Source of the DNA: Lingula anatina
Lineage: Eukaryota; Animalia; Brachiopoda
Reading direction: 5' to 3'
Length of the DNA stretch: 64,000 nucleotides
Assembly: GCA_051362555.1 (NCBI GenBank)
Contig: CM120640.1
Coordinates: 1,302,001 to 1,366,000 of the forward strand
The notes under the pieces were generated by a model, which saw only the letters and a program-made list of their open reading frames with translations, was not told the DNA's origin and did no database searches. The first letter of the stretch is position 1; every line of letters starts with the position of its first letter. This document shows positions 1 to 64,000 of this stretch, in pieces. The position numbers were made by a program, and so were the translations under genes.

Positions 1-417
1 CATTTTATCAAAGTGTTAACTCTAGACACCTGTATCATTTTATCAAAGTGTTAACTCTAGACACCTGTACCATTTTATCAAAGTATTAACTCCAGACACC
101 TGTATCATTTTATCAAGGTGTTAACTCTAGACACCTGTATCATTTTATCAAAGTGTTAACTCTAGACGCCTGTATCATTTTATCAAAGTGTAAACTTTAG
201 ACGCCTGTATCATTTTATCAAAGTGTTAACTCTAGTCACCTGTATCATTTTATCACGGTGTTAACTCTAGACACCTGTATCATTTTATCAGGGTGTTAAC
301 TCTAGACACCTGTACCATCTTATCAAAGTGTTAACTCTAGACACCTGTATCATTTTATCAAAGTGTTAACTCTAGACACCTGTATCATTTTATCAAGGTG
401 TTAACTCTAGACACCTG
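1..417. repeat. 35-bp minisatellite (CATTTTATCAAAGTGTTAACTCTAGACACCTGTAT), ~12 copies, truncated by the window start
   Basis: Head-to-tail units with few substitutions and no unique spacers. Confidence 0.97.
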
Positions 418-2058
418 AATGCTACAGTGTTTATAGCACCTGCAGTCTTCAGCGCCAGCACAAATTAAGCAGAAAAGTGGAAGTTCTGATAAAAAGATTC
501 ATGATCTCTCATTTAAGCTTTCATTAGCACAATCTTTATGTTGATTATATTGCTTCACGTTGACTTGCTTTGTATTTTCAGCACAAATATTGGCACAAAA
601 ATCAATGGGCAAGGGATTACGCCTGATCCAAAGTGGCATCCCATTGTTATTATTGACATACAAAGTAAAGCGACTGGTTGGATATGGAATTAAGAATGCA
701 ATGCATGTAGTTTATTAGTTCAGTTCATTTCCTGACTTTATGAAGTTTTAATTGCATTCTTAGTGTTGTCTTAGACAGATAATATTGCCATAAAGCTTCC
801 CATCAATTGCTCACCTGGATGTCACCTGCTTGCTACTGGGGACTCCTTGGGGATATTTCCTATAAAGTCTTATATATATATTTATATATATACTAGATAG
901 GAATCCTATAGGACGTTGTCTAGAATTTCTTTTGAGTCCAGTAGAATTCCTACAAAGTACTATGGAGTCAAATACAAGTAAAGAAATAATTTTGGGACAA
1001 TTTTTTTATCACCCCCCCCCCCACATGTTTATGACATTTGAAACAAGATATTTTGTTATCTTAATAAACATATTGTGCTGCAAACAGTTTTGTAAATGAC
1101 TCAGATTTAAGATTTTGGTTATTTCTTTCATCTAGCAGCAAGTGTACCCGTACTTCACTTGCCTTCTTAAATACAGGAGGATGAAACTTGTTTTATCAAC
1201 ACTGTCCTCCTATATTATTAATAGCTCTTATTTTGTAGCAATTCTTACATTTTCTTAGGTGATTTTTATATGAAATTAGAGTAGAATACAGAAGTGTATC
1301 ATTGATTCCAATTCATTTTGCCTTGAGCCCACTTCAGTTAGTGGTCTGGATTAGGAATAGCATTCCCACTGCTTTGCTTTTTATTGATCTTCAGTTTTTC
1401 TATTCTGTCTTCCCATTCTATTTGCAGAGCTCCCCCACGAGACATCAATCCAATTTCCTCAGTTAGTCAGCTCCACAGTGGGGACCTTAGACTTCACTCT
1501 CTGCTGTAGAATTGTCTAGACAGCTAGCAGGACATGAGACACCAACACAAGACTTCAACTGGTTTGGGTCAAATGACATCACCAGACATGCACATTTGTA
1601 ATCAGTGATTTAGGAATCCTCTGCTCAGCAGGAGACCAGTCTCCCCCATATTGATTCTGCCTTGTTTAGTATACCCAGGGGAGTGAAGTATACCCAGGGG
1701 AATGGAGTCATGCACAGGGGAGGCACCACTGGGCAGAGACTCCATATGACAGTGACACCATATCACATATACACCATATCACAGAGACGTCATATATCAG
1801 TTTGTCTATTTGTCGTTTAGAACTTAACTAGTCCAAGTCGACGTTTGTTTCTGAAGACACCTACAATGAAATGGAATTAATGGAAATCATCCAAGACAGC
1901 TCAGAGTTGCCCAGCCTATTTCACAGTCAAGTGAGAATTCACAGGATTTAGAATAAAATGGGATCAGAAATAATGGCAGCTCAGGAAATGTGGGGCATCT
2001 ACAAGTAAAAGCTGACGATTTATCCATGGATATTTATTAGTTGTTTCCTCTTGAATTA

Positions 2059-2283
2059 GACCCCATTCCCATAGATTTTAGATCGATCTATCCCTGTGGG
2101 AAGTCTCACTAGATTACTGTCAGCTTAGCCGGCTTAAGCGTCTGTCCTGCCTACTAAAAGCTGTAAGGGGGTAATTAACTATGGTGCGGGCTCGGCTGAC
2201 TGCAATTTAGTGTGAACCCCTAGGGAGTTAGGTCGATCTAAATCTAAATCTCTGGATCGATCTAAATCTCTGGGAATGCACCC
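2059..2283. mobile_element. Fold-back MITE, PIF/Harbinger-like
   Basis: CATTCCCATAGATTTTAGATCGATC (2064-2088) is inverted relative to GATCGATCTAAATCTCTGGGAATG (2255-2278). Inner arms CACTAGATTACTGTCAGC / GCTGACTGCAATTTAGTG also pair. TTA flanks both sides (2056-2058, 2284-2286). No ORF. Confidence 0.75.
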
Positions 2284-2655
2284 TTACAGTCTAATGCACA
2301 ACAGAACATATTCCCATCTTTTCATGTAGCTTTCATATAGCATTCTTAGAAAGCATTCCAAACACATAGTTTCATCCCTATTACTGAAAAAGTAACCCCA
2401 CATCAGGCAGATTCTTATACCTGTACATTTTCATTTCGTATGACATCACAGTGCCAACAGCCTCATTATCATCTCGGATGATTTCCATTATAGTATAATG
2501 ATTATGAACCGTAGTCCTACTGGTGCGCCCTGAGTTACACGGGGTACTGGGGCCTGGTTCGTGAGCCCCACCCTCCACACACCTCTGTTGATCCCATTTC
2601 CTGTACCCTGTAATCTCTGTAACTCTGGGTCCACCAGAACGACAAGTTTGAAAAT

Positions 2656-2896
2656 GCCCCCTGTGAAAATCTGTCTCATTTAACGCTCACTTATGGTTCT
2701 CAATCTGCTCTAGAACATAATGTTTTTTCTCTTTTAATGAAAAATGTTCTTAATCTGTTCTAGGACATTCTGAAGGACTTCCCCAAAAACAGTTCTCGAA
2801 CTGTTACATAGATTACAGAACAACATAAAAACTTTAAAAAAAGATGTTCTAGAATATATTGAGAACCGTAAAATGAGACAAATTTTCGCAGGGGGC
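2656..2896. mobile_element. MITE with long imperfect terminal inverted repeats
   Basis: Left end GCCCCCTGTGAAAATCTGTCTCATTTAACG..GGTTCTCAATCTGCTCTAGAACAT matches the reverse complement of the right end, GCCCCCTGCGAAAATTTGTCTCATTTTACGGTTCTCAATATATTCTAGAACAT. No clear target-site duplication. Confidence 0.8.
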
Positions 2897-5258
2897 TCTT
2901 TGTTCATTATACACACAGTTATAATGCAGAGGATATTAGATTAGTCATTCCCCAAGTAAACATTCTATCAAGTACTTCATCATCAGTTATTATAGCTTTT
3001 GCAGCACAGTTAGTATACACAGTGTAGGATAAATACTGCTTATAATTATACACAGTACACCACAGTAGCTGTGGTCATATAATTTATACTGGGCATAGCA
3101 CAAATTATTCCTTATTATTCATTGTTAAGTTAAATAATGTGTAGTGTCGTTGTCATACATGAAATGTATTTATATCGTGTAATTTAAGATATCATATAAA
3201 AGGTGCTTTAAAATTATTTATCATTTGCCGCTCAAACCACTTGCTACAGTGATATTTGTTGGTAGCAAAAGTGATAGTGGAAAATCTTAGATCTATTATG
3301 GAGTAAGTGTGATTGTGTTTGTCTACGTGTACAGTACAGTAAATGTGAGTATACAGTAGCTTCCACGAGCTGCAATACTGGTACATGTAGCTATAGATCA
3401 AAAGTTCTGGAAACAACGTTGTTTCAGGCGCTGACTCACACCTTAGGGACAGATTAGCTGAGGAGGGGGAAATCTCCATCGAAATGCTTTTTGAAATTGG
3501 TTAAGCGTTGTCAAGGAGAATGCCCCAGTGTGTTTTATCACGGCGGCGAGGGTGATTGCAAAAATTTTTTTAAAAAATTCAACTGAGCAGGGAAAAAGCT
3601 ACCCTGAGTTTTGTTCTAGCGAGGGTTTCCTGCACTTCCAATAACGTCCAGTGCGTGCAAGAAGGGAATTCGTAGCCTTCGTTTTAATCCAGATATGGCA
3701 CCTGTTCTTTCATAATGAGGGGTCATTTAGGTGGTCACTCGGTTCCCTAGTGACCTGTCCACCAGTGATGTCCCCAACGTGAGCCGCAGCGTCCTGTACA
3801 TTTAATGCGACGTTTGCACGCGCCTTTGTCATCTGAGTTGCTGGTTTAAGTATTAAGATATTGTTATATTTTATATTGTCCGCTTTGAGATATTTTATCT
3901 TTTTATTGTACAGGTATTACGTATGTAATTATCTTCATCTAGGTGTTTGGACGAATAATTGTCCTAAGCTTGTGATAATGCTATTTGCTCGGATGAAATG
4001 AAAACCGTCATTTATGTGATCTGGGGTGCAGGTTGTTGCCACGCTGTGTTGACGTCAACGCTTTAGTCTGTAAGAAATCGCCACGTTGTACATTGTAAGT
4101 GCGTGTGCAAGACGACCAATTCGTGACGTGTGTACGTGCCTAGAATGGCAAATCATTTCCTGTTTTCAGGAAAAGATCAAGAGTACTCAATCAAAATTAC
4201 TGAGAAATTGTCGGTGGCTTGGCGTTTTACACGACATTTTTATGATAAATGAGGCTTGCGTTTTTTTCTGATATGACCATTATTTTAACTTTATTATTTA
4301 TAAGATCTCTTATCTTTTCGGAAGACTATGTATTTCTTTACATGGAGAGTGTCTTTAAAATGCAATAAATATTTACTAATTCAGTTTTGTTTGTGGGGCA
4401 GTATTATAAGTTTTTGCACATTGCAAAGTAGAGGATGTCAAAAAACAAAGGAAATAACGTATAAATAACCCGCGTTTGAAGTGGGATTTTGAGCCTATTA
4501 TTCATGGAATTGAACTGTCATTAATATTAATTTAAAATATTAATGTTTCTCCCTCACTCTCTGAAGCAGACTCCGTGGAACACTGAGAATACTCGCTTAT
4601 AAGTTCGATTTTTTTTTAAAAATAAAGACAATAGTAAGAAGAAACGTTATAAAGGCATCATTATTCGTGTACTTATGCTAGCTAGCCCTGTATTTGATAT
4701 GAATGAAAAAAATTCAAGCACGCCTGGTTTCTGCCGTGATTAACTGCCTCACTATTCTGGGTTTAGTCAAGTACCGCTGCAGTACGGAAGAACAGACTTA
4801 AACATTTGCACTAATCGTGGTTGAGATTCCGCTTGACGTACATCCGTCTTCTCTACTGCAATAGTTGTCAATGCTTTTTATTGCATGTTGTAATTAAACT
4901 AAATTCTGAGGTTCATTTTGTGAATGCCAGATATGTTATTAAGGCATTTGGAATGTATTAATTTCATGAAAAGAAGGTTTTCTTAAGGATGGTTTACAGG
5001 ATTCTGTATTGTTAATTAAGTTCAGAACCGCTTTTAGTAGAAACGTTATAACACTACAAGCTGTTTAATGAGTTATTACAAATGAACTTAATTGTTTCTG
5101 CATTTTGTCTACAAATATGTTAGTTTTATTTGAGAAGAAAGTAGTATTTTGTCTGAGAAAGTCAGCAGTCAGCAGCGTGCGCTAGGCTTAATTTATTCAA
5201 GTTTGTTTTTATGGAACTACCAGTACATAATGGAACAAGTGTTTAAACTGTGAGCGGT

Positions 5259-5259
<1 letters not shown>

Positions 5260-5311
<52 letters not shown>
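5260..5311. repeat. (TTA)n microsatellite
   Basis: About 17 perfect triplets. Confidence 0.95.
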
Positions 5312-5744
5312 GGGTACTTAATTCCATGTTCATTAAATTTTGGTGCTATATTCTATTCTGGGGCACCCGTTAAAATCAGAGAGCAAGTTCAAAAAAAAAA
5401 AAAAAAAAAAACTTTCAATCAAGGTTGAAATTTAAAAACAATAGGAATTTACCTGTTATAAGACATTGCATTAAATGTACAAATTTTAGATAAATTTTCT
5501 GTTCCTGTTGTTCTAAAATAATAATTACCAGCTTATTACAAACACTGTCCAAGTTATGTGTATGCTCGGCACTGGCCCCGTGTGGTGCCTGGAAGATGTG
5601 TAATGGAGTAAATAAAAGAAAACTATTAATCTCGAAAAAATACACGTCTTGGGTAAATTCTTTAGGCATTGAGGCCAATAGTTTACAAATCATTTTGTGT
5701 AAATAGCAAATTTGACCTTTTAAGTGGTTTTTTGAAATGAGATC

Positions 5745-5830
5745 GTTCGGAAGCAAAATGCGCCTGCGCGTTACTAGGACCTCGCCATTATTGTTACGGG
5801 AAATCGACCAACCTGTTACATGCGCAGGCC
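5745..5830 (-). promoter_or_regulatory. Putative housekeeping-type promoter (NRF1-, YY1- and ETS-like motifs)
   Basis: TGCGCCTGCGCG (5759-5770), CATGCGCAGG (~5819-5828), CGCCATTATT (YY1-like ATAATGGCG on minus) and CGGAAG, in a CpG-rich patch. Confidence 0.4.
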
Positions 5831-6626
5831 TTTGTACCTATTCACAGTGCGTGATTTTAGGTCTTTGTTGTTACCCCAGGCTAGTCATGATCCACGCGTT
5901 GATAAACATGTAATGGGGGGTTAAGTCCATATGTTTTAACTATGATCTTTATTTTACGTGTATACTGCAATAAAAACAGACTAAGATACTTACAAAAATT
6001 GCAGCTTTCATGGAACTAAGAAGTCTACCTATCTATTATTTCGGTACTAGTTGTAATTAAAATATAAACATAAAAATGCAACTGGAATTCAAAAGTGAAC
6101 TGTTTAGATAGAAAAGAAAAAATTGAGCAAACGTGAAGTATGCAATAGCGTTGAGCAACGTGAATTGGTTTGATTTGGTTTGGTGTAGAGATCTGATATG
6201 GTGAGATCTACGAAAATGTTGAGCTTAATACAGGCTCAGCCACACTTGTAAAATACGAAATACATAGAGTGAGCAATATACAAGTTTGCATGAGTTATAA
6301 CGTAGCTCCTCTAACAATACTCGAGAAACCTCTTCTCGAAGTATTGTGAACGCTACAGTTTTGATCCCAAGACTGCATTTACAAAAAGGTTATTTATGAC
6401 ATCACTGATGGAATGATTCTGCAGTAAAGGCACGTCATAGCGACATCACAGTCTCTTGATCAGCTGCTTTTAAAGCTTAAATAGTCTGTACAGTTAAATG
6501 AATATTTTACAATGACATTAATGAGTCTTTGTGTTGAGCGTTCTGATGGACGTGGTAACTGGCTCGTGCAGTTCATCTCACTGATATCCTCGTTGTCTTC
6601 ACAGAATTGCCGAGAAACGAAACTGT

Positions 6627-8195
6627 TTATCTGTTGAAAGATCTCCATTTCACAAGATCGCTGGGTGGAATGCCAAACTTCAGTTTTCTGTTATCTGTTT
6701 CTCTACTGAAAAAATATCCACAGGTTGGTTTGGCGAGTGTCCCGAATGGAGCGAGAGTGTTTCCTTTCGTCACTCTCGAAGGTGGCTCAGCGGTGATAAG
6801 CCCGATGCCCCGCGTTCCCGTGGGGGTTGGTTCGGCCCAGGAGTACATGGACACGGACTCAGGGGCGGGAGAGGAGGTCTCGGAGTTGTTCCCTAGCAGA
6901 GAGATGTTTGCTCTCGCTAGCGGATCAGGCTCCTTCGGCTGTTGGCGGAAAATGTTGTAGCGCGAATACCTTAAAGAAAATAGAAAAGTTAATTTCCTCA
7001 GCTGTATTTATGTTATAAAGATAAAGTAATTTTTCTTCAATCAACAGCCAAACATCACCTTAAAAGAGGCTATTCACCTGGGAAGCCTCCTATCCTGCTG
7101 AAGATGCTCTCACAGACATCGACATATTGGAGGTGAACCATTTCAATATTCAGCTTCTGATTGAAGAAAAATTACCTTTTCCAGAAAAGATACCTGTTTA
7201 ATTCACCACTAATCATTAAATTATCTCCAATTACCAACTCGTTTGTTCATTATAAAAAAAATTAACATCTTTTTTCTGATAGAAATAAGCATAGCAGGCC
7301 TATGACTTAAAATTTAATAAAAAAAAAAAACAATACTCGCAGTTGTGGTATTTTATCGAAAGCTGTGTCTTTATCATCGAATAAGAGAGTTGTAAAGTTC
7401 CTACTGTTCTTAAATTGAAAATGAAGTTACATCGACGTAGCAGCTTTGGTTTCTATGGTCATGAAGTTATATGATATAACACTGTTCTCAATCAAAGTTC
7501 TTTTGTTATTACGGAATTCGATCAATAAAATTGGCAGAGAAGTTGATTATAGCGGTCACGGGTGTTATACGGTGCCTTTGAGCACAGCTAATATAGATAA
7601 AACACGAAAACATTTTGGATGTAGAAGTGTGATGAAATTAACCATAGGTTAGATTATCATTTCTTTTTCTAAAATTATGAAAAGAAGTGCTATTGAACAG
7701 TGTCTTAACTAATGTAGTTTATATTACAAAACTGTAAGTGATCAAGTTCACATCTGCCTCTATATTTTCCATTCACTTTATCTCTAATGTATAATTTTGA
7801 TATCACCCGTGTATTTTTAAAGTTAGACGTGTGATGTCAGTCAGGCTGAACACCCGATAACCCCCTCCCAGAGATGGGATGTACGTGTGTTACGACATAC
7901 TTTGTGTTTGCTTAGATATTAAATCATGATAATTTATATCTAAACGCCATAGGAACAAGAACAACAGCCCGTTACAACCGGCTCAAGCTCGTCTTAACTT
8001 GGGGTATGGCCATAGTTTGGGACCCAGAAGAAAACGTGCCCAGTGCCATGTTTGTTTCTCTTACCTGTTTTCCAGACCAAGGGACCTCAGCCTCAAGGTC
8101 TCCAGGCGTTCATAAGTTACAGTTCTGGCGTCCGGATTAAACGAATGAACGTGTGGAGCCATTAACTGTAACTCTTGTTGTCCTCCTACGCCCAT
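6627..8195 (-). CDS. CIMIP3: CIMIP3/GUCA1ANB-like ciliary microtubule inner protein, 157 aa; exons 8195-8065 and 6969-6627
   Basis: ATG at 8195, donor CAG|GTAAG at 8065/8064 (phase 2), acceptor TTTTCTTTAAG| at 6970/6969, frame open to TAA at 6627. The C-terminus NTLAPFGTLAKPTCGYFFSRETDNRKLKFGIPPSDLVKWRS matches my recollection of the CIMIP3 motif [38 protein letters not shown]. Confidence 0.8.
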
Positions 8196-8435
8196 GTTCC
8201 CCGAGTATCTCTAGCCGCGACGATGTTGTTCAATCTGTGGCTAAAGTCTACGAACCTTGCCTCCCGTGTACTAACTGTTTACACGCTAGCACTGCCTATA
8301 GTTTGTGCCTTGGATTGCGTTGTTGAGGTTGGATTTACCTTTCGTCTCGATGAAAGGAGTTTGATTGATACGATTTTCTGGCCCAATAAGCAGCGTAGCG
8401 AGGAGAGGGCCCGGGTCACGGTGTTGTTACTGCGA

Positions 8436-8510
8436 CGTCGTTGTTAGGTGAGCGGCGCATTGCAATATGCGCAGCAGTGGCCTACTATGACGTCAACAAT
8501 AGCGACCGGT
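8436..8510 (-). promoter_or_regulatory. Putative promoter of the CIMIP3-like gene (CRE plus X-box-like half sites)
   Basis: Perfect CRE palindrome TGACGTCA at 8488-8495, with GTTGTTAGG and ATAGCGAC half-sites. No minus-strand ATG between 8196 and ~8457, consistent with a 5'UTR. Confidence 0.5.
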
Positions 8511-9606
8511 TTGTTGGCAGTGCTGGCGATCATTGAACTGGGAAATATTGGCCTTATCAGTTTGAAAAGATATTAAGATTAATGAGTTTAACATATTGAA
8601 AAAAGTAATTGAGATTTCAAAGATAAGTCATTTATACAGTAAATTAGCTTTCTGAGCTTTTTGCATGCTTTATCGCATGTCACTTTTCTCATATAGACTA
8701 AACTAAATTGTTTTTTTACGTTCCTGATCAACCAGAGTCACACCAAAGTGCGGTAGTTGTGCTTGAAAGCCGTGCTTCTGTTGTTCCCTGTATTCAGTGC
8801 ACAATCACCACAGTTAATAAACTCAATTCTCTCTGCTCATCATCATCATCGTCGTTATGTGGTTACGGTGCAGACTATGTGCATGAACTTATGAAAAACA
8901 AGATCCAAGCTCTTAATATTTCATAACCATCAAATCTCTTGGTTTAACGTTTATCTAATTTTCCGCATGTTGATTTTGAGCAATATCAATGTTATTTGCC
9001 TGACAGCTAATATTTAAAAATCAACAACATATCAGAGAGACAAGAATGCAGCATTTTAATTTTCGGAAAAAATAAAAAGAACCAAAAGCTAATGATGAGG
9101 TAATGATGGAAAAATGTCCATTATGTTAATATATAGCTCAAATAGCTGAAAAGCTTGCGGGCACATTTACATACGGTTTCCATTTAATTAAAACTTCCTT
9201 TGCCTTTTTTACACCCAGACGGCAAACATAGTCATCGAGTGACACAAAGAACGCTACTGATATCAGAAAATCTTAGATAATCCATCGTTCAGATACACTC
9301 ACTGAAGTCCAGCGTCTCTAAGTAGCGGGGCTCCTGTGAGTTATTTTCACCCACGAACTGCCACCAACCCTCTCCTCGTCCTCGCCAGCGTTCTACATGT
9401 ACCGAAACGTAGTCATACATGAGGGATATGAAGCAGATAAAACCGGAATTAAAGCAATGGAGAAGTGGCCTCGCGGAAATAATGAAGGACAGACGTGTAG
9501 GAATATTTCAATACACAGATGACTTTGCGTTAAAATGATTCCAAATATAACATAATGGAGAAGCGTTGTCGCACTCCTTGGCTCACTAAAGAAAGAAAAT
9601 GCGTAT

Positions 9607-9633
<27 letters not shown>
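9607..9633. repeat. (GA)n microsatellite
   Basis: Direct reading. Confidence 0.9.
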
Positions 9634-9637
<4 letters not shown>

Positions 9638-12600
9638 TTAAGGAAGGGGAAGTTTTTGTGCCAATTTTTCCTCACTCTTCTAACCAATTTCTCGACGCTA
9701 GCATGCGTGGGTCAAAGTTATAACTGTCTTCTTTAATTCACCTCGATATAAGTGTCATTCAAAGTGGAATTCCTGTCCGTATTTTGATATCCCGTAATCA
9801 GTCGGTTGTTTTTATCAATTTTGCTCACAACAGGGCAATAATGAAATTTGCAGATATTGTTCCCCGCCACGCGATTTGTCTTATTTTAAAGTTGTGGTCT
9901 GGCCAAGCCGCAGAGAGGGTTTTAAGTTGTCGGTGCCACACACAGGGTTGATTAATGGTATTTGTAGCGTATTGTGATTAAAATGTAGTAAGAATACTTA
10001 AAAAAACAAAAACAAAAACAAAACAATTTTGTCCGAGGAGAACGGGGTGTGGGGTAGAAGAGGTAGAATTCAACTAATAAGCCACCTCCCAAAGTTAAAG
10101 TACACTTGTACCCTTTGGAAAAATATTGTGTTAGAAAAAAATCTGCTGCGAAAACAAAAATTAATAGTTTCAAAATTGAAATAGAACTCCTCCAATTGCA
10201 ACACACGCCATGTAGACTGTAACTGTCAACAGAGAAGTGTCACTGCCCTGACACGTTGACACGACCCGGTGGGGTCAAACTAGGAGTGACATGCCTCGAG
10301 TTCACGACATCCAGACGTTATTAACAAGACGAAGGCAACAAATAAATACCGGCACAACGCGAAACAATGTAACGCTCACTTCAAGTTAAATACGGTCACA
10401 TAAGTTACGGAAAACGTAAATCACAGTGACACTTGAGATATTGAGTTTTGTATTTTTTTCTTGAACAAAGGTCAAGAAAATTAGTGAAAGGACAAAGACT
10501 GAAGGGTGTGGGGCACTATTCATTAAATACTTGACGTACTAGAAATCCAAATCATAGAGGTTCGTGAAATCAGTTTTTCTTCTTAAATAAACGTATGGCA
10601 CGACTGTATAAAGAGGTGGCATTTGACAGAGAGAGAAAGAGAGAGAGAGACAGAGAAAGAGGGAGAGAGAGAGAAGAAGAAGAGAAAGAGATGGAGGGAG
10701 AGAGAAAAAAGATCCCACCCTTTGACCCAGACAAGAGACCTAACATACTATCATACCCAGTAGCTCTTTCCCGCCACTCTACAGTGTCTACCACACATAG
10801 AGCCAGCGGCGTTACTGCGTGCAGCCATCGTGTGAAGAATTAATCTTTTAACACACTTCAGTCAACAGAAACAAATTGATATTAAGACAATTGCGCCCCT
10901 TAGTGACTTTCACCGCTAATATTTCATCCCTGATGCGGCTGCACTCTGTCACCTGAAAGCCTCGGGGTCACCTACTGAGATGGGGGCAAGAGATGTGATG
11001 AGAAATGAACATCTAACCCAATAGAAAAATTGATATTAGCAGACAGTAGTTCATGTGTGTGTGTGTGTGTTTGTGTGTGTGTGTGCGTGCGTGCGCGTGT
11101 GTATGTGTGAGGTGTGCGTGTGCGAGGGGGAGGGGAAGGTTGTGATGCGACGCTGCCTGAAAGTAAATCAATCAAATAGAAAGTGTGCCACAAACTGCAC
11201 CTAATAAAAACGTGATTTTTGCAGTTAAGCATCAAGCATCAAGTTGATGCCATAGGAACAACGTTCTTTACTGTAGCATACAAGCATCTTGTTTTCAAAA
11301 GGAGGATAGATGGAAAATGTTCCCTATCAATTAAGGGAAAAGTGATCGTGCACTCCAGTGGCAATTAATTACGATAGATTACAGGTGGGAGCACTTGTAA
11401 CGGAAACGCAAACAGTCCATCACACTAAAATACAGCACTTCTTTATCACCAGGCGCACTAAATGCAGGTATTACATGACAAATATCAACTCAGACAAGCC
11501 GCTAATGGGTGGCAGTGCCAATGTTTCTAAATAATTGTGGCTACAAATAACTAGAAATAACTTTCCATCTTCAGCGTATCTTTTAACAATAGTAACTCAC
11601 AAGGAACTATCCCGTCAAATTTATCCGTAAACTGAAGATTGTTCGTATGTGCACACAGTGCGGTCGCCGGGGGTGACGCGATAAGCCCGGGGCAGTGCCT
11701 CACTGTCTTCCCACGTCAACATCTCTAACCGCACACTGCCTTCCCCTGCATAGCAACACGTCTTCCTGACCCAACATAACGACGCCCTGGGTGAGAAGCG
11801 AGCTGTTCCAATCTGCGTCCGCGATATAAAAAGACAGAGAACTTACTACGCACGCCACGACACCCGGCCGAACGCAGGGGTTGTTACTAAATTTAAGTTT
11901 GACGTAAATGATTATAGAAACGTTGAAATTCCAAACTCCCGTCTATCTGGCCACTGGGCTTCCTGCTTGCTCAATTGTGATGTAACATTTGACTGGGATT
12001 CAAGGGATTTTACGCACTTGCTTTGCCATAAAGCACTCAAAAAAGGAAGAAGAAAGGTAAGTTTTTTATGTGTTTCTTTTTCAAGTAAATTTTTGAAGAG
12101 CCGCTTGAAGCGAAGCAGATGTTATTATTTATACTGGCAAAAAGCCAAACATCTTTGAGCTTGCATTTTGATGTATATACAGTATTTTTTTCAACGTTTG
12201 GGAAGATACATATACTGTAAATACAGATAAAAGTCCGGTTACAAAAATAAAAGTGACATTGCCCGACCTGAGTACCCGTCACTTTTTAAGGCTGCCAGAG
12301 GAGCTAGAGGAGCGCCCGGTGTCGGGTGCACCCGTCCTCTTAAATTAAGCCGACTGGGTTACATAGGAAGAAATAAATTGTTTAATTTGGCCTTTCGTGT
12401 ACCATGAACTTTTTGTATATCTGTTTCAATACTCATAATGTTAACTTTGACAAACGATGAAGCGCTTTAATGTCGTCAAGCACAATCAAATTCAACAACC
12501 AGTCAATGATTCAGTTAGAGACCATTTGGCAGAAATCCTGTTATGTGCGATATGGTGCGTTTCCTAGATTTGGGGAAAGAAAATTAGGCGTATGCACAAC

Positions 12601-12651
12601 AATTATAAGCGTTATGTTTTTGTGAAAGTCTTTCCCTCTCTTTAAAGTCTT

Positions 12652-12654
<3 letters not shown>

Positions 12655-12689
<35 letters not shown>
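12655..12689. repeat. (CT)n microsatellite, preceded by a duplicated AAAGTCTTTCCCTCTCT
   Basis: Direct reading. Confidence 0.9.
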
Positions 12690-12692
<3 letters not shown>

Positions 12693-13837
12693 GCACTATA
12701 ACCGATTAAGGACTATCTTTACCAAGATGATGCGGTCTTCTTTGGGTGTATGTAGAGCAGATGTGTAATTAAGATAAAGATGGCTCAGGTAAGACACACA
12801 CACACACCTTGTATCCCACCTGTCGCATCAGGATGGCTTCTTTGTCACATCTACCTGTCACCTGTCACAGTGTTAACACCCGGCCACGGCCACTCAGGGA
12901 CGCCCTCTTCGCGGTTAATTCATTAAAGGGAAGGGGGTAGCGAAGGGTATAGCCTCTACACCAGGGCCGCAGATTAATTCTGTGCACTTTTTTCCAGCGC
13001 GAGAAATGTGCCATGACTTAACCATTGACATATCTGTGAATATATCTAGTGAAAAATCAATTTTTAGCCCTGGTAGAGGATACGCAGGGTTAGTTTTCAG
13101 GTAAAGTCCATGTTCAATGACTCTTGTTGTCAGGAAAAGGTGTCGATACAATTTTTTTTCCTTTCTTTTTTGGTCTGGCTTATTTACCTCCGGTGTCACG
13201 TGTGACTTTGTTTAGTGCAAAGATCACGTACAGACAGAGTTAATAGAGAAGATCTAGAAAATAGACAAATATAAGACGTGATACCTGTTGCTTAACTCCG
13301 ATACTTATCGCGCACGCCCCTGGAATAACAATGTTTGAAATGGAACTTTTGCTGAAATTAACTGTGTAATTGTCAAACCGTTGAACAGTCTGAAATATTC
13401 GAGAAAACATGATATATAGATTAAAAATTAAAGAATGTTCTTTTAGACAAAGGGCATTAATTCTCTGATCGGCTGACTGGACGGTCAGAATACATTTGTC
13501 ATCCAAGACAATAGTGATATTTGTATGAGTGTACGTATTTCCAAATTGATTAACATATACATTATAGTGGTAGAGTGGCTAGAGAACAGTTTGTGAAACA
13601 CACGTGATGTAGAATAGTTTTTGTACTCCGACTTCTTCTCTCATAGAGTGTAAAATATTGAAGTGCCTTTTCCTAGACTCAGTCATAAATATATATTATT
13701 CACTTGTGTTTACTCACTTCTGATATCTATGGAGATGTTGCATTTCACCCACGTCAGCTTTTTTATCGCCTTAGGTTCGATAAAGTGACTTTCTGATATA
13801 ACAAAAGAATATTCTCCGCCTTACTCACCCTTTCACT

Positions 13838-13839
<2 letters not shown>

Positions 13840-13887
<48 letters not shown>
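13840..13887. repeat. Poly(A) tract, ~48 nt
   Basis: Direct reading. Confidence 0.95.
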
Positions 13888-13888
<1 letters not shown>

Positions 13889-14303
13889 ATTTTCATCTTC
13901 TTTGGGATACATGTAATTAAGGACGTGTGTTTTAACTTGAGGCGTTTGAGAGGCGGAAAGTATTTTATTATTCTGGTCATTCACATCTCAATGTACCGTT
14001 ACATGTGAGTCATTTTTGAGTCAAAATTAGATTACGACCCGTGAGTAATGAGACTATGATTATAGTTATGAGAATAACAACCACACGTTCAGATGCGAAT
14101 AGTACTAGTTATATTAGAATTCAACATAACAAACTGGGTATTGATCAATGGGTTTTTGTTTTACGTGAAATCTTTTAAAAGTCAGTAGACAAGACTCAAC
14201 AAGTGACCATAGACCAATTAATTAATGAAGGTGGTTTCAGAAACCGGGTATTTTTAGAACAAACGAATTGTCACAATAACTGTGAAGGGCTTATATCTAC
14301 TTA

Positions 14304-14525
14304 TACCCCCTTTACACTGGACGGCGTCCTTTCTGCGTCCTTTCTGCGACCATGAAATTTGGCATCGCTGTGGTCTTAATAAGGAGGCACAAGCATCGAT
14401 TTTGTATCAGAATGAATGCTCAATGATCGGCAGGTTGTCTGCCGTAAAGTATTATAATTTTTTAACTCTCAAACGGGGCCGTACTGCTGGACGCAGAAAG
14501 GACGCCGTCCAGTGTAAAGGGGGCT
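14304..14525. mobile_element. Young PIF/Harbinger-like MITE
   Basis: Perfect 35-bp TIR CCCCCTTTACACTGGACGGCGTCCTTTCTGCGTCC (14306-14340 / 14489-14523). TTA target duplication at 14301-14303 and 14526-14528. Confidence 0.9.
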
Positions 14526-17500
14526 TTACGCATAAAACCTGACGATTTCTAATACCTTTGTAATATTACAGCAAATAACAGTGTGTTTAAGAATATCTTT
14601 CAAATCTCAATGCAGCGACGGATGCTTACTAGTAGTAGTTACTTACACCGACGTCAAATTACTGACAAGTGTTCATGAGCGTAACTAGCAAGATCCAAGC
14701 TAATGCTAATGTCCGTGTAGAAAATACCTTCGATAGCTGGAATGACAAGGACTTGAGTCTTGTCACTGGTTAGATCATCATCACCAAATTGCATCCGCTA
14801 TCAATGTTTGCCTTTCTGGTCCTCTGCTGATGTATCCTCAGTTAACACAGACTAAAATTTTGGTATAAAAGTTTGGACTAATTTTCTATCGAAATTTCCT
14901 TCGTGAAACAGTCCCCTGTATACAGTGTGACAGGAATGGTACTCCTAGGAATGGAAGTCTAATATGATTAGTACTAAGGTTATGATTAGTCCGGTTATTG
15001 GGGTTAGTATATGGGACGAGTAATGGGGAACGGACATCAGCTTCTTGCGGACTACCTTTCCTGTCACAGCGACACTGCATCCTGAGAGTTTGCTGTATCA
15101 GCATTCACTTAAACCGTGTTTTAAATAACGATAGATAAAGGCAAGTTAGAACACAAGGCCTACAGCAAAACTGAAGGTATTTTATGAACATAGGCGATGA
15201 CTTGTTAAAAAACATTGTTACATTAAAACCGTCCTTGTTGGGCTATAACCTTTGCGAACTACTAAAAAGACCCAATTCAACGAGAGCTAACTAAACTGGG
15301 ACTGACTTGAACGCGACTACTTGAGACCGGACAACCTGTGCCATGGTCAGTGGACTTGTGTCTGACCCTTCACATCCACCACATGACAGTCACATGACAG
15401 TCATATGACCAGGCGTGGGCCATCACGTTACAAGCGGTTCTGATTTTGACTTGATGACCAATACACATGAGGGAGAGGGTGTTAACTTGCACGCAGTTTG
15501 GGAACAAGGGATTATATTAGATTATACAGATTATCCAGTCATTTACTGTTAAAACTCTACTTTAATGTGTCAATCAGCTTTTTGCTTATCGATCCATTTA
15601 TCAAACATGTAGCCTTTCATGTCTCAAAATAAAATTAGGCATATGCATCATGATACGGAAAATATGTATCTAAAATAAAACAGAATTCTAAACCGTGACG
15701 ACGTTCATTATCTTTGGAAGTTACAAATCGATCGCGTGAATATGGAAGTTTTATAAATTGGGGGTTGAAGTCAGTTGAAAACAGCTAGGATCCTGCAGTT
15801 TGGTGAGTTCCATAATCACTTTATAAAATGTTCAAGTCGGGAATTTTGTTTTTGATGCGGAATTCAAAATGGACCCAAGCTTGAGATTTTGTCAGTATGG
15901 GTTATTAACAGTACACAAATGTATATGTGAAAAAGCTGTCAATGAAATAAGTGTCTTTTTTCACTCTGGACAATGGGGGTTTTAGCTTTAGACAAGAGTA
16001 GCCCTTTGTATGGTTTTTGTGGCACTTTGAAACGCTTGTGCACGTCACACTTACTGTCATTCACGTTTGACGTATGAAGGTGTAAGTTTTCCTGTAACTT
16101 TCAACAGCGCTCTTCTGTCCTCACCACAAGGAGCTTCACCTTCGTTTATCCCCATGTATTTATACCTGTTGTGGAATCATTCAACTTTTACGGAAACATG
16201 ACACTGTATTGCCAGTCACTGTGGTAGGGAGAGCAGTAAACGGAGAGCCTTAAACACAGTCTCCTTTGTGGATAAGTTTTTAGTCGATTTCACTCTAAAA
16301 TAGCGATACCAACCCAGCCAGTGATTCCATCAGATGGTATCAAGTTTTATTGACTTTGCTTTTCACCCGAATTAAAATCGAGTTGACAAGCTAGATTTAT
16401 TGCGATAACTCATTCATCTGTATTTATTTTGTGGGTCTAAATTAAAGAAAACCGGTTTTAAAAAAGCAATAGCTGTCAGAAATAGATTGTGCATTATCAA
16501 TGAGGGGCTGTGTTCAAGTACAAATGAACTGTCTCTCTGTAGTGGGACTACATTAACTTCTTACTATATCATTGTCATTCGTTAAATTGAAATAGTCTGA
16601 AACTGAAACCCGCCCCATTCTTTGTTGTTGATATGAATTGCGAGTGGAACGAATACATTTTACGTTATAAAACTTGTCTTGTCGACCTCGAGATAGAGTG
16701 ACAGAGATGCAATTAAAAAAACAGTGTGTCTATAGAGAGCCATTTTTGACAATTATATACTTCATATATAGTGTATACGTTTGTAGAAATCCCGAGGACA
16801 CTTGGCCTTCGCATACTGGAGTATACTATTAATTTATCATAGAGCAGACATAAGTTAGAGGGAGGAGTTTCAGACCTATTATATTTTTACCGTAACCGTT
16901 TTTTTTCTTCCTTATTTTTTCATACGAAGAGCACTCCCCAACTTAAAAATATTTCCTTACAGGCTTCTTGGAAAAGAAAAAAGGCTGCCAATGATCTTGA
17001 ATGTATTATCAGTTGCTGGGGCTTGTGCATTTGTGGATTTGAACTTTTTCATAGACCACTTCTCAAAACGTGTCTGATTCTCGTATTTTTCATTCTTATC
17101 TACAATATTCCATGGCAGTGCTTTGGTCAGGTTTTGTTTCCCGACATTTTATATTTGCATGTCTATCTCTGTTGCTGTGTATCTCTAGGGTTCAGTGGAA
17201 TTGCCAGTCAGCAAGCTTGTCGAGGGCTTTACGAACGTGTGGTGGCTTTTCAATAATTCAAAATTAGATTGAGATGGGAGAGGGGGGGGGGGTCTACCAT
17301 ACTGGCAAAAAAAATTGGAAATTGAACAAGACTTATCTGTAAGTTGAAATTTGATTTAGATTCTCAAAAGAGATAAGCCGTGAAAATAGCTAATGACTCA
17401 CTTGAACACACCTTTACTAATTTGAGCCAGAAAAAATCACTTTTGAAACCTCTGCATTTGATAAGAAATAAAACGTTAACGCTGGTTTACCTAATTTAAA

Positions 17501-20500
17501 AATAATAATGCGACCCCACCTTACATACAGTGGTCGCTTCTAAAAACTGATGAATTTGAATCCACGTTGTTTAATCCTTCTGATAAAGAATTTCGAGAGA
17601 AAAAAACCAGTTAATTGAGTGCGTCAGACCTTGTAATATCCGTTTCACTTTAAACAAATCTCCCTGAATAAAACATCTCCAGGTACAAGTATAGCAGTCG
17701 TGGGTGTAGACGGTGGACTGGAATGAAGACGCACTCTTAATGTAGGTGGATTTTTAAAGCTACATTATCATTGACTATGTATATGTCTTAGAAGTTTCAA
17801 TGTGTGGGGATAAAAATAAGTCTATTAATTTATTTATTGATGGTTTTCCATTGTGTTGGGTTCTTATAGAGGTGGAAAGGTCGCATGCTGCACCTCCCTT
17901 TCCTCTCAAAAATTCATTTTTAAACCTTTGATTTCATAACTGGCGTTCTGTTTCATTATATCTTTCGTTTGTTTACTCTTCTAATAATTTGAAACAAAAT
18001 CTCGAAAGATTATTGTAGATGTTTTCACTTCGTGATAAAACCAGCTATATGTGAGTAGCAAAACCCATCAAACCAATAATACCGAGCTTTGTTCAAACGT
18101 AGTAACACTTGTTATTTATATCACTTAGCAATTTCACAGTGACAAAAGGCTCTAGCATGGATTATTGGTGGTTAGTCGTCTAATACCAACCAACAAAAGT
18201 AAAGAAATAAAGGCTAAAACACCAAAACTTTACCTCAAAATCCCTAAAGCCCGTCTTTCCAATTTGATAATGGACCAGTAATATTTGCGATAAAAAGTCG
18301 AAAATAGCATTTAGACGAATTAACTTAAGGATTTATCATTCCATTTATTAAGTAAAGGCAGTGGGAACCAGGATTGCCCCCAAGTGAAACACTTTGTAGT
18401 GTGTAAACGGGCCTTTTAACGCAGGATCTTGGATTTTTAGGTGGGCCTGGTTACAATGAAAGAAGTGATAACCTTTTCAGCAATGTTCGTGTTATAGAGT
18501 TTAAATGTGGTGATTTCATTGTCACTGGTACTTGGTAGCATCAAGCAATAAATCAAGAAAGCAGTAGATCATAGACTTCTTTTTAGCAGTGTCTTAGGTG
18601 TCGACTATGGGGAACGGGTACCGGTGACTTTATTTGATGTAGCAGACCCCGTGCTGTGATGATGTGAAGGATGACGGGGGTGAGTAAGACATCACGATCT
18701 TTGCGTTGATATCATGTAACATACCAACGGAAAGCGATTGTATTTATGTAAATAAGACAGAAAAATAGCGAAAATATTCTAATGTATGTTATAAAGATTG
18801 ACACTTTTGTTTGCTTAATGGGAGCACTCACATGCACAGGCACACATGCAAACCCACATGCACGCACATGCACGCGCGCACACAGAAACCCCGGCTTAAT
18901 CTCACGGGCACATATAAGCATGCACAATCATTCACGCACGCACACGCTAAATCCTGGAAACCCTTTAGACGAAAAGTGTCAAAGGTTTAAGCGGCTGAAC
19001 CTGAAAGGTACATATTCATTACACCATCAGAACATTTAATTAAGCTATTAGCACCGGACTCCTACCACATATCATCAGCACTGACAGACAAAAAATGGTA
19101 CTTGAAAGTGATCTAACCTGACATAATGAAACGAGTGTGACGAGATCGGACCACTCTGCGGTTATGGAGCATTATATCTGACCTCAGAGCTGTGATTATT
19201 CACACCGCACTTAGCGAGAGAGACGTCAGGGCAAACATTTTCACTTCTTTTGATCATAACCATGAAAATAGGCAAGTAGTGAGAGGGCAGAGACGGAGAT
19301 ACGGGCCACAGTCACTGAACGCTACAGGCTGAGAAAATAGTAGTACAGGTAGTTAAAAAGAAATTAGGGATTAGGGACCGAAAAAAAGATTGAAAAACTG
19401 CATCATATCAGCGCCTGGGTGGTTTTTCTGGTGACAACTTTATGCGGGTCTCGCAAGCAGATCGATGATAGAAGCGATTATAAGATTTTAAATTAATTTT
19501 TTATGATGAAGTTGTAAACCCGTCTGTTCAGTAATGCGAGAGCACCTCTCTGACTGGCTTACTATTGTTCAATACTTTTTTCATTTTGGTTAGTATTTAT
19601 GAATCAGTAAAGTACGCTAGTTTTTGCTAAAAAATCTCATTATAACAGCTGAAAAGATCACACGCCGAGTCTCAGAACTGTGACACTGCCTTCCCCCCCC
19701 CCCTCCATCCCCTGGCGTACGCTTACCACAGCCATTTAACAACGATCACATTTGCTGAAACGTTAGGTGCTCAGACTGCGTTACTAAAAAAAAAAATATG
19801 TGGATTTTTAATCTTGAGTAAACTTTGGTGTCACTGCACAATGGCAAAGGGCCCCATACCAAACTTGGGAGATATTGTTTTCACTGTTGATATCGACCGG
19901 TAGAGGAATGTCAAGTAGAGATTAACTGGGTTTAAGTAACTATTGATGAGATGCGTAAATAGTCGGCGTTGTTGACGTAGCAGTGCGTTCTCTGGAAAGG
20001 TCTACGATGTTTACAAACATAGCGCCAGGCTTGGCTTACTTTATACCCGAATACGACTATTTTGGGTAACGTATAGGGATAAATTGCGGCATCATTTTTA
20101 CTGAACAAAGAAGTATTTGGCTTTGTTTGTTTTTAAACCATTTAAATATCCCAGCAACTGGCTTGGAAGGTAGAGGGAGCTCGAGTGAACCGTTTTTTCA
20201 AGGTTCTTCAAGGTGTACCAACAGAGCACCAACCTGGTTTATTTTCGTTCCCGAGTAACGTTATTTTTTGGCCAGCGCATTGGAATAAGGTGGTCTCTCT
20301 TTAACTTAACTAATGTAGTATTCAACTTGCTGAAAACTTTCTTTAAAAATCAAACATCGAAAGGTGTTCACTTCACATTTACGTCACAACCTCTCACGAG
20401 GAGAGGAAACACTTCAACACCTTTTTGGATGTATGAAATTACCTATTCCCCCTCCTTTGTTTGATATTATAATAGATCATCTGTTTTCGTAAGGTTATGA

Positions 20501-21004
20501 TCAATTCTGTATGCTAGAGCTCAAGTAACGCATTTCGCACTTTATACCGACCAGCAGTGCTTGACGGCCTACAAACAATCCGGGTCCTGTACGGGGCTCA
20601 ACATATAGCCAAATTTCTATAATAAGTTGAGATGCGGGGATCAATTACCCAATTTATATCGGTCCGGAACTGATGAAGGTTGCGGAACAATTTTTAATTG
20701 AGTAAGGTTGCCGCAGCCCATTTAGCCTGACGTCTGTTCGGCAACCCGATACTGGGACCTTTCAAAGTATTACTTTTTATAACTCGAGAGATTAGATAGC
20801 TACCTCCGATTCACAGGTTCCCTGCCGCTCTCAATCAGCTATTGTTAAAGTCCAAGGGGCTTGGATTGCAAAAATGAGATGAAATGAAAGATAATTGGAC
20901 TCTCTCACGAGCTGAGCTTCGTTTGAAAAACCAGATGAGGAGAGTTTGGTGCACATAACTATTTCTGCCTCTGCAACGCATCGGATCTCCTCTCTCTTCG
21001 CCTG

Positions 21005-22033
21005 CCAGTTTGTCCGAGCGTCTTAGCTAAGTGGCTGTCTGGTGAAATAACAGTCGGATTTGTTCAATGAAAAGTGGTTTGAGAGGAACGTGATATTAGA
21101 CGTGATTATTTCGAGAAATAATTTGAAAACTGCAAATCATTCTGGCTAACGTTTAACGAAGATTTACATGCGTTTACACGATCTAGGATCCGAGTTCTTG
21201 AGGCGTGTTAAGTAGTGCGGACTTAATCTGGCAGGTCTCCGGTAAGATTGTCGGAAGTTCATTAATCAGGATTGTTGTGTAGAGCTCTATCTTTTTATTC
21301 GAGGTTGATTTCTCTCTTCAGAATCCTGAATAAGCCAGTTGTCACCCCCCTTGTGAGTGAGTCATCTTAGAGACCTGAAAATACTATATATAGATTGACT
21401 CGCTAACTTTGCTGGACTGAACTTTGACGTCTCAAAAACTAAGCATACATCAGCCGATCAAGCCACTACGTACGCACAAAGAGCCGGGTTAGTGCACTGT
21501 AAAAAGTCCGGAGTACCCAAGTTGAGTAGAGCGGACGCCGGCATACATAAATTGGGACTTAACTAGTTAACGAGACATTAGGAAGGTGATCCGTGCACGT
21601 CCTTTAGGATACAAATATATTTTAAGCAATCACAGGTGCGACACGTAGCCACCGGGCAGCAGATCGCGGTGTCCAGTCAAAAGGTTAATACAAGAACCTG
21701 TTGTTTACTTCGTAAGAACAAAAGAACTACTTAAAGGGACTCTTGACTAGTCCAGAAATTAGGATAGATAACTGTGAGAAAGCCCATCGGGAAAAGGGAC
21801 GTGTTCAGAAGTACATTGTATAAATTGTTGAAGTCACTCGTCATCCAGTATAACTTACTCGTTACGTTTCCACCCTTTATTGTACTGACGACGAGATATT
21901 ACTGAAGACAGTGACAAATTGGCTCGTCTGACAGGTGCTCCAGACGAGTGCAATCGGGATTGAAGAGAAGACGAAATCCGCCTCCTACCTCTTAAATTAC
22001 GGTTCAAACGCACGGAGACTTGCTTCAGCAGAG
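21005..22033 (+). other. Putative long non-coding leader (5'UTR) exon(s); start approximate
   Basis: No plus-strand ATG from 21171 to 22070 although CAT occurs repeatedly. CpG-rich. Ends at donor GAG|GTACGT (22033/22034). Possible 80-nt internal intron 21242-21321 (CCG|GTAAGA ... TCTCTCTTCAG|). Confidence 0.6.
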
Positions 22034-23166
22034 GTACGTACTCGTTGACACTGTGACTGTCTGGGAGATAATGGTTTATTAAGCGTTAAGTGGTGAGCTG
22101 TATGTGTGTGTGGTGTAATATTAAGATTCTTATGTTCATTTTATGTGCTGCTCAACACATTCAAACTTTTCATAAAGCACGCATCTTTACTTTTTACTTA
22201 CTCTGTCGACATCTTTTTTGTCTACCTTTTATTACGGTGCGCTAAAGGGCAATCCCCTGTTAATTAAGTCACGTAATTCAATTTCTCGGTATTGTAATGT
22301 ACGTGTTCCTTTTCATGTAATTCTGCATTCTTATCGTTAAAGTTTAGTCACCGGGTTGATAGGGCAACTCCTAATCTTTATTAATGATAACTGACCATAA
22401 ATCGATACATTACAGCTTTAACTAAAATTTTACCATTGATAACCTGTTTAAAATGTTCAGTCTACACATCACGCGCTCAAGGCCTTACTTCCTTCAATGC
22501 CACCGAATTAACAATGATTAACTGATAATGCGTCGGGATAATCCCTAAGATAAAGCCTATCAGTGGCGGCATCTCTGGCGCAATTGTTGTCTCAACTGTC
22601 GCATTCACAAGAGCTCCACCACGACCAGATGTGCCTCCTCCTTTCAGCTTTCTGGATGTGTTAAGCTAGAGAAAGATAGAGAAATTATCACTAATCCTTT
22701 GCGGGAGTCGTTTATCTTTGAGCAGTAGCAATTTACCTGAACTGACTCCAGTGAAACCTAAGTCTAAGATAGCGAGGCAGGGCGTTAAAAGAGCGAATTT
22801 TTTTGGCATTCCCCTCGTACAAGTAGGCTTAAACACATTTCCTTGACCCTTGCTCGCTGATCTTCAGATAGCAGGAATACCGCAAAGGCTCACATAGCCG
22901 CCTCTGCCGCCCGCACCCGTTGCCCCAGAGAGCGTTATGAGACAAGAAAGGCATTTGTAGTGGGAACAATTCATAGCATGATTATCAATAACTGCTGTCA
23001 AATCAGTAAAAGCACCATAGTGTCGACTTTGACGTGGTAGGTCCCCATCGTGTTCTGATTACCACCCCGTCGCGTTTCATTCAGCGTTTCTTGTAATCTA
23101 CTTCCATCGTATTAACACTCCGCGGCGAGACGCGCGCCAACTGTTTGAGTAGAGTCAAAGTTCTCA

Positions 23167-23365
23167 TTAGATCCCGATAGACCGATTCTGATTCGATCCT
23201 TATGACGCAAGCATTCCCGATTGTATTCTAATATTGTGGCTTACCCAGTTTCTTCTCGTTTTATGCTAAAGCAGAAGTTAAAAGTTTACGAAATATTATG
23301 CGAGAAAGTGATGGGTCAGATGTCGGACTGCTGACGCTAAGGAGATCGAATCAGATTCGATCTAA
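23167..23365. mobile_element. Degenerate inverted-repeat (MITE) relic
   Basis: TCTGATTCGATCCTTATGACGCAAGCATTCCCGA (~23187-23220) resembles the reverse complement of ~23322-23354 (TCTGATTCGATCTCCTTAGCGTCAGCAGTCCGA). Confidence 0.55.
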
Positions 23366-23740
23366 GGCACCGTGGTGTGAACGCTGCTAAAAGTGACTGT
23401 ACTAGAAACCACAATTGCTAAAACATTCTGAAAATTCTTGTTTATGGATAAAAACCACAAGAAAGAAGATGCCCCGCTGCGCCGTTACGTTACAAAGGAT
23501 ATTATTACAGTGTGAATATCTGTGATGATTTCTATTACGCGGCCTGCTGTCCATGGTGCCATTCTACCCTTGTAGGTAAATTGGCAAGATTAGTTTTTTG
23601 TAGCTTTTTTTTCACCCTTGCTTTCGAAGTAAGGCACGTGGGTAGTTTCCTTCACGTGAACTAGGTTGATTACGGGTCACGGGATGAGGTTTTCACTATT
23701 TTACCATACCTAGCTTTACATCCTAATGATAATAATGATA

Positions 23741-23744
<4 letters not shown>

Positions 23745-23771
<27 letters not shown>

Positions 23772-23790
23772 AATTTATTCTTGCGACTTT

Positions 23791-23847
<57 letters not shown>
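23745..23847. repeat. Compound microsatellite (TAA)n..(GT)n(GA)n
   Basis: Direct reading. Confidence 0.9.
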
Positions 23848-23856
<9 letters not shown>

Positions 23857-26800
23857 GATTATAACGGTTCAAGTGTATTTGTGTTGAAAACATCGCAACG
23901 TTTGTTTTTTCTCTTGCGTCAGATTTGAAATCCGATAACATATTATGATAAACGAGCCATGTTCTGTTCTGTGATCAATTCACAACTTATTCTGCTAAAT
24001 TTGCAACATTACGGTCGTCTGCAGCATAAGAATGGAGATGGAGCCTGTTTGCTCTTTCAGTGCCTTTACTAACCCATTAGCTGAAACGCGCATAACAACG
24101 CTGTTAAACAACGTGCAAAATAACGTTAACATTACGTGCCACGAAGCCACCTAAAGGCAATAATTAGATCATTGAAACGCTATCTTAATAGGTCTGTGTC
24201 TTGGTAAAGGAACAACCAGGCGTTATAATGCATAGAAATGAACAGGATGACGCAAGGAAAATATCTGGTTGCAAAGTATTACCTTTTTTTAATTATTTTA
24301 AGATTATATCCTTGTTTTAAAGGAGTGACTTGAAGTCTTTCACCTGTTTAACCAGCGTCACGTGACATAGGTAACACCGCTCCTTAGCTTGGGTGAGGGC
24401 GCCGATATCAAGTTCAGCCCCATCAGCCCATTATCTTACTAAGAACAATCCAATCGAAAGATATCTACATAAATTAGAATTGTATATTTAGTCAGAGCCG
24501 TGAGAAGTTGGATCAACAATTCAGCGTTTTTTTTCCAGGTCAATGGGCGAAAAACAACAAAGTGGGGATATGCAATCAATTTAATGACTTTTCCGTTTGC
24601 TGGAACAATTAGAATAGTCTTTATATATCTACAAAATTTGAATTGCATTAGTAGGCAGAATTATAAGCAATTGAGTCAACATCGATAAAACATAACAGTG
24701 GGAGTTAAGAGGAAAAACGCGTTCTTACGGGGATTTGACTGAACTCACGCGGATGTATTGCCGTCTAAATAAGTATTCCGTTCCGTTTGTTAAAAGGTGA
24801 ATAACACGTGCTGAGAGCGATATCAAAAACTAATTAGATTAGAATAATTAGACCAGATTTTGGACGCGAATCAACCCAAAGCAGGTATTTTCTTTAGGTT
24901 AGCTATAAGCGGTATCCTATCCTCGATTTTCCCACCAAATTAAACTTTCCTTGAAAAAAAGAAGTAATTTTCTTCAACTCACAAGTCTTTTCTCGACTTC
25001 GATGTTTTACACCATCTTTAATTAGATAATTCAACTCTAAATGTTTCCCAAAAAGTTTAAAGCGACATGCCTTCTCTCCAGTCTTAAGATCTGAATTGAG
25101 ATAGAAAATGAGGTTTGCACGATATGAAGACATAGAAACTGACTTTAGGACGTTTTCAAAAGTGGATAGTCTACCTATAAGTGACCTCAGAGCGATAGTA
25201 TGTAATAGAAGTCGCCCGTCCTAGCACTGGCGGATTGGAGAAAATCCGGTCGTGTCACCAACTCTTATTACACCGTACCTTGCCTTGATCTGATATTATG
25301 AGATAGAGATTTCGACACAAGGTTACCAAGCGGAAAACAGGCAACGAATGTCACTTAAAAACATGGTAGTGACAATTAGATAACCATTAATAGGGCATAA
25401 TTCCCCACCATCAGTGCCCTCTCTGCCTCCTGCCAACCTGCATGTAATGAGAGTAGGAAGTCGAGGTGCCCATTAACAAAAGGGATGTCGTTAAGCATCA
25501 TGAAAAAGCTGTAATCTTGTCGCCTACCCATACAATTAAAGAGATGCTGAATTTTGTGTGCAAAGCTTTTTTACGACGCTCCCCGCGGTGAAATCTGACT
25601 AAGTCGTCGAAGTTGAAGATAGAAGCTATTTCGAGTCAGCGTCTTTCATGTGTAGCAGTAATGCGGAGGTTATGCACGCGTGTTTGTAAAAATTTTGTAA
25701 CAAGTCGACTATTTTAAAGGTAAGTTTAAAAGCTAGTGCTTTTTATCGTCGCTTTTAGTTCTCCGGCAACGTTTTTTACACCAGACTTTCATTTCATGCC
25801 AAACAGAGATACATTTCGGCAGACTGCAACGGCATCCGTCACAAAAATAGAGGCTTAATTTTGTAAATATGAACAGGAAGTATGTAAAAAATATTATTCG
25901 TACTTCTGTACTTTTTATTGGTTTTCTGATCATGCTAAATGAAAAAAATCTCATAGACGTCATTCTCATGGCTGTTCCGCTGCGAAATCTTATCAATGGT
26001 TGTATGTTGCAACGCTAGCGACCTTAGAACAATCAAGGAACATTCTCTTGGGCTGCTGGTATTCTGAAGATGTTGCGGTTTCCCGCTATCTTCTATGATA
26101 CCAAGATATAGCGGAGTCCCGGGGTAGGCAGGAGGACATGCAGACTTTAAAGAGTGCTCTGTGGGCCTTCTTTTGAAAAAGAGATACAGTTGTTAGTACC
26201 AGAGTACCTGGAACTTTAGGTTATCAACCTTCACAAGGCATCCCCCTGTTATTTCCGATTAACAAAAACCAACAACGTTATTGGCGCCGGGGCTTGCATT
26301 ATTCATCAAATACTAGAGGCGGGAGGTAGGTTGGTCATTTTATGGGGGCTTGCTACATCAGGGACCCGGGCTTTTAAGGTGAGTTAAGAATCCCTCTCTT
26401 CTGTACTTTTCCCCCTTCTTGACTCTACACAGTAGAGAAATGTCTGTTAGGGCAATGTTTAGCATGCTCGGCGTGGTTGGACTTGGGCTGACATATATAC
26501 ATCCTCCTAAAAGTATTAAGTTAACCTTCCCACACAGGTAGGTGTGTATATACATAACAGTTCAGATGTCCAGTGCCCGGTCCTGACCCGCCAGAGCACG
26601 GACACCACGGACCTGCCAGATCTACACTCTTCAGAGTTACTCTGGAAAATGGTAAAAATTGTTCGACAGAAATGCCAGTATCGGTCTTCTTAGTTAATGG
26701 CAATATGAGCTCTATTTAGGACTCTACATTCTAAATATAAAACCGCAACTACTAGGGTTTCTCTTTATATCCCGTATTACTATTATTCTGCATTTATATA

Positions 26801-29800
26801 TACGTATCTCCGCTCTAGTATTACCACCTTTACTCCCATAGGAGTTACATGACAGCAGGGAACAATCCATTAAAATACATAAAGGACAATAAAAACTTAA
26901 ATCGATTGTTCAACCTTTATCGCCTGTAGCGCTCTATCACAACATCAGGAATTAAGGAAGATTATAAAACATAGAAGTTGCGCGGAGGGATACGGCATAG
27001 ATTTAATCCATAAAATATATATTTCTGGATTGGCGGGGCGGATTGATGTGATCTGTAATTGCTCGACAACGTCAGGTACTCTTCCCCTATAAACAGTGCA
27101 CTTAGTAAAGGTAAGCGTTAACTTTGCCTTGTCTTAATTTAGAACTTATGATTTGTGATATGTGTATCAGAGTCCGCGTTTCCCTACGTGGAGGTACGAA
27201 CTTGTCACACATACATCGGTTCTGTTTTATGTGCTTTACAGTGAAGTAGACACAAGTTTGGTGACATCTTTTTTGCTAAGCAGTGTCTGTTTTTGTGCTT
27301 TTGGTGTAGCCTTTTCCGTAAAGAAAAAAAAAATAAAATACCTGAAAGTAGAAATATAGGTTCAGTACCGTAAATCATATACAGCAAATGAACAGACCAT
27401 TTGGTTTTCATAGAGCAACCCCTTTGTCATTTCTTGGACCCCCTCTCGGTACAGCTTTTGACATTGCGTTAACTACTGTTGCCCTTGAAACCAAACAATA
27501 GCCCATGTATTGCAAATCTACTCTCGTTTTGTTGGTAGAGTTGGAGCTATGTTATTAGCTCCGTTAAAAACCCATGAGGTGATGTTCGCTTAAGGTGCTC
27601 GTGTTGTGCTCGCGGCCTTAAACTGTCAAACAAATTACCAATTATCTGCCGAGTTTTGTAAAGCTTTATAATGTCTCAATAGTAAAAACCGTCATATTCT
27701 CCATTTGTTTAAAAGTTCAGCGTTAGTCTGAACCCGGCACGTGTATTTGCACCGTGTGTTCTGTGTTAATGTCTGCCATATTACACAGAGTTCATGAAAT
27801 GGAATTTCTTTTATCTCCCATATTTGTTTGAGATGAACCCATTCTGAAATAGGACCATAATCTATGAGGCAATTTCCGCAAAAGGTCCTTAATTATGATG
27901 AAAATACCCATTCATTTTTTGACGTGTACCATGGAAGAGCAATAACATACTGGAAACATGAAGCATATGCGTCCCAACATGGTATGTCTTGTTATGTTCG
28001 TGTTGATTTTCATGCCATCAAGATTTTCATCTCAAAATGCACTTTGAACAATGTTCATTACTAACGAAATGATGGATAATGCTGTCATCTGAGGACTAAG
28101 TATGCAATATTCAAAGGCACACACCCACGCAGCCTTGTTACCGGATTGGCCATAGCACATTGGTACACGCTCAAATCTATCGTTTTCTGGTCTGGTCTTG
28201 CCTGTGGGTGGCTTCCTTAGAAAAAACGTCAGAATAATTCGCCAGACAGATATCATGCATGTTTATTGGGTATGTGTAAAATGTCGAAAGTATTATTTAC
28301 CCCAATCTACAAACATTGTTTGCATTCTGGCTTGCCTCCCAATAGTGCTTCCAGATCGTGGAAGAATTGCCGACGAAAAGCGTGCTGGAAATGTTCCGAT
28401 ATCATTCATAGTGATCGCATCCAGGGAAATGGTTATAATTGGGTATATTATCCCCTGTATCCGGAATCATTTCAGTCTTTGCTATATGTTCATACATAAA
28501 TTTTCATTAGACAGGACGGTTTTGTTAAACCATTCAATGCCATATTCCTAATCATTCAGTTCATGCAATGTTGGCGGTACTAAGGTTAAAACACAATATA
28601 ACACACAATTACTGATGATATATTACTTTTATTTAGTCGACGGGACATTAACGCCCACATTTTTTCTAATCCTGTGTTTTTAATCAGAACTATTAGAAAT
28701 CAAAACGCCAGCTCGTACTCAATAATTCAAGGCGAGCTTTAAACGGACACTTCCACAGAGAGCCCCACTGCGTAGCAATAACGTCTTGCAAATAATGAAA
28801 AGGCGATACATTTTCTTTTCATTCTTGATTAGAGTTGTGAAGGCAGAAATAGGCAGTATATTTCGATGCTGACGTCCATTCATTACTTTCAAACATTAAA
28901 CTAATGAAACGAAGACAGATGGCAACAAAACTTCTCCAATATAAGAAAACGTTTTCAAGTGCGATGACGGAAGCGATAATTGGAATTGAGGGCCACATAC
29001 AACGGTTCCCTGATACACAATGGAGTTAGCTTATTCTATATCAATGAGTAACTCAACATGTCCAACTCTCTGCTATTATTTGGGTGTTTGCACTTTTGTG
29101 GCAAGCAAGCACATATGTTGTCAATTGAGACAAGACTCTGCGGCTGTTGGTTGGTGGCTGCGGTTGACGTCTCTTTGTTGGTTGGTGGTTGACGTTTCGT
29201 TCTGTGTGTTAGTTGGTGACTGTTGTTGACTTGATATTGTTCTCTGTGTTGGTAGCTACGTCTGGTGTGGCCCATGGTATCTAGATATACAGTTCCACAC
29301 TGTCTACAGCTGTTGACTGGTCAGATAGTTCCTATAGATACACTTGGCGACTAGGATGTCATTGTGGTCATTGTGGTCAAGCAGTGACTGGACAACTGGC
29401 AAGACCATCCTAAGACATATATTCCGTGTTAATGAGACAATGAATGACGTCAGATTGCCATAAGACACATATCCTTATACATATTCTCACAGATTTTGAA
29501 GCGATTACTGTGACTTGGGTGTCTTGGATGAAAATGATATTTCATTCACTTCCTGTGAAATGATCTCAAAGAGACGAGGATATTCTTCAAACGTCAGATG
29601 ACGAATATCCTCGAACTTTCAATACCGCGTGGCATGAAAATGACTGGGCCATCTTTGATTTCTTGATTACAAATGGTATTTCAATACCGCCCATTGATAA
29701 TTGTTTCAAATAAATCACAGTGATTCATTTAAATTACGAATATCTTTTTAACTTTTTCGTACATTTCATTCTAAAGTAACTTTGCCAGTTTAGGTTATTT

Positions 29801-32800
29801 ATAGGGATTGGTTTCGTTCACTCTAAACGGGAATGATTTCTTTGAGAAAAAATGAGCTTAGAATGAAGCAATCATATTTGTGCCAAACATGTGATTGTAA
29901 TTAGACGATAGCACCGTCCAGACAGGTTGGAATCTTTGACGTTGGTAGCCGTTGATCAGTGTCATCGTCAGAAAAAAGCAGGTGCCCGTTGCGGTAGTTA
30001 TATGACAAATCATGTATTGAATGTAATGTTTCCCGTCTCCTCGGAACTCATCTTTTTCTGTCAGTTTTGGAGATGCATTTCCATAATGCAAGCACGACTT
30101 AAACATGAAATGGTACTTTAAAGACACGATACTATGCAGGATATTGATTGCGTGTCTTCCTGTGCTATTTGTATGTGGGTTGTAGAGAATTGTCTTCTAA
30201 TGTGCGATGCTATTCACATCACGGACACCTTGCACCAACAGTATATACCATGCTCTCTCTCTCTCTCTCTCTCTCTCTTTTTCTCTCTCTGTTCACCCAA
30301 TGCTGAACTCTTTTCCAGCTATTGAGAACTAACATATGTGGTGGGTGATCGATGTTTCAATGTTGTAAATTTAATTCTTTTGATTGCTTTTCAACTCCAA
30401 TACATTTGATACAAATTCTGTTACAATTGTTTACTGTGGAGGGTTAGTTCAGCACAAGGGGTGGTCATATGAACATAGCCAAAAACACCATTTACGTCGT
30501 AAGCTATGCCAGGACAACGCTCTCCAATAATTAAAAATGCCAACAACAGTTGTTCCGTGTTTTATGCTGTTTTTTTTTTCAGTTATAATAAAACAGTGAC
30601 TTACTCTAATCCTACTCGCATTTTCTCGTTGAAGCTTTAAGAGATGAGATGTAATTCAGTAGTATTCTTTCTTCCAACTGCACATTAAACAGTATGAAAC
30701 ATTTCCTTATGGTTTTTTAACCGTTTTATTTATGTACCACCTGTTAGTATCATGGCGGAACTACTATAATTCAGGGAACTTAACTTCAAGGCTAAGGAGA
30801 GAGATAATGCAAAAAGAGCTAGAGCTAGTATTTAGACAGAGGGAAGAAGTGATGATGCACCACTATTTGGACAGAAAAATCTTCAGATCTATGTGATTTG
30901 AAACTTGGCTGAGTGGCAAGGAGCTGGGTTAGGGTAGATAACTAATTGTCAATTAAGTATAACGACTGTGACGAAGAGCAGCCTCTTTGACCGCATTCTG
31001 ACACGGAATTAGCATTTGTATAAGATAAGATTCTTGGAGTCACGTAGAAGTGAAAGTTCTTTATCATCTTTAATTCCCATCATTTCGAATGGTAAATAGT
31101 GGAGAAAACAATAAGCAATGAAACAGATGCTTTGCTCGCTTTATTTCAACACATTTTGCGTGACAGGCCAGGGGTGCAATTGTACATGTAAGGTTCATTG
31201 CCAGATTCTGAACTTCCAGTTTCCAATGGCACAATTTGTTAATACCCTACCAGTGTTGCCCTGTGGTTATAAACTAAACTGCTACTGACTGTGGCGATTT
31301 ATCCTCAAAACGGTGTCATGTTAGAAGGGCTTCCTTTTGGCTTTGAAGAAACGTTGAATTTGCAAACGTATCTTATAATTGGATAGATATACCACTTAGT
31401 ATTTTCTTACCAGTAATCCACTCGTCGTCAAAAATTGTGCGAAGATGTAAATTTCTTTTATTACAGTAAAGAGTAACCTCCATACCGGACTCTGATATAT
31501 GTGATGTATACCATCACAGTGAACACGGATGGTAAGGATTCGTGCTTGTTTTGAGATTCTACATCAGAATTGTCATGATTTCCTTACCAGCCAACCAAAT
31601 CGGGGCCGCACCAATTCTACACGCAGCCAATAATTTTGGAACAGGCGTGTGTTGATAAAATAGTCTTACAGGGTGTTTGTTGCCATGTTCCCGGTAGCAC
31701 ACGTTTTGTTTTTTCCTTTAGAAACTTGATATTTGTCGTTTTCAATGCAATCCAATCGGAACAAGTCGGATACCTTTCATTATTTATAATTTTATATGTA
31801 CGGATACGGATTGTTCATTTTGGGTCGGGTTTAGATTTTGCAAGCCCTCTCTATAAATCACCAGCCAGGGTGGATAAGTCCCGTTGCTCACCGAGCTTAG
31901 AAAGGAGAAAATGGAAAGGGAATTGAATGGTTTCCGGCTGGCCATTATTCTTAGATTACAGGTTTATACTTAGTTTTTCACGATATATTGCACGTTTATT
32001 AATCCATTACGACCTGCTAAACGCTTAAAGGAAAAGGTCTGCCAGGTGAATTAAACGACATAACAATAGAAATGGAACAGACTAGAAGTGTTATTGACAG
32101 ACACTATGTCTTTGCAGTACGATAAGACGCCTAAAAAAGACGATAAGTGCACTGTCTAATGGAATAGAAGGACCTGTAATGACAATACAATTGATATTAA
32201 GTCCCAATTGATAGTCCATATACATTGTTCATTGGCGTTGTATTCTTAGACCCACGTCATTGATCTTATGGGGATTAATTCATGTTTGTACATTACATCA
32301 TGAATACTTTTCTTGTTAATCACGTGTATTCAGTTCAATTTTCTAACCAGGAAGAGTTTATTAAAGAAACAACGCATTTCCAAAACAAATCCCTGATAAT
32401 CTACTATCGAAGCAGTCCAGTTAATAAAATTTATTTGCAACACAGTAGGTAGCTTTGAACACAGAAACCAGGGGTGAAAGTTGACCCGCACACTACACAG
32501 GTTTACCTCTTAGCTTCAATCCCTTCTTTATCTTATTTCGATCAGCAATAAAAAAGGCATTTAGGCATGTTAGTTTTTTTTAGTGGCCAGGAAAATGTGC
32601 TTGGGTTTGATTCGTATCTATTGAGCAACTGTTCTTACTTGTCGAGTTCACAGAGCGCAAAGTTAGTCACAAGTGCACTGAAAACCACTTTTTAAATCAA
32701 AAATGTTTTTAAGAAAATGGTCATGCTGTTGCGTTCACGCCCCGCTCTTTACTCTCCTGGCATTCATTCTTGACACCCTTCAAAGTCAATTCGCAGTCAT

Positions 32801-35020
32801 CAATGTTACTTGACTTCTGTACGCCATCCCAGACAGCCATCCAGTTATGGTCCAAGAACCTTTAATTACTGTTCTTGAACCAAGGGGCGTGACGTCAGAT
32901 TATGTTCAACGGTTTTTGAGTGTTAAAAGTGGCCTTTGAAAGGCGCAGACGACACTTTCGCTCTCCTCAAGCAAGACCCGGCAACTGGTACTGGTGGAGA
33001 TTATCTGATGCTCCCGTCACCCCGCTTGTTAGGTACGATACAGCGCCAAGGCGTACCAGGGCTCTCTTCCGCCACCCATAACTGAACCACTTTGTAAGAT
33101 AGCGAGAAAATTGATAAAATGTTTAGATGGTTCAGTTAAATATTCATTTTGGCGGCAGATTTGTTGAAATATGCCATGTTGAAAGACAGTGTTTAAACCT
33201 ACATGTGACAGTGTGGTACAGATCTAGTCAATGATGTTATTTTACATATAAATTATCACAATCACTGCAAGATGAAACATTTGATAAGATGATGCAGATA
33301 TAGATAAAAAAATAAAAAAACTAATTCCATTCTGATTATTTATATCTTTCTGAATATTGTAAACTTTCGGTGTGGGATATGAAGCCTAGATGACAATGAG
33401 AGGCGTCAATAATAAAGCATTTTGTTCACTACATGGCATAGTTGATGTGCTTTACCACATCTATTTATCAAAGAGAACCGTTGATGACCATAGGAATCAG
33501 TGACGTGGAAAATACGTCCCCGGCCACCAATAAAACATGCCAACAGCTCCAGTAATTACAGACGCTGTGACCCGTGTTTAGTGCCATAAATCATTGGATT
33601 TTTTTCACCACATCCACTTTGGTAAGATATGAAGCTACTTACAAGATTCTTCTGTTCATTCACAGCTGCATGTGGTGTAATTAACTTCTAGCTGATAAAG
33701 CGGAAAGCCGTCTGCAACTTTTCTTACAAACAGCGTGTGTAGAAAAGGATTTGTTTATCTCAAAACGTTCAGCCTGTTCTTTTTATCCATTCTGATACAG
33801 TTAGGTTAAATTTTGGGGCGTTCTTTTGATTTTTATTGGTTTGCAAAAAATAAAAAAAAAACTCTTACTTCCACAACCTATAAATCAGCTATAAAATGAT
33901 CTCAATAACGTTACTCTGTTAATCGGAATTTTTAGGAGAAGGGCATCATCAGGAGGATCTACGGTCAGTGGAAGAGCTCGAAATGCTTAATGTCCAGCGG
34001 TTAAAGAAAGGTCAGAACGCTACGCTCTCTGACTACTGGCCGTTAAAGTGGACGTTTAACGGACTGTAGTTGATTGTTAAGCCTTGGTGCTTCATTGTAT
34101 CTAGTATGGAGTGTGTCTCATGAACAGCAGCGGCCCAGATGTGTTTTGTGTAAAAACGTGTGTGCCTTTCTCAGCTTGAGGTAGTGCGCTTTTTGTAGCT
34201 GCAGTGGCAGAACACCCTGTAAATACATTTCCGTATTACTACTGCTTAGTTAGGCAAACCGTGATTCCCTATTTCGCTTGACACCATTTATTATTTCATT
34301 GAACATAAAGAAAGTTTGACGAATGGTGCACAAGTTTGAAAAAGTCCCCCACCGATTAGAAAAAAATCTATTTTTGCCAATATTCTCTCTGGGCTAACCA
34401 CATGGAATTTTGCTACGGATATACGTTACCAATGTAAGAGGTAATGCAATGCAATAGAACTGGCAGACAGCCACTTGTACATCGGGAACAGTATCCAACT
34501 TTCTTTACCTGAACACATGTTTTATTGTAGTATTGTTTTCGAGAAACGCGGTTGGGCATTTTACATTTCTTGTTGAGTGCGTAGCATCAAAGTTAACCGG
34601 ATTACACTACGTTTACAGATCAACCGGCAGAAAGTAGTTATAACAACGCCGTCGTCAGTATGCGTTCCACTAAGACACATGCTCTTAGCAAAACAAGTTG
34701 TAATCTTAAGTAATCGACGTTTTCTTGCTTCATTTAAACGTTACTAAAAGTTCAGGTCTGCAAACCCTAAAACCATCTGTTTGCCAGTATGTGGTTTCTA
34801 TACCGCGTTCATACCCGTCAGATGTCGCCACTGACGCATACGTACAACACGCTGCCTCCGCTACCGTTAATCAGAAAATCACTCTTTTCCGCAATCTGGA
34901 ACAATTTGCTTTCGTCATACTACTGGAAGATCATATTTCACTTAAAGGCCATAAAACCAAACCCCTTAGTAATATCACAAATATTGACCCCGATTTGCAT
35001 GTGTCACTCTCTCGGACTGC

Positions 35021-35028
35021 TATATAAA
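35021..35028 (+). promoter_or_regulatory. Candidate TATA box of the CAP gene
   Basis: TATATAAA about 150 nt upstream of ATG 35174 with no intervening ATG. A good acceptor (TTTTCATTACAG| 35065) lies between them, so an upstream exon is also possible. Confidence 0.45.
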
Positions 35029-35173
35029 CCAGCACACTTTCACACATTTTGTGTTTTCATTACAGCTCCAAGCTACGCGATACTCGAGGACGTCGACTGA
35101 ACTCTCTAACTCCAAGAAGTTATCACTCTCTACAGACAAGAAGTGCAATTTAGCAACACAGAGTCAAAGGAAA

Positions 35174-35309
35174 ATGGATTGTATACGTGACCAGAGCAAC
35201 AGTTCTATACTACGATTGACAGTGACATTACTGTTATGTGTTGTTACTTTAGAAGCCAGAACGTACCACAATAGACACTGGGAGAATAAATTGATAAAGA
35301 AAGGCTACG
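35174..35309 (+). CDS. CAP gene exon 1: signal peptide
   Basis: MDCIRDQSNSSILRLTVTLLLCVVTLEA|RTY.. with a hydrophobic core. Donor ACG|GTAAGC, phase 1. Confidence 0.75.
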
Positions 35310-36002
35310 GTAAGCTATTTCATTTGATTTTTCTATCTATATGTCTTTAAATATATATTTAAAGGAAAAAAGTAATCTACCTACAAGTGTTGTTTAGAAG
35401 TAGCGGTTGGCAGTGTAATGTGAAGTTGCGTCTGTGAGGATTTATAAGCGTTTATGTCTTTAACCGTGGGGTCGGGGTCAGCTTAATGTATACAAGGTTT
35501 TTATCTGTATATACAAGACGTGGAAATGATGGTGTTTACTGGAATATATGACAGGAGAAAGTACTCTGGCTGAGATTCCCAAAATTTTTCTGCTATTTTT
35601 GTTTCGCGTTTGTTTCAAAATCGTGCTTCGGCGTGTATACTTGGCACCCGCTGTTGATTGAAGTCGACAAGTTGTTTGAAGCAAAGAACGTGGAACACGC
35701 CATAAAGCAAGGCATAAACGACTTACATGTGGACCGTTGTTGATGTCAGTGCTACCGTGCCCCCGAATTCCCACTTGTTTTCTCCAGTTTTACGCACATT
35801 TTTTTTACTTGAAATATTATAGCTTTTGGTAGAGTCCGGATTGCAAATAAGACTGAGCGAAACGTAAAGATTGTTTGTAGTACACAAGGTAGACAATAAA
35901 CACTAACGTATTTATTTCTGATAAAGAAATTATCATTGCCTTGAATTAATGTAGGTATACGCTATATCAGTAAAACATCGAATCGAAGTTTATTTTTGTC
36001 AA

Positions 36003-36057
<55 letters not shown>

Positions 36058-36981
36058 GATAATGGTTGTGATGATGCGGGACAATTAACTCAAAGCGGAC
36101 ACTTATTATCCCGGGTTGATTAACAGGGTTCAGTGGAAAAAAACACGGACAGTTTAATGATCCGGAATAATGACATCAATCGATACGACTTCTCCTTGTT
36201 ATGTCGGAACTAAGAAAATGACTTGTTTGTACTTAGGGAGCATAGGCTTTAAGCGTCTGTTCCCTCGCCTTGGAGTCGATGTTAAAGCAGATTGTTACAC
36301 CAATAAAAACGCATTTGCCTCGCGTGGCAGGGTAATGTTGGCACGCAGCAGAACAAATCAAAGCAGGCCTTGGAAGGCAATGTGGTTCTGATAAGGCAGG
36401 CCCTTTGTCTTCGAATCAAGATATTACGCCTAACACCTGAGAACGAAATGGTAATCATTAACTTCACTATTGTTCCCCCTGATGGACCCTGGATTGCCTC
36501 TCTGCGCCACTTTTGGTGGTTCTGGTTCGTTCCAGCTATCTGAGCTTTACCTCTGTTTGGGCCAAGTTGACGGAATGATGCCATTAGTCACTATTTCATT
36601 TTGAAAAGTCTCTTTTCGCTTCCCACAAACCACAGCTTGCTGGTTGAGTCAATTGCTCGGTATTTGTCAACCGCTGATATGATATGATAACACGCAGAGT
36701 AAATGGAGACATTTTACCACAAGATTGATTCGTTTCGTTAATGGCGTAACGCGTGGATGGATGGCATTAGATTTATGAGCTGGTTGTTTGTTACTTCAGA
36801 AAATATAAGTGACATAAGTCATTAAGATTGACTGTTTTCTTAGGGATTTATAGAATCTTACAAAAAGCAGGCATTGTGGCATCTCACGAACTTAGACTTT
36901 TCACTTTCTTACAAAATATGAACATCTCGCCATCTGATAAAGAAGTAGGTGTTTTAATATATTAAGAGGGTAGTCATGTCG

Positions 36982-37026
<45 letters not shown>

Positions 37027-40000
37027 GCATAGCGTTATCTGAAAAAAATGACAGTATATTGACAGAAACAATCGTCCTCTATGTATCCATTTTACGCGAA
37101 AGAAAATGAAATAGTCTGTCCGAACACCAAATGCCGTCATGTCACTTGTGTTAATTGAAAGATACGTTTAGGAAGGGCGAAAGACGCGAGTCTGTTTTGT
37201 TTTCCTTATGTTTTAATGTTAAAAGCTTTTTGTGTGGTTTGGGTATGTCTCATTGTTTTTAAAATAGGTGGAAGAAGACGCATTTTGCCTTCTGCTAAAT
37301 CATTTATTTGTAATTCTTGAAATATGCCAACATCACTGTATGACTATTATCTGATGTCATCTTGTTGAAAGAGCGAGTTGGTGGATGTCGTATTGCATAA
37401 ACAGATGTAACAGATCAGGAAGTGAATAAAAACATATATTTTGACATCATTCCGTGGATGATCTGGGATGATTTCATGAGAAGGGCAGATACATTGGTGA
37501 TTGACAGAAGGCTCGTGGAACTGAGACATCCACCCAGCTTAATGGTTTGTGGTCGGTAATGCGGGGATTGTCGAATCTGTAAAACAATCTCCGTCTCCAC
37601 CACGCCTTTTCTTTGAACTGAAATCGCATTTAAAAGCATATAATTCGAAAACAGCATTGAATTTTAGAAAGAAATATCGCTGCTGCGAGTACAAAGGCTA
37701 AATATTATATCGTGTTTTGATCCTTACTGCGTTCTTGTCTTTGGGTGTAGTCTAGATTACCAAGCGCCAGCCATTCCAGACTTAAAATCCTCTCATAGCC
37801 GGCCACTTGCTAATTTGCCCCCTTCGCCACAGAAGGCTTCAGTCAGCTCGTCTCTGGCAGTCTGCCATGAAGCACCTTCCTCGCCCAGACGTGTCTATCC
37901 TGTAGTTAACGACCGATGCAATGGATGAGTGAGAGGTGAGAGATCCCGCGTACGTGCAGCAGACAGGTATTTTTGAAATCGTCAGACAGGAACTTCCTAC
38001 TTCCGGTTCATGCATGGGTGCCTCATTCCGCGTTCTTGGATCTCTCTCTCTTTAAATTTATTTTCGTTTTAATGCCTGTCCCAAATTTTATGATTGGTCT
38101 GAAAGTGAAATACTGTCATGTTACTTTATTCCCTCCTTACTTGTGTTCTAACGTTTAGAAAAAACATAAAACAGGTGACAGATTCCTATGATATTGTAAA
38201 ATAATGCACCAACCGAACCCATGTGTTCTCCCTTTCCGTGAATATAAACTGAACTAACGAACGTAATCTAAAAACCAAAGAGGGAAGTATCTCATTGCTG
38301 GGATACTGCAACCCACCCCCAATTCTGTAGAGTGCAACACGTGTAGTTGGCTCCGTGTAGCTGGCAACAAGGTTCGTCCAATTTAAAACCAGGCACCAAT
38401 CTCTATTCTGCAGGAACCTTCAAAAACAATGGAACCCGGCACCTTGAGTACTTTAATTGGAAACAACTCTTTTGAGATGTTGTTGTACAGATACCTGTAG
38501 TTGAAAAAGGCAAGGTACTAATCTTGGAGTTTTGTAGGGAGTCAATTGCCATACACTTTTAAGTGGGTAATCTATTTAGTTCATCAGCCCCATGGTCTTG
38601 GCCATGTTAAAGCTTTGGACGACGTATCCCAAAAGGGGGTATTTAGAATAGAACTTGAATGAGAACTACTCAGCGCCTGTTCTTTGCGTTTTACATCATT
38701 TGTCGACATGTCCCTTCGCTTTGAATCATTGTTTGAAATATAAAACGGAGAAGCAGAATCAAAATAAATTTTGGATAAATAAAATTACGTTCTCAGCACT
38801 TTCGTATGCGGTAGCTGTATGATCTGGCGAGTAATTTGTTTGAAAAAATGACTACTCAGCACGGCTACCCCGCCCCCACGCCACTCCTGAGCGTTAAAGG
38901 CCAAATGTATTTGTCTTCGTTTGTGTTTGAGTTGTATGACAGGGCAAAAATTAAAGCCATTATGCTCCCTTGCAAGAAGCTGTCACGAAAGGCAAAACCC
39001 TTAGTTAAAACCCAGTCCATTCTTCACTATTCTACCACAGGATAGCTGTGCATGCTAATACCAGATTATGTCAACTATAGCTAAATGCGTTTTATGACAC
39101 TCAATTGCTCCTTTAAAGGAGTTATTGGTTTTCAGACCCACTTAATATGGCTTCTATTGGCTTCCGCCGTTTAATGAGGCAACTGCGTGTTGGTGCATTC
39201 TGTTTTTTATACGTAATTGTTACATTTAATATCTCATGACTCGCTTCAACTGACTTATTGAACTAGTACGTGCATATCTTCTTTCCTTCTTGTTTCTTTT
39301 TTAATAGATATATACCACGTATTTTCGTCTGTTTTTATTTATTTCTCTATTTATTTTCTTAGGTACAGATAACTGGGTGACCAAAAATCATATCGGAAAG
39401 CTGCCTTACGGGAAGACGAAGGTAAGACTTCATTTGGAAATGGTTTTACATATTGAAAGCATGGTTTGATGCTCAGAGGGTGCAACGGCAGATTACGACC
39501 AAAGTCGTCGTCTTTCCCTGAATGTATTGATTCTGGAATAGGAGCGTGAAGCACATGGGCATATTGCTTTTCACGAAGCCCCTGGAAAACCTTTTCAATT
39601 ATTACATGGCGTCGCCCTGCCTCTTAGTTCTTCTTTCAAGGTACTGTATGCTCCACTTAATAAACTGGTTCTCGGTACAAACGTATTATACTCGCGGAGA
39701 TAGAAACAGCTTGTGAGGCGTAAAAGATATGCTAAGTTTCTTTACCCAAACAAAAAGTCTAGGGAGCCTTCTTTGTCAAAATGTCATCGGATTTAAGTTA
39801 ATGAATCGTTACTGCCGTCTCATTCTGAAAGCTGAAATGGATTCGGTAGGATGACGGTTCGAACGTCGGTGGCTTGATGAGTTAATTTCACTTTGTGTGC
39901 ATTTACAGAAGGTCAACCGTCATCTCAACTTTATTTAAGCATGCGTAACCAGCATTCTGGTTTGTGTATACAATTAAATTTGAAATTTGTTAGGATGTTT

Positions 40001-43000
40001 ACGCCATTAAGGGCAGAGTTGCTGCATGTGATGCCATCTGCATGCGAGTTAAGAGTTTGGTAAAGAGCCAATTTGACATGGCGCTCGCATCATCAGGTGT
40101 CTCTTGCAGAATATTGCCTTTAACGCAGTTAAGTGGTCAGTGGCATCTTGGATTGGTGCGTCATGTGAGACACAGATTCCCAGGCACTGTGCGTGAATCC
40201 AATGAATCGGCACGTGAATCACCGATACATTCACGTAGCAAAACCGAGCTCTCCCACCCATGCTGGGCCAGTTCTCACACTAACACAGTCCTGGGAAGAA
40301 ATTACTGAAACAATGGTTTCATTTCCCAAACAATAGGGCGTGTAAGTAGTGTTGCCCTCCAATAAAAAAGATCAGCTGGGAATGCCCAGGGCTTTGGTCT
40401 ACCGCTGTGTACTGAACGTGGTGCATTCGGACCAATCATCAAACACAAAACATAACAACTGGAAAATATTAACCGAGTCCTAGTTCTCACGTTTTTTACT
40501 CATATTTAATGAATGTGTTTTTCAGAGGATATTCGGTGTGTATCAAAACACTTCCTGTTTGTAGCGGAACATTTCCTTTGCATGCACAGGCTAAAGGTTG
40601 ATTATTTGCACGATAGAACCAGTAGAGAATCGCGATAAAAATACGTCCATAACATTTTTACCCTAAGATCGGGCTACTTATCTCGAATGAGAGATAAGCC
40701 GATAAAAATGGGGTTTTAACTTTCCAGGTTTACATCTTAGCCGTCTTAAGTAAGCACTGTTTTTGTATTTGATTCTTTGGAACAATCTAGCCCCAGGGCA
40801 AGCACCGATGTGGCGCACTTTAAAACAAAAGCCAAAGGTCTCACTTATAAAAAGAAATCTAAACAAAGCCTGCGATTAAGTTCAAGGGTGCAAGCCAAAA
40901 CCTAAACCGTAATGCACACATTCTTTGCTACAAAGCTCAGTAAGAAGTCTACAAAGTGAATCTACTTTAAACAAATAAAAACTGCACTTTTCATCGGCAG
41001 CTATCAGATAGTCTCTAGGACTGTGCATGTATGTTTCAGTAATTAAACAGTTAAAGAACTTTATTTTTGTTGAATGTCGTTACATTGTTAAGCAAACAAA
41101 GTCTGTTGTGATAAACCAAGGGAACCCCGAGATTTATCACGGAAAAATCCCCCCTAACACGTAACTCGATAGCTCGCCGTGCTTGGAACTAGCGCACACA
41201 CGGTAAACTTTTTTCTGGGCAATTTCATGGCTTTCAATTCCAAATTACCGCTTAGATGCCCTTTGTTAAATCAAGGTTTTATTGTGAAGAAGTGATTAAT
41301 ATACTCTAAGAGACGTGTTTGACACAATAGATCATAGACCAACCCGTCTGGGTTGGACCGTTTTTAAACCCCTAGTATGTGAGTAATGTCTTATTTCCAA
41401 TTTTTGACATTTCTCAAGAAGTTAATTATCCGCAACAGTACTTTTAATTGGCTCTATATTTCATCCGCCCTATTTTGGTATTGTTATTTTCCAGATTGTG
41501 TGTATTATATTTTGCCAACAATATCTTTAAGTTACCCAAGCTGACAGTAAACAATGGGCTTAATTAACTCGAGGTTGAAACTTTGTGATCACTTTTTTGG
41601 CAATATTTCCCTCCATTGTTGACACACGAGCAGCTCCACTTACGAAAAACCAGCCATGCTTGCATTAGCAGCAACAAAAATAAAATCCACAAAGCAGGAA
41701 GCATTCTGAATCACGTTTCAAAATATTCCTTTATCAAATGTCTAATTAATCATTCAGACATACACTTTATACATGTGCATGTATTGTTTATACTGTATAA
41801 ATATAAATGATAAAACGTCACTGAGATCAAAATGATATAATGTCACATCTTGTCATCTCTCTACACTTAAATAAACAAAACATTACAAACATTATACATT
41901 TATTATTGTTATCATTACTTGATATAATAAAAATAATTATAAGTATTATTTAATGTAATGCATTGTTTATAGTGTACATATATTATACAAAATATTGTTA
42001 ACAGTGTTCAGACTTAAGAACGGGTATCACTCTATCATTCATATTCACTTTCAGGGTTGTGAGAAGCGGTTCTCTGTTGTCAGTCCCAAACATACCATGT
42101 GCCTGAATGTGCACGTCAAAAGGAAAGATGGTACGTATTCTTTTTAGGTACACCTAACGTTTAGAAGCACTATGAGATTATTAGTTAATCCGTTTGTCTT
42201 TTGTAGATAAACAACACGAAAGTAACCTTTGTAGCAAATTCCTTAAATGTCCTCACGTTGCTGAGAGATAAGTTGTTTTGAGCGACACCAACGCAAAACG
42301 CCACGGGGCGCAAAGGATGGTTACACTGCTTTTTCAAAAAACATACGGGAAAGTTTTCTACTATGCATTTCTCGAATTTGGATCTCACTGGTATCGGAGA
42401 GAAAAAAAACTGTGGTTATTGGCATTTTTGCAGAACAAAAACTAAATTAAAGACACGTCTTCCCACCTATCTTTACCTTTACTACCTAAATATTTGTGGT
42501 TCTTCTGGCAACAGGTGGCAACTCTGAAAGCATTGTTGGGAAGTTAGTTTAGATTTCTGTTAAAGGTAGATTTTCTTCGTGAAGTACGCGTACAGTGAAT
42601 GAGTCATCATGTTAAAACACATATGGCTTTTTAGCGGCCCTAATTACGGCTGGTTTTGCACTGAATATCATGTTGGTGTCGAGCAGTAAACGTTGCTATT
42701 GGAATTGCTACTACCAGGCCGAGATAAAAACTGCACTGCCAATGGAACTTTATGTCAAATTGAGATAAATAAATTCTGTTAATAGATTCAATTAAGTCGA
42801 AGTACTATGATGAACAAAAATCATTTATTTACCGTTTCTCATACCCTGTAAGTGAATGGGACAGGAAATGTAATGGCATAAACTAAGTATATTACATGTA
42901 TTACATCCGTGTTTATTGACGTCAGATTTAATCTAGGAACAGGCCAAATTTCACTGGCATGTGCGTCAATCTTTTTTACGACTTTTACAAGGTGGACTTT

Positions 43001-46000
43001 TATGACCTTTGCTTTGTTTTGTGTGCATTGAGCAAAGATCAGACATCAATGCAATAAACTAACTTTAACAATAGCCAGTACAAATAATATGTCATGAATG
43101 CAGTTTCTGAATGGGAAATATTAATATGCTATTTTCTTCTTCAGGGATAACCGAAACGGAGAAAAATCTTATACTCGAAAGACACAATTATTATCGGGCC
43201 AATGTGGAAAAATTTAACAACCAGCCCCCAGCTACAGATATGAATAAGTTGGTAAGTCTCTCCACAATTCTCGGAAAGAACATGTATCACTTCATTCTTG
43301 GAACTGTAATTGTTCTGTGGTTAATGTTTATGGTAGTAATAGACTACCTAAGGGTAACATACCCCGTATCTTGCTTGTTGCCAAAATAGTTCCTTTGAAA
43401 GTGTGGACAAGATTTCACGTACTGTAAAACAAGGGAAGAAATGGCATGATATAGAATGGAAATTTAACGCAATTCTCTGAATTGGAGATATGATGTTACG
43501 AGTTACTGCCACAATTACAACAAAAGTGCTTACCACGAAGAATTTGTGGTTAGATATTTGTAACTAAGCACCCCTCTCCCTCTCGACCAGAGCAGATGCT
43601 TTTTCTTCTAAGTACTCAAATATCTCACTTTACGATCCGTTCTGCAAAAGTACGTGAGCACATACATTTAATAAGGCGATAGGCGTGATTGGAGGGAGCG
43701 TTTGGTGGGTTGAAAAAGAACCATTTTATTGTTCAAAAGACAGATCGAGCGTAAAAACGCTAATTGGACTGGAAAATAATCCGTGCACATCGTCTAGTGA
43801 CTCAGAACGGCAACCAAAATCAGGGCACCAGCCCTCATTTAATTAGGTTCAACCGTGCGCGTGTAAAGGCTAAACACGAGGTTCAGCGAAACACAGTGAT
43901 TTTAATTTCGAACGCTGTGAATCCGGGGTACCAATTCCGAACTCTTCATCAATATCACATTGCGCTATACATAACCGATAACTGTGTAAGTTACCGTTGC
44001 CTAATTATCATGCAGATTGAAACATTTACGCGGATTTGTAACATCTGTGAAAGCAACATATAATAGGATATCAACAGATGACGTATTTGGTGTAAATAAA
44101 CGTGGGTATTTTGCTAATAGAATCTTATCACGCGACATAAGAGTTAAATATACAAGCCCTGCACCTTTTAAACAAAATAAACATGGGCACACGTTCGTCA
44201 TTACAAGTGGCCAATCTTTGGGTTACTCTAAGCCGGGCACTGCTATGACTCAGAACCCACGTTAAACCGATAATGGCAACAGGTTCTCCTGCCAAAAATA
44301 CTTCAAAACTTTCAAGAAAATGAGGTGATTAAAAGCTTCATTTGTAAACATGCCGACCAACTCTGCACGTAGTGTTTGGTATTTAATTGGAACTGGTGGA
44401 CGTGCAGAGGGTGGTGCTGGGTTCTGGCTTGACCTTGGTCGTGTTTGATGGAGTGTCCAACAGGGTGATTGGCAGTACATGTAGCATTAAATATTCAATA
44501 ATGTACATCAGGATACACGGGCTTAACAATGGCAAAACCAAGGAATTCCGTATATGGCAGTTGAAAGTCGTGGCCATTGTGTTATTTTCGCTCTCAGCCA
44601 TTAAGAGGATGTGTTCATTGAGCCATTTCGTCACTTGTGCCATTTGGTGTTCCGTCTGTTTTCCCAATCACCTCGCACTAGCCTCCGGAAGCCAATAAAA
44701 ATTCACATGCTGACTAGTATAGAAAGACACTTCACTCATAAAGTAAATCGATATACCCCCTCCCTTCTTACCACAACTGGCGTTTCATGTTAGTGACCCT
44801 CACGTTTTTTCAACGAAATACAATATAAACTACACGTGCGCGCGTGTCTTCGCATGTCAAGGCAGCGCAAAACCTGGACTTCACGGACCGGAAGTAAGTC
44901 GCGCAGAAAATAACTGAAATACCTAAAATATCTTGGAGGTTTGGTTCTGTGTTTATATGCCCTCAGGGGAGGTAGATCTGGACCCATTTGTCATTTTGGT
45001 AATAGTGATCACGTCAGCCATTGAAGGAAAATAAAATTAAACAAAAAATACCGTGGTAATTGGTAGCGTTCATGGGTGTTAAATACGTGAAACTTAAATA
45101 AAATGACAGGGGGTGAATTATCGCCTTTCTGTCATTGAAGTCAAGCACTGCATTTAATCGTTCCTTGTTGCTCCATGTTAAACACCAAGTTGAATGCCCG
45201 TTTTATTCCATAATCTCGCAAGCCAAATGTCAATGAAGTCTAATGTCAAAGATCGTAGTGTCTGCACTAGATACCCCTGTGATCTCCTTTTAAACTACCT
45301 TTAGTGAGCGAAAAGTAGAAATAAATCTTTTTTCTTGACATATCTAGTTCATTATCTAATAGTAGTAATGATACCAACGTTATGTTACATGTAAGGGTCG
45401 ACCAACTTGACATATCTAGCTCATTATCTAATGATAGTAAGATACCAACATTATGTTACAGGTATGGGACGACCAACTTTCTGAACTTGCACAGAAGTGG
45501 GCCAGTAATTGTCATTATGATCACGAAGAAAGCGAGAATAGAAACATTCCAGGTACGTACATTTGAGGAAAATACATGTACAAAACAGCTGCTCTAAATT
45601 CTTGTGCCTGTACGATCACCCACGCTTTGTGCTTGGAATATTTAATACGCAGTCCAACTGGTACGAACGTTAAACATATGTATGCTGATAAAAGTTTTAT
45701 ATCCTGGCTATATTCAAGTGCGCAATGGGAATCCACCTTGTATTAATAACGCAGGGAATCAATAATAAAATGTGAACTGCCCACCTTTGGGAATGTCATA
45801 TTTCCTATGTCTAAATATCCTACAAACTTACTTATCTTTCTCAATTCAGACCTTAAAAACTCTTATATATATAAAAAATCAGTCAATTAATCAGTCAATT
45901 AGGGCTAAATTAGAAATGGTACAAAACATAGAATCAAATTCAAAGATGGGCCGAACAATGATTCCTGAGTTGGAGACAATTGGATTTTTTCGAGGAATAT

Positions 46001-48768
46001 TCGATTTGGCGGGAAAATCGCGGACAGGATTCCTTAAACCTGAACTAGAATGATTTAAAGTTTATAGTCGATATTCAGAATTGAGTTGTTTTCCACGCTG
46101 GGGGGCATGCACGGACCTCCAAGCATGTAATAAATCCCCGGTAGCTGAAAACTGTAAACATGAAACAGAACAGTGGGTAATTTACGATTATATCTTCCAA
46201 ATTTTGTTACGTCGGTGTCCATAACATTGAACAAACGCTGTAACTATTTATGTGTGTGTGTTTTTGAAGGCATGTCAACCCCCTAGCTGTGTTATCTGTA
46301 GGTTTTGTTAAGTCAGCGTTTGTTTCCTTAAGCAAAATTTACTCAAGTGACCGTATAGGTGCCAGTATTCTGAAGTAATTAACAATCAACAATCTTGTAA
46401 GGATTCATCTTTACAGATCGCTGAATAAGTTGGCGTTTTTGTTTAGTCTTGTCTGTTTCTGTCCCACGCGAATAATATTAGTGGCCGAAGGTGCGACAGG
46501 TCTATAGTAATCAGCTATATGTAATTTGGAAAATAATTCCAACTGCCACATTGCATTATCTAACAATTTTGTACGCCAGTCGTCCTGTTTTATCACTAAA
46601 GCATTTAACAGTGGCCGTAAGTGGTTGTAGTTATATTACAGCACGGAACAAAGTTTTTCACCCCTGCGTTGTTTTCCCAGGCATTTGTGATAAATCGGAT
46701 TTTATTAACAAAAACATTGGAGTTATCGAAATGACCAAACGCTAGGCTGGAGGTGTCCGTATCTTTTTGTGTGATTCTGAAAATAGACTGTTCTTTGGAA
46801 TGCGAACGGGATTGCAACCCCCACATTGTATTATATATCCTTTTGTCAGAACCACCTCGTTTTGTTTTCCGAGCAGATTTCTAATCAAACCAGCCGTATC
46901 AGCTCCAGCGAGATGAGCCAATTTGTTGGGCTTCTGTTTAGGCTTCATTTGTGAGATAAAAGGGCGAAGTCATAATTGACATTCTCTCGGCTAACATGTT
47001 TTAAATGACGGGGGGGATCTTTGATGTCCCGCGCTGTATATAATTAGTTTTGTCAATTTAAACAGAGCCTCACCAAAACACCGGAAAACGATGCCAAAAC
47101 TTACAGGTAAGTTGAAGGTTTGGGAGTGGAAACATTGGCACTAAAGGGTTTTCAGTGCTTTTTGAGGGTATCCAGGTCAACGGATATGGAACATGCCTCT
47201 TAAAGGAATTCTGTATCAACAAGTACATATCTTCAATATATAATGCATTAGATAATAAAAATTTGATAATTCATTGCAGGCTGGGCCAGCGTGGGTCAGA
47301 ATTTAGGGCGTGGCCAGAGAAACTGGCATCAGGTGATGAAGATGTGGCACGACGAGGTGAACTATTTCAAGTACGGACGCGGGTCGATTAATGGTTACGA
47401 GACAGGCCATTACACACAGGTAATATCAACAAGATGGTGTGATACATACATTAGTCTGGGTCTGCGGCGTGGTCTGATTGCTTTAAGAGTTCACAATATT
47501 CTAAGCAGTGAAATGCGATTTTTAGAGTCTAAAGGGATTATATACAATATGTGGGTATTTTAGGTCTATATAGGTTATCTTCTTTTTCTTGGTTTTTGTG
47601 GCAGATGACAGCTATTGCTCCGTTGGCAGTGAAAAATCTGGCACACTATTGTCAAAAGCAGCTAACATTTATGTGATGCGAAGGCAACTCGTGTTTAAGA
47701 TATCCGGTTTTCACTGAATTGTACGCTCAGGCGCTCCCAAGATGTACGAAGCCACTCGAAAAATCACCAACAACACCCAAGTGAAACAAAACCAAGCCTG
47801 TGACATAAATAAAGATATGATTTCGCCTATTTGTTAGAATTGACCGTACTATTTGTGGTCAAGCTTTATGTGCGATATATTACAAGGTCGATTTCTGACA
47901 TTATTTCAGATGGTGTGGGCAGCGTCCACGAGAATAGGGTGTGGGTTTGCCCAGTGCAATGGCACCAAGACATTTTATGTTTGCAACTATGCACCATCGT
48001 AAGTATACTTTTATGTTTTAGAAAGAGCAAAAAGGGAGAAAGAACAAATGAGGGTGAATTTTGTGTTTTTTGAAATATAAAACGCGATGATTTATGTTTC
48101 GTTTTAAAAAATCATATACAACTGGTACCATTGTAAAAGCAATAGCGCCTACAGCAGAAAAAATACACAAAATGAGATAATTTTATATGTAGAATGTCAC
48201 CTTATACCCATTATTTTATATCATTCAGCGGTAACCTCAGGCACAAGGTGAAGACCCCATACAAAGCAGGACCAACTGGATCTTCCTGCAAGAAGAACTT
48301 CGATTCAAGATCTGGTTTATGCGGTTAGTATTTGCCATTTCGATATCGGTGTGTGAGCGGAAGAGAGCGCAAGCGCGCGCGGGTTTACGTGTTTTAACAT
48401 ATTTGTACTTCTCTAGACGTGCTCATTAGCATGGACAGTAACATAATTTTGTTATTAAACATGACGCACTTAGATTAGATATCTCTCTCAATATTTATAA
48501 CAAACAATACCAAATGCCATGTTTTTCTCAGCCTAATATGTGACCACACCACTGTGTTTCAGACTGCGGTGGCAAGGTTTGTAAGAACGGGGGAGAGTTG
48601 GACGTGAGCACGTGCCAGTGCAAGTGCAAAGATACATGGTGGATTGAGAAGGGAGGCGAATGCGACCGTGAGTGCTTAATTTCATCGATTGATTCATTCA
48701 TTCTGACACTTTTTTGTGGCTTATTTGATCTAATTGCTCTTTCAAAGAAATATTTACATGGCGGTGGT

Positions 48769-48808
<40 letters not shown>

Positions 48809-51800
48809 AAAAGATTGATTAAATAGTGGTTCAGATTGATTAAATAGTGGCGCTGTGCGCACGTCTCCAAGACAGGCTCAACCCAACGTCAGGACACCTC
48901 GTCCGGTCCCCATACCCTTTTCAGTGTGCCGTAAAAAGATGAGGCATTCGTCTTGATAAAAATAAATAAATAAGCACAATAAAGCACATATTATACCATG
49001 TCATACATAGGATGCAGAGCTCGGCGTGTCAGTTCAGATTGTTACAAACCTGCCGCACATAGGAAAGGTAAAGTGCTCAATAGCTCTAAATCTGCACGGT
49101 CACTTAGACCGTGACAGTTGAAGTTTTCCACACCAATTGTCATTATCAAGGTTATTTGTTTGTATCACATTCCACGACGCCGCACATGTAATCAGATTAT
49201 GAACATATGAACAAAGGCCAAACCAAGTCCACAACGTTCCATAGCGCACATGTTTATGTAAACTTACTAGTCCATGGTTCGTCTTTGAACGGCACATTTT
49301 CTAAACAAACAATTCCTCACAACAAAACAATAACTCACACTTAATGCTAACAGTCATTTCTTTTGCTAGTAAACTCCGTTTCTGTTATAAGAATTCATTG
49401 TTATCTCAACAAAAGTTTCAATGGTTTTTATTCGAGTTCAATTTCGCATTGACAGAGGTTGCTAGCAGGCCAACGCTGTGTTTGCTAGTAGAGATACAAA
49501 TCAACAGTACTTGATCTTTATTATCCTCAACGTGCCACGGCCGTTTTACAAAATTCCTTTTTAAAAAAGCTCCCATTTTTGAAATCAAACAATTATATTT
49601 GTGTTTTGCTGAATATGGTTGCGCGCCGTCTGAAACGCTCCTCCCATCTCCTTATACTGTGCTGCCCCTTTATAAACGGTCCTTTGTCCAGGTATCAATA
49701 GAAACAATAATATATAGAGAAGGTCCTAATAGTTAGGTACACGGGGTATAACTTCGAGGGTCTCTATGACCACAAGTCTTATGTAGTGTACCGTGTCGTT
49801 CGGGGCCAGTCTGTCACCAATGGGACTCGCTTCAGGAGGTGGTTTACGGGGACCTTGGACGCGCAGGGACAGCAGATTGTCGTTAACAGTGGACACTAAG
49901 ACTCCCTGCTCATACAGAGTTTTGATAAATCCAGAAGGCGGCAGCACAAAAGTGAGATGAATGTTTGATGAGCTTTCTCTAGACTAGTGGTCAAGTGAAG
50001 TTTTCTATGAACTGACGTAACATGACGGCATTGTTTACTCAAGATCAACTAGCCGAAGAGGAGTTAATTTTCCATCTTTTTCGAGGTTATTGAAGGAGAA
50101 AATAGTCCCATGTATACGAGATATCGACGCAGATCGTATTAAACAAAGGTGTGTTGAGACTCCATGGAGAAGGCATGATTAGTTGAATGGAAAGCAAACT
50201 TGGCTGAGCTCTGAACTTTACAACATATGCATCCGTGTTCAATGCAAAGAGAGACTAACTGGAAACGGTAAATACCAACATTTTACATCGTCAAATCAGG
50301 CGATAATGACACGCTATGAATAACTGAAGATGGGCATTTAAATCATTGGAGCGGTCAGTGAGAAATACTGCGTTTATGTAGATTCAAGCCATCATGCCGG
50401 CCGGGATAGAAGGCACTGACCGTTTGGTCGACGCTGAAAAGCGCAACAAATTCGAGAGGGCTCGACTGGACCTCCGCTCAAAACTTTTAGAGAAAGAACG
50501 AACAGCTGTCGTGAAAGATGTTAATATGTGGATGAGGCGAGTTCGAGTTGAGTATCTGGCGGTCCCCCGCCACACAGGGCAGAGTTCTGAAGGCATCCCA
50601 ACAGAACACAGCAGCGACAGACAAATCCGACAGTCGGAATATTTCCGCTTTGGCCCCAGAATGAGCAACAAACGGTTATCGAAATGGCGTAGAGATGAGG
50701 AAAAGCTGCAGACGTTCTTGCGTGCGTCAGAGCGAATAGTGCAGGAAAATGAGCAGATAAAACACAAAGAGATCACCGTGGACAGTATCCTGGAAGATAT
50801 CGAGAAAAAATCCATTCAAAGGGTGGAACAGGCCCAAGCGATGTCAGAGTCGGATGAAAATCGACCTATATTATCTCGCGTACGCGATAGACTTGACGTA
50901 TTCGATGGTCTGAAGGACGATAACAAGGCATCTACCGCCAAAGGCAATGAGCCAAATGACTTCTCTTTGCCAGAATGGGAAAATGATGTTCTCAAAAATT
51001 ATAAGACATTTGTTACCCGAAAAATAAAACTATCAAAGAAAAGGTTCCAGCAAAGATCTCTTAGTGCGTCGCAACTTTTGAGTATGAGTCCAAAAAGTGG
51101 TCAAAACGGCCCTTTGCACAAGTCGTCTTCTGTAACTGATGTGTACAATTTACGAACTGCATCGGTGAAGTCAAATAATGGTGCAACGAAAGCCCCTCCT
51201 CCCACTGCTAGTCGGAAGCCTATATTACGGGCCTCTAAATCCTCTCCAGCATTATTACCGTCCCCCAGACACCAACACAGCGCCCCCTCATCCCCAAGAC
51301 AAGCTATGGTCACTCGGGGAGCGACAGGGGGATCTGATGAAGACCCTATGATCGTGATGGGTGATAGAAGAGACGATACCACAAGTTACGTTACAGAATC
51401 TGATCAAGACGCTGCAGTTATGGGGCCTTCCTCGTATGTACCGGCTTCTACTAGTCAAAAACCTCCAACCCCACCCACTAGAGGTAGAGCCCCCAAACCC
51501 AGGCCGGTTACAGCAAACATTGCAAGGCAACAGGCAGCAAAATCTTCATCTCAGGACACCGATGTTCGACCAAAAAGTGCCGCGCAGTTGACGCGGAAAG
51601 TAACTTTTTCGTGTGATACAAATTTCTCAGACACTGACGCAGACGATCTGTCAGATCTTGAATCTGCGACAGTACCCGCAGCGCGTGAAATGACGACTGT
51701 TCATGAAGAAGACGAAGAGAAAGAAGAGGCGTATAAACAAGGAGTAAAAATTGACAATTATGTGGAAAAATGGAAAGATGCGACGACAACAAAGAAACTC

Positions 51801-54800
51801 GTAAAAGTGAAAACAAAAGTGCCCAGTGTCCCCGCCCCAGTTTCGGGACCTGAAGATGAACACCAGAACGAAGCAGTCGAAGCTTTAGTAGATAGAAAAC
51901 GTTTTTTCAAACGCAGTAGCTCTTCGGTCATTTTAGTCTCCTCTGGCCGAAATGTTCGAGTAGGAAGTTACACGAAAGAATCGACCATTGAGAAGCAAAC
52001 CTCAACGGACCCCAACGCCCAATCCCGCGGAGCGAAAGAAAAAATCGCACAAAACGCTACGAAGGAGTTCGCAAGAGCAAAATGGAACATGCTTCGTAAA
52101 AATGTTAAAAATGTCGACGTCGATGCTATTCTAAAGCAAAACACGACCGACGGTCGTAAGAACGGCCCGCAAACTGACCACGAAGCAGACGACAACAACA
52201 ACAGCCCACATCGTGCCTCACAATGGCGGCGTAACTTGCAGGCAGAGGCCCCCACCATGGGTGGCGGACACGATATCCGAAAGGAAATTAGAAAAGCAAC
52301 AGTCATGTCGAAATCCCAGAGGGCTAAAATGATGCAGGACATGATCAACCAGAACCTCATGAGTAAAGTGAAATCATTTGTATCGGAGGAGGAGAAAAAT
52401 AAATTACAGGACCGAGTGAATCGTTTTAATATGATGATGGGGCTCGCCACAACCGAAGATGGCGAGGAAAAGAAAAACAGCAACACAGACAACAATGAAG
52501 ATGAGACATGATTTATCCTTTAAAGTGGCGCCATAAAAATATAGATTAATTAATTTGCGCTGGTAACCGTCCAATATATCCCCCTCACACCGGTTGAAGG
52601 CTGTAGTACCTGTACCCGCTGTTACACTACGAAGTCTAAGGATGCCATTATTTGCAATATTAAAGATTAATTCATCTTTTGAGGTTAGCAGAATTGCTCG
52701 TCAAGTAACATTCTAAGACCACAAAGAAGCCCGTCTTGAAATTCTCTAGGGTCTAATCACTCACTGCTAAATGTAAAACTGTAATTAGTAACTGTGATAA
52801 AAACCTTCAATTTGTTCAAATTGGCAAAAAACTAACATTTTGCTGATGGTATTCATCCCGAGGGACCTCAACTAACCACTTCAAACGTCTTTAAGGTGAC
52901 GTATCCTCAGAATTACTTGTTGAAAACCGTCGTAAAATTCCGTTGAAAGAGCAATTCGATACAACACACAGCTTTTGTTCCTTTTCAAATATTAAATATT
53001 TTCATAGTGATACAATATAACGCTTATCTTATTTATACTGTAGTTATTTCTTTGTTTGTGTGTTTGTTGTTTTGGAAATGGACTAACAATATCCCGTTTG
53101 TTCTGTTTTCTAGTTGACTGCTCGATAGCTTTTGACTTGAATATCTGCGCCAGTAGCGGTGGAAAATGGGGGAAACGCGAGTGCCAGAAGTTTGCGGACG
53201 TCCCTTACAGTTTTTGCCCCATCACGTGCAAGCTTTGTCCAAGTAAGTATTATCCATGGTCGCTCAGTTGTAAATGAAATATTGGAAACTTGGCAAAATA
53301 AATGATCTCATAGAAAAACGATAGCCTAGGTTGGTTTTATGTGATCAGCAGAGCGAGAGCACCAAAGCGCATTATGTAAAACAAGTGTGCTTTTTAGACA
53401 GAAGATATGTGTAATCATTTCAATTATGGGTGGCTACGAGGCAAAACAAAAGATCCACAATGCCTTCAGGGAACAGGCTCTGTGGTTGATAGCACATCGT
53501 GTACAGGAAAAAAAATCTTGAATAACCTTTACATTTATCAGAATTCTTGGGGATAACAAATTATTTTAAGACCAGGCTCTCTCAGCAATGTCTGATCATC
53601 ATTTTAGGTAGACGATCAATAAGATTAAAAGACAAAAGAATATACAGCAAGTAATATATGGTTCAAAATTATTTAACCTACTACTGCTCTTAAACATTAC
53701 CATCTTGACATATTGACTTTAAAAAATGGGAAGATGAAAAGACAGACGATGTTTTATTCTTTGAACAAAGGTTGTGAAGAAGAAAACGCTGCACGAAGTG
53801 GCATCTGCCCCCTCCCCATCCCACCCCCACCCCTCCCCCAATCTCCCATCCCCAAGCCTTTTTTCAGCCAACACCAATTTAACGCAGTGAAAATGAAGCT
53901 TACCTCACTACATTTCTTTACCATTACAGTGTATGGCGACGTGTACTACGGTGACCCTGACGCTACCAACAAAGTAACCGACTACGATTACAGTAATTAC
54001 GATAATTATGACTACAATTACGAAGAGGAGCAGGAGGTCACGAACAGTGCAGAGACCAAGAGAAAAGACGACTATTTTGACAACGAGCTGCCTTTTGATT
54101 ACGATGATTCGTCAGACAACGATTATAAATTATTAGGCCAGGATCATTTTGAACCACAGGAGACTACTACTACTACGACGACGACAACAACTCGCCCTAC
54201 TTCCACAACTACTACGCCGACGACAACAACAACAACAACACCAACGACAACGACAACAACACCAACTACAACTACAACAACACCCAGAACAACAACAACC
54301 ACGACGCGGAAAACCACCACCACAACTGTAGCGCCGAAACTGCCACCTTCAAAAGAGAGGATACTACAGTTTTCTAGGCCAGGTGATTACATATATGGTT
54401 TTGTTTTAAACGGTTAATTTCTTTCTGTTTATTAGTTATGTGATTATTAATTAATTAATTCAAGTGTCACATGGAATACGGTTGCATATTAAAGTAAAAA
54501 TTCAATATTCAGAATGATAAAGTTTTCCATTTCGTCGAATTATATTGTTATTATATGAAAGTCCCCACTTACTCTTCTGTGCATAAGCATAATATATATA
54601 TATATATTTTTCAAATTTCAATTTTAATTCTGGTTTTCATTTCTAGATCTCCCTAGCTGCCTGATAGTGGATCCAGCTATGTGTGGCCAGCCCGGGTATA
54701 GCTTCTGGCCCAAAGACTACTGTGTCTATCCATCCATCAGGTCAACGTGTCCAGCTATGTGCAAAACCTGCGCAGGTAATTACGACGATCACGTCATTAC

Positions 54801-56260
54801 GTCATCTCACTCTGACTACGTCATTTTGTCATCTTATTACGTCATCTCATTACGTCATATCATTTCAATGTCTTAACATCATGACACATGCAGAGCTTTG
54901 TTCTAAAATGGTTGCCGCTTGGTAATAAAGGGAGTTATAGTGAAGTTCAGGAAACACTACCGGAAATAAACTTTTTTATGAAACGTTTACCTAAAGAAAA
55001 ATGAAAAAGAAAACGGCATGGTATAATTGTATGCCCGCTTTAATGGTTTCAATACGGGTGGAGAAGTACGGCCAGCATCACATATATTTTACAATTGAGA
55101 TTTAAAACGAGATTCTCCCAGTAATGATGCTTACACAGTAGTTAAAGTACAAGGTGATAACGACCACTAAAGGATGCCCCTTAATCGAACCGAAAGGAAT
55201 ATAGCTTATAAATCTTCTACGCGTTCACATAAAACTTCTCTTCTTTTGACCGCAGCATACATGTGGGACATTTGATTACTTTCATGAATGAGGCGATCAC
55301 GTTGAATACGAGTTTCCCATCAGAAAATGACACTCGGGGAGTTAGCAACAACATTTCCTCGAAAATGAGTTGTCCTCTTAATCGATTTTCTTTACAAAGT
55401 CATTACCCTTGTAGGAATCCAAATCGTCTAGAGCAGTGATTGCGTTTTTATCTTCTCCGCCCTCGCGTCTGGAGTTCCAAGAAGTCGATTACTTTCCTAT
55501 CGTCCTGTTGCTTGTATTAATCTCAATTAACTGATATATATGAATAGATATATGACTGATGACTTTCCTGTAACGCTTACATATGTGTAAGGATGATCTG
55601 TTTGCTTTGTTGGTAGAATATATGTACTAATATATGTACTAAATATGATTTATTGCAAACACCGTGCTGTAAAAATATCACAAGACTGATAGTCATAACA
55701 TATATTTTGATACAAATCATTCGTTGCATAAAGTCATAACAGCTGACAATATCAAATAATAATGCATGTTTAGTTTACAATGATATTTTGATGGCCGTCA
55801 TTGGTTTATGATGATCAGTGATGAACTGTTAATTAAGTCCTGTATTGTCTGAACTTTTGTAGCCCGCCAGTGCCAGGATTACCACGGTAAACGCTACCAG
55901 GTGGGCGAGTCGTGGGCCAATGTCCATGGGCAGTTCACATGTACATACACCGGCGTCACCGTAGAAAAAGGTAAATAGACACAGACTATCGATTCGATAA
56001 AAAATATTTATTTTATAGTATGGAGGTAAATAAAAAATAAAAACACGGCGATTACCTTAGAAATGTGAATGAAATTAATGAAGACGCTTAGTTGATTTAA
56101 AATTCATTCAGTTCTTTTATTGTTTTTTCTTACTTCAATTCTAGGCTGTTACAACAGAGAAAAACAGCGGTTTATTCCTAAAGGCGGCCAGTACCAAGAC
56201 GACGATGAACTGTGCACGTGTAGCTGGCACTCCTATCTCAGATGTAAGACCATCACTTAA
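35174..56260 (+). CDS. Secreted CAP/SCP (CRISP-like, Tex31/Mr30-type) multidomain protein, 14 coding exons, 610 aa
   Basis: Exons 35174-35309, 39363-39421, 42055-42130, 43145-43251, 45462-45552, 47280-47419, 47910-47998, 48229-48323, 48563-48667, 53114-53242, 53930-54382, 54647-54775, 55863-55970, 56145-56260. All introns are GT-AG with compatible phases; total 1833 nt ending in TAA. All four CAP motifs are present: HNYYR, GQNL, GHYTQMVWAAS, FYVCNYAPSGNL. Confidence 0.9.
36008..36050. repeat. (GA)n microsatellite in CAP intron 1
   Basis: Direct reading. Confidence 0.92.
36984..37024. repeat. Poly(A) tract, ~41 nt
   Basis: Direct reading. Confidence 0.92.
39363..39421 (+). CDS. CAP gene exon 2 (GTDNWVTKNHIGKLPYGKTK)
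   Basis: Long polypyrimidine tract plus TAG|, and AAG|GTAAGA. Converts phase 1 to phase 0, exactly as needed to join exons 1 and 3. Confidence 0.75.
42055..42130 (+). CDS. CAP gene exon 3 (GCEKRFSVVSPKHTMCLNVHVKRKD)
   Basis: C..HTMC motif typical of invertebrate CAP/antigen-5 N-termini. TTTCAG| and G|GTACGT. Confidence 0.85.
43145..43251 (+). CDS. CAP gene exon 4 (HNYYR..PPATDMNKL)
   Basis: HNxxR motif and canonical splice sites. Confidence 0.93.
45334..45479. repeat. Two-copy ~72-bp tandem duplication spanning the exon 5 acceptor
   Basis: CTTGACATATCTAG.TCATTATCTAAT..GATACCAAC.TTATGTTACA.GTA.GG..CGACCAA occurs twice. Confidence 0.9.
45462..45552 (+). CDS. CAP gene exon 5 (VWDDQLSELAQKWASNCHYDH..)
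   Basis: WDxxLxxxAQxWAxxC..H CAP signature. Confidence 0.93.
47280..47419 (+). CDS. CAP gene exon 6 (GQNL..WHDE..GHYTQ)
   Basis: CAP4 and CAP1 motifs. Confidence 0.95.
47910..47998 (+). CDS. CAP gene exon 7 (MVWAASTRIGCGFAQC..YVCNYAP)
   Basis: CAP1/CAP2 motifs. Confidence 0.95.
48229..48323 (+). CDS. CAP gene exon 8 (GNL..PYKAG..C..GLC hinge)
   Basis: CRISP hinge-like PYxxG..GLC. Confidence 0.92.
48563..48667 (+). CDS. CAP gene exon 9, EGF-like (DCGGKVCKNGGELDVSTCQCKC..GECD)
   Basis: CxNGG..CxC pattern, phase 1-1. Confidence 0.92.
48772..48807. repeat. (CAA)n microsatellite
   Basis: Direct reading. Confidence 0.9.
50394..52511 (+). CDS. Uncharacterised 705-aa protein: charged helical N- and C-termini with a long S/P/R/D/E-rich, probably disordered middle; nested in CAP intron 9
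   Basis: 2118-nt uninterrupted ORF in AT-rich DNA, with raised GC and Kozak-like GCCATCATG. In-frame stop just upstream (50379-50381). No RT, transposase or gag motifs recognised. Confidence 0.88.
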   Translation: MPAGIEGTDRLVDAEKRNKFERARLDLRSKLLEKERTAVVKDVNMWMRRVRVEYLAVPRHTGQSSEGIPTEHSSDRQIRQSEYFRFGPRMSNKRLSKWRRDEEKLQTFLRASERIVQENEQIKHKEITVDSILEDIEKKSIQRVEQAQAMSESDENRPILSRVRDRLDVFDGLKDDNKASTAKGNEPNDFSLPEWENDVLKNYKTFVTRKIKLSKKRFQQRSLSASQLLSMSPKSGQNGPLHKSSSVTDVYNLRTASVKSNNGATKAPPPTASRKPILRASKSSPALLPSPRHQHSAPSSPRQAMVTRGATGGSDEDPMIVMGDRRDDTTSYVTESDQDAAVMGPSSYVPASTSQKPPTPPTRGRAPKPRPVTANIARQQAAKSSSQDTDVRPKSAAQLTRKVTFSCDTNFSDTDADDLSDLESATVPAAREMTTVHEEDEEKEEAYKQGVKIDNYVEKWKDATTTKKLVKVKTKVPSVPAPVSGPEDEHQNEAVEALVDRKRFFKRSSSSVILVSSGRNVRVGSYTKESTIEKQTSTDPNAQSRGAKEKIAQNATKEFARAKWNMLRKNVKNVDVDAILKQNTTDGRKNGPQTDHEADDNNNSPHRASQWRRNLQAEAPTMGGGHDIRKEIRKATVMSKSQRAKMMQDMINQNLMSKVKSFVSEEEKNKLQDRVNRFNMMMGLATTEDGEEKKNSNTDNNEDET
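53114..53242 (+). CDS. CAP gene exon 10, ShKT domain 1
   Basis: DC...D..IC......W....C.........FCPITCKLCP (six Cys ending CPxTCxxC), phase 1-1. Confidence 0.92.
53930..54382 (+). CDS. CAP gene exon 11: Asp/Tyr-rich acidic segment plus Thr-rich mucin-like stalk
   Basis: Lies within ORF 53713-54417. Acceptor CATTACAG|, donor CAG|GTGATT, phase 1-1. Thr codons are mixed (ACT/ACG/ACA/ACC). Confidence 0.88.
54647..54775 (+). CDS. CAP gene exon 12, ShKT domain 2
   Basis: SC...DPAMC........WPKDYC.......TCPAMCKTCA, phase 1-1. Confidence 0.92.
55863..55970 (+). CDS. CAP gene exon 13, VWC/FnI-like start (CQDYHGKRYQVGESW)
   Basis: C...GxxYxxGExW motif and canonical splice sites. Confidence 0.85.
56145..56260 (+). 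CDS. CAP gene terminal exon (GCYNREKQRFIPKGGQYQDDDELCTCSWHSYLRCKTIT*)
   Basis: Strong acceptor, in phase, ends in TAA. Confidence 0.85.
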
Positions 56261-56600
56261 TCCCCAGCACGTGCCCCGTGCCTAGTCACCAGTTGTGTTC
56301 TCTGAATGTCACGCATGTCGGAGACTTTAACAAATACGCGTTCAAGAGGCGTATGGTTTACAACAACAGCAAAAAAAAAAAGCTTCACGAACTGAAAACA
56401 AGACATAAGTTGAAAGCTGCAAACGTACACGTAAGATTTGGCACTTGACAATGAGGTCCGTAAAGGACCGGGTTTTCGACATGAAGTGGGCATTCGTCTA
56501 GAAATGTGTGCAGTAAATTAAGACTGATGCCTCCTTATAAGTTAACAAACAGAAGACAACGCTGGTCACCCTAAATCACGTTCAGCGACGCCCGCGCAGA

Positions 56601-56606
56601 AATAAA
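56601..56606 (+). terminator. Candidate poly(A) signal of the CAP gene
   Basis: AATAAA about 340 nt after the stop codon. Confidence 0.4.
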
Positions 56607-59600
56607 ATGGAAAATTGAAAATACGGCACATACGAAGTGCGCCATTGGAAAATAGTGTTTATTTATAATGATCTAGTCAGAATTTCGAGAACAAACTAGT
56701 AGAGAGGTCTCGTCCTGGTCACAGTAAACTACAGGGCATTTAGTTGAACTTGATTTGGGGCAGCGGCGCGTTTACTAGCGTCCACGTTTTAAGTGCAATC
56801 ATTCTGTTGTGATACTCAGCGCAGTCTTCATTTTAATGAACAGAGAATCTCACTTCTTAATTCACGGAGGAATACGAGATTTCTCAGACTGATGAATATC
56901 CAGAGTTCCAATGAAGGCTCGTGCGTGGAATAGACATCAGCATTAAGTTCATACCTCTAGCTGATGTATTGTGCCTGTGCCTAATACATCTCTCAATTCA
57001 TCAAAGGATAAATCCGTTCCGCGCTAGCGTGTCCTTCCTCAGTGACATTACGTGTGCTAAATACTGCTTAACGTAAGGAAACTTACTAGAAATAATCAGA
57101 AATGATATCTCTTGTGGATTCCGACTTGACTGATTGGATTCTTAACAAATAACTAATTCTCGACCAAATTTACATTAGTGTCTCTGCGATATATCGCCGG
57201 CGGATTACTATACTCTGTTATGTTTCAGAAGCTTGTTAACTTTTTCAGAATGTTTTTAAAATCTCCCCATGGGTCTAATCTAAATGTAATGAAATAGTCT
57301 CAATCCCCCTAAGGTGTAAATAATTTGCAAATACACGTACCTTACGAACTTTAAATGTGTACATATTAATTAAGTTATAATGAGACAGAGACGTGAACAT
57401 TGTGTTGTTACTGTGTATTCGTCAGTATGATCAATTATTGGCTGATCGAAACTGTGCACAGTTCACTTCTGGCAGACAAAGTGAATATGACGTTTCTGAG
57501 CTCTGCCGAGATTATATTCTTTTGAAAAGATTTTGTAGATAATAAAGAGGCAGACAACAAATTAGACTTCATAAATCAGCTCTAATAGAAAGGAAAGACA
57601 GACAATTGGGTCATAGTCAATTCAGATCAGAACAGTCTAGTGAACATGAAGGTTTCCTCTCTACTTGGGTTTCATCTTTCCTGAATTGTTTTCCTCATAG
57701 CATCGCTAGACACTGCTCTTGCTCAGAGCCCCCAAAATAACTTCCTAATCATTCTTCCAATAGAAGATTATTTGTTTTAAGTTATACTTTGTGTACATAT
57801 TTTTTTCCGTTTTATTTCTATATTGTGAATATTAGGGTGTACATATTAGATTAGGAGCTGTATTTTTGCCTTTCGTATTGTACGACGTGCAATTTGTTGT
57901 TTACTTTGTGGATATATATAACATTGTATTTTTATTTATTACATTCTGATTGGTTGTATCTGTTTGAAGTCAAATAGGTCCACAATTAAGTGTTTATCAT
58001 TACCAGGGATTGGACCCCACCATACCTGTACAGGTGAATGTTGTTGTCGGAGTATTAACTGTTTTAATGAAAATCTTACTCAAAATCGTAATTGTTGTTC
58101 CGACGTTCTTCGGCATAGAATTAGAAATAAAAGTTTTGGAAATTATACCCATGCTTGTTTGTATTTTTTACCTCTTTCAAACAAATCTGTATGAGAATGC
58201 ATGCGCCCCAAGTACAGGAAGACATAATGGTCTTAATGCTTACCCAGATTAATTGAATTAATTAATTGAATTGATTAGAAATGACATTAAGTGTCAAATC
58301 CAAGTGCTGGGACAACAAGCATTGATTACAGGGATGCTTGTTTTTCTCTCAAGAAATAAAATCTAGATATTGTGTTGAAAAGCGTCTATTCTCTGACTGA
58401 GGACAAGTTCAAGTAAGAGCTGCTGTAAACGCTACTATACTGAAATCGACAATTGTTAAGGAGTTTGCAGTCAGTAGTTTTATGATTTCTGTGATAACTT
58501 ACTAAAAAACCTCCCGCAACTCACAATCACAATCTGCAATGTGTTAGTTGCGACTGACCGATGAGATTTCATGAAAACCCATCAACGTATAATGGAATGG
58601 CCGGTGTTACAAATACATGTTACAGACATGCTACACAAACTCCTGGACAAAGGGCGCAGCAATCATATCATCGTTGACCCATACACAACAACTTTGTGTC
58701 CACTTTCCACTTGCTGTAAGGCGGTTGCTATGGTTACTCTCTCTTTGGTTACTCTCTCTTTGGTTCATTAAGTCGAGGAGGAAGGGGTGCAGTAACACTA
58801 TATATCGCAACTACCACATTTGTACTATATATGTACATTATTATATAGTTAACTAACTTCCGATATTTTGTTTGACGCTGACGAATATAAGACGATGGAG
58901 GGCACGATCCTTTTGTAGATTCAAAAAGATTCAAAAACACGCTTTTAGGAGCGCAGTTTGGTAAATTAAACGTGTTTCAGTTTGCCATCTGCCCTCCCAT
59001 TCTATTTTGTGGTCCACCAAGAAATATCACCATGTATATACTACCTCATTCTGGATCTACATGTATCTCTTTGATTCAGAATAAGAAGAAAAGCCACACC
59101 CCCCTCCTTCTTACACAGATTAACACTCTGACTCCACAACTGTTGGTTTATCTATAGATTAAAGCACAAGGCAGAACTAGAAAAGTTTCCTGATACTGTT
59201 ACCCACCGTAATTTTAAGAAATTACTGGAAAAACAACCTCTATTACTATTGAAAATGCCTCAGTCAGCGGTGGAAATATAGGGGCCTAATAGAATCTAGT
59301 CAGTCGAGGGCACTCAGAATTATGTTTCCTGATTTATCTTATGCTGATGCCCTGTTAAAAACAAACCGTGTCACTTTAGAAAAGCGGTGTATAGAACTAT
59401 GCAAATCTTTCTTTGAGAAAATTAAGAACGAAAAGGACAAATTAAATTTCCTCTTAACCTCCAGATTATATAGGACGCTAAGACGTCACCAATAAAGCTT
59501 CAATCTAAAAATCCAACATCGAACCTTTTCATACTTTTTTTTAAATCTAACGACATGTTTGACTTTTATTTCGAACTCAGTTTGATATTAGTGTGAATCC

Positions 59601-60309
59601 TCTATTTTATGTAAATATTTTGTTATATAATGTTTTCGAACTCTTTCATCGGTACATCTTCAACTTTTTGGTTGCAATGCTTCAAATTAATTTTTTCTTC
59701 TACCTCTGCATCTTTTTCTTCTCGTTATCATTATTATTAAAGGAAAATACGAGAGTGGCTTCAGCCCAGGAATACCCTGAGCGTCCGGCTGCTGTGATCT
59801 TGTGATGTATGCTACTTAAATGCAACAATCAATCACAACTAACACATCGTGTTTACTGTTAAATGTAGAAAGTTGAGTCCGCGTTCCAAGTGTTGATGAC
59901 CTCATTTATCATCATAACACTTCAACGAGGGTTTAATCAGACGGCTTTGATTGCGCGTCCCATAATATTTGCCACTGTAATTACATCTAGCTGTGATTTA
60001 ATACTTAAGCCATGTGATTTTTTAAGTTTAGATATTTTCATTAATGTTGACACTAAATAGGCCTGTTTCTGTTTTTCAAAAAGACACGCACACACGTGCT
60101 CGCGCGTACACCCACACACACACACACACGCACGGACGCAAACACACACATGCACGAACGGCCTACCAAAAGTATATTTGTCTTAAGTAAAAATGAAACT
60201 TTTTCTCACATAGATCAAAGCTCAGTTTATGACCTCGTCCGGACTCATTGAAAGGTCGGCCACGTTTGCATTAGAAGGTTACGTCTCCTCACACCTGCCG
60301 CGAAGTTGT

Positions 60310-60323
60310 GTTGCCATGGCGAG
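60310..60323. promoter_or_regulatory. RFX X-box-like motif upstream of the Ras-family gene
   Basis: GTTGCCATGGCGAG matches GTTGCCATGGCAAC at 12/14 positions, in a CpG-rich patch about 540 nt before the ATG. Confidence 0.5.
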
Positions 60324-60860
60324 CGCGAGGGCCCTCGTGACGGGTTGAAGGAGGCTGCCATTACCCTAATTGAAGCTTGAAAGATGGCAACAACTTGTTC
60401 GTCAGAGCGGCAGAAACTGTAATTAGGGTGCACCAGGTCGTGGAGATCTGGAGAAAAAATCTACTTATAATACCAACGAGTTTAGCCGTCACTTGAAAGA
60501 CCCTCAGAAGATCGGGATTTACTTAAAAGCTTTTGGCTGAAAATATTCTCATTTGAGAAAGAGAAAAACAATTTTGGGGGAATTCAGAAGATTCCTGGTC
60601 GTTCTATCAGTTATTGCTGTGTATCTCGGTGGTATCTCAGTTCTAGGGTTTTACCTCAGCAGTAGTGTGGACTACAATCTCCGGGTGCCAAGCGTGCATG
60701 GCGTTCTCGTGTTTCCGTGATATTCTAATCAAGTTGTGGATAAACAGACTGCTAATATGAAAACAACCACATTAACTTGTGTATTCAGGTTGTCACTGCA
60801 GATACTGTGTTTACTTGTTCAGTGAGGATAGAAAGCGTAATAGTTCGTCATAATCCAAGA

Positions 60861-60951
60861 ATGGCGGGGGGCGAGGAGAACGGGCGTCTCACCTCTGGGG
60901 GACGAGACATGAATATTCTGGTCCTGGGAATGGACGGAGTCGGGAAAACAG
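60861..60951 (+). CDS. First coding exon of a Ras-family small GTPase (RERG/RASL11/RASL12-like); partial
   Basis: MAGGEENGRLTSGGRDMNILVLGMDGVGKT: a beta1 strand followed by the P-loop GxxxxGKT, then donor CAG|GTAATT (phase 1). No convincing next exon within the window. Confidence 0.8.
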
Positions 60952-63900
60952 GTAATTTTGGTGTTCTCTTAACTGCGCGAATTTTAGAACTTAACATCTG
61001 TATTGCGTTGATGTTTTATGGTCGGTTTAAAAGAATAGAAGTCTATTGAAACTGACCGACTGACCACATGTTTTGAATGCAAGTACCCTCCAGGTAGCTG
61101 AAAACGATGAGATATCACACCATGGATTTGTCTAAATTTGTTATCAGCTTGTCTGAGGGAATGTAGCTGTCTGATAGCATATCGTAGGCAAACACGGTCT
61201 TGTTAAGTGGATACATACCAGGAGAAAAATCGCGATCATACAAAGTATTTTTATAAACTTTTTTAGACACAGTACAGCATTTGGAGCCCAGATCTTGTTT
61301 TTACCCTCAGGCGTGAGAGAGAGCGGGAACAATTATTCTCTTGTGTTTTCACACCAGCACAGTGTGAATGGCTGTTTGAATCGTGCTCAGTTAATAAAAA
61401 CTAAAATGTGGATCTTTTTTCGCTTTTTTTGCGATCATTAATATCTGCAAAACGAGGTTAAATGAACGTATTTGCTTTCTTAAGAGATGCACAGCGGGTT
61501 GGAGAATTCATTTGAGTTATGTCCATAATGCTTTGGCGGTTTTAACTGTTTCACATGTTTTGGTAATGTGGAATGCAGTTGGTGTTTCGCATACATCTGT
61601 ACTTAGAGGTAAACTTGATGTATGATCCTAGAGGCTCGTCTCTGTGAACCTTCTGCCGTTAAAGTGCAGAAAAACCAAAAAGAAGATATTACTACGGTCA
61701 TTTAATAATATATCACTATATCAAAGCATATAAAGGCACTGATGAGCACCGTTTTAACTTTAAACCCACTCCAAAGAAAATAAATAGTTTGGTACGCTTA
61801 CGTATGTTATACGCAGGTGTGATGGAATTATGTGTAATCGCTCCAAGATTTTGATATGTTTAAAAGTCAACAAAAATGTTGTATACCCACGTGTTGACAG
61901 AGTGAGTTATCTACGGCATCTCTGCTCAATCTGAGAGTTTGAAATTATTTCAGAGAATTATCCCATTTTGTAAAAACAACATCGCACTTGTTTCCACAGT
62001 GCAACCTTCCCACCTCATCTGTGTCCGGAGCATATAGAAGGCACGTGAAGGCACTTGGCTGGCTGTTTTGACACTGGAATACAATGGAACGCGCACTGAG
62101 CCCTCCACAGGTGAATGTTTTTGAACACACTGGATCCGTTAAGATATTTTTGTAAAAGAGAATAAATATAATGAACTGTTTTATTTTACACTGTTTCGGA
62201 TGGCCCACACATGCACAGCGCGGAAAACGGTGTAAGTTCAGTTGTCTGTACAGGTGCCAGCTTTGGAAAATGCTCTTGAAAAACTGTTTGTTACACATTT
62301 ATGTCAAATATAAAGATAAAGACGAGATATGAACCTAAACAGGTGCAGTGGATTATGTGTGAGGATGGGAATGATATCAAGGGCAAAAACAACCATATTT
62401 TGAAGAATTTAGCGACGGCCATTAATCGGAAACGTAGGTGGAAACCCTAAGGAGAACAATATGGCGAGAAGACCCAAGAATAAATTTCAGGTGTTTACAT
62501 TTTATCCTCCGGGTTGCATGGTGCAGCACTTAATGATTTAATGATTTGTTTGTTTCGTTTTTCATACACAAAAACTTATACCCTTTAAAGTTTTCGTATT
62601 TTTGCCCTGTTTCAAAAGTAACTTTTGTCTGGAGATTGGTCTAATTTTTAGAAAAAAAACTGTTAAAAAAAGATAATATGTGTAGTATATCTTTTAAAAA
62701 GTATTGCTCTGAATAATTTGTCACGTCTTTTTTCTTTATTGTTATAAAACGGGCAAAATAATTAATTTCATTGGGCTTCTACTTTCGTGTATTAGATCAG
62801 AGTAGACTTAAGTTTTAGTCTGAAAGTTTACACAAAAATTTAGACTTAAGTTATTAGTAAATCATGTTGTGCTTAGTCATATACAATCTGTACTTCAGTG
62901 TATATAACGGCCAAGGCCAACCAGCATTAACAGCAGCTGTCTATCGAGGATTTATTAGCATTTATCGGTAAATGAAAAGGGCGCTGATTCGATCCCCAGC
63001 TTTCCTCACGAACCGATCTAAGCAGATGTTAGACGTTATATCGAGCTTTTCACATTCCGTTGGTATCGTGCTCTCTTAGCACTCCTTGAAACATTCACCA
63101 TCTTATGTCACGCCACCTGACCTCGAGTAAGGATTTTCCTATTACGTGGATTGAAACCTCAACTAGAATGATTTCTTTGAAGCATACCGCATGGTAGCTT
63201 TTTCTCTCTTTATTTGGGGCACTGAGAATGCAAATCATGGCTTGTATAATGTTCAACCCTGTGTTTTTCCAACAGAAGCCAATGCCATCAAAAGCAGGCG
63301 TGGTTCTATCTAACTTGTTTGCCAGCCTAAGGTAGCTCACAGGTTAAAAATAAAATGTTATCTTATATTTCGTTTTTCAGTCTGTTTCTTCCAACGTTGG
63401 CCTACAATACACGCATGTCGTGTGTTCGTAAGCATACATGTTTCTACCCTTTTAACGGTATACTGACTAGTCATTTCTAATTTTGTTAAGATCTATAACT
63501 GCGTCATTCATTCCATGCATGTCTCTGACTGATGAGCAGAAAATGCACATCAAAAATAATTTCACCGCCAGGTGTTTCGACCACCAGCTGGCCACTTTCA
63601 GAATTATAAACTAATAAATATTTTTAACATCAGATCCCCCAGAACGACTAATTTCCCAAGTTGTTTTATTTTTAAATGAGAAGAGTTCCCGATGAATTCC
63701 AAAAGGAAATAGCTCTTGCCAGCAAAGCAGGTCTTGAGATGTATCTCCCATTTTATGGCAGTGAAGGTCAATTTCTGCCCAGTACATTTAAGGCCTGCAG
63801 AGAGCATTAGGGTCTGCACACACTTGGGTTTACACGTGTTTTCACCGCGGCAAAGATGCTGTGATCATGAGGCGCTTATATTCAGTGAAGGTTTTGGAAT

Positions 63901-64000
63901 GTTCTCCAAGCCTTAATAACGTACCTCCAATACGTGTCATTTAATTTTTCATCGGATGTCGAAATAACTAAACAGGCTGTCATTAAATGAAAAGTGGTAT

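What the first reader, a model, noticed from the sequence alone, without database searches (positions are those of the whole stretch)
21005..22070. Orphan 900-nt strand-specific ATG desert ending in a splice donor
Seen: no ATG on the plus strand from 21171 to 22070 (roughly 15 expected from composition), while CAT appears about ten times. The stretch ends near GAG|GTACGT at 22033, with two short uORFs earlier (ATG 21067 and 21168). Inference: a long 5'UTR under selection against upstream AUGs, with no CDS nearby. It has three candidate partners. Acceptor 35065 would make it a second CAP promoter. Acceptor 50381, 12 nt before the 705-aa ATG, would interleave that gene with the CAP gene on one strand. 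Acceptors 60788/60822 before the Ras-like exon would give three levels of same-strand nesting. A leader shared among them is also conceivable.
Basis: partly seen in the sequence, partly recalled or inferred. Interest (0 to 1): 0.75.

Follow-up and report, generated by a model that had tools for sequence, protein, structure and literature searches.

The report
AUG-free long leader of CAP gene
The 900-base stretch without a start codon is the end of a long non-coding exon that RNA reads show spliced across 13 kb onto a brachiopod CAP-domain protein gene, and it likely lacks AUGs so that ribosomes can scan to the real start, an unusually long case of an ordinary rule.

Summary
The desert is real and it is not an orphan. 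No plus-strand ATG lies between 21168 and 22071, while CAT is normal at 10; 0 of 3000 dinucleotide shuffles reach zero. RNA reads cover it in 3 of 8 runs laid, on the plus strand in the two stranded ones, and depth ends at the donor. One run shows the joint 22033->35066 (GT..AG, 13,032-nt intron; 4 reads, 2 starts). The partner is the CAP-domain gene LOC106181113 of Lingula anatina. The spliced leader has 971 AUG-free nt before a strong-context start codon. It is a minor isoform, about 0-19% of the depth of the CAP start-codon exon. It is one of at least two, probably three, 5' entries: RefSeq X1 fits an exon ending at 18679, and a proximal start near 35021 is inferred. Best reading: selection against upstream AUGs in a scanned 5'UTR, a known rule at unusual length. 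The start site and a transposon origin remain untested.

The parts
20948..22033 (+). Long non-coding 5' leader exon of the CAP gene. The 3' end is exact; the 5' end is not mapped and reads reach into the bin 20405-20947.
   Evidence: X6 depth 0.54, 1.94, 2.86 in the three bins up to 22033 and 0 in the next bin; X8 0.69 in 21491-22033; X4 0.82 in 21337-22003
21171..22070 (+). ATG-free run: 863 nt in the exon plus 37 nt of intron
20874..21215 (+). Cluster of six short uORFs (ATG 20874, 20879, 20884, 20935, 21067, 21168; 2, 2, 24, 7, 8, 15 codons). The three nearest the desert have a pyrimidine at -3 and no G at +4.
   Evidence: translation untested
22034..35065 (+). 13,032-nt GT..AG intron in the 5'UTR
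   Evidence: joint 22031->35064 (cut +2), 4 reads, 2 starts, 60 letters on the shorter side, run X8
18671..18679 (+). 3' end of another upstream exon (ATG plus two codons, then a GT donor) that fits the N-terminus of RefSeq isoform X1
   Evidence: 15-exon model from 18671 gives 646 of 648 identical residues to P0002; no depth there in 4 of 4 runs laid over it
35021..35028 (+). TATA-like box of an inferred proximal CAP promoter
   Evidence: motif match (motif recalled). X5 has about 14.6x depth on the CAP exon, none in the leader and no loose ends listed before 35066.
35066..35309 (+). Shared acceptor exon: 108 nt without ATG, then the CAP start codon at 35174 (A at -3, G at +4)
35174..56260 (+). 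Coding span (14 exons) of the CAP-domain protein, RefSeq LOC106181113 of Lingula anatina
   Evidence: (PF00188, E 9.8e-26)

Best explanation
The desert is the 3' part of a non-coding exon of more than 1 kb that is transcribed on the plus strand and spliced at 22033 onto the start-codon exon of the CAP-domain gene at 35066, and its AUGs have likely been removed by selection so that a scanning ribosome would reach the true start. Shown: transcription, strand, splice junction, partner gene, strand-specific AUG depletion, and 971 AUG-free nt before a strong-context AUG. Inferred: that the exon is a first exon with its own distal promoter; that the isoform is translated by cap-dependent scanning; that a new uAUG would cost initiation at the CAP AUG and, lying upstream of 14 exon junctions, would likely also trigger nonsense-mediated decay (general knowledge, not tested). 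Transcripts starting near or after 21170 would have no uAUG. Those starting further up would carry up to six short uORFs and would rely on leaky scanning or reinitiation over the remaining 926 nt.
For: Joint 22033->35066, GT..AG, in X8 (4 reads, 2 starts). Leader depth in X4 and X6 on the same mate orientation as the CAP exon, with X6 falling from 2.86 to 0 at a bin edge placed on the donor. In the part defined by RNA alone (20948-22033 plus 35066-35173): 2 ATG against 21.3 expected, Poisson P 1.3e-7. ATG 2 vs CAT 14 in 20948-22033, P 0.002. Flanks are not depleted: intron 15 vs 16.1, upstream 17 vs 18.7. The donor scores above 99.5% of 3966 GT sites on a matrix from the gene's 13 other donors. 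No unusual structure: z 0.27, 13 of 20 shuffles fold as well. uAUG depletion in 5'UTRs is documented (PMC2674463; PMC11057154), and a 900-nt leader can be scanned efficiently (PMC3141257).
Against: The joint is listed in 1 of 8 runs and may be only two molecules. Leader reads are absent in 5 of 8 runs, including X5 and X7, which express the CAP exon at about 14x; a minor isoform under such strict selection is mildly surprising. X2 shows depth 0.45 in 22004-22670 with none in the bin before, which may be pre-mRNA or read-through. Reads extend upstream into the uORF cluster, so some leaders are not AUG-free. PMC2674463 reports weaker uAUG depletion in alternative 5'UTR regions than in constitutive ones. 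No conservation, polymorphism or ribosome data were available.
Confidence: 0.72

Rival explanations
1. The exon is the same spliced leader, but it is an internal 5'UTR exon of a transcript that starts further up (for example the exon ending at 18679), entered by an acceptor near 20789-20839. AUG depletion would have the same cause, but there would be no promoter of its own. This is a variant of the best reading, not exclusive of it.
For: Acceptor-like sites at 20789, 20839 and 20817 score 4.2, 3.9 and 2.6, within the leave-one-out range of the 13 true acceptors (1.7-12.0). X6 depth begins in that bin. RefSeq has several models of this gene.
Against: No depth at 18002-19335 in 4 of 4 runs laid there, though X6 was not among them. 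No loose ends listed at the 5' side in X6. An internal exon of about 1.2 kb would be unusual (general knowledge).
Confidence: 0.2
2. The exon is an exapted leader of a retrotransposon (LTR-element or LINE 5'UTR). Its AUGs were purged while it served the element, and the CAP gene merely captured it.
For: A 900-nt scanned leader is known for LINE-1 (PMC3141257). LTR elements expanded recently in L. anatina (PMC13121700). No genome was available to exclude other copies.
Against: 0 of 111 stop-to-stop frames of 48 aa or more in 17500-35065 reached a Pfam curated cut-off; the 8 weak hits at E<=0.05 were not transposon families. No second copy or LTR pair in the window. Leader reads are laid without listed loose ends, unlike repeat patches at 24911-24951 and 25121-25159. 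No look-alike among scanned windows.
Confidence: 0.12
3. The gap is a chance run in a neutrally evolving or barely translated minor exon, picked out because many windows were read.
For: About 1-2 gaps of 900 nt or more are expected per 329 Mb by chance. Isoform abundance is low. The desert's end 37 nt after the donor is no surprise in itself (P 0.48).
Against: The gap lies on the sense strand of an exon defined independently by RNA and joined to a coding gene; within that RNA-defined part P is 1.3e-7.
Confidence: 0.08
4. One reading: the leader is also spliced to the 705-aa gene (acceptor 50381) or the Arf-like exon (60788/60822), giving a shared leader and multi-level same-strand nesting.
For: The acceptor before 60823 scores well (9.6, above 99.4% of AG sites). 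The 705-aa ORF is a real conserved gene (27 homologues at E<=0.001). Neither region was laid.
Against: All 4 listed junction reads go to 35066. In X4 the 8 partly laid reads equal the 8 loose ends at the CAP donor; in X6 the 10 reads with long unmatched tails match the 10 listed there. The acceptor before 50382 scores -0.9 (75th percentile).
Confidence: 0.05
5. The leader works by internal entry, or encodes a non-AUG N-terminal extension of the CAP protein.
For: After splicing, the CAP frame is open for 70 codons upstream of the AUG, 34 of them in the leader exon.
Against: A one-base insertion behind 22005 in 4 of 4 X8 reads would shift that frame. No Rfam match of note (best E 2). Folding is no better than shuffles. 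Internal entry would not need an AUG-free path (general knowledge).
Confidence: 0.04

Closest known systems
uAUG depletion in alternative 5'UTR regions (Resch et al. 2009, PMC2674463; passages read; also PMC11057154, passages)
   Same: AUG is depleted against its permutations and against dinucleotide shuffles in a spliced, alternative 5'UTR.
   Different: Mean mammalian 5'UTRs there are about 180-240 nt and alternative regions are less depleted. Here 971 nt are wholly AUG-free in a minor isoform of a brachiopod gene.
Human LINE-1 900-nt leader, scanned cap-dependently (PMC3141257; passages read)
   Same: Similar length; shows that scanning over about 900 nt can be efficient.
   Different: This is a spliced cellular leader of about 43% GC with no ORF1/ORF2 or other element remnant found; scanning is inferred here, not shown.
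Long Toxoplasma 5'UTRs (bioRxiv 10.1101/2025.07.14.664749; abstract and passages)
   Same: Leaders of 700-800 nt in which the number of uAUGs tunes translation.
   Different: 90% of those transcripts carry uAUGs (median 5); this leader's last 971 nt carry none.
Alternative first exons from distal promoters (review PMC13631847; passages)
   Same: Several 5' entries into one start-codon exon, one of which changes the N-terminus (RefSeq X1).
   Different: The start site of this exon is not mapped, so first-exon status is inferred.
ATF4/GCN4 reinitiation leaders (named; layout recalled)
   Same: Short uORFs at the 5' end followed by a long spacer.
   Different: No inhibitory uORF close to or overlapping the main ORF, so the delayed-reinitiation switch is not present.

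Membership tests
Spliced 5'UTR exon of a protein-coding gene | Transcribed on the sense strand | tested here: met
   X4 and X6 leader depth only on the same mate orientation as the CAP exon
Spliced 5'UTR exon of a protein-coding gene | Joined by a canonical intron to the start-codon exon | tested here: met
   22033->35066, GT..AG, 4 reads from 2 starts in 1 of 8 runs
Spliced 5'UTR exon of a protein-coding gene | No AUG-started coding frame of its own into the main ORF | tested here: met
   all uORFs end 926 nt or more before the main AUG; the in-frame stretch has no ATG
Spliced 5'UTR exon of a protein-coding gene | One molecule carries the leader and the full coding sequence | not testable with these tools
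   short reads only; no long reads laid
Alternative first exon (distal promoter) | Capped start site at the exon's 5' end | tested here: inconclusive
   X6 depth begins in 20405-20947 with no read over the stretch's end, but no pile-up of starts was listed
Alternative first exon (distal promoter) | Other 5' entries into the same acceptor exon | tested here: met
   RefSeq X1 fits an exon ending at 18679; X5 and X7 express the CAP exon with no leader depth
Leader under selection against uAUG | Sense-strand AUG depletion beyond composition | tested here: met
Leader under selection against uAUG | Deficit of AUG-creating changes between alleles or species | not testable with these tools
   only two variants listed in the leader (21205; behind 22005), neither makes an ATG; no related genome held
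Retrotransposon-derived leader (LTR or LINE) | Paired LTRs, or gag/pol/ORF1/ORF2 remnants beside it | tested here: not met
   old, decayed remnants could be missed
Retrotransposon-derived leader (LTR or LINE) | Dispersed copies in the genome | not testable with these tools
   no own genome; 0 look-alikes among scanned windows is a weak test
ATF4/GCN4-type delayed-reinitiation switch | Inhibitory uORF near or overlapping the main ORF | tested here: not met
IRES or structured RNA family | Stable or known RNA structure | tested here: not met
   z 0.27; Rfam best E 2, far below its gathering score

The most novel reading that the evidence does not exclude
The exon is a two-zone translational switch. 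Start-site choice inside one exon toggles between a leader loaded with six uORFs (repressed or decayed) and a 971-nt AUG-free runway (translated), set by tissue or stage. Strand-specific ATG deserts could then be used to find unannotated kilobase leader exons in invertebrate genomes from sequence alone. X6 depth fits a step near 21150-21200, at the last ATG (predicted 2.0-1.8 vs observed 1.94), but a smooth 5' fall-off fits as well.
Probability: 0.2. Interest if true: 0.45.

Novelty: new member of a known kind. Interest (0 to 1): 0.22.

Why it matters
It settles the finding as an ordinary kind of thing at unusual size: an alternative 5' leader obeying the known rule against upstream AUGs. It shows that a strand-specific ATG desert can point to a real spliced leader 13 kb from its gene. 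It also gives a natural unstructured leader of about 1 kb for tests of scanning in a lophotrochozoan. It gives no support for the proposed multi-level nesting or leader sharing.

Tried and rejected
No whole genome is held, so the genome-wide distribution of ATG-free runs and the copy number could not be computed; simulations and a tail fit were used instead. No RNA holder was listed by the index; raw-read runs with the same species label were offered. Hidden coding role: all six frames are full of stops; one weak Pfam hit inside the desert (DUF3399, E 0.035, below cut-off) and one on the minus strand (CREPT, E 0.032) were rejected as chance. Structured RNA rejected. A 22-nt leader motif found 0 matches in metagenome contigs, which says little for an animal locus. 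The first two splice-site matrices were built on partly wrong exon ends and were replaced, whose model matches the RefSeq protein; the motif list and depth arithmetic are unaffected. Spliced-leader trans-splicing at 35066 was considered: no loose ends were listed before 35066 in 8 runs, and three paper searches listed no title showing it in Lingula; a very short leader would escape. The Atlas look-up for the 705-aa ORF gave no result. Earlier scan notes: none near this place, none by sequence or words; two unrelated notes from the same genome. Paper searches for the gene's identifiers found 0 papers, and the 10 listed of 12 for Lingula with uORF terms did not mention Lingula; supplements were not searched.

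Full report
Observation. The plus strand has ATG at 21168 and next at 22071, a gap of 903 nt; the next-longest gaps in the window are 419 (ATG) and 457 (CAT). CAT occurs 10 times inside. At the window rate 16 ATGs are expected. With dinucleotides preserved, 10.4 are expected in 21171-22033 and 0 of 3000 shuffles reach zero, while CAT is normal. The five permutations of ATG occur 13-20 times each. The flanks are not depleted. Chance gives such a gap in 2.4-4 of 10,000 windows, about 1-2 per 329-Mb genome (size from PMC13121700, passages). The gap is strong, but it needed independent evidence.

RNA evidence. Nine raw-read RNA runs with the same species label were offered; eight were laid, 6-26% of each read. 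In one search (16001-36000), X4 had depth 0.82 in 21337-22003 and 0.04 in the next bin, on the same mate orientation as the CAP exon. For one search I set bin edges on the donor and the acceptor. X6 gave 0.54, 1.94 and 2.86 in the three bins up to 22033 and 0 after it. X8 gave 0.69 in the last bin and the joint 22031->35064 (cut +2, i.e. 22033->35066), skipping 13,032 nt with GT..AG ends, in 4 reads from 2 start places. X1, X2, X3, X5 and X7 had no depth in the bins that lie wholly in the leader. X5 and X7 still express the CAP exon at about 14x, X2 at about 1x, X1 and X3 not at all. Leader depth is 0-19% of CAP exon depth in the five runs compared. X2 had 0.45 in 22004-22670, which may be pre-mRNA or read-through. 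No loose ends behind 22033 were listed in any run (threshold 3 reads).

The partner gene. One CAP exon matched a 609-aa protein named LOC106181113 isoform X2 of Lingula anatina, with a CAP domain. Four accessions share that protein, and isoform X1 is 39 residues longer. X1 maps from residue 4 at 35066, and its first three codons fit 18671-18679 followed by a GT donor; the 15-exon model gives 646 of 648 identities. So the acceptor at 35066 takes at least two upstream exons. A third, proximal start is inferred from the TATA-like box at 35021 and from X5, whose reads barely pass 35066 upstream (depth 0.01) and show no loose ends there. I could not see the RefSeq mRNA models, so this exon may already be annotated.

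Anatomy of the spliced leader. After splicing there are 971 AUG-free nt (863 + 108) before the CAP AUG at 35174, which has A at -3 and G at +4. Six short uORFs lie at 20874-21215. The three nearest the desert have weak contexts, which alone is not significant (P 0.058). In the part defined by RNA only (20948-22033 plus the 108 nt) there are 2 ATGs against 21.3 expected, P 1.3e-7. The desert folds no better than shuffles and has no Rfam match of note. The CAP frame is open 70 codons upstream, but a one-base insertion in 4 of 4 X8 reads would break it. The two variants listed in the leader make no ATG.

How it most likely works. A distal promoter (inferred) yields a minor mRNA with a leader above 1 kb. 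The small ribosomal subunit would scan it from the cap (inferred). Any new AUG would divert initiation and likely expose the mRNA to nonsense-mediated decay (general knowledge), so AUGs are purged on the sense strand only. Depletion of uAUG in 5'UTRs is established (PMC2674463; PMC11057154), and efficient scanning of a 900-nt leader is documented for LINE-1 (PMC3141257). Against this: the joint rests on few molecules, the isoform is minor, some reads include the uORF cluster, and PMC2674463 finds weaker depletion in alternative regions.

Rivals. An internal exon downstream of the 18679 exon is not excluded, because acceptor-like sites exist at 20789-20839. A transposon-derived leader finds no support in the window, but copy number could not be tested. 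Pure chance is unlikely given the coincidence with a sense-strand exon. All listed junction reads go to 35066, and the long-tailed partial reads of X4 and X6 are accounted for by the CAP donor. The 705-aa ORF is a real gene with 27 homologues inside a CAP intron, but its proposed acceptor is weak.

Known and new. This is a member of a known kind: a spliced alternative 5'UTR exon depleted of uAUG, at the long end of the range. It lacks the inhibitory uORF of ATF4/GCN4-type switches (layout recalled). Searches for the gene's identifiers found no paper, and the listed hits for Lingula with uORF terms did not mention Lingula. Papers were seen as passages, one also as abstract and outline, the rest as search listings; no supplement was read. 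Verdict: real, explained, modest interest (0.22).

Noticed in passing
window 50394-52511 (+): Intronless 705-aa ORF inside a CAP intron (48668-53113) on the same strand. It has 27 homologues at E<=0.001 over its first 110-260 residues, among them a Lingula paralogue (LOC106168691) and bivalve proteins; no Pfam family. The exact sequence is not in the protein collection and the word search found no relative, so it may be unannotated. Expression and promoter untested.
   Followed up: partly
window 18671-18679 (+): Upstream exon end that adds 39 residues ahead of the X2 start in RefSeq isoform X1, in front of a signal-peptide-like N-terminus (judged by eye); no reads there in 4 of 4 runs.
   Followed up: partly
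window 6627-6971 (-): Exon of a CIMIP3 (ciliary microtubule inner protein 3, PF22581, E 6.7e-18) gene on the minus strand, divergent from the CAP gene.
   Followed up: partly
window 60861-60950 (+): First coding exon of a small GTPase-like gene; best Pfam hit Arf, E 0.051, below cut-off. A good acceptor lies before 60823; its upstream exon is unknown.
   Followed up: partly
window 24911-24951, 25121-25159 and near 27340: Short intronic patches that catch partial reads with loose ends in several runs, probably fragments of dispersed repeats expressed elsewhere; the patch at 25084-25138 has an 80% inverted copy at 45802-45856.
   Followed up: no
window 29093-30178 (+): Low plus-strand depth in X5 (0.42, 0.11) inside the 13-kb intron; pre-mRNA or another small exon.
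   Followed up: no
window 1-525: Tandem array of a 35-nt unit.
   Followed up: no
window 35112-35263: Several variants in the CAP start exon differ between runs; the one at 35112 matches the residue by which the RefSeq X1 protein differs from the window.
   Followed up: no

What the first reader, a model, noticed from the sequence alone, without database searches (positions are those of the whole stretch)
48668..53113. Same-strand nested gene: a 705-aa intronless ORF inside intron 9 of the CAP gene
Seen: exon 9 (EGF, ends phase 1 at 48667) and exon 10 (ShKT, starts phase 1 at 53114) join cleanly, yet the intron between them holds a complete 2.1-kb plus-strand ORF for an unrelated, apparently cytosolic protein. 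Known: nested genes are more often antisense, and same-strand nesting forces host transcripts to ignore the inner gene's splice and poly(A) signals. Inference: the two genes may be expressed in mutually exclusive tissues (secretory versus ciliated/germ cells), or be linked by an RNA-processing switch. The intronless ORF may be a retrogene.
Basis: partly seen in the sequence, partly recalled or inferred. Interest (0 to 1): 0.8.

Follow-up and report, generated by a model that had tools for sequence, protein, structure and literature searches.

The report
Coiled-coil gene nested in CAP intron
An intron of a gene for a likely secreted CAP-family protein holds, on the same strand, a complete 705-codon gene of an unnamed family also found in molluscs, an annelid and a lamp shell; RNA reads show the outer gene splicing over it in all eight samples tested and the inner gene clearly transcribed in one, likely from its own promoter, so this is an ordinary case of a known kind of gene nesting.

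Summary
The nesting is real. The joint 48667→53114 (GT..AG) is read in 8 of 8 RNA runs laid, 63 reads in all. The 14 host coding exons give one open 610-codon frame. The inner ORF (50394-52511, 705 aa) is a genuine gene: it has 27 relatives at 25-33% identity, with conserved N- and C-terminal helical blocks. All 8 named clusters are lophotrochozoan and uncharacterised. In one stranded run (X6) about 39 sense reads cover most of it; the other seven runs give 0-4 each. Host splicing is not lower in X6, so no switch or mutual exclusion is seen in bulk RNA. A recent retrocopy is not supported: 2 of 2 relatives on DNA contigs are also single unbroken ORFs, and there is no poly(A) remnant or target-site repeat. 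Best reading: an old, single-coding-exon gene with its own intronic promoter and restricted (possibly germ-line or ciliary) expression, which the host skips by ordinary splicing. In Drosophila about 29% of nested genes are same-strand and 73% of those are single-exon. Still open: the 5' end, the tissue, conservation of the nesting, and DNA-read proof of the assembly. Interest low.

The parts
35174..56260 (+). Host gene coding span, 14 coding exons, 610 aa: hydrophobic leader, CAP domain, EGF-like exon, ShKT-like exon, acidic/Thr-rich stalk, second ShKT-like exon, two small Cys-rich (Fn1/vWC-like) exons
   Evidence: Open frame across the 14 exons. 12 of 13 introns read as RNA joints; the exon 11-12 join is seen only as a loose end. 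Pfam CAP above cut-off on exons 5 and 7; ShK and Fn1 below cut-off.
21900..22033 (+). Extra upstream non-coding exon of the host (5' start not mapped; 21900 is a placeholder), donor after 22033, joined to an acceptor at 35066
   Evidence: Loose end of 5 reads in X8 before 35064 matches 22010-22029 exactly and uniquely; donor GTACGT and acceptor ...TTACAG. Seen in 1 of 4 runs laid over 35066.
48563..48667 (+). Host exon 9 (EGF-like by cysteine spacing), phase 1 to phase 1
   Evidence: no Pfam EGF hit.
48668..53113 (+). Host intron 9, 4446 nt, GT..AG, holds the inner gene
   Evidence: 63 joint reads in 8 of 8 runs; no Rfam match at E<=0.1.
49671..49676 (+). TATAAA, candidate promoter element of the inner gene (inferred)
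   Evidence: Sequence; X6 depth is 0 over 48828-49709 and starts in the bin 49710-50150.
49710..50150 (+). Bin with sense-strand reads in X6 (about 5 reads): likely 5' UTR or 5' non-coding exon of the inner gene
   Evidence: Depth 1.72, same mate orientation as host mRNA. Link to the ORF not shown by a joint.
50366..50381 (+). Weak candidate 3' splice site 12 nt before the ATG (predicted only)
   Evidence: Score 1.7, rank 16 of 95 upstream AG sites; true host acceptors score 2.0-10.0 leave-one-out. L002 has its best acceptor of 58 at 15 nt before the ATG; L001 a middling one (11 of 66) at 18 nt.
50394..52511 (+). Inner ORF, 705 aa, basic (pI 9.5), mostly disordered, unnamed lophotrochozoan family
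   Evidence: sense reads over 50592-52796 in X6.
50415..50768 (+). Conserved N-terminal block (about aa 8-125): long helix, TG.S..G.P....D loop, second helix with invariant W98/E102
   Evidence: Alignments A1 and A2; AlphaFold helices 8-56 and 92-129 at mean pLDDT 82.
52227..52457 (+). Conserved C-terminal block (about aa 612-688): W+R.L..EA-P ... MSKS.R and a long helix
   Evidence: pLDDT 71-91 over residues 631-690.
52659..52664 (+). ATTAAA, candidate poly(A) signal of the inner gene (inferred); no AATAAA lies between the stop and exon 10
   Evidence: X6 depth fades in bin 52356-52796, and the next bin is accounted for by exon 10.
53114..53242 (+). Host exon 10 (ShKT-like, six Cys), phase 1 to phase 1
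   Evidence: Pfam ShK E 0.094, under cut-off.
56261..58150 (+). Host 3' UTR, ending near AATAAA at 58126; it reads through AATAAA at 56601 and 57541
   Evidence: Depth in X5, X6, X9 runs to about 58100 and then drops; positions.

Best explanation
The host CAP gene removes intron 9 whole, and inside that intron lies a separate same-strand gene whose entire coding sequence is one exon, likely transcribed from its own promoter near 49700 and likely ending at a weak poly(A) signal near 52660 in a restricted set of cells. Shown: host splicing over the ORF, sense transcription of most of the ORF in one sample, conservation of the protein, and the same unbroken coding exon in two relatives. Inferred: the promoter, a possible 5' UTR intron, the poly(A) site, and that the host tolerates the passenger by ordinary means (normal exon 9 donor and strong exon 10 acceptor, no internal exons to compete, U1-type suppression of intronic poly(A) signals as in any intron). 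The protein is predicted to be a cytosolic, largely disordered scaffold with helical/coiled-coil ends that bind partners; a role in sperm or cilia is my guess (about 50%), resting on restricted expression, the testis bias of such genes in Drosophila and a faint CCDC190-like signal. The gene probably entered the intron long ago by duplication or relocation of an already single-coding-exon family member.
For: Joint 48667→53114 in 8 of 8 runs, 63 reads. X6 is stranded; its inner reads have the host's orientation, about 39 reads against 0-4 in each of the other 7 runs (estimated from depth). Inner pairs to host joints are 19:12 in X6 against 4:51 in the rest (Fisher p 1e-7) and 1:13 in X4+X5 of the same study (p 0.0009), so inner expression varies independently of the host. 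X6 has no reads over 48828-49709, unlikely under uniform intron retention (p about 0.005). 27 relatives at E<=0.001 align from residue 3-11 in 26 of 27, many begin MP like the ORF, and they share a C-terminal block before their own stops. L001 and L002 carry relatives as single ORFs of 563 and 575 aa, 61% identical to each other, with pN 0.27 against a saturated pS 0.79. Literature passages: in Drosophila 71.27% of nested genes are opposite-strand; 72.53% of same-strand ones are single-exon and 58.46% peak in testis (PMC3814207).
Against: No run is shown to cover the ATG. X6 has an empty bin at 50151-50591 between its 5' reads and the ORF body; this is unlikely under an unspliced transcript (p 0.003) and still unlikely with a 5' UTR intron ending at 50381 (p 0.017), both under a crude uniform model. 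No joint into or out of the inner gene is listed, but at depth 2-3 it would often miss the 3-read threshold. Clear expression rests on one run, of which 6 in 100 reads were read. No strict RFX X-box lies near the inner gene (only 38357 and 58724-37). No Pfam, PDB-sequence or specific fold match. No DNA run or genome was available, so the assembly of the intron interior is not independently shown.
Confidence: 0.78

Rival explanations
1. The ORF is an alternative terminal exon of the host locus: a host 5' exon (the non-coding exon ending at 22033, or exon 9) is spliced to 50382 or to an acceptor inside the ORF, so one promoter would serve two unrelated proteins, or make a CAP-EGF fusion.
For: A candidate acceptor lies 12 nt before the ATG, and both relatives have an AG site 15-18 nt before theirs. 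The host has a distal non-coding exon. Three of the four best acceptors inside the ORF (50491, 51643, 50974) are in phase with the exon 9 donor. No read is shown over 50151-50591.
Against: No such joint is listed in 8 runs. X6 has sense reads at 49710-50150 just behind a TATAAA, with none in the kilobase before. Exon 9 joined to 50382 would be out of frame; joined to 50491 it would cut the conserved first helix. Relatives are stand-alone proteins starting at their own Met. The 22033 exon was seen in X8, which had no inner reads.
Confidence: 0.1
2. The inner gene is a retrocopy (retrogene) of an intron-containing parent, inserted into intron 9.
For: Coding-intronless. In Drosophila 42.11% of young same-strand nested duplicates arose through RNA (PMC3814207 passage; P 0.054 against opposite-strand). 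If this genome is Lingula, as other notes of the scan say, XP_013403309 (31% identical) would be a paralogue and possible parent.
Against: 2 of 2 relatives read on DNA contigs are also unbroken ORFs, so lack of coding introns is the family state and carries no information on mechanism. Longest A run after the stop is 6 nt; no flanking repeat of 10 nt or more. The long branch (2.0 changes per column) makes any insertion old, so scars would be gone either way.
Confidence: 0.12
3. Host and inner gene are coupled by a regulatory switch: inner transcription or its poly(A) signal truncates the host, giving mutually exclusive products.
For: Nested genes can cause intron retention, exonisation and cryptic polyadenylation in human minigenes (PMC3192792, abstract). 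OMP/CAPN5, a same-strand single-exon pair, is reciprocal in olfactory neurons (PMC6549253 passages). Bulk RNA cannot exclude exclusion cell by cell.
Against: In X6 the host joints run 3, 11, 9, 4, 12, 7, 5, 5 from intron 5 onward (intron 11 not listed): no fall at or after intron 9, and no retention of its first kilobase. No sign that the ORF is tuned to avoid splice or poly(A) signals.
Confidence: 0.08
4. Artefact or mobile element: the ORF was placed in the intron by misassembly, or belongs to a transposon.
For: No DNA run or genome was on hand to confirm the intron interior or copy number. An (AAC)n microsatellite lies at about 48770-48810.
Against: No N in the window. No long terminal or inverted repeats flank the ORF among those listed. 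No transposase or reverse-transcriptase domain. Relatives are ordinary single ORFs annotated as uncharacterised host genes. RNA of the same species label covers both genes.
Confidence: 0.04

Closest known systems
[quoted passage not shown]
   Same: Inner gene wholly inside one intron, same strand, single coding exon, narrow expression, uncorrelated with the host. About 29% of nested genes there are same-strand, and 72.53% of those single-exon.
   Different: Different phylum; the inner CDS (2118 nt) is longer than their median (817.5 nt); testis bias is not shown here.
OMP inside CAPN5 intron 2 (PMC6549253; passages read)
   Same: Single-exon gene on the same strand as an unrelated host; expressed independently.
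   Different: That nesting is reported as conserved from Fugu to human, and its expression is reciprocal in one cell type; neither is shown here.
Mammalian host/nested pairs (PMC11694760; passages read)
   Same: Nested genes sit in long introns and are more tissue-specific than their hosts; same and opposite orientation are broadly similar in number; anticorrelated expression is rare.
   Different: That catalogue includes many non-coding RNAs; here both partners are protein-coding.
Uncharacterised lophotrochozoan proteins XP_013403309 (Lingula), XP_052244186 (Dreissena), XP_033739445 (Pecten), CAH1798585 (Owenia) and others
   Same: Same N-terminal and C-terminal blocks, the DVF and FS...WE motifs and a disordered middle; RPx[ST]A motifs in 21 of 27 and twice in the ORF.
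   Different: Only 25-33% identical; no near-identical protein was returned, so this gene seems to be missing from the public protein sets searched. Whether relatives are nested is unknown: no CAP, EGF or ShK exon was found in the short flanks of L001 and L002.
CCDC190 (Pfam PF15768 CC190)
   Same: Resemblance of the first helix was recalled from memory before testing; CC190 was then the best-E family among 16 N-terminal pieces (1 of 16, E 0.0039).
   Different: The window protein itself has no CC190 hit, whole or in pieces, nor have the 27 full-length members. A lead only.

Membership tests
Same-strand nested protein-coding gene | Host exons on both sides are spliced together across the inner gene | tested here: met
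   63 joint reads, 8 of 8 runs; frame open over 14 exons
Same-strand nested protein-coding gene | Inner gene encodes a real protein unrelated to the host | tested here: met
   27 relatives, conserved ends; purifying selection between two relatives; no CAP, EGF or ShK content
Same-strand nested protein-coding gene | Inner gene is transcribed on the host's strand | tested here: met
   Stranded run X6, about 39 reads in the host's orientation; one pair in stranded X4
Same-strand nested protein-coding gene | Inner transcript has its own start and end and shares no exon with the host | tested here: inconclusive
   Reads begin behind TATAAA 49671 and fade near ATTAAA 52659; no joint listed, but depth is low and 50151-50591 is empty
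Same-strand nested protein-coding gene | Genomic arrangement confirmed by independent DNA reads | not testable with these tools
   No genome held; no DNA run listed
Retrogene | Has lost coding introns that the family or parent keeps | tested here: not met
   2 of 2 relatives on DNA contigs are unbroken ORFs; only two, both of the bivalve-type clade
Retrogene | Poly(A) remnant and target-site duplication | tested here: not met
   Longest A run 6 nt; no flanking repeat of 10 nt or more; such scars decay in old copies
Retrogene | An intron-containing parent elsewhere in the same genome | not testable with these tools
   No genome
Transposable element ORF | Transposase, integrase or reverse-transcriptase domain; terminal repeats | tested here: not met
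   Pfam none; PDB sequences none; no flanking repeats listed
Transposable element ORF | Many copies in the genome | not testable with these tools
   No genome
CCDC190 (PF15768) | Match to the CC190 profile | tested here: not met
   No hit for the window protein; 1 of 16 relatives' N-termini at E 0.0039
CAP superfamily (host) | CAP domain (PF00188) above cut-off | tested here: met
   Exon 7: 25.6 bits, exon 5: 21.8 bits, cut-off 21.1; exons 4 and 6 alone gave no hit
CAP superfamily (host) | N-terminal secretion signal | tested here: inconclusive
   Hydrophobic stretch in exon 1, hydropathy 2.39 over 15 residues; no signal-peptide predictor available
ShKT / EGF-like modules (host exons 10 and 9) | Profile match above cut-off | tested here: inconclusive
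   ShK E 0.094, 13.7 bits against 20.9; no EGF hit; cysteine spacing fits by eye

The most novel reading that the evidence does not exclude
The locus is one transcription unit with two unrelated products: the host's distal non-coding exon (ending 22033) is spliced either to the CAP exons or, 28 kb further on and over nine coding exons, to the acceptor just before the inner ATG, switching between a secreted CAP-EGF-ShKT protein and a cytosolic coiled-coil protein of an undescribed lophotrochozoan family, perhaps in sperm.
Probability: 0.06. Interest if true: 0.55.

Novelty: new member of a known kind. Interest (0 to 1): 0.2.

Why it matters
As an arrangement it is ordinary: same-strand, single-exon nested genes are a described class, and this one fits its rules. 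Two modest points remain. First, the inner gene has no near-identical protein in the collections searched (best 31%), so it is probably a gene that annotation missed because of where it sits. Second, it marks a conserved protein family of molluscs, annelids and brachiopods with no Pfam model, no solved relative and no paper found in two accession searches; with sample-restricted expression, it is a candidate germ-line or ciliary protein. It would matter more only if the inner gene proved to borrow the host's distal exon, or if the nesting proved conserved across phyla.

Tried and rejected
No whole genome is held, so copy number, parent gene and synteny could not be searched. No indexed RNA or DNA holder was listed; the nine runs came by species label. 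Word-index protein searches with the ORF and with alignment A1 gave nothing; with the N-terminal alignment A2 they returned only 3 proteins already found, so the range outside Lophotrochozoa is untested rather than excluded. Pfam: nothing above cut-off for the ORF, whole or in 7 pieces, or for 27 members. PDB sequences: 0 for A1, 2 chance rows for A2. Foldseek: none at E<=0.001. VIA-align: best Z 5.9, generic long helices; a few ciliary chains appear among tied rows and carry no weight. The N-terminal model was not fold-searched. Atlas, through the Lingula relative P0001: best feature score 0.77, best TM 0.26, no lead. Rfam over intron 9: none. Selection against cryptic splice or poly(A) signals in the ORF: not seen against 300 synonymous shuffles, with a weak matrix from 14 sites. 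RFX X-box near the inner gene: none; FoxJ1-like heptamers at 49251 and 50032 are at background rate (86 hits in the window). Conserved nesting in L001 and L002: no host-exon match by tblastn, Cys patterns or Pfam on 51 flank frames; the flanks are only 1.4-4 kb, so this is no evidence of absence. The tree (26 of 28 candidate rows: P0011 dropped as a fragment, P0018 not in A1) puts the ORF with the Lingula, Owenia and unnamed rows apart from the named molluscs (100/99), but on a long branch with no supported sister. My first exon boundaries were off by one and were corrected from the RNA joints. Kumar 2009 (PMC2747821) is not held and was not read. No supplements were read.


Full report
Observation. 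The sequence shows exon 9 at 48563-48667 and exon 10 at 53114-53242, both phase 1 to phase 1, with a 4446-nt GT..AG intron between them. In it lies one + strand ORF, ATG 50394 to TGA 52511, 705 codons, preceded by an in-frame stop. In 300 shuffles each of the intron and the ORF DNA the longest stop-free frames were 201 and 249 codons. The window has no N. No whole genome is held.

The host. Nine RNA runs were listed by species label; I laid eight. The joint 48667→53114 was read in all eight: 2, 7, 14, 3 (X1, X4, X7, X8) and 1, 6, 12, 18 (X2, X5, X6, X9), 63 reads from three studies. Joints fix 12 of the 13 coding-region introns; the exon 11-12 join appears only as a loose end. The 14 exons give one open frame of 610 codons. 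Pfam CAP passes its cut-off on exons 5 and 7; ShK on exon 10 and Fn1 on exon 13 are below cut-off, and exon 9 has no EGF hit, so those labels rest on cysteine spacing. The 3' UTR runs to about 58100, next to AATAAA at 58126, passing two earlier AATAAA. Five X8 reads join an extra exon ending at 22033 to an acceptor at 35066, so the host likely has two promoters.

The inner protein. The full HMMER search found 27 proteins at E<=0.001, 25-33% identical; word-index searches had missed them. Of the 27 clusters, 8 carry names: Lingula, Dreissena, Sinanodonta, Pecten, Littorina, Haliotis, Mytilus and Owenia, all 'uncharacterized', 'hypothetical' or 'unnamed'. The alignment shows a conserved N-terminal block, two short motifs (DVF, FS...WE), a divergent low-complexity middle and a conserved C-terminal block just before the stop. 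AlphaFold predicts long helices at both ends and disorder between (424 of 705 residues under pLDDT 50, pTM 0.26; N-terminal part alone mean pLDDT 82). There is no signal peptide or membrane segment, and the pI is 9.5. No Pfam family, PDB sequence or specific fold matches. I had recalled a likeness to CCDC190; Pfam CC190 hit 1 of 16 N-terminal pieces at E 0.0039 and not the window protein, so it is a lead only. Ten accession numbers or locus names of relatives gave no paper in two searches. Earlier notes of this scan call the genome Lingula; I could test that only so far as the best hit is a Lingula protein. At 31% identity that protein would be a paralogue, and the inner gene itself was not returned by any protein search.

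Expression of the inner gene. In X6, a stranded library, reads in the host's orientation cover 49710-50150 and 50592-52796 at depth 0.6-3.6, about 39 reads; the bins over 48828-49709 and 50151-50591 are empty. The other seven runs give about 0, 2, 4, 0, 0, 0 and 2 reads (X1, X4, X7, X8, X2, X5, X9), no more than stray reads seen in other host introns. Relative to host joints the excess in X6 is significant (Fisher p 1e-7 against all others, 0.0009 against X4+X5 of the same study; counts estimated from depth). Uniform retention of intron 9 would rarely leave its first kilobase empty (p about 0.005). A TATAAA at 49671 lies just before the first reads, and an ATTAAA at 52659 near the last; no AATAAA lies between the stop and exon 10. 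The empty bin over the ATG is unexplained: p 0.003 for an unspliced RNA and 0.017 with a 5' UTR intron ending at 50381, under a crude uniform model. No joint into or out of the inner gene is listed, but at this depth one could fall under the 3-read threshold.

Is there a switch? In X6 the host joint over intron 9 is read 12 times, against 7 and 6 in X4 and X5 at similar depth, and joint counts along the host do not fall after exon 9. The ORF is not depleted of cryptic acceptors, donors or AATAAA relative to 300 synonymous shuffles, and the 9 host introns long enough to score carry AATAAA at 0.9-2.8 per kb, intron 9 the fewest (weak matrix from 14 sites). So nothing special seems to be asked of the host. 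Suppression of intronic poly(A) signals by U1 snRNP is established (PMC10404622, PMC13322065; search listing and start of abstract only); that it acts here is inference. Cell-level exclusion cannot be excluded by bulk RNA.

Is it a retrogene? A metagenome scan with four bivalve-type relatives matched 430 stretches, of which 2 were confirmed. Both contigs carry the relative as one unbroken ORF (563 and 575 aa, each beginning MPA like the window ORF), 61% identical to each other, with pN 0.27 and saturated pS 0.79. Each has an AG site 15-18 nt before the ATG: the best of 58 upstream sites in L002, 11th of 66 in L001; the window's is weak, 16th of 95. A single coding exon, perhaps behind a 5' UTR intron, therefore looks like the family state, and gives no evidence of retroposition. 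There is no poly(A) remnant or flanking repeat of 10 nt or more. The flanks of L001 and L002 (1.4-4 kb) show no host-type exon, which is too little DNA to judge conservation of the nesting. The tree places the ORF on a long branch among the non-mollusc-named rows, nearest to the Lingula protein by path but without a supported sister.

Mechanism. Shown: the host removes intron 9 whole; the inner ORF is a conserved protein-coding gene; it is transcribed on the same strand, strongly in 1 of 8 samples. Inferred: its own promoter near 49700 and poly(A) site near 52660; tolerance by the host because the passenger offers no internal exons; an old duplication or relocation as the origin. Guessed (about 50%): a cytosolic scaffold or cytoskeleton-binding role in sperm or cilia. 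No strict X-box supports this.

Comparison. In Drosophila 71.27% of nested genes are opposite-strand; same-strand ones are 72.53% single-exon, more tissue-specific, and 58.46% peak in testis (PMC3814207, passages). In mouse and human the two orientations are broadly similar in number and anticorrelated pairs are rare (PMC11694760, passages). OMP in CAPN5 is a same-strand single-exon example (PMC6549253, passages). Interference by nested genes is described (PMC3192792, abstract). The scan's own notes list several similar cases in other invertebrates; these are unchecked and lend no support. Verdict: a real, new member of a known kind; interest 0.2.

Noticed in passing
window 22010-22033 joined to 35066: Distal non-coding first exon of the CAP gene, 13 kb upstream, seen in 5 reads of X8 only; a TATA-like element near 35022 suggests a second, proximal promoter.
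   Followed up: partly
window 6627-6971, minus strand: Exon with a strong Pfam CIMIP3 (ciliary microtubule inner protein 3) match, E 6.7e-18; further exons probably lie near 8075-8460.
   Followed up: partly
window 60861-60951, plus strand; 60310 and 58724-58737: First exon of an Arf/Arl-like small GTPase (Pfam Arf E 0.051, under cut-off), with an X-box-like half site at 60310 and a full X-box at 58724-58737 upstream.
   Followed up: partly
window 45598-45639: A 42-nt piece of host intron 5 is covered by up to 24 antisense-oriented reads in X6 (also X8, X9) that run on into sequence not in the stretch laid: probably a short repeat shared with another transcript.
   Followed up: no
window 53930-54382: Host exon 11 encodes an Asp/Tyr-rich stretch followed by a Thr-rich mucin-like stalk with codon-length indel variants in RNA reads; the DY-rich part could be a tyrosine-sulfation region (recalled, untested).
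   Followed up: no
window 1-420: Tandem array of a 35-nt unit, about 12 copies at 91-93% identity.
   Followed up: no
window 45334-45440: Two copies of a 35-nt stretch 72 nt apart, just upstream of host exon 5; may be a small splice-site-adjacent duplication like those noted elsewhere in this genome.
   Followed up: no
runs X7-X9 against the window: Reads of study P3 are mostly 95-99% alike with many fixed differences, while those of P1 and P2 are mostly 99% or more alike: a highly polymorphic species or a divergent population under the same label.
   Followed up: no
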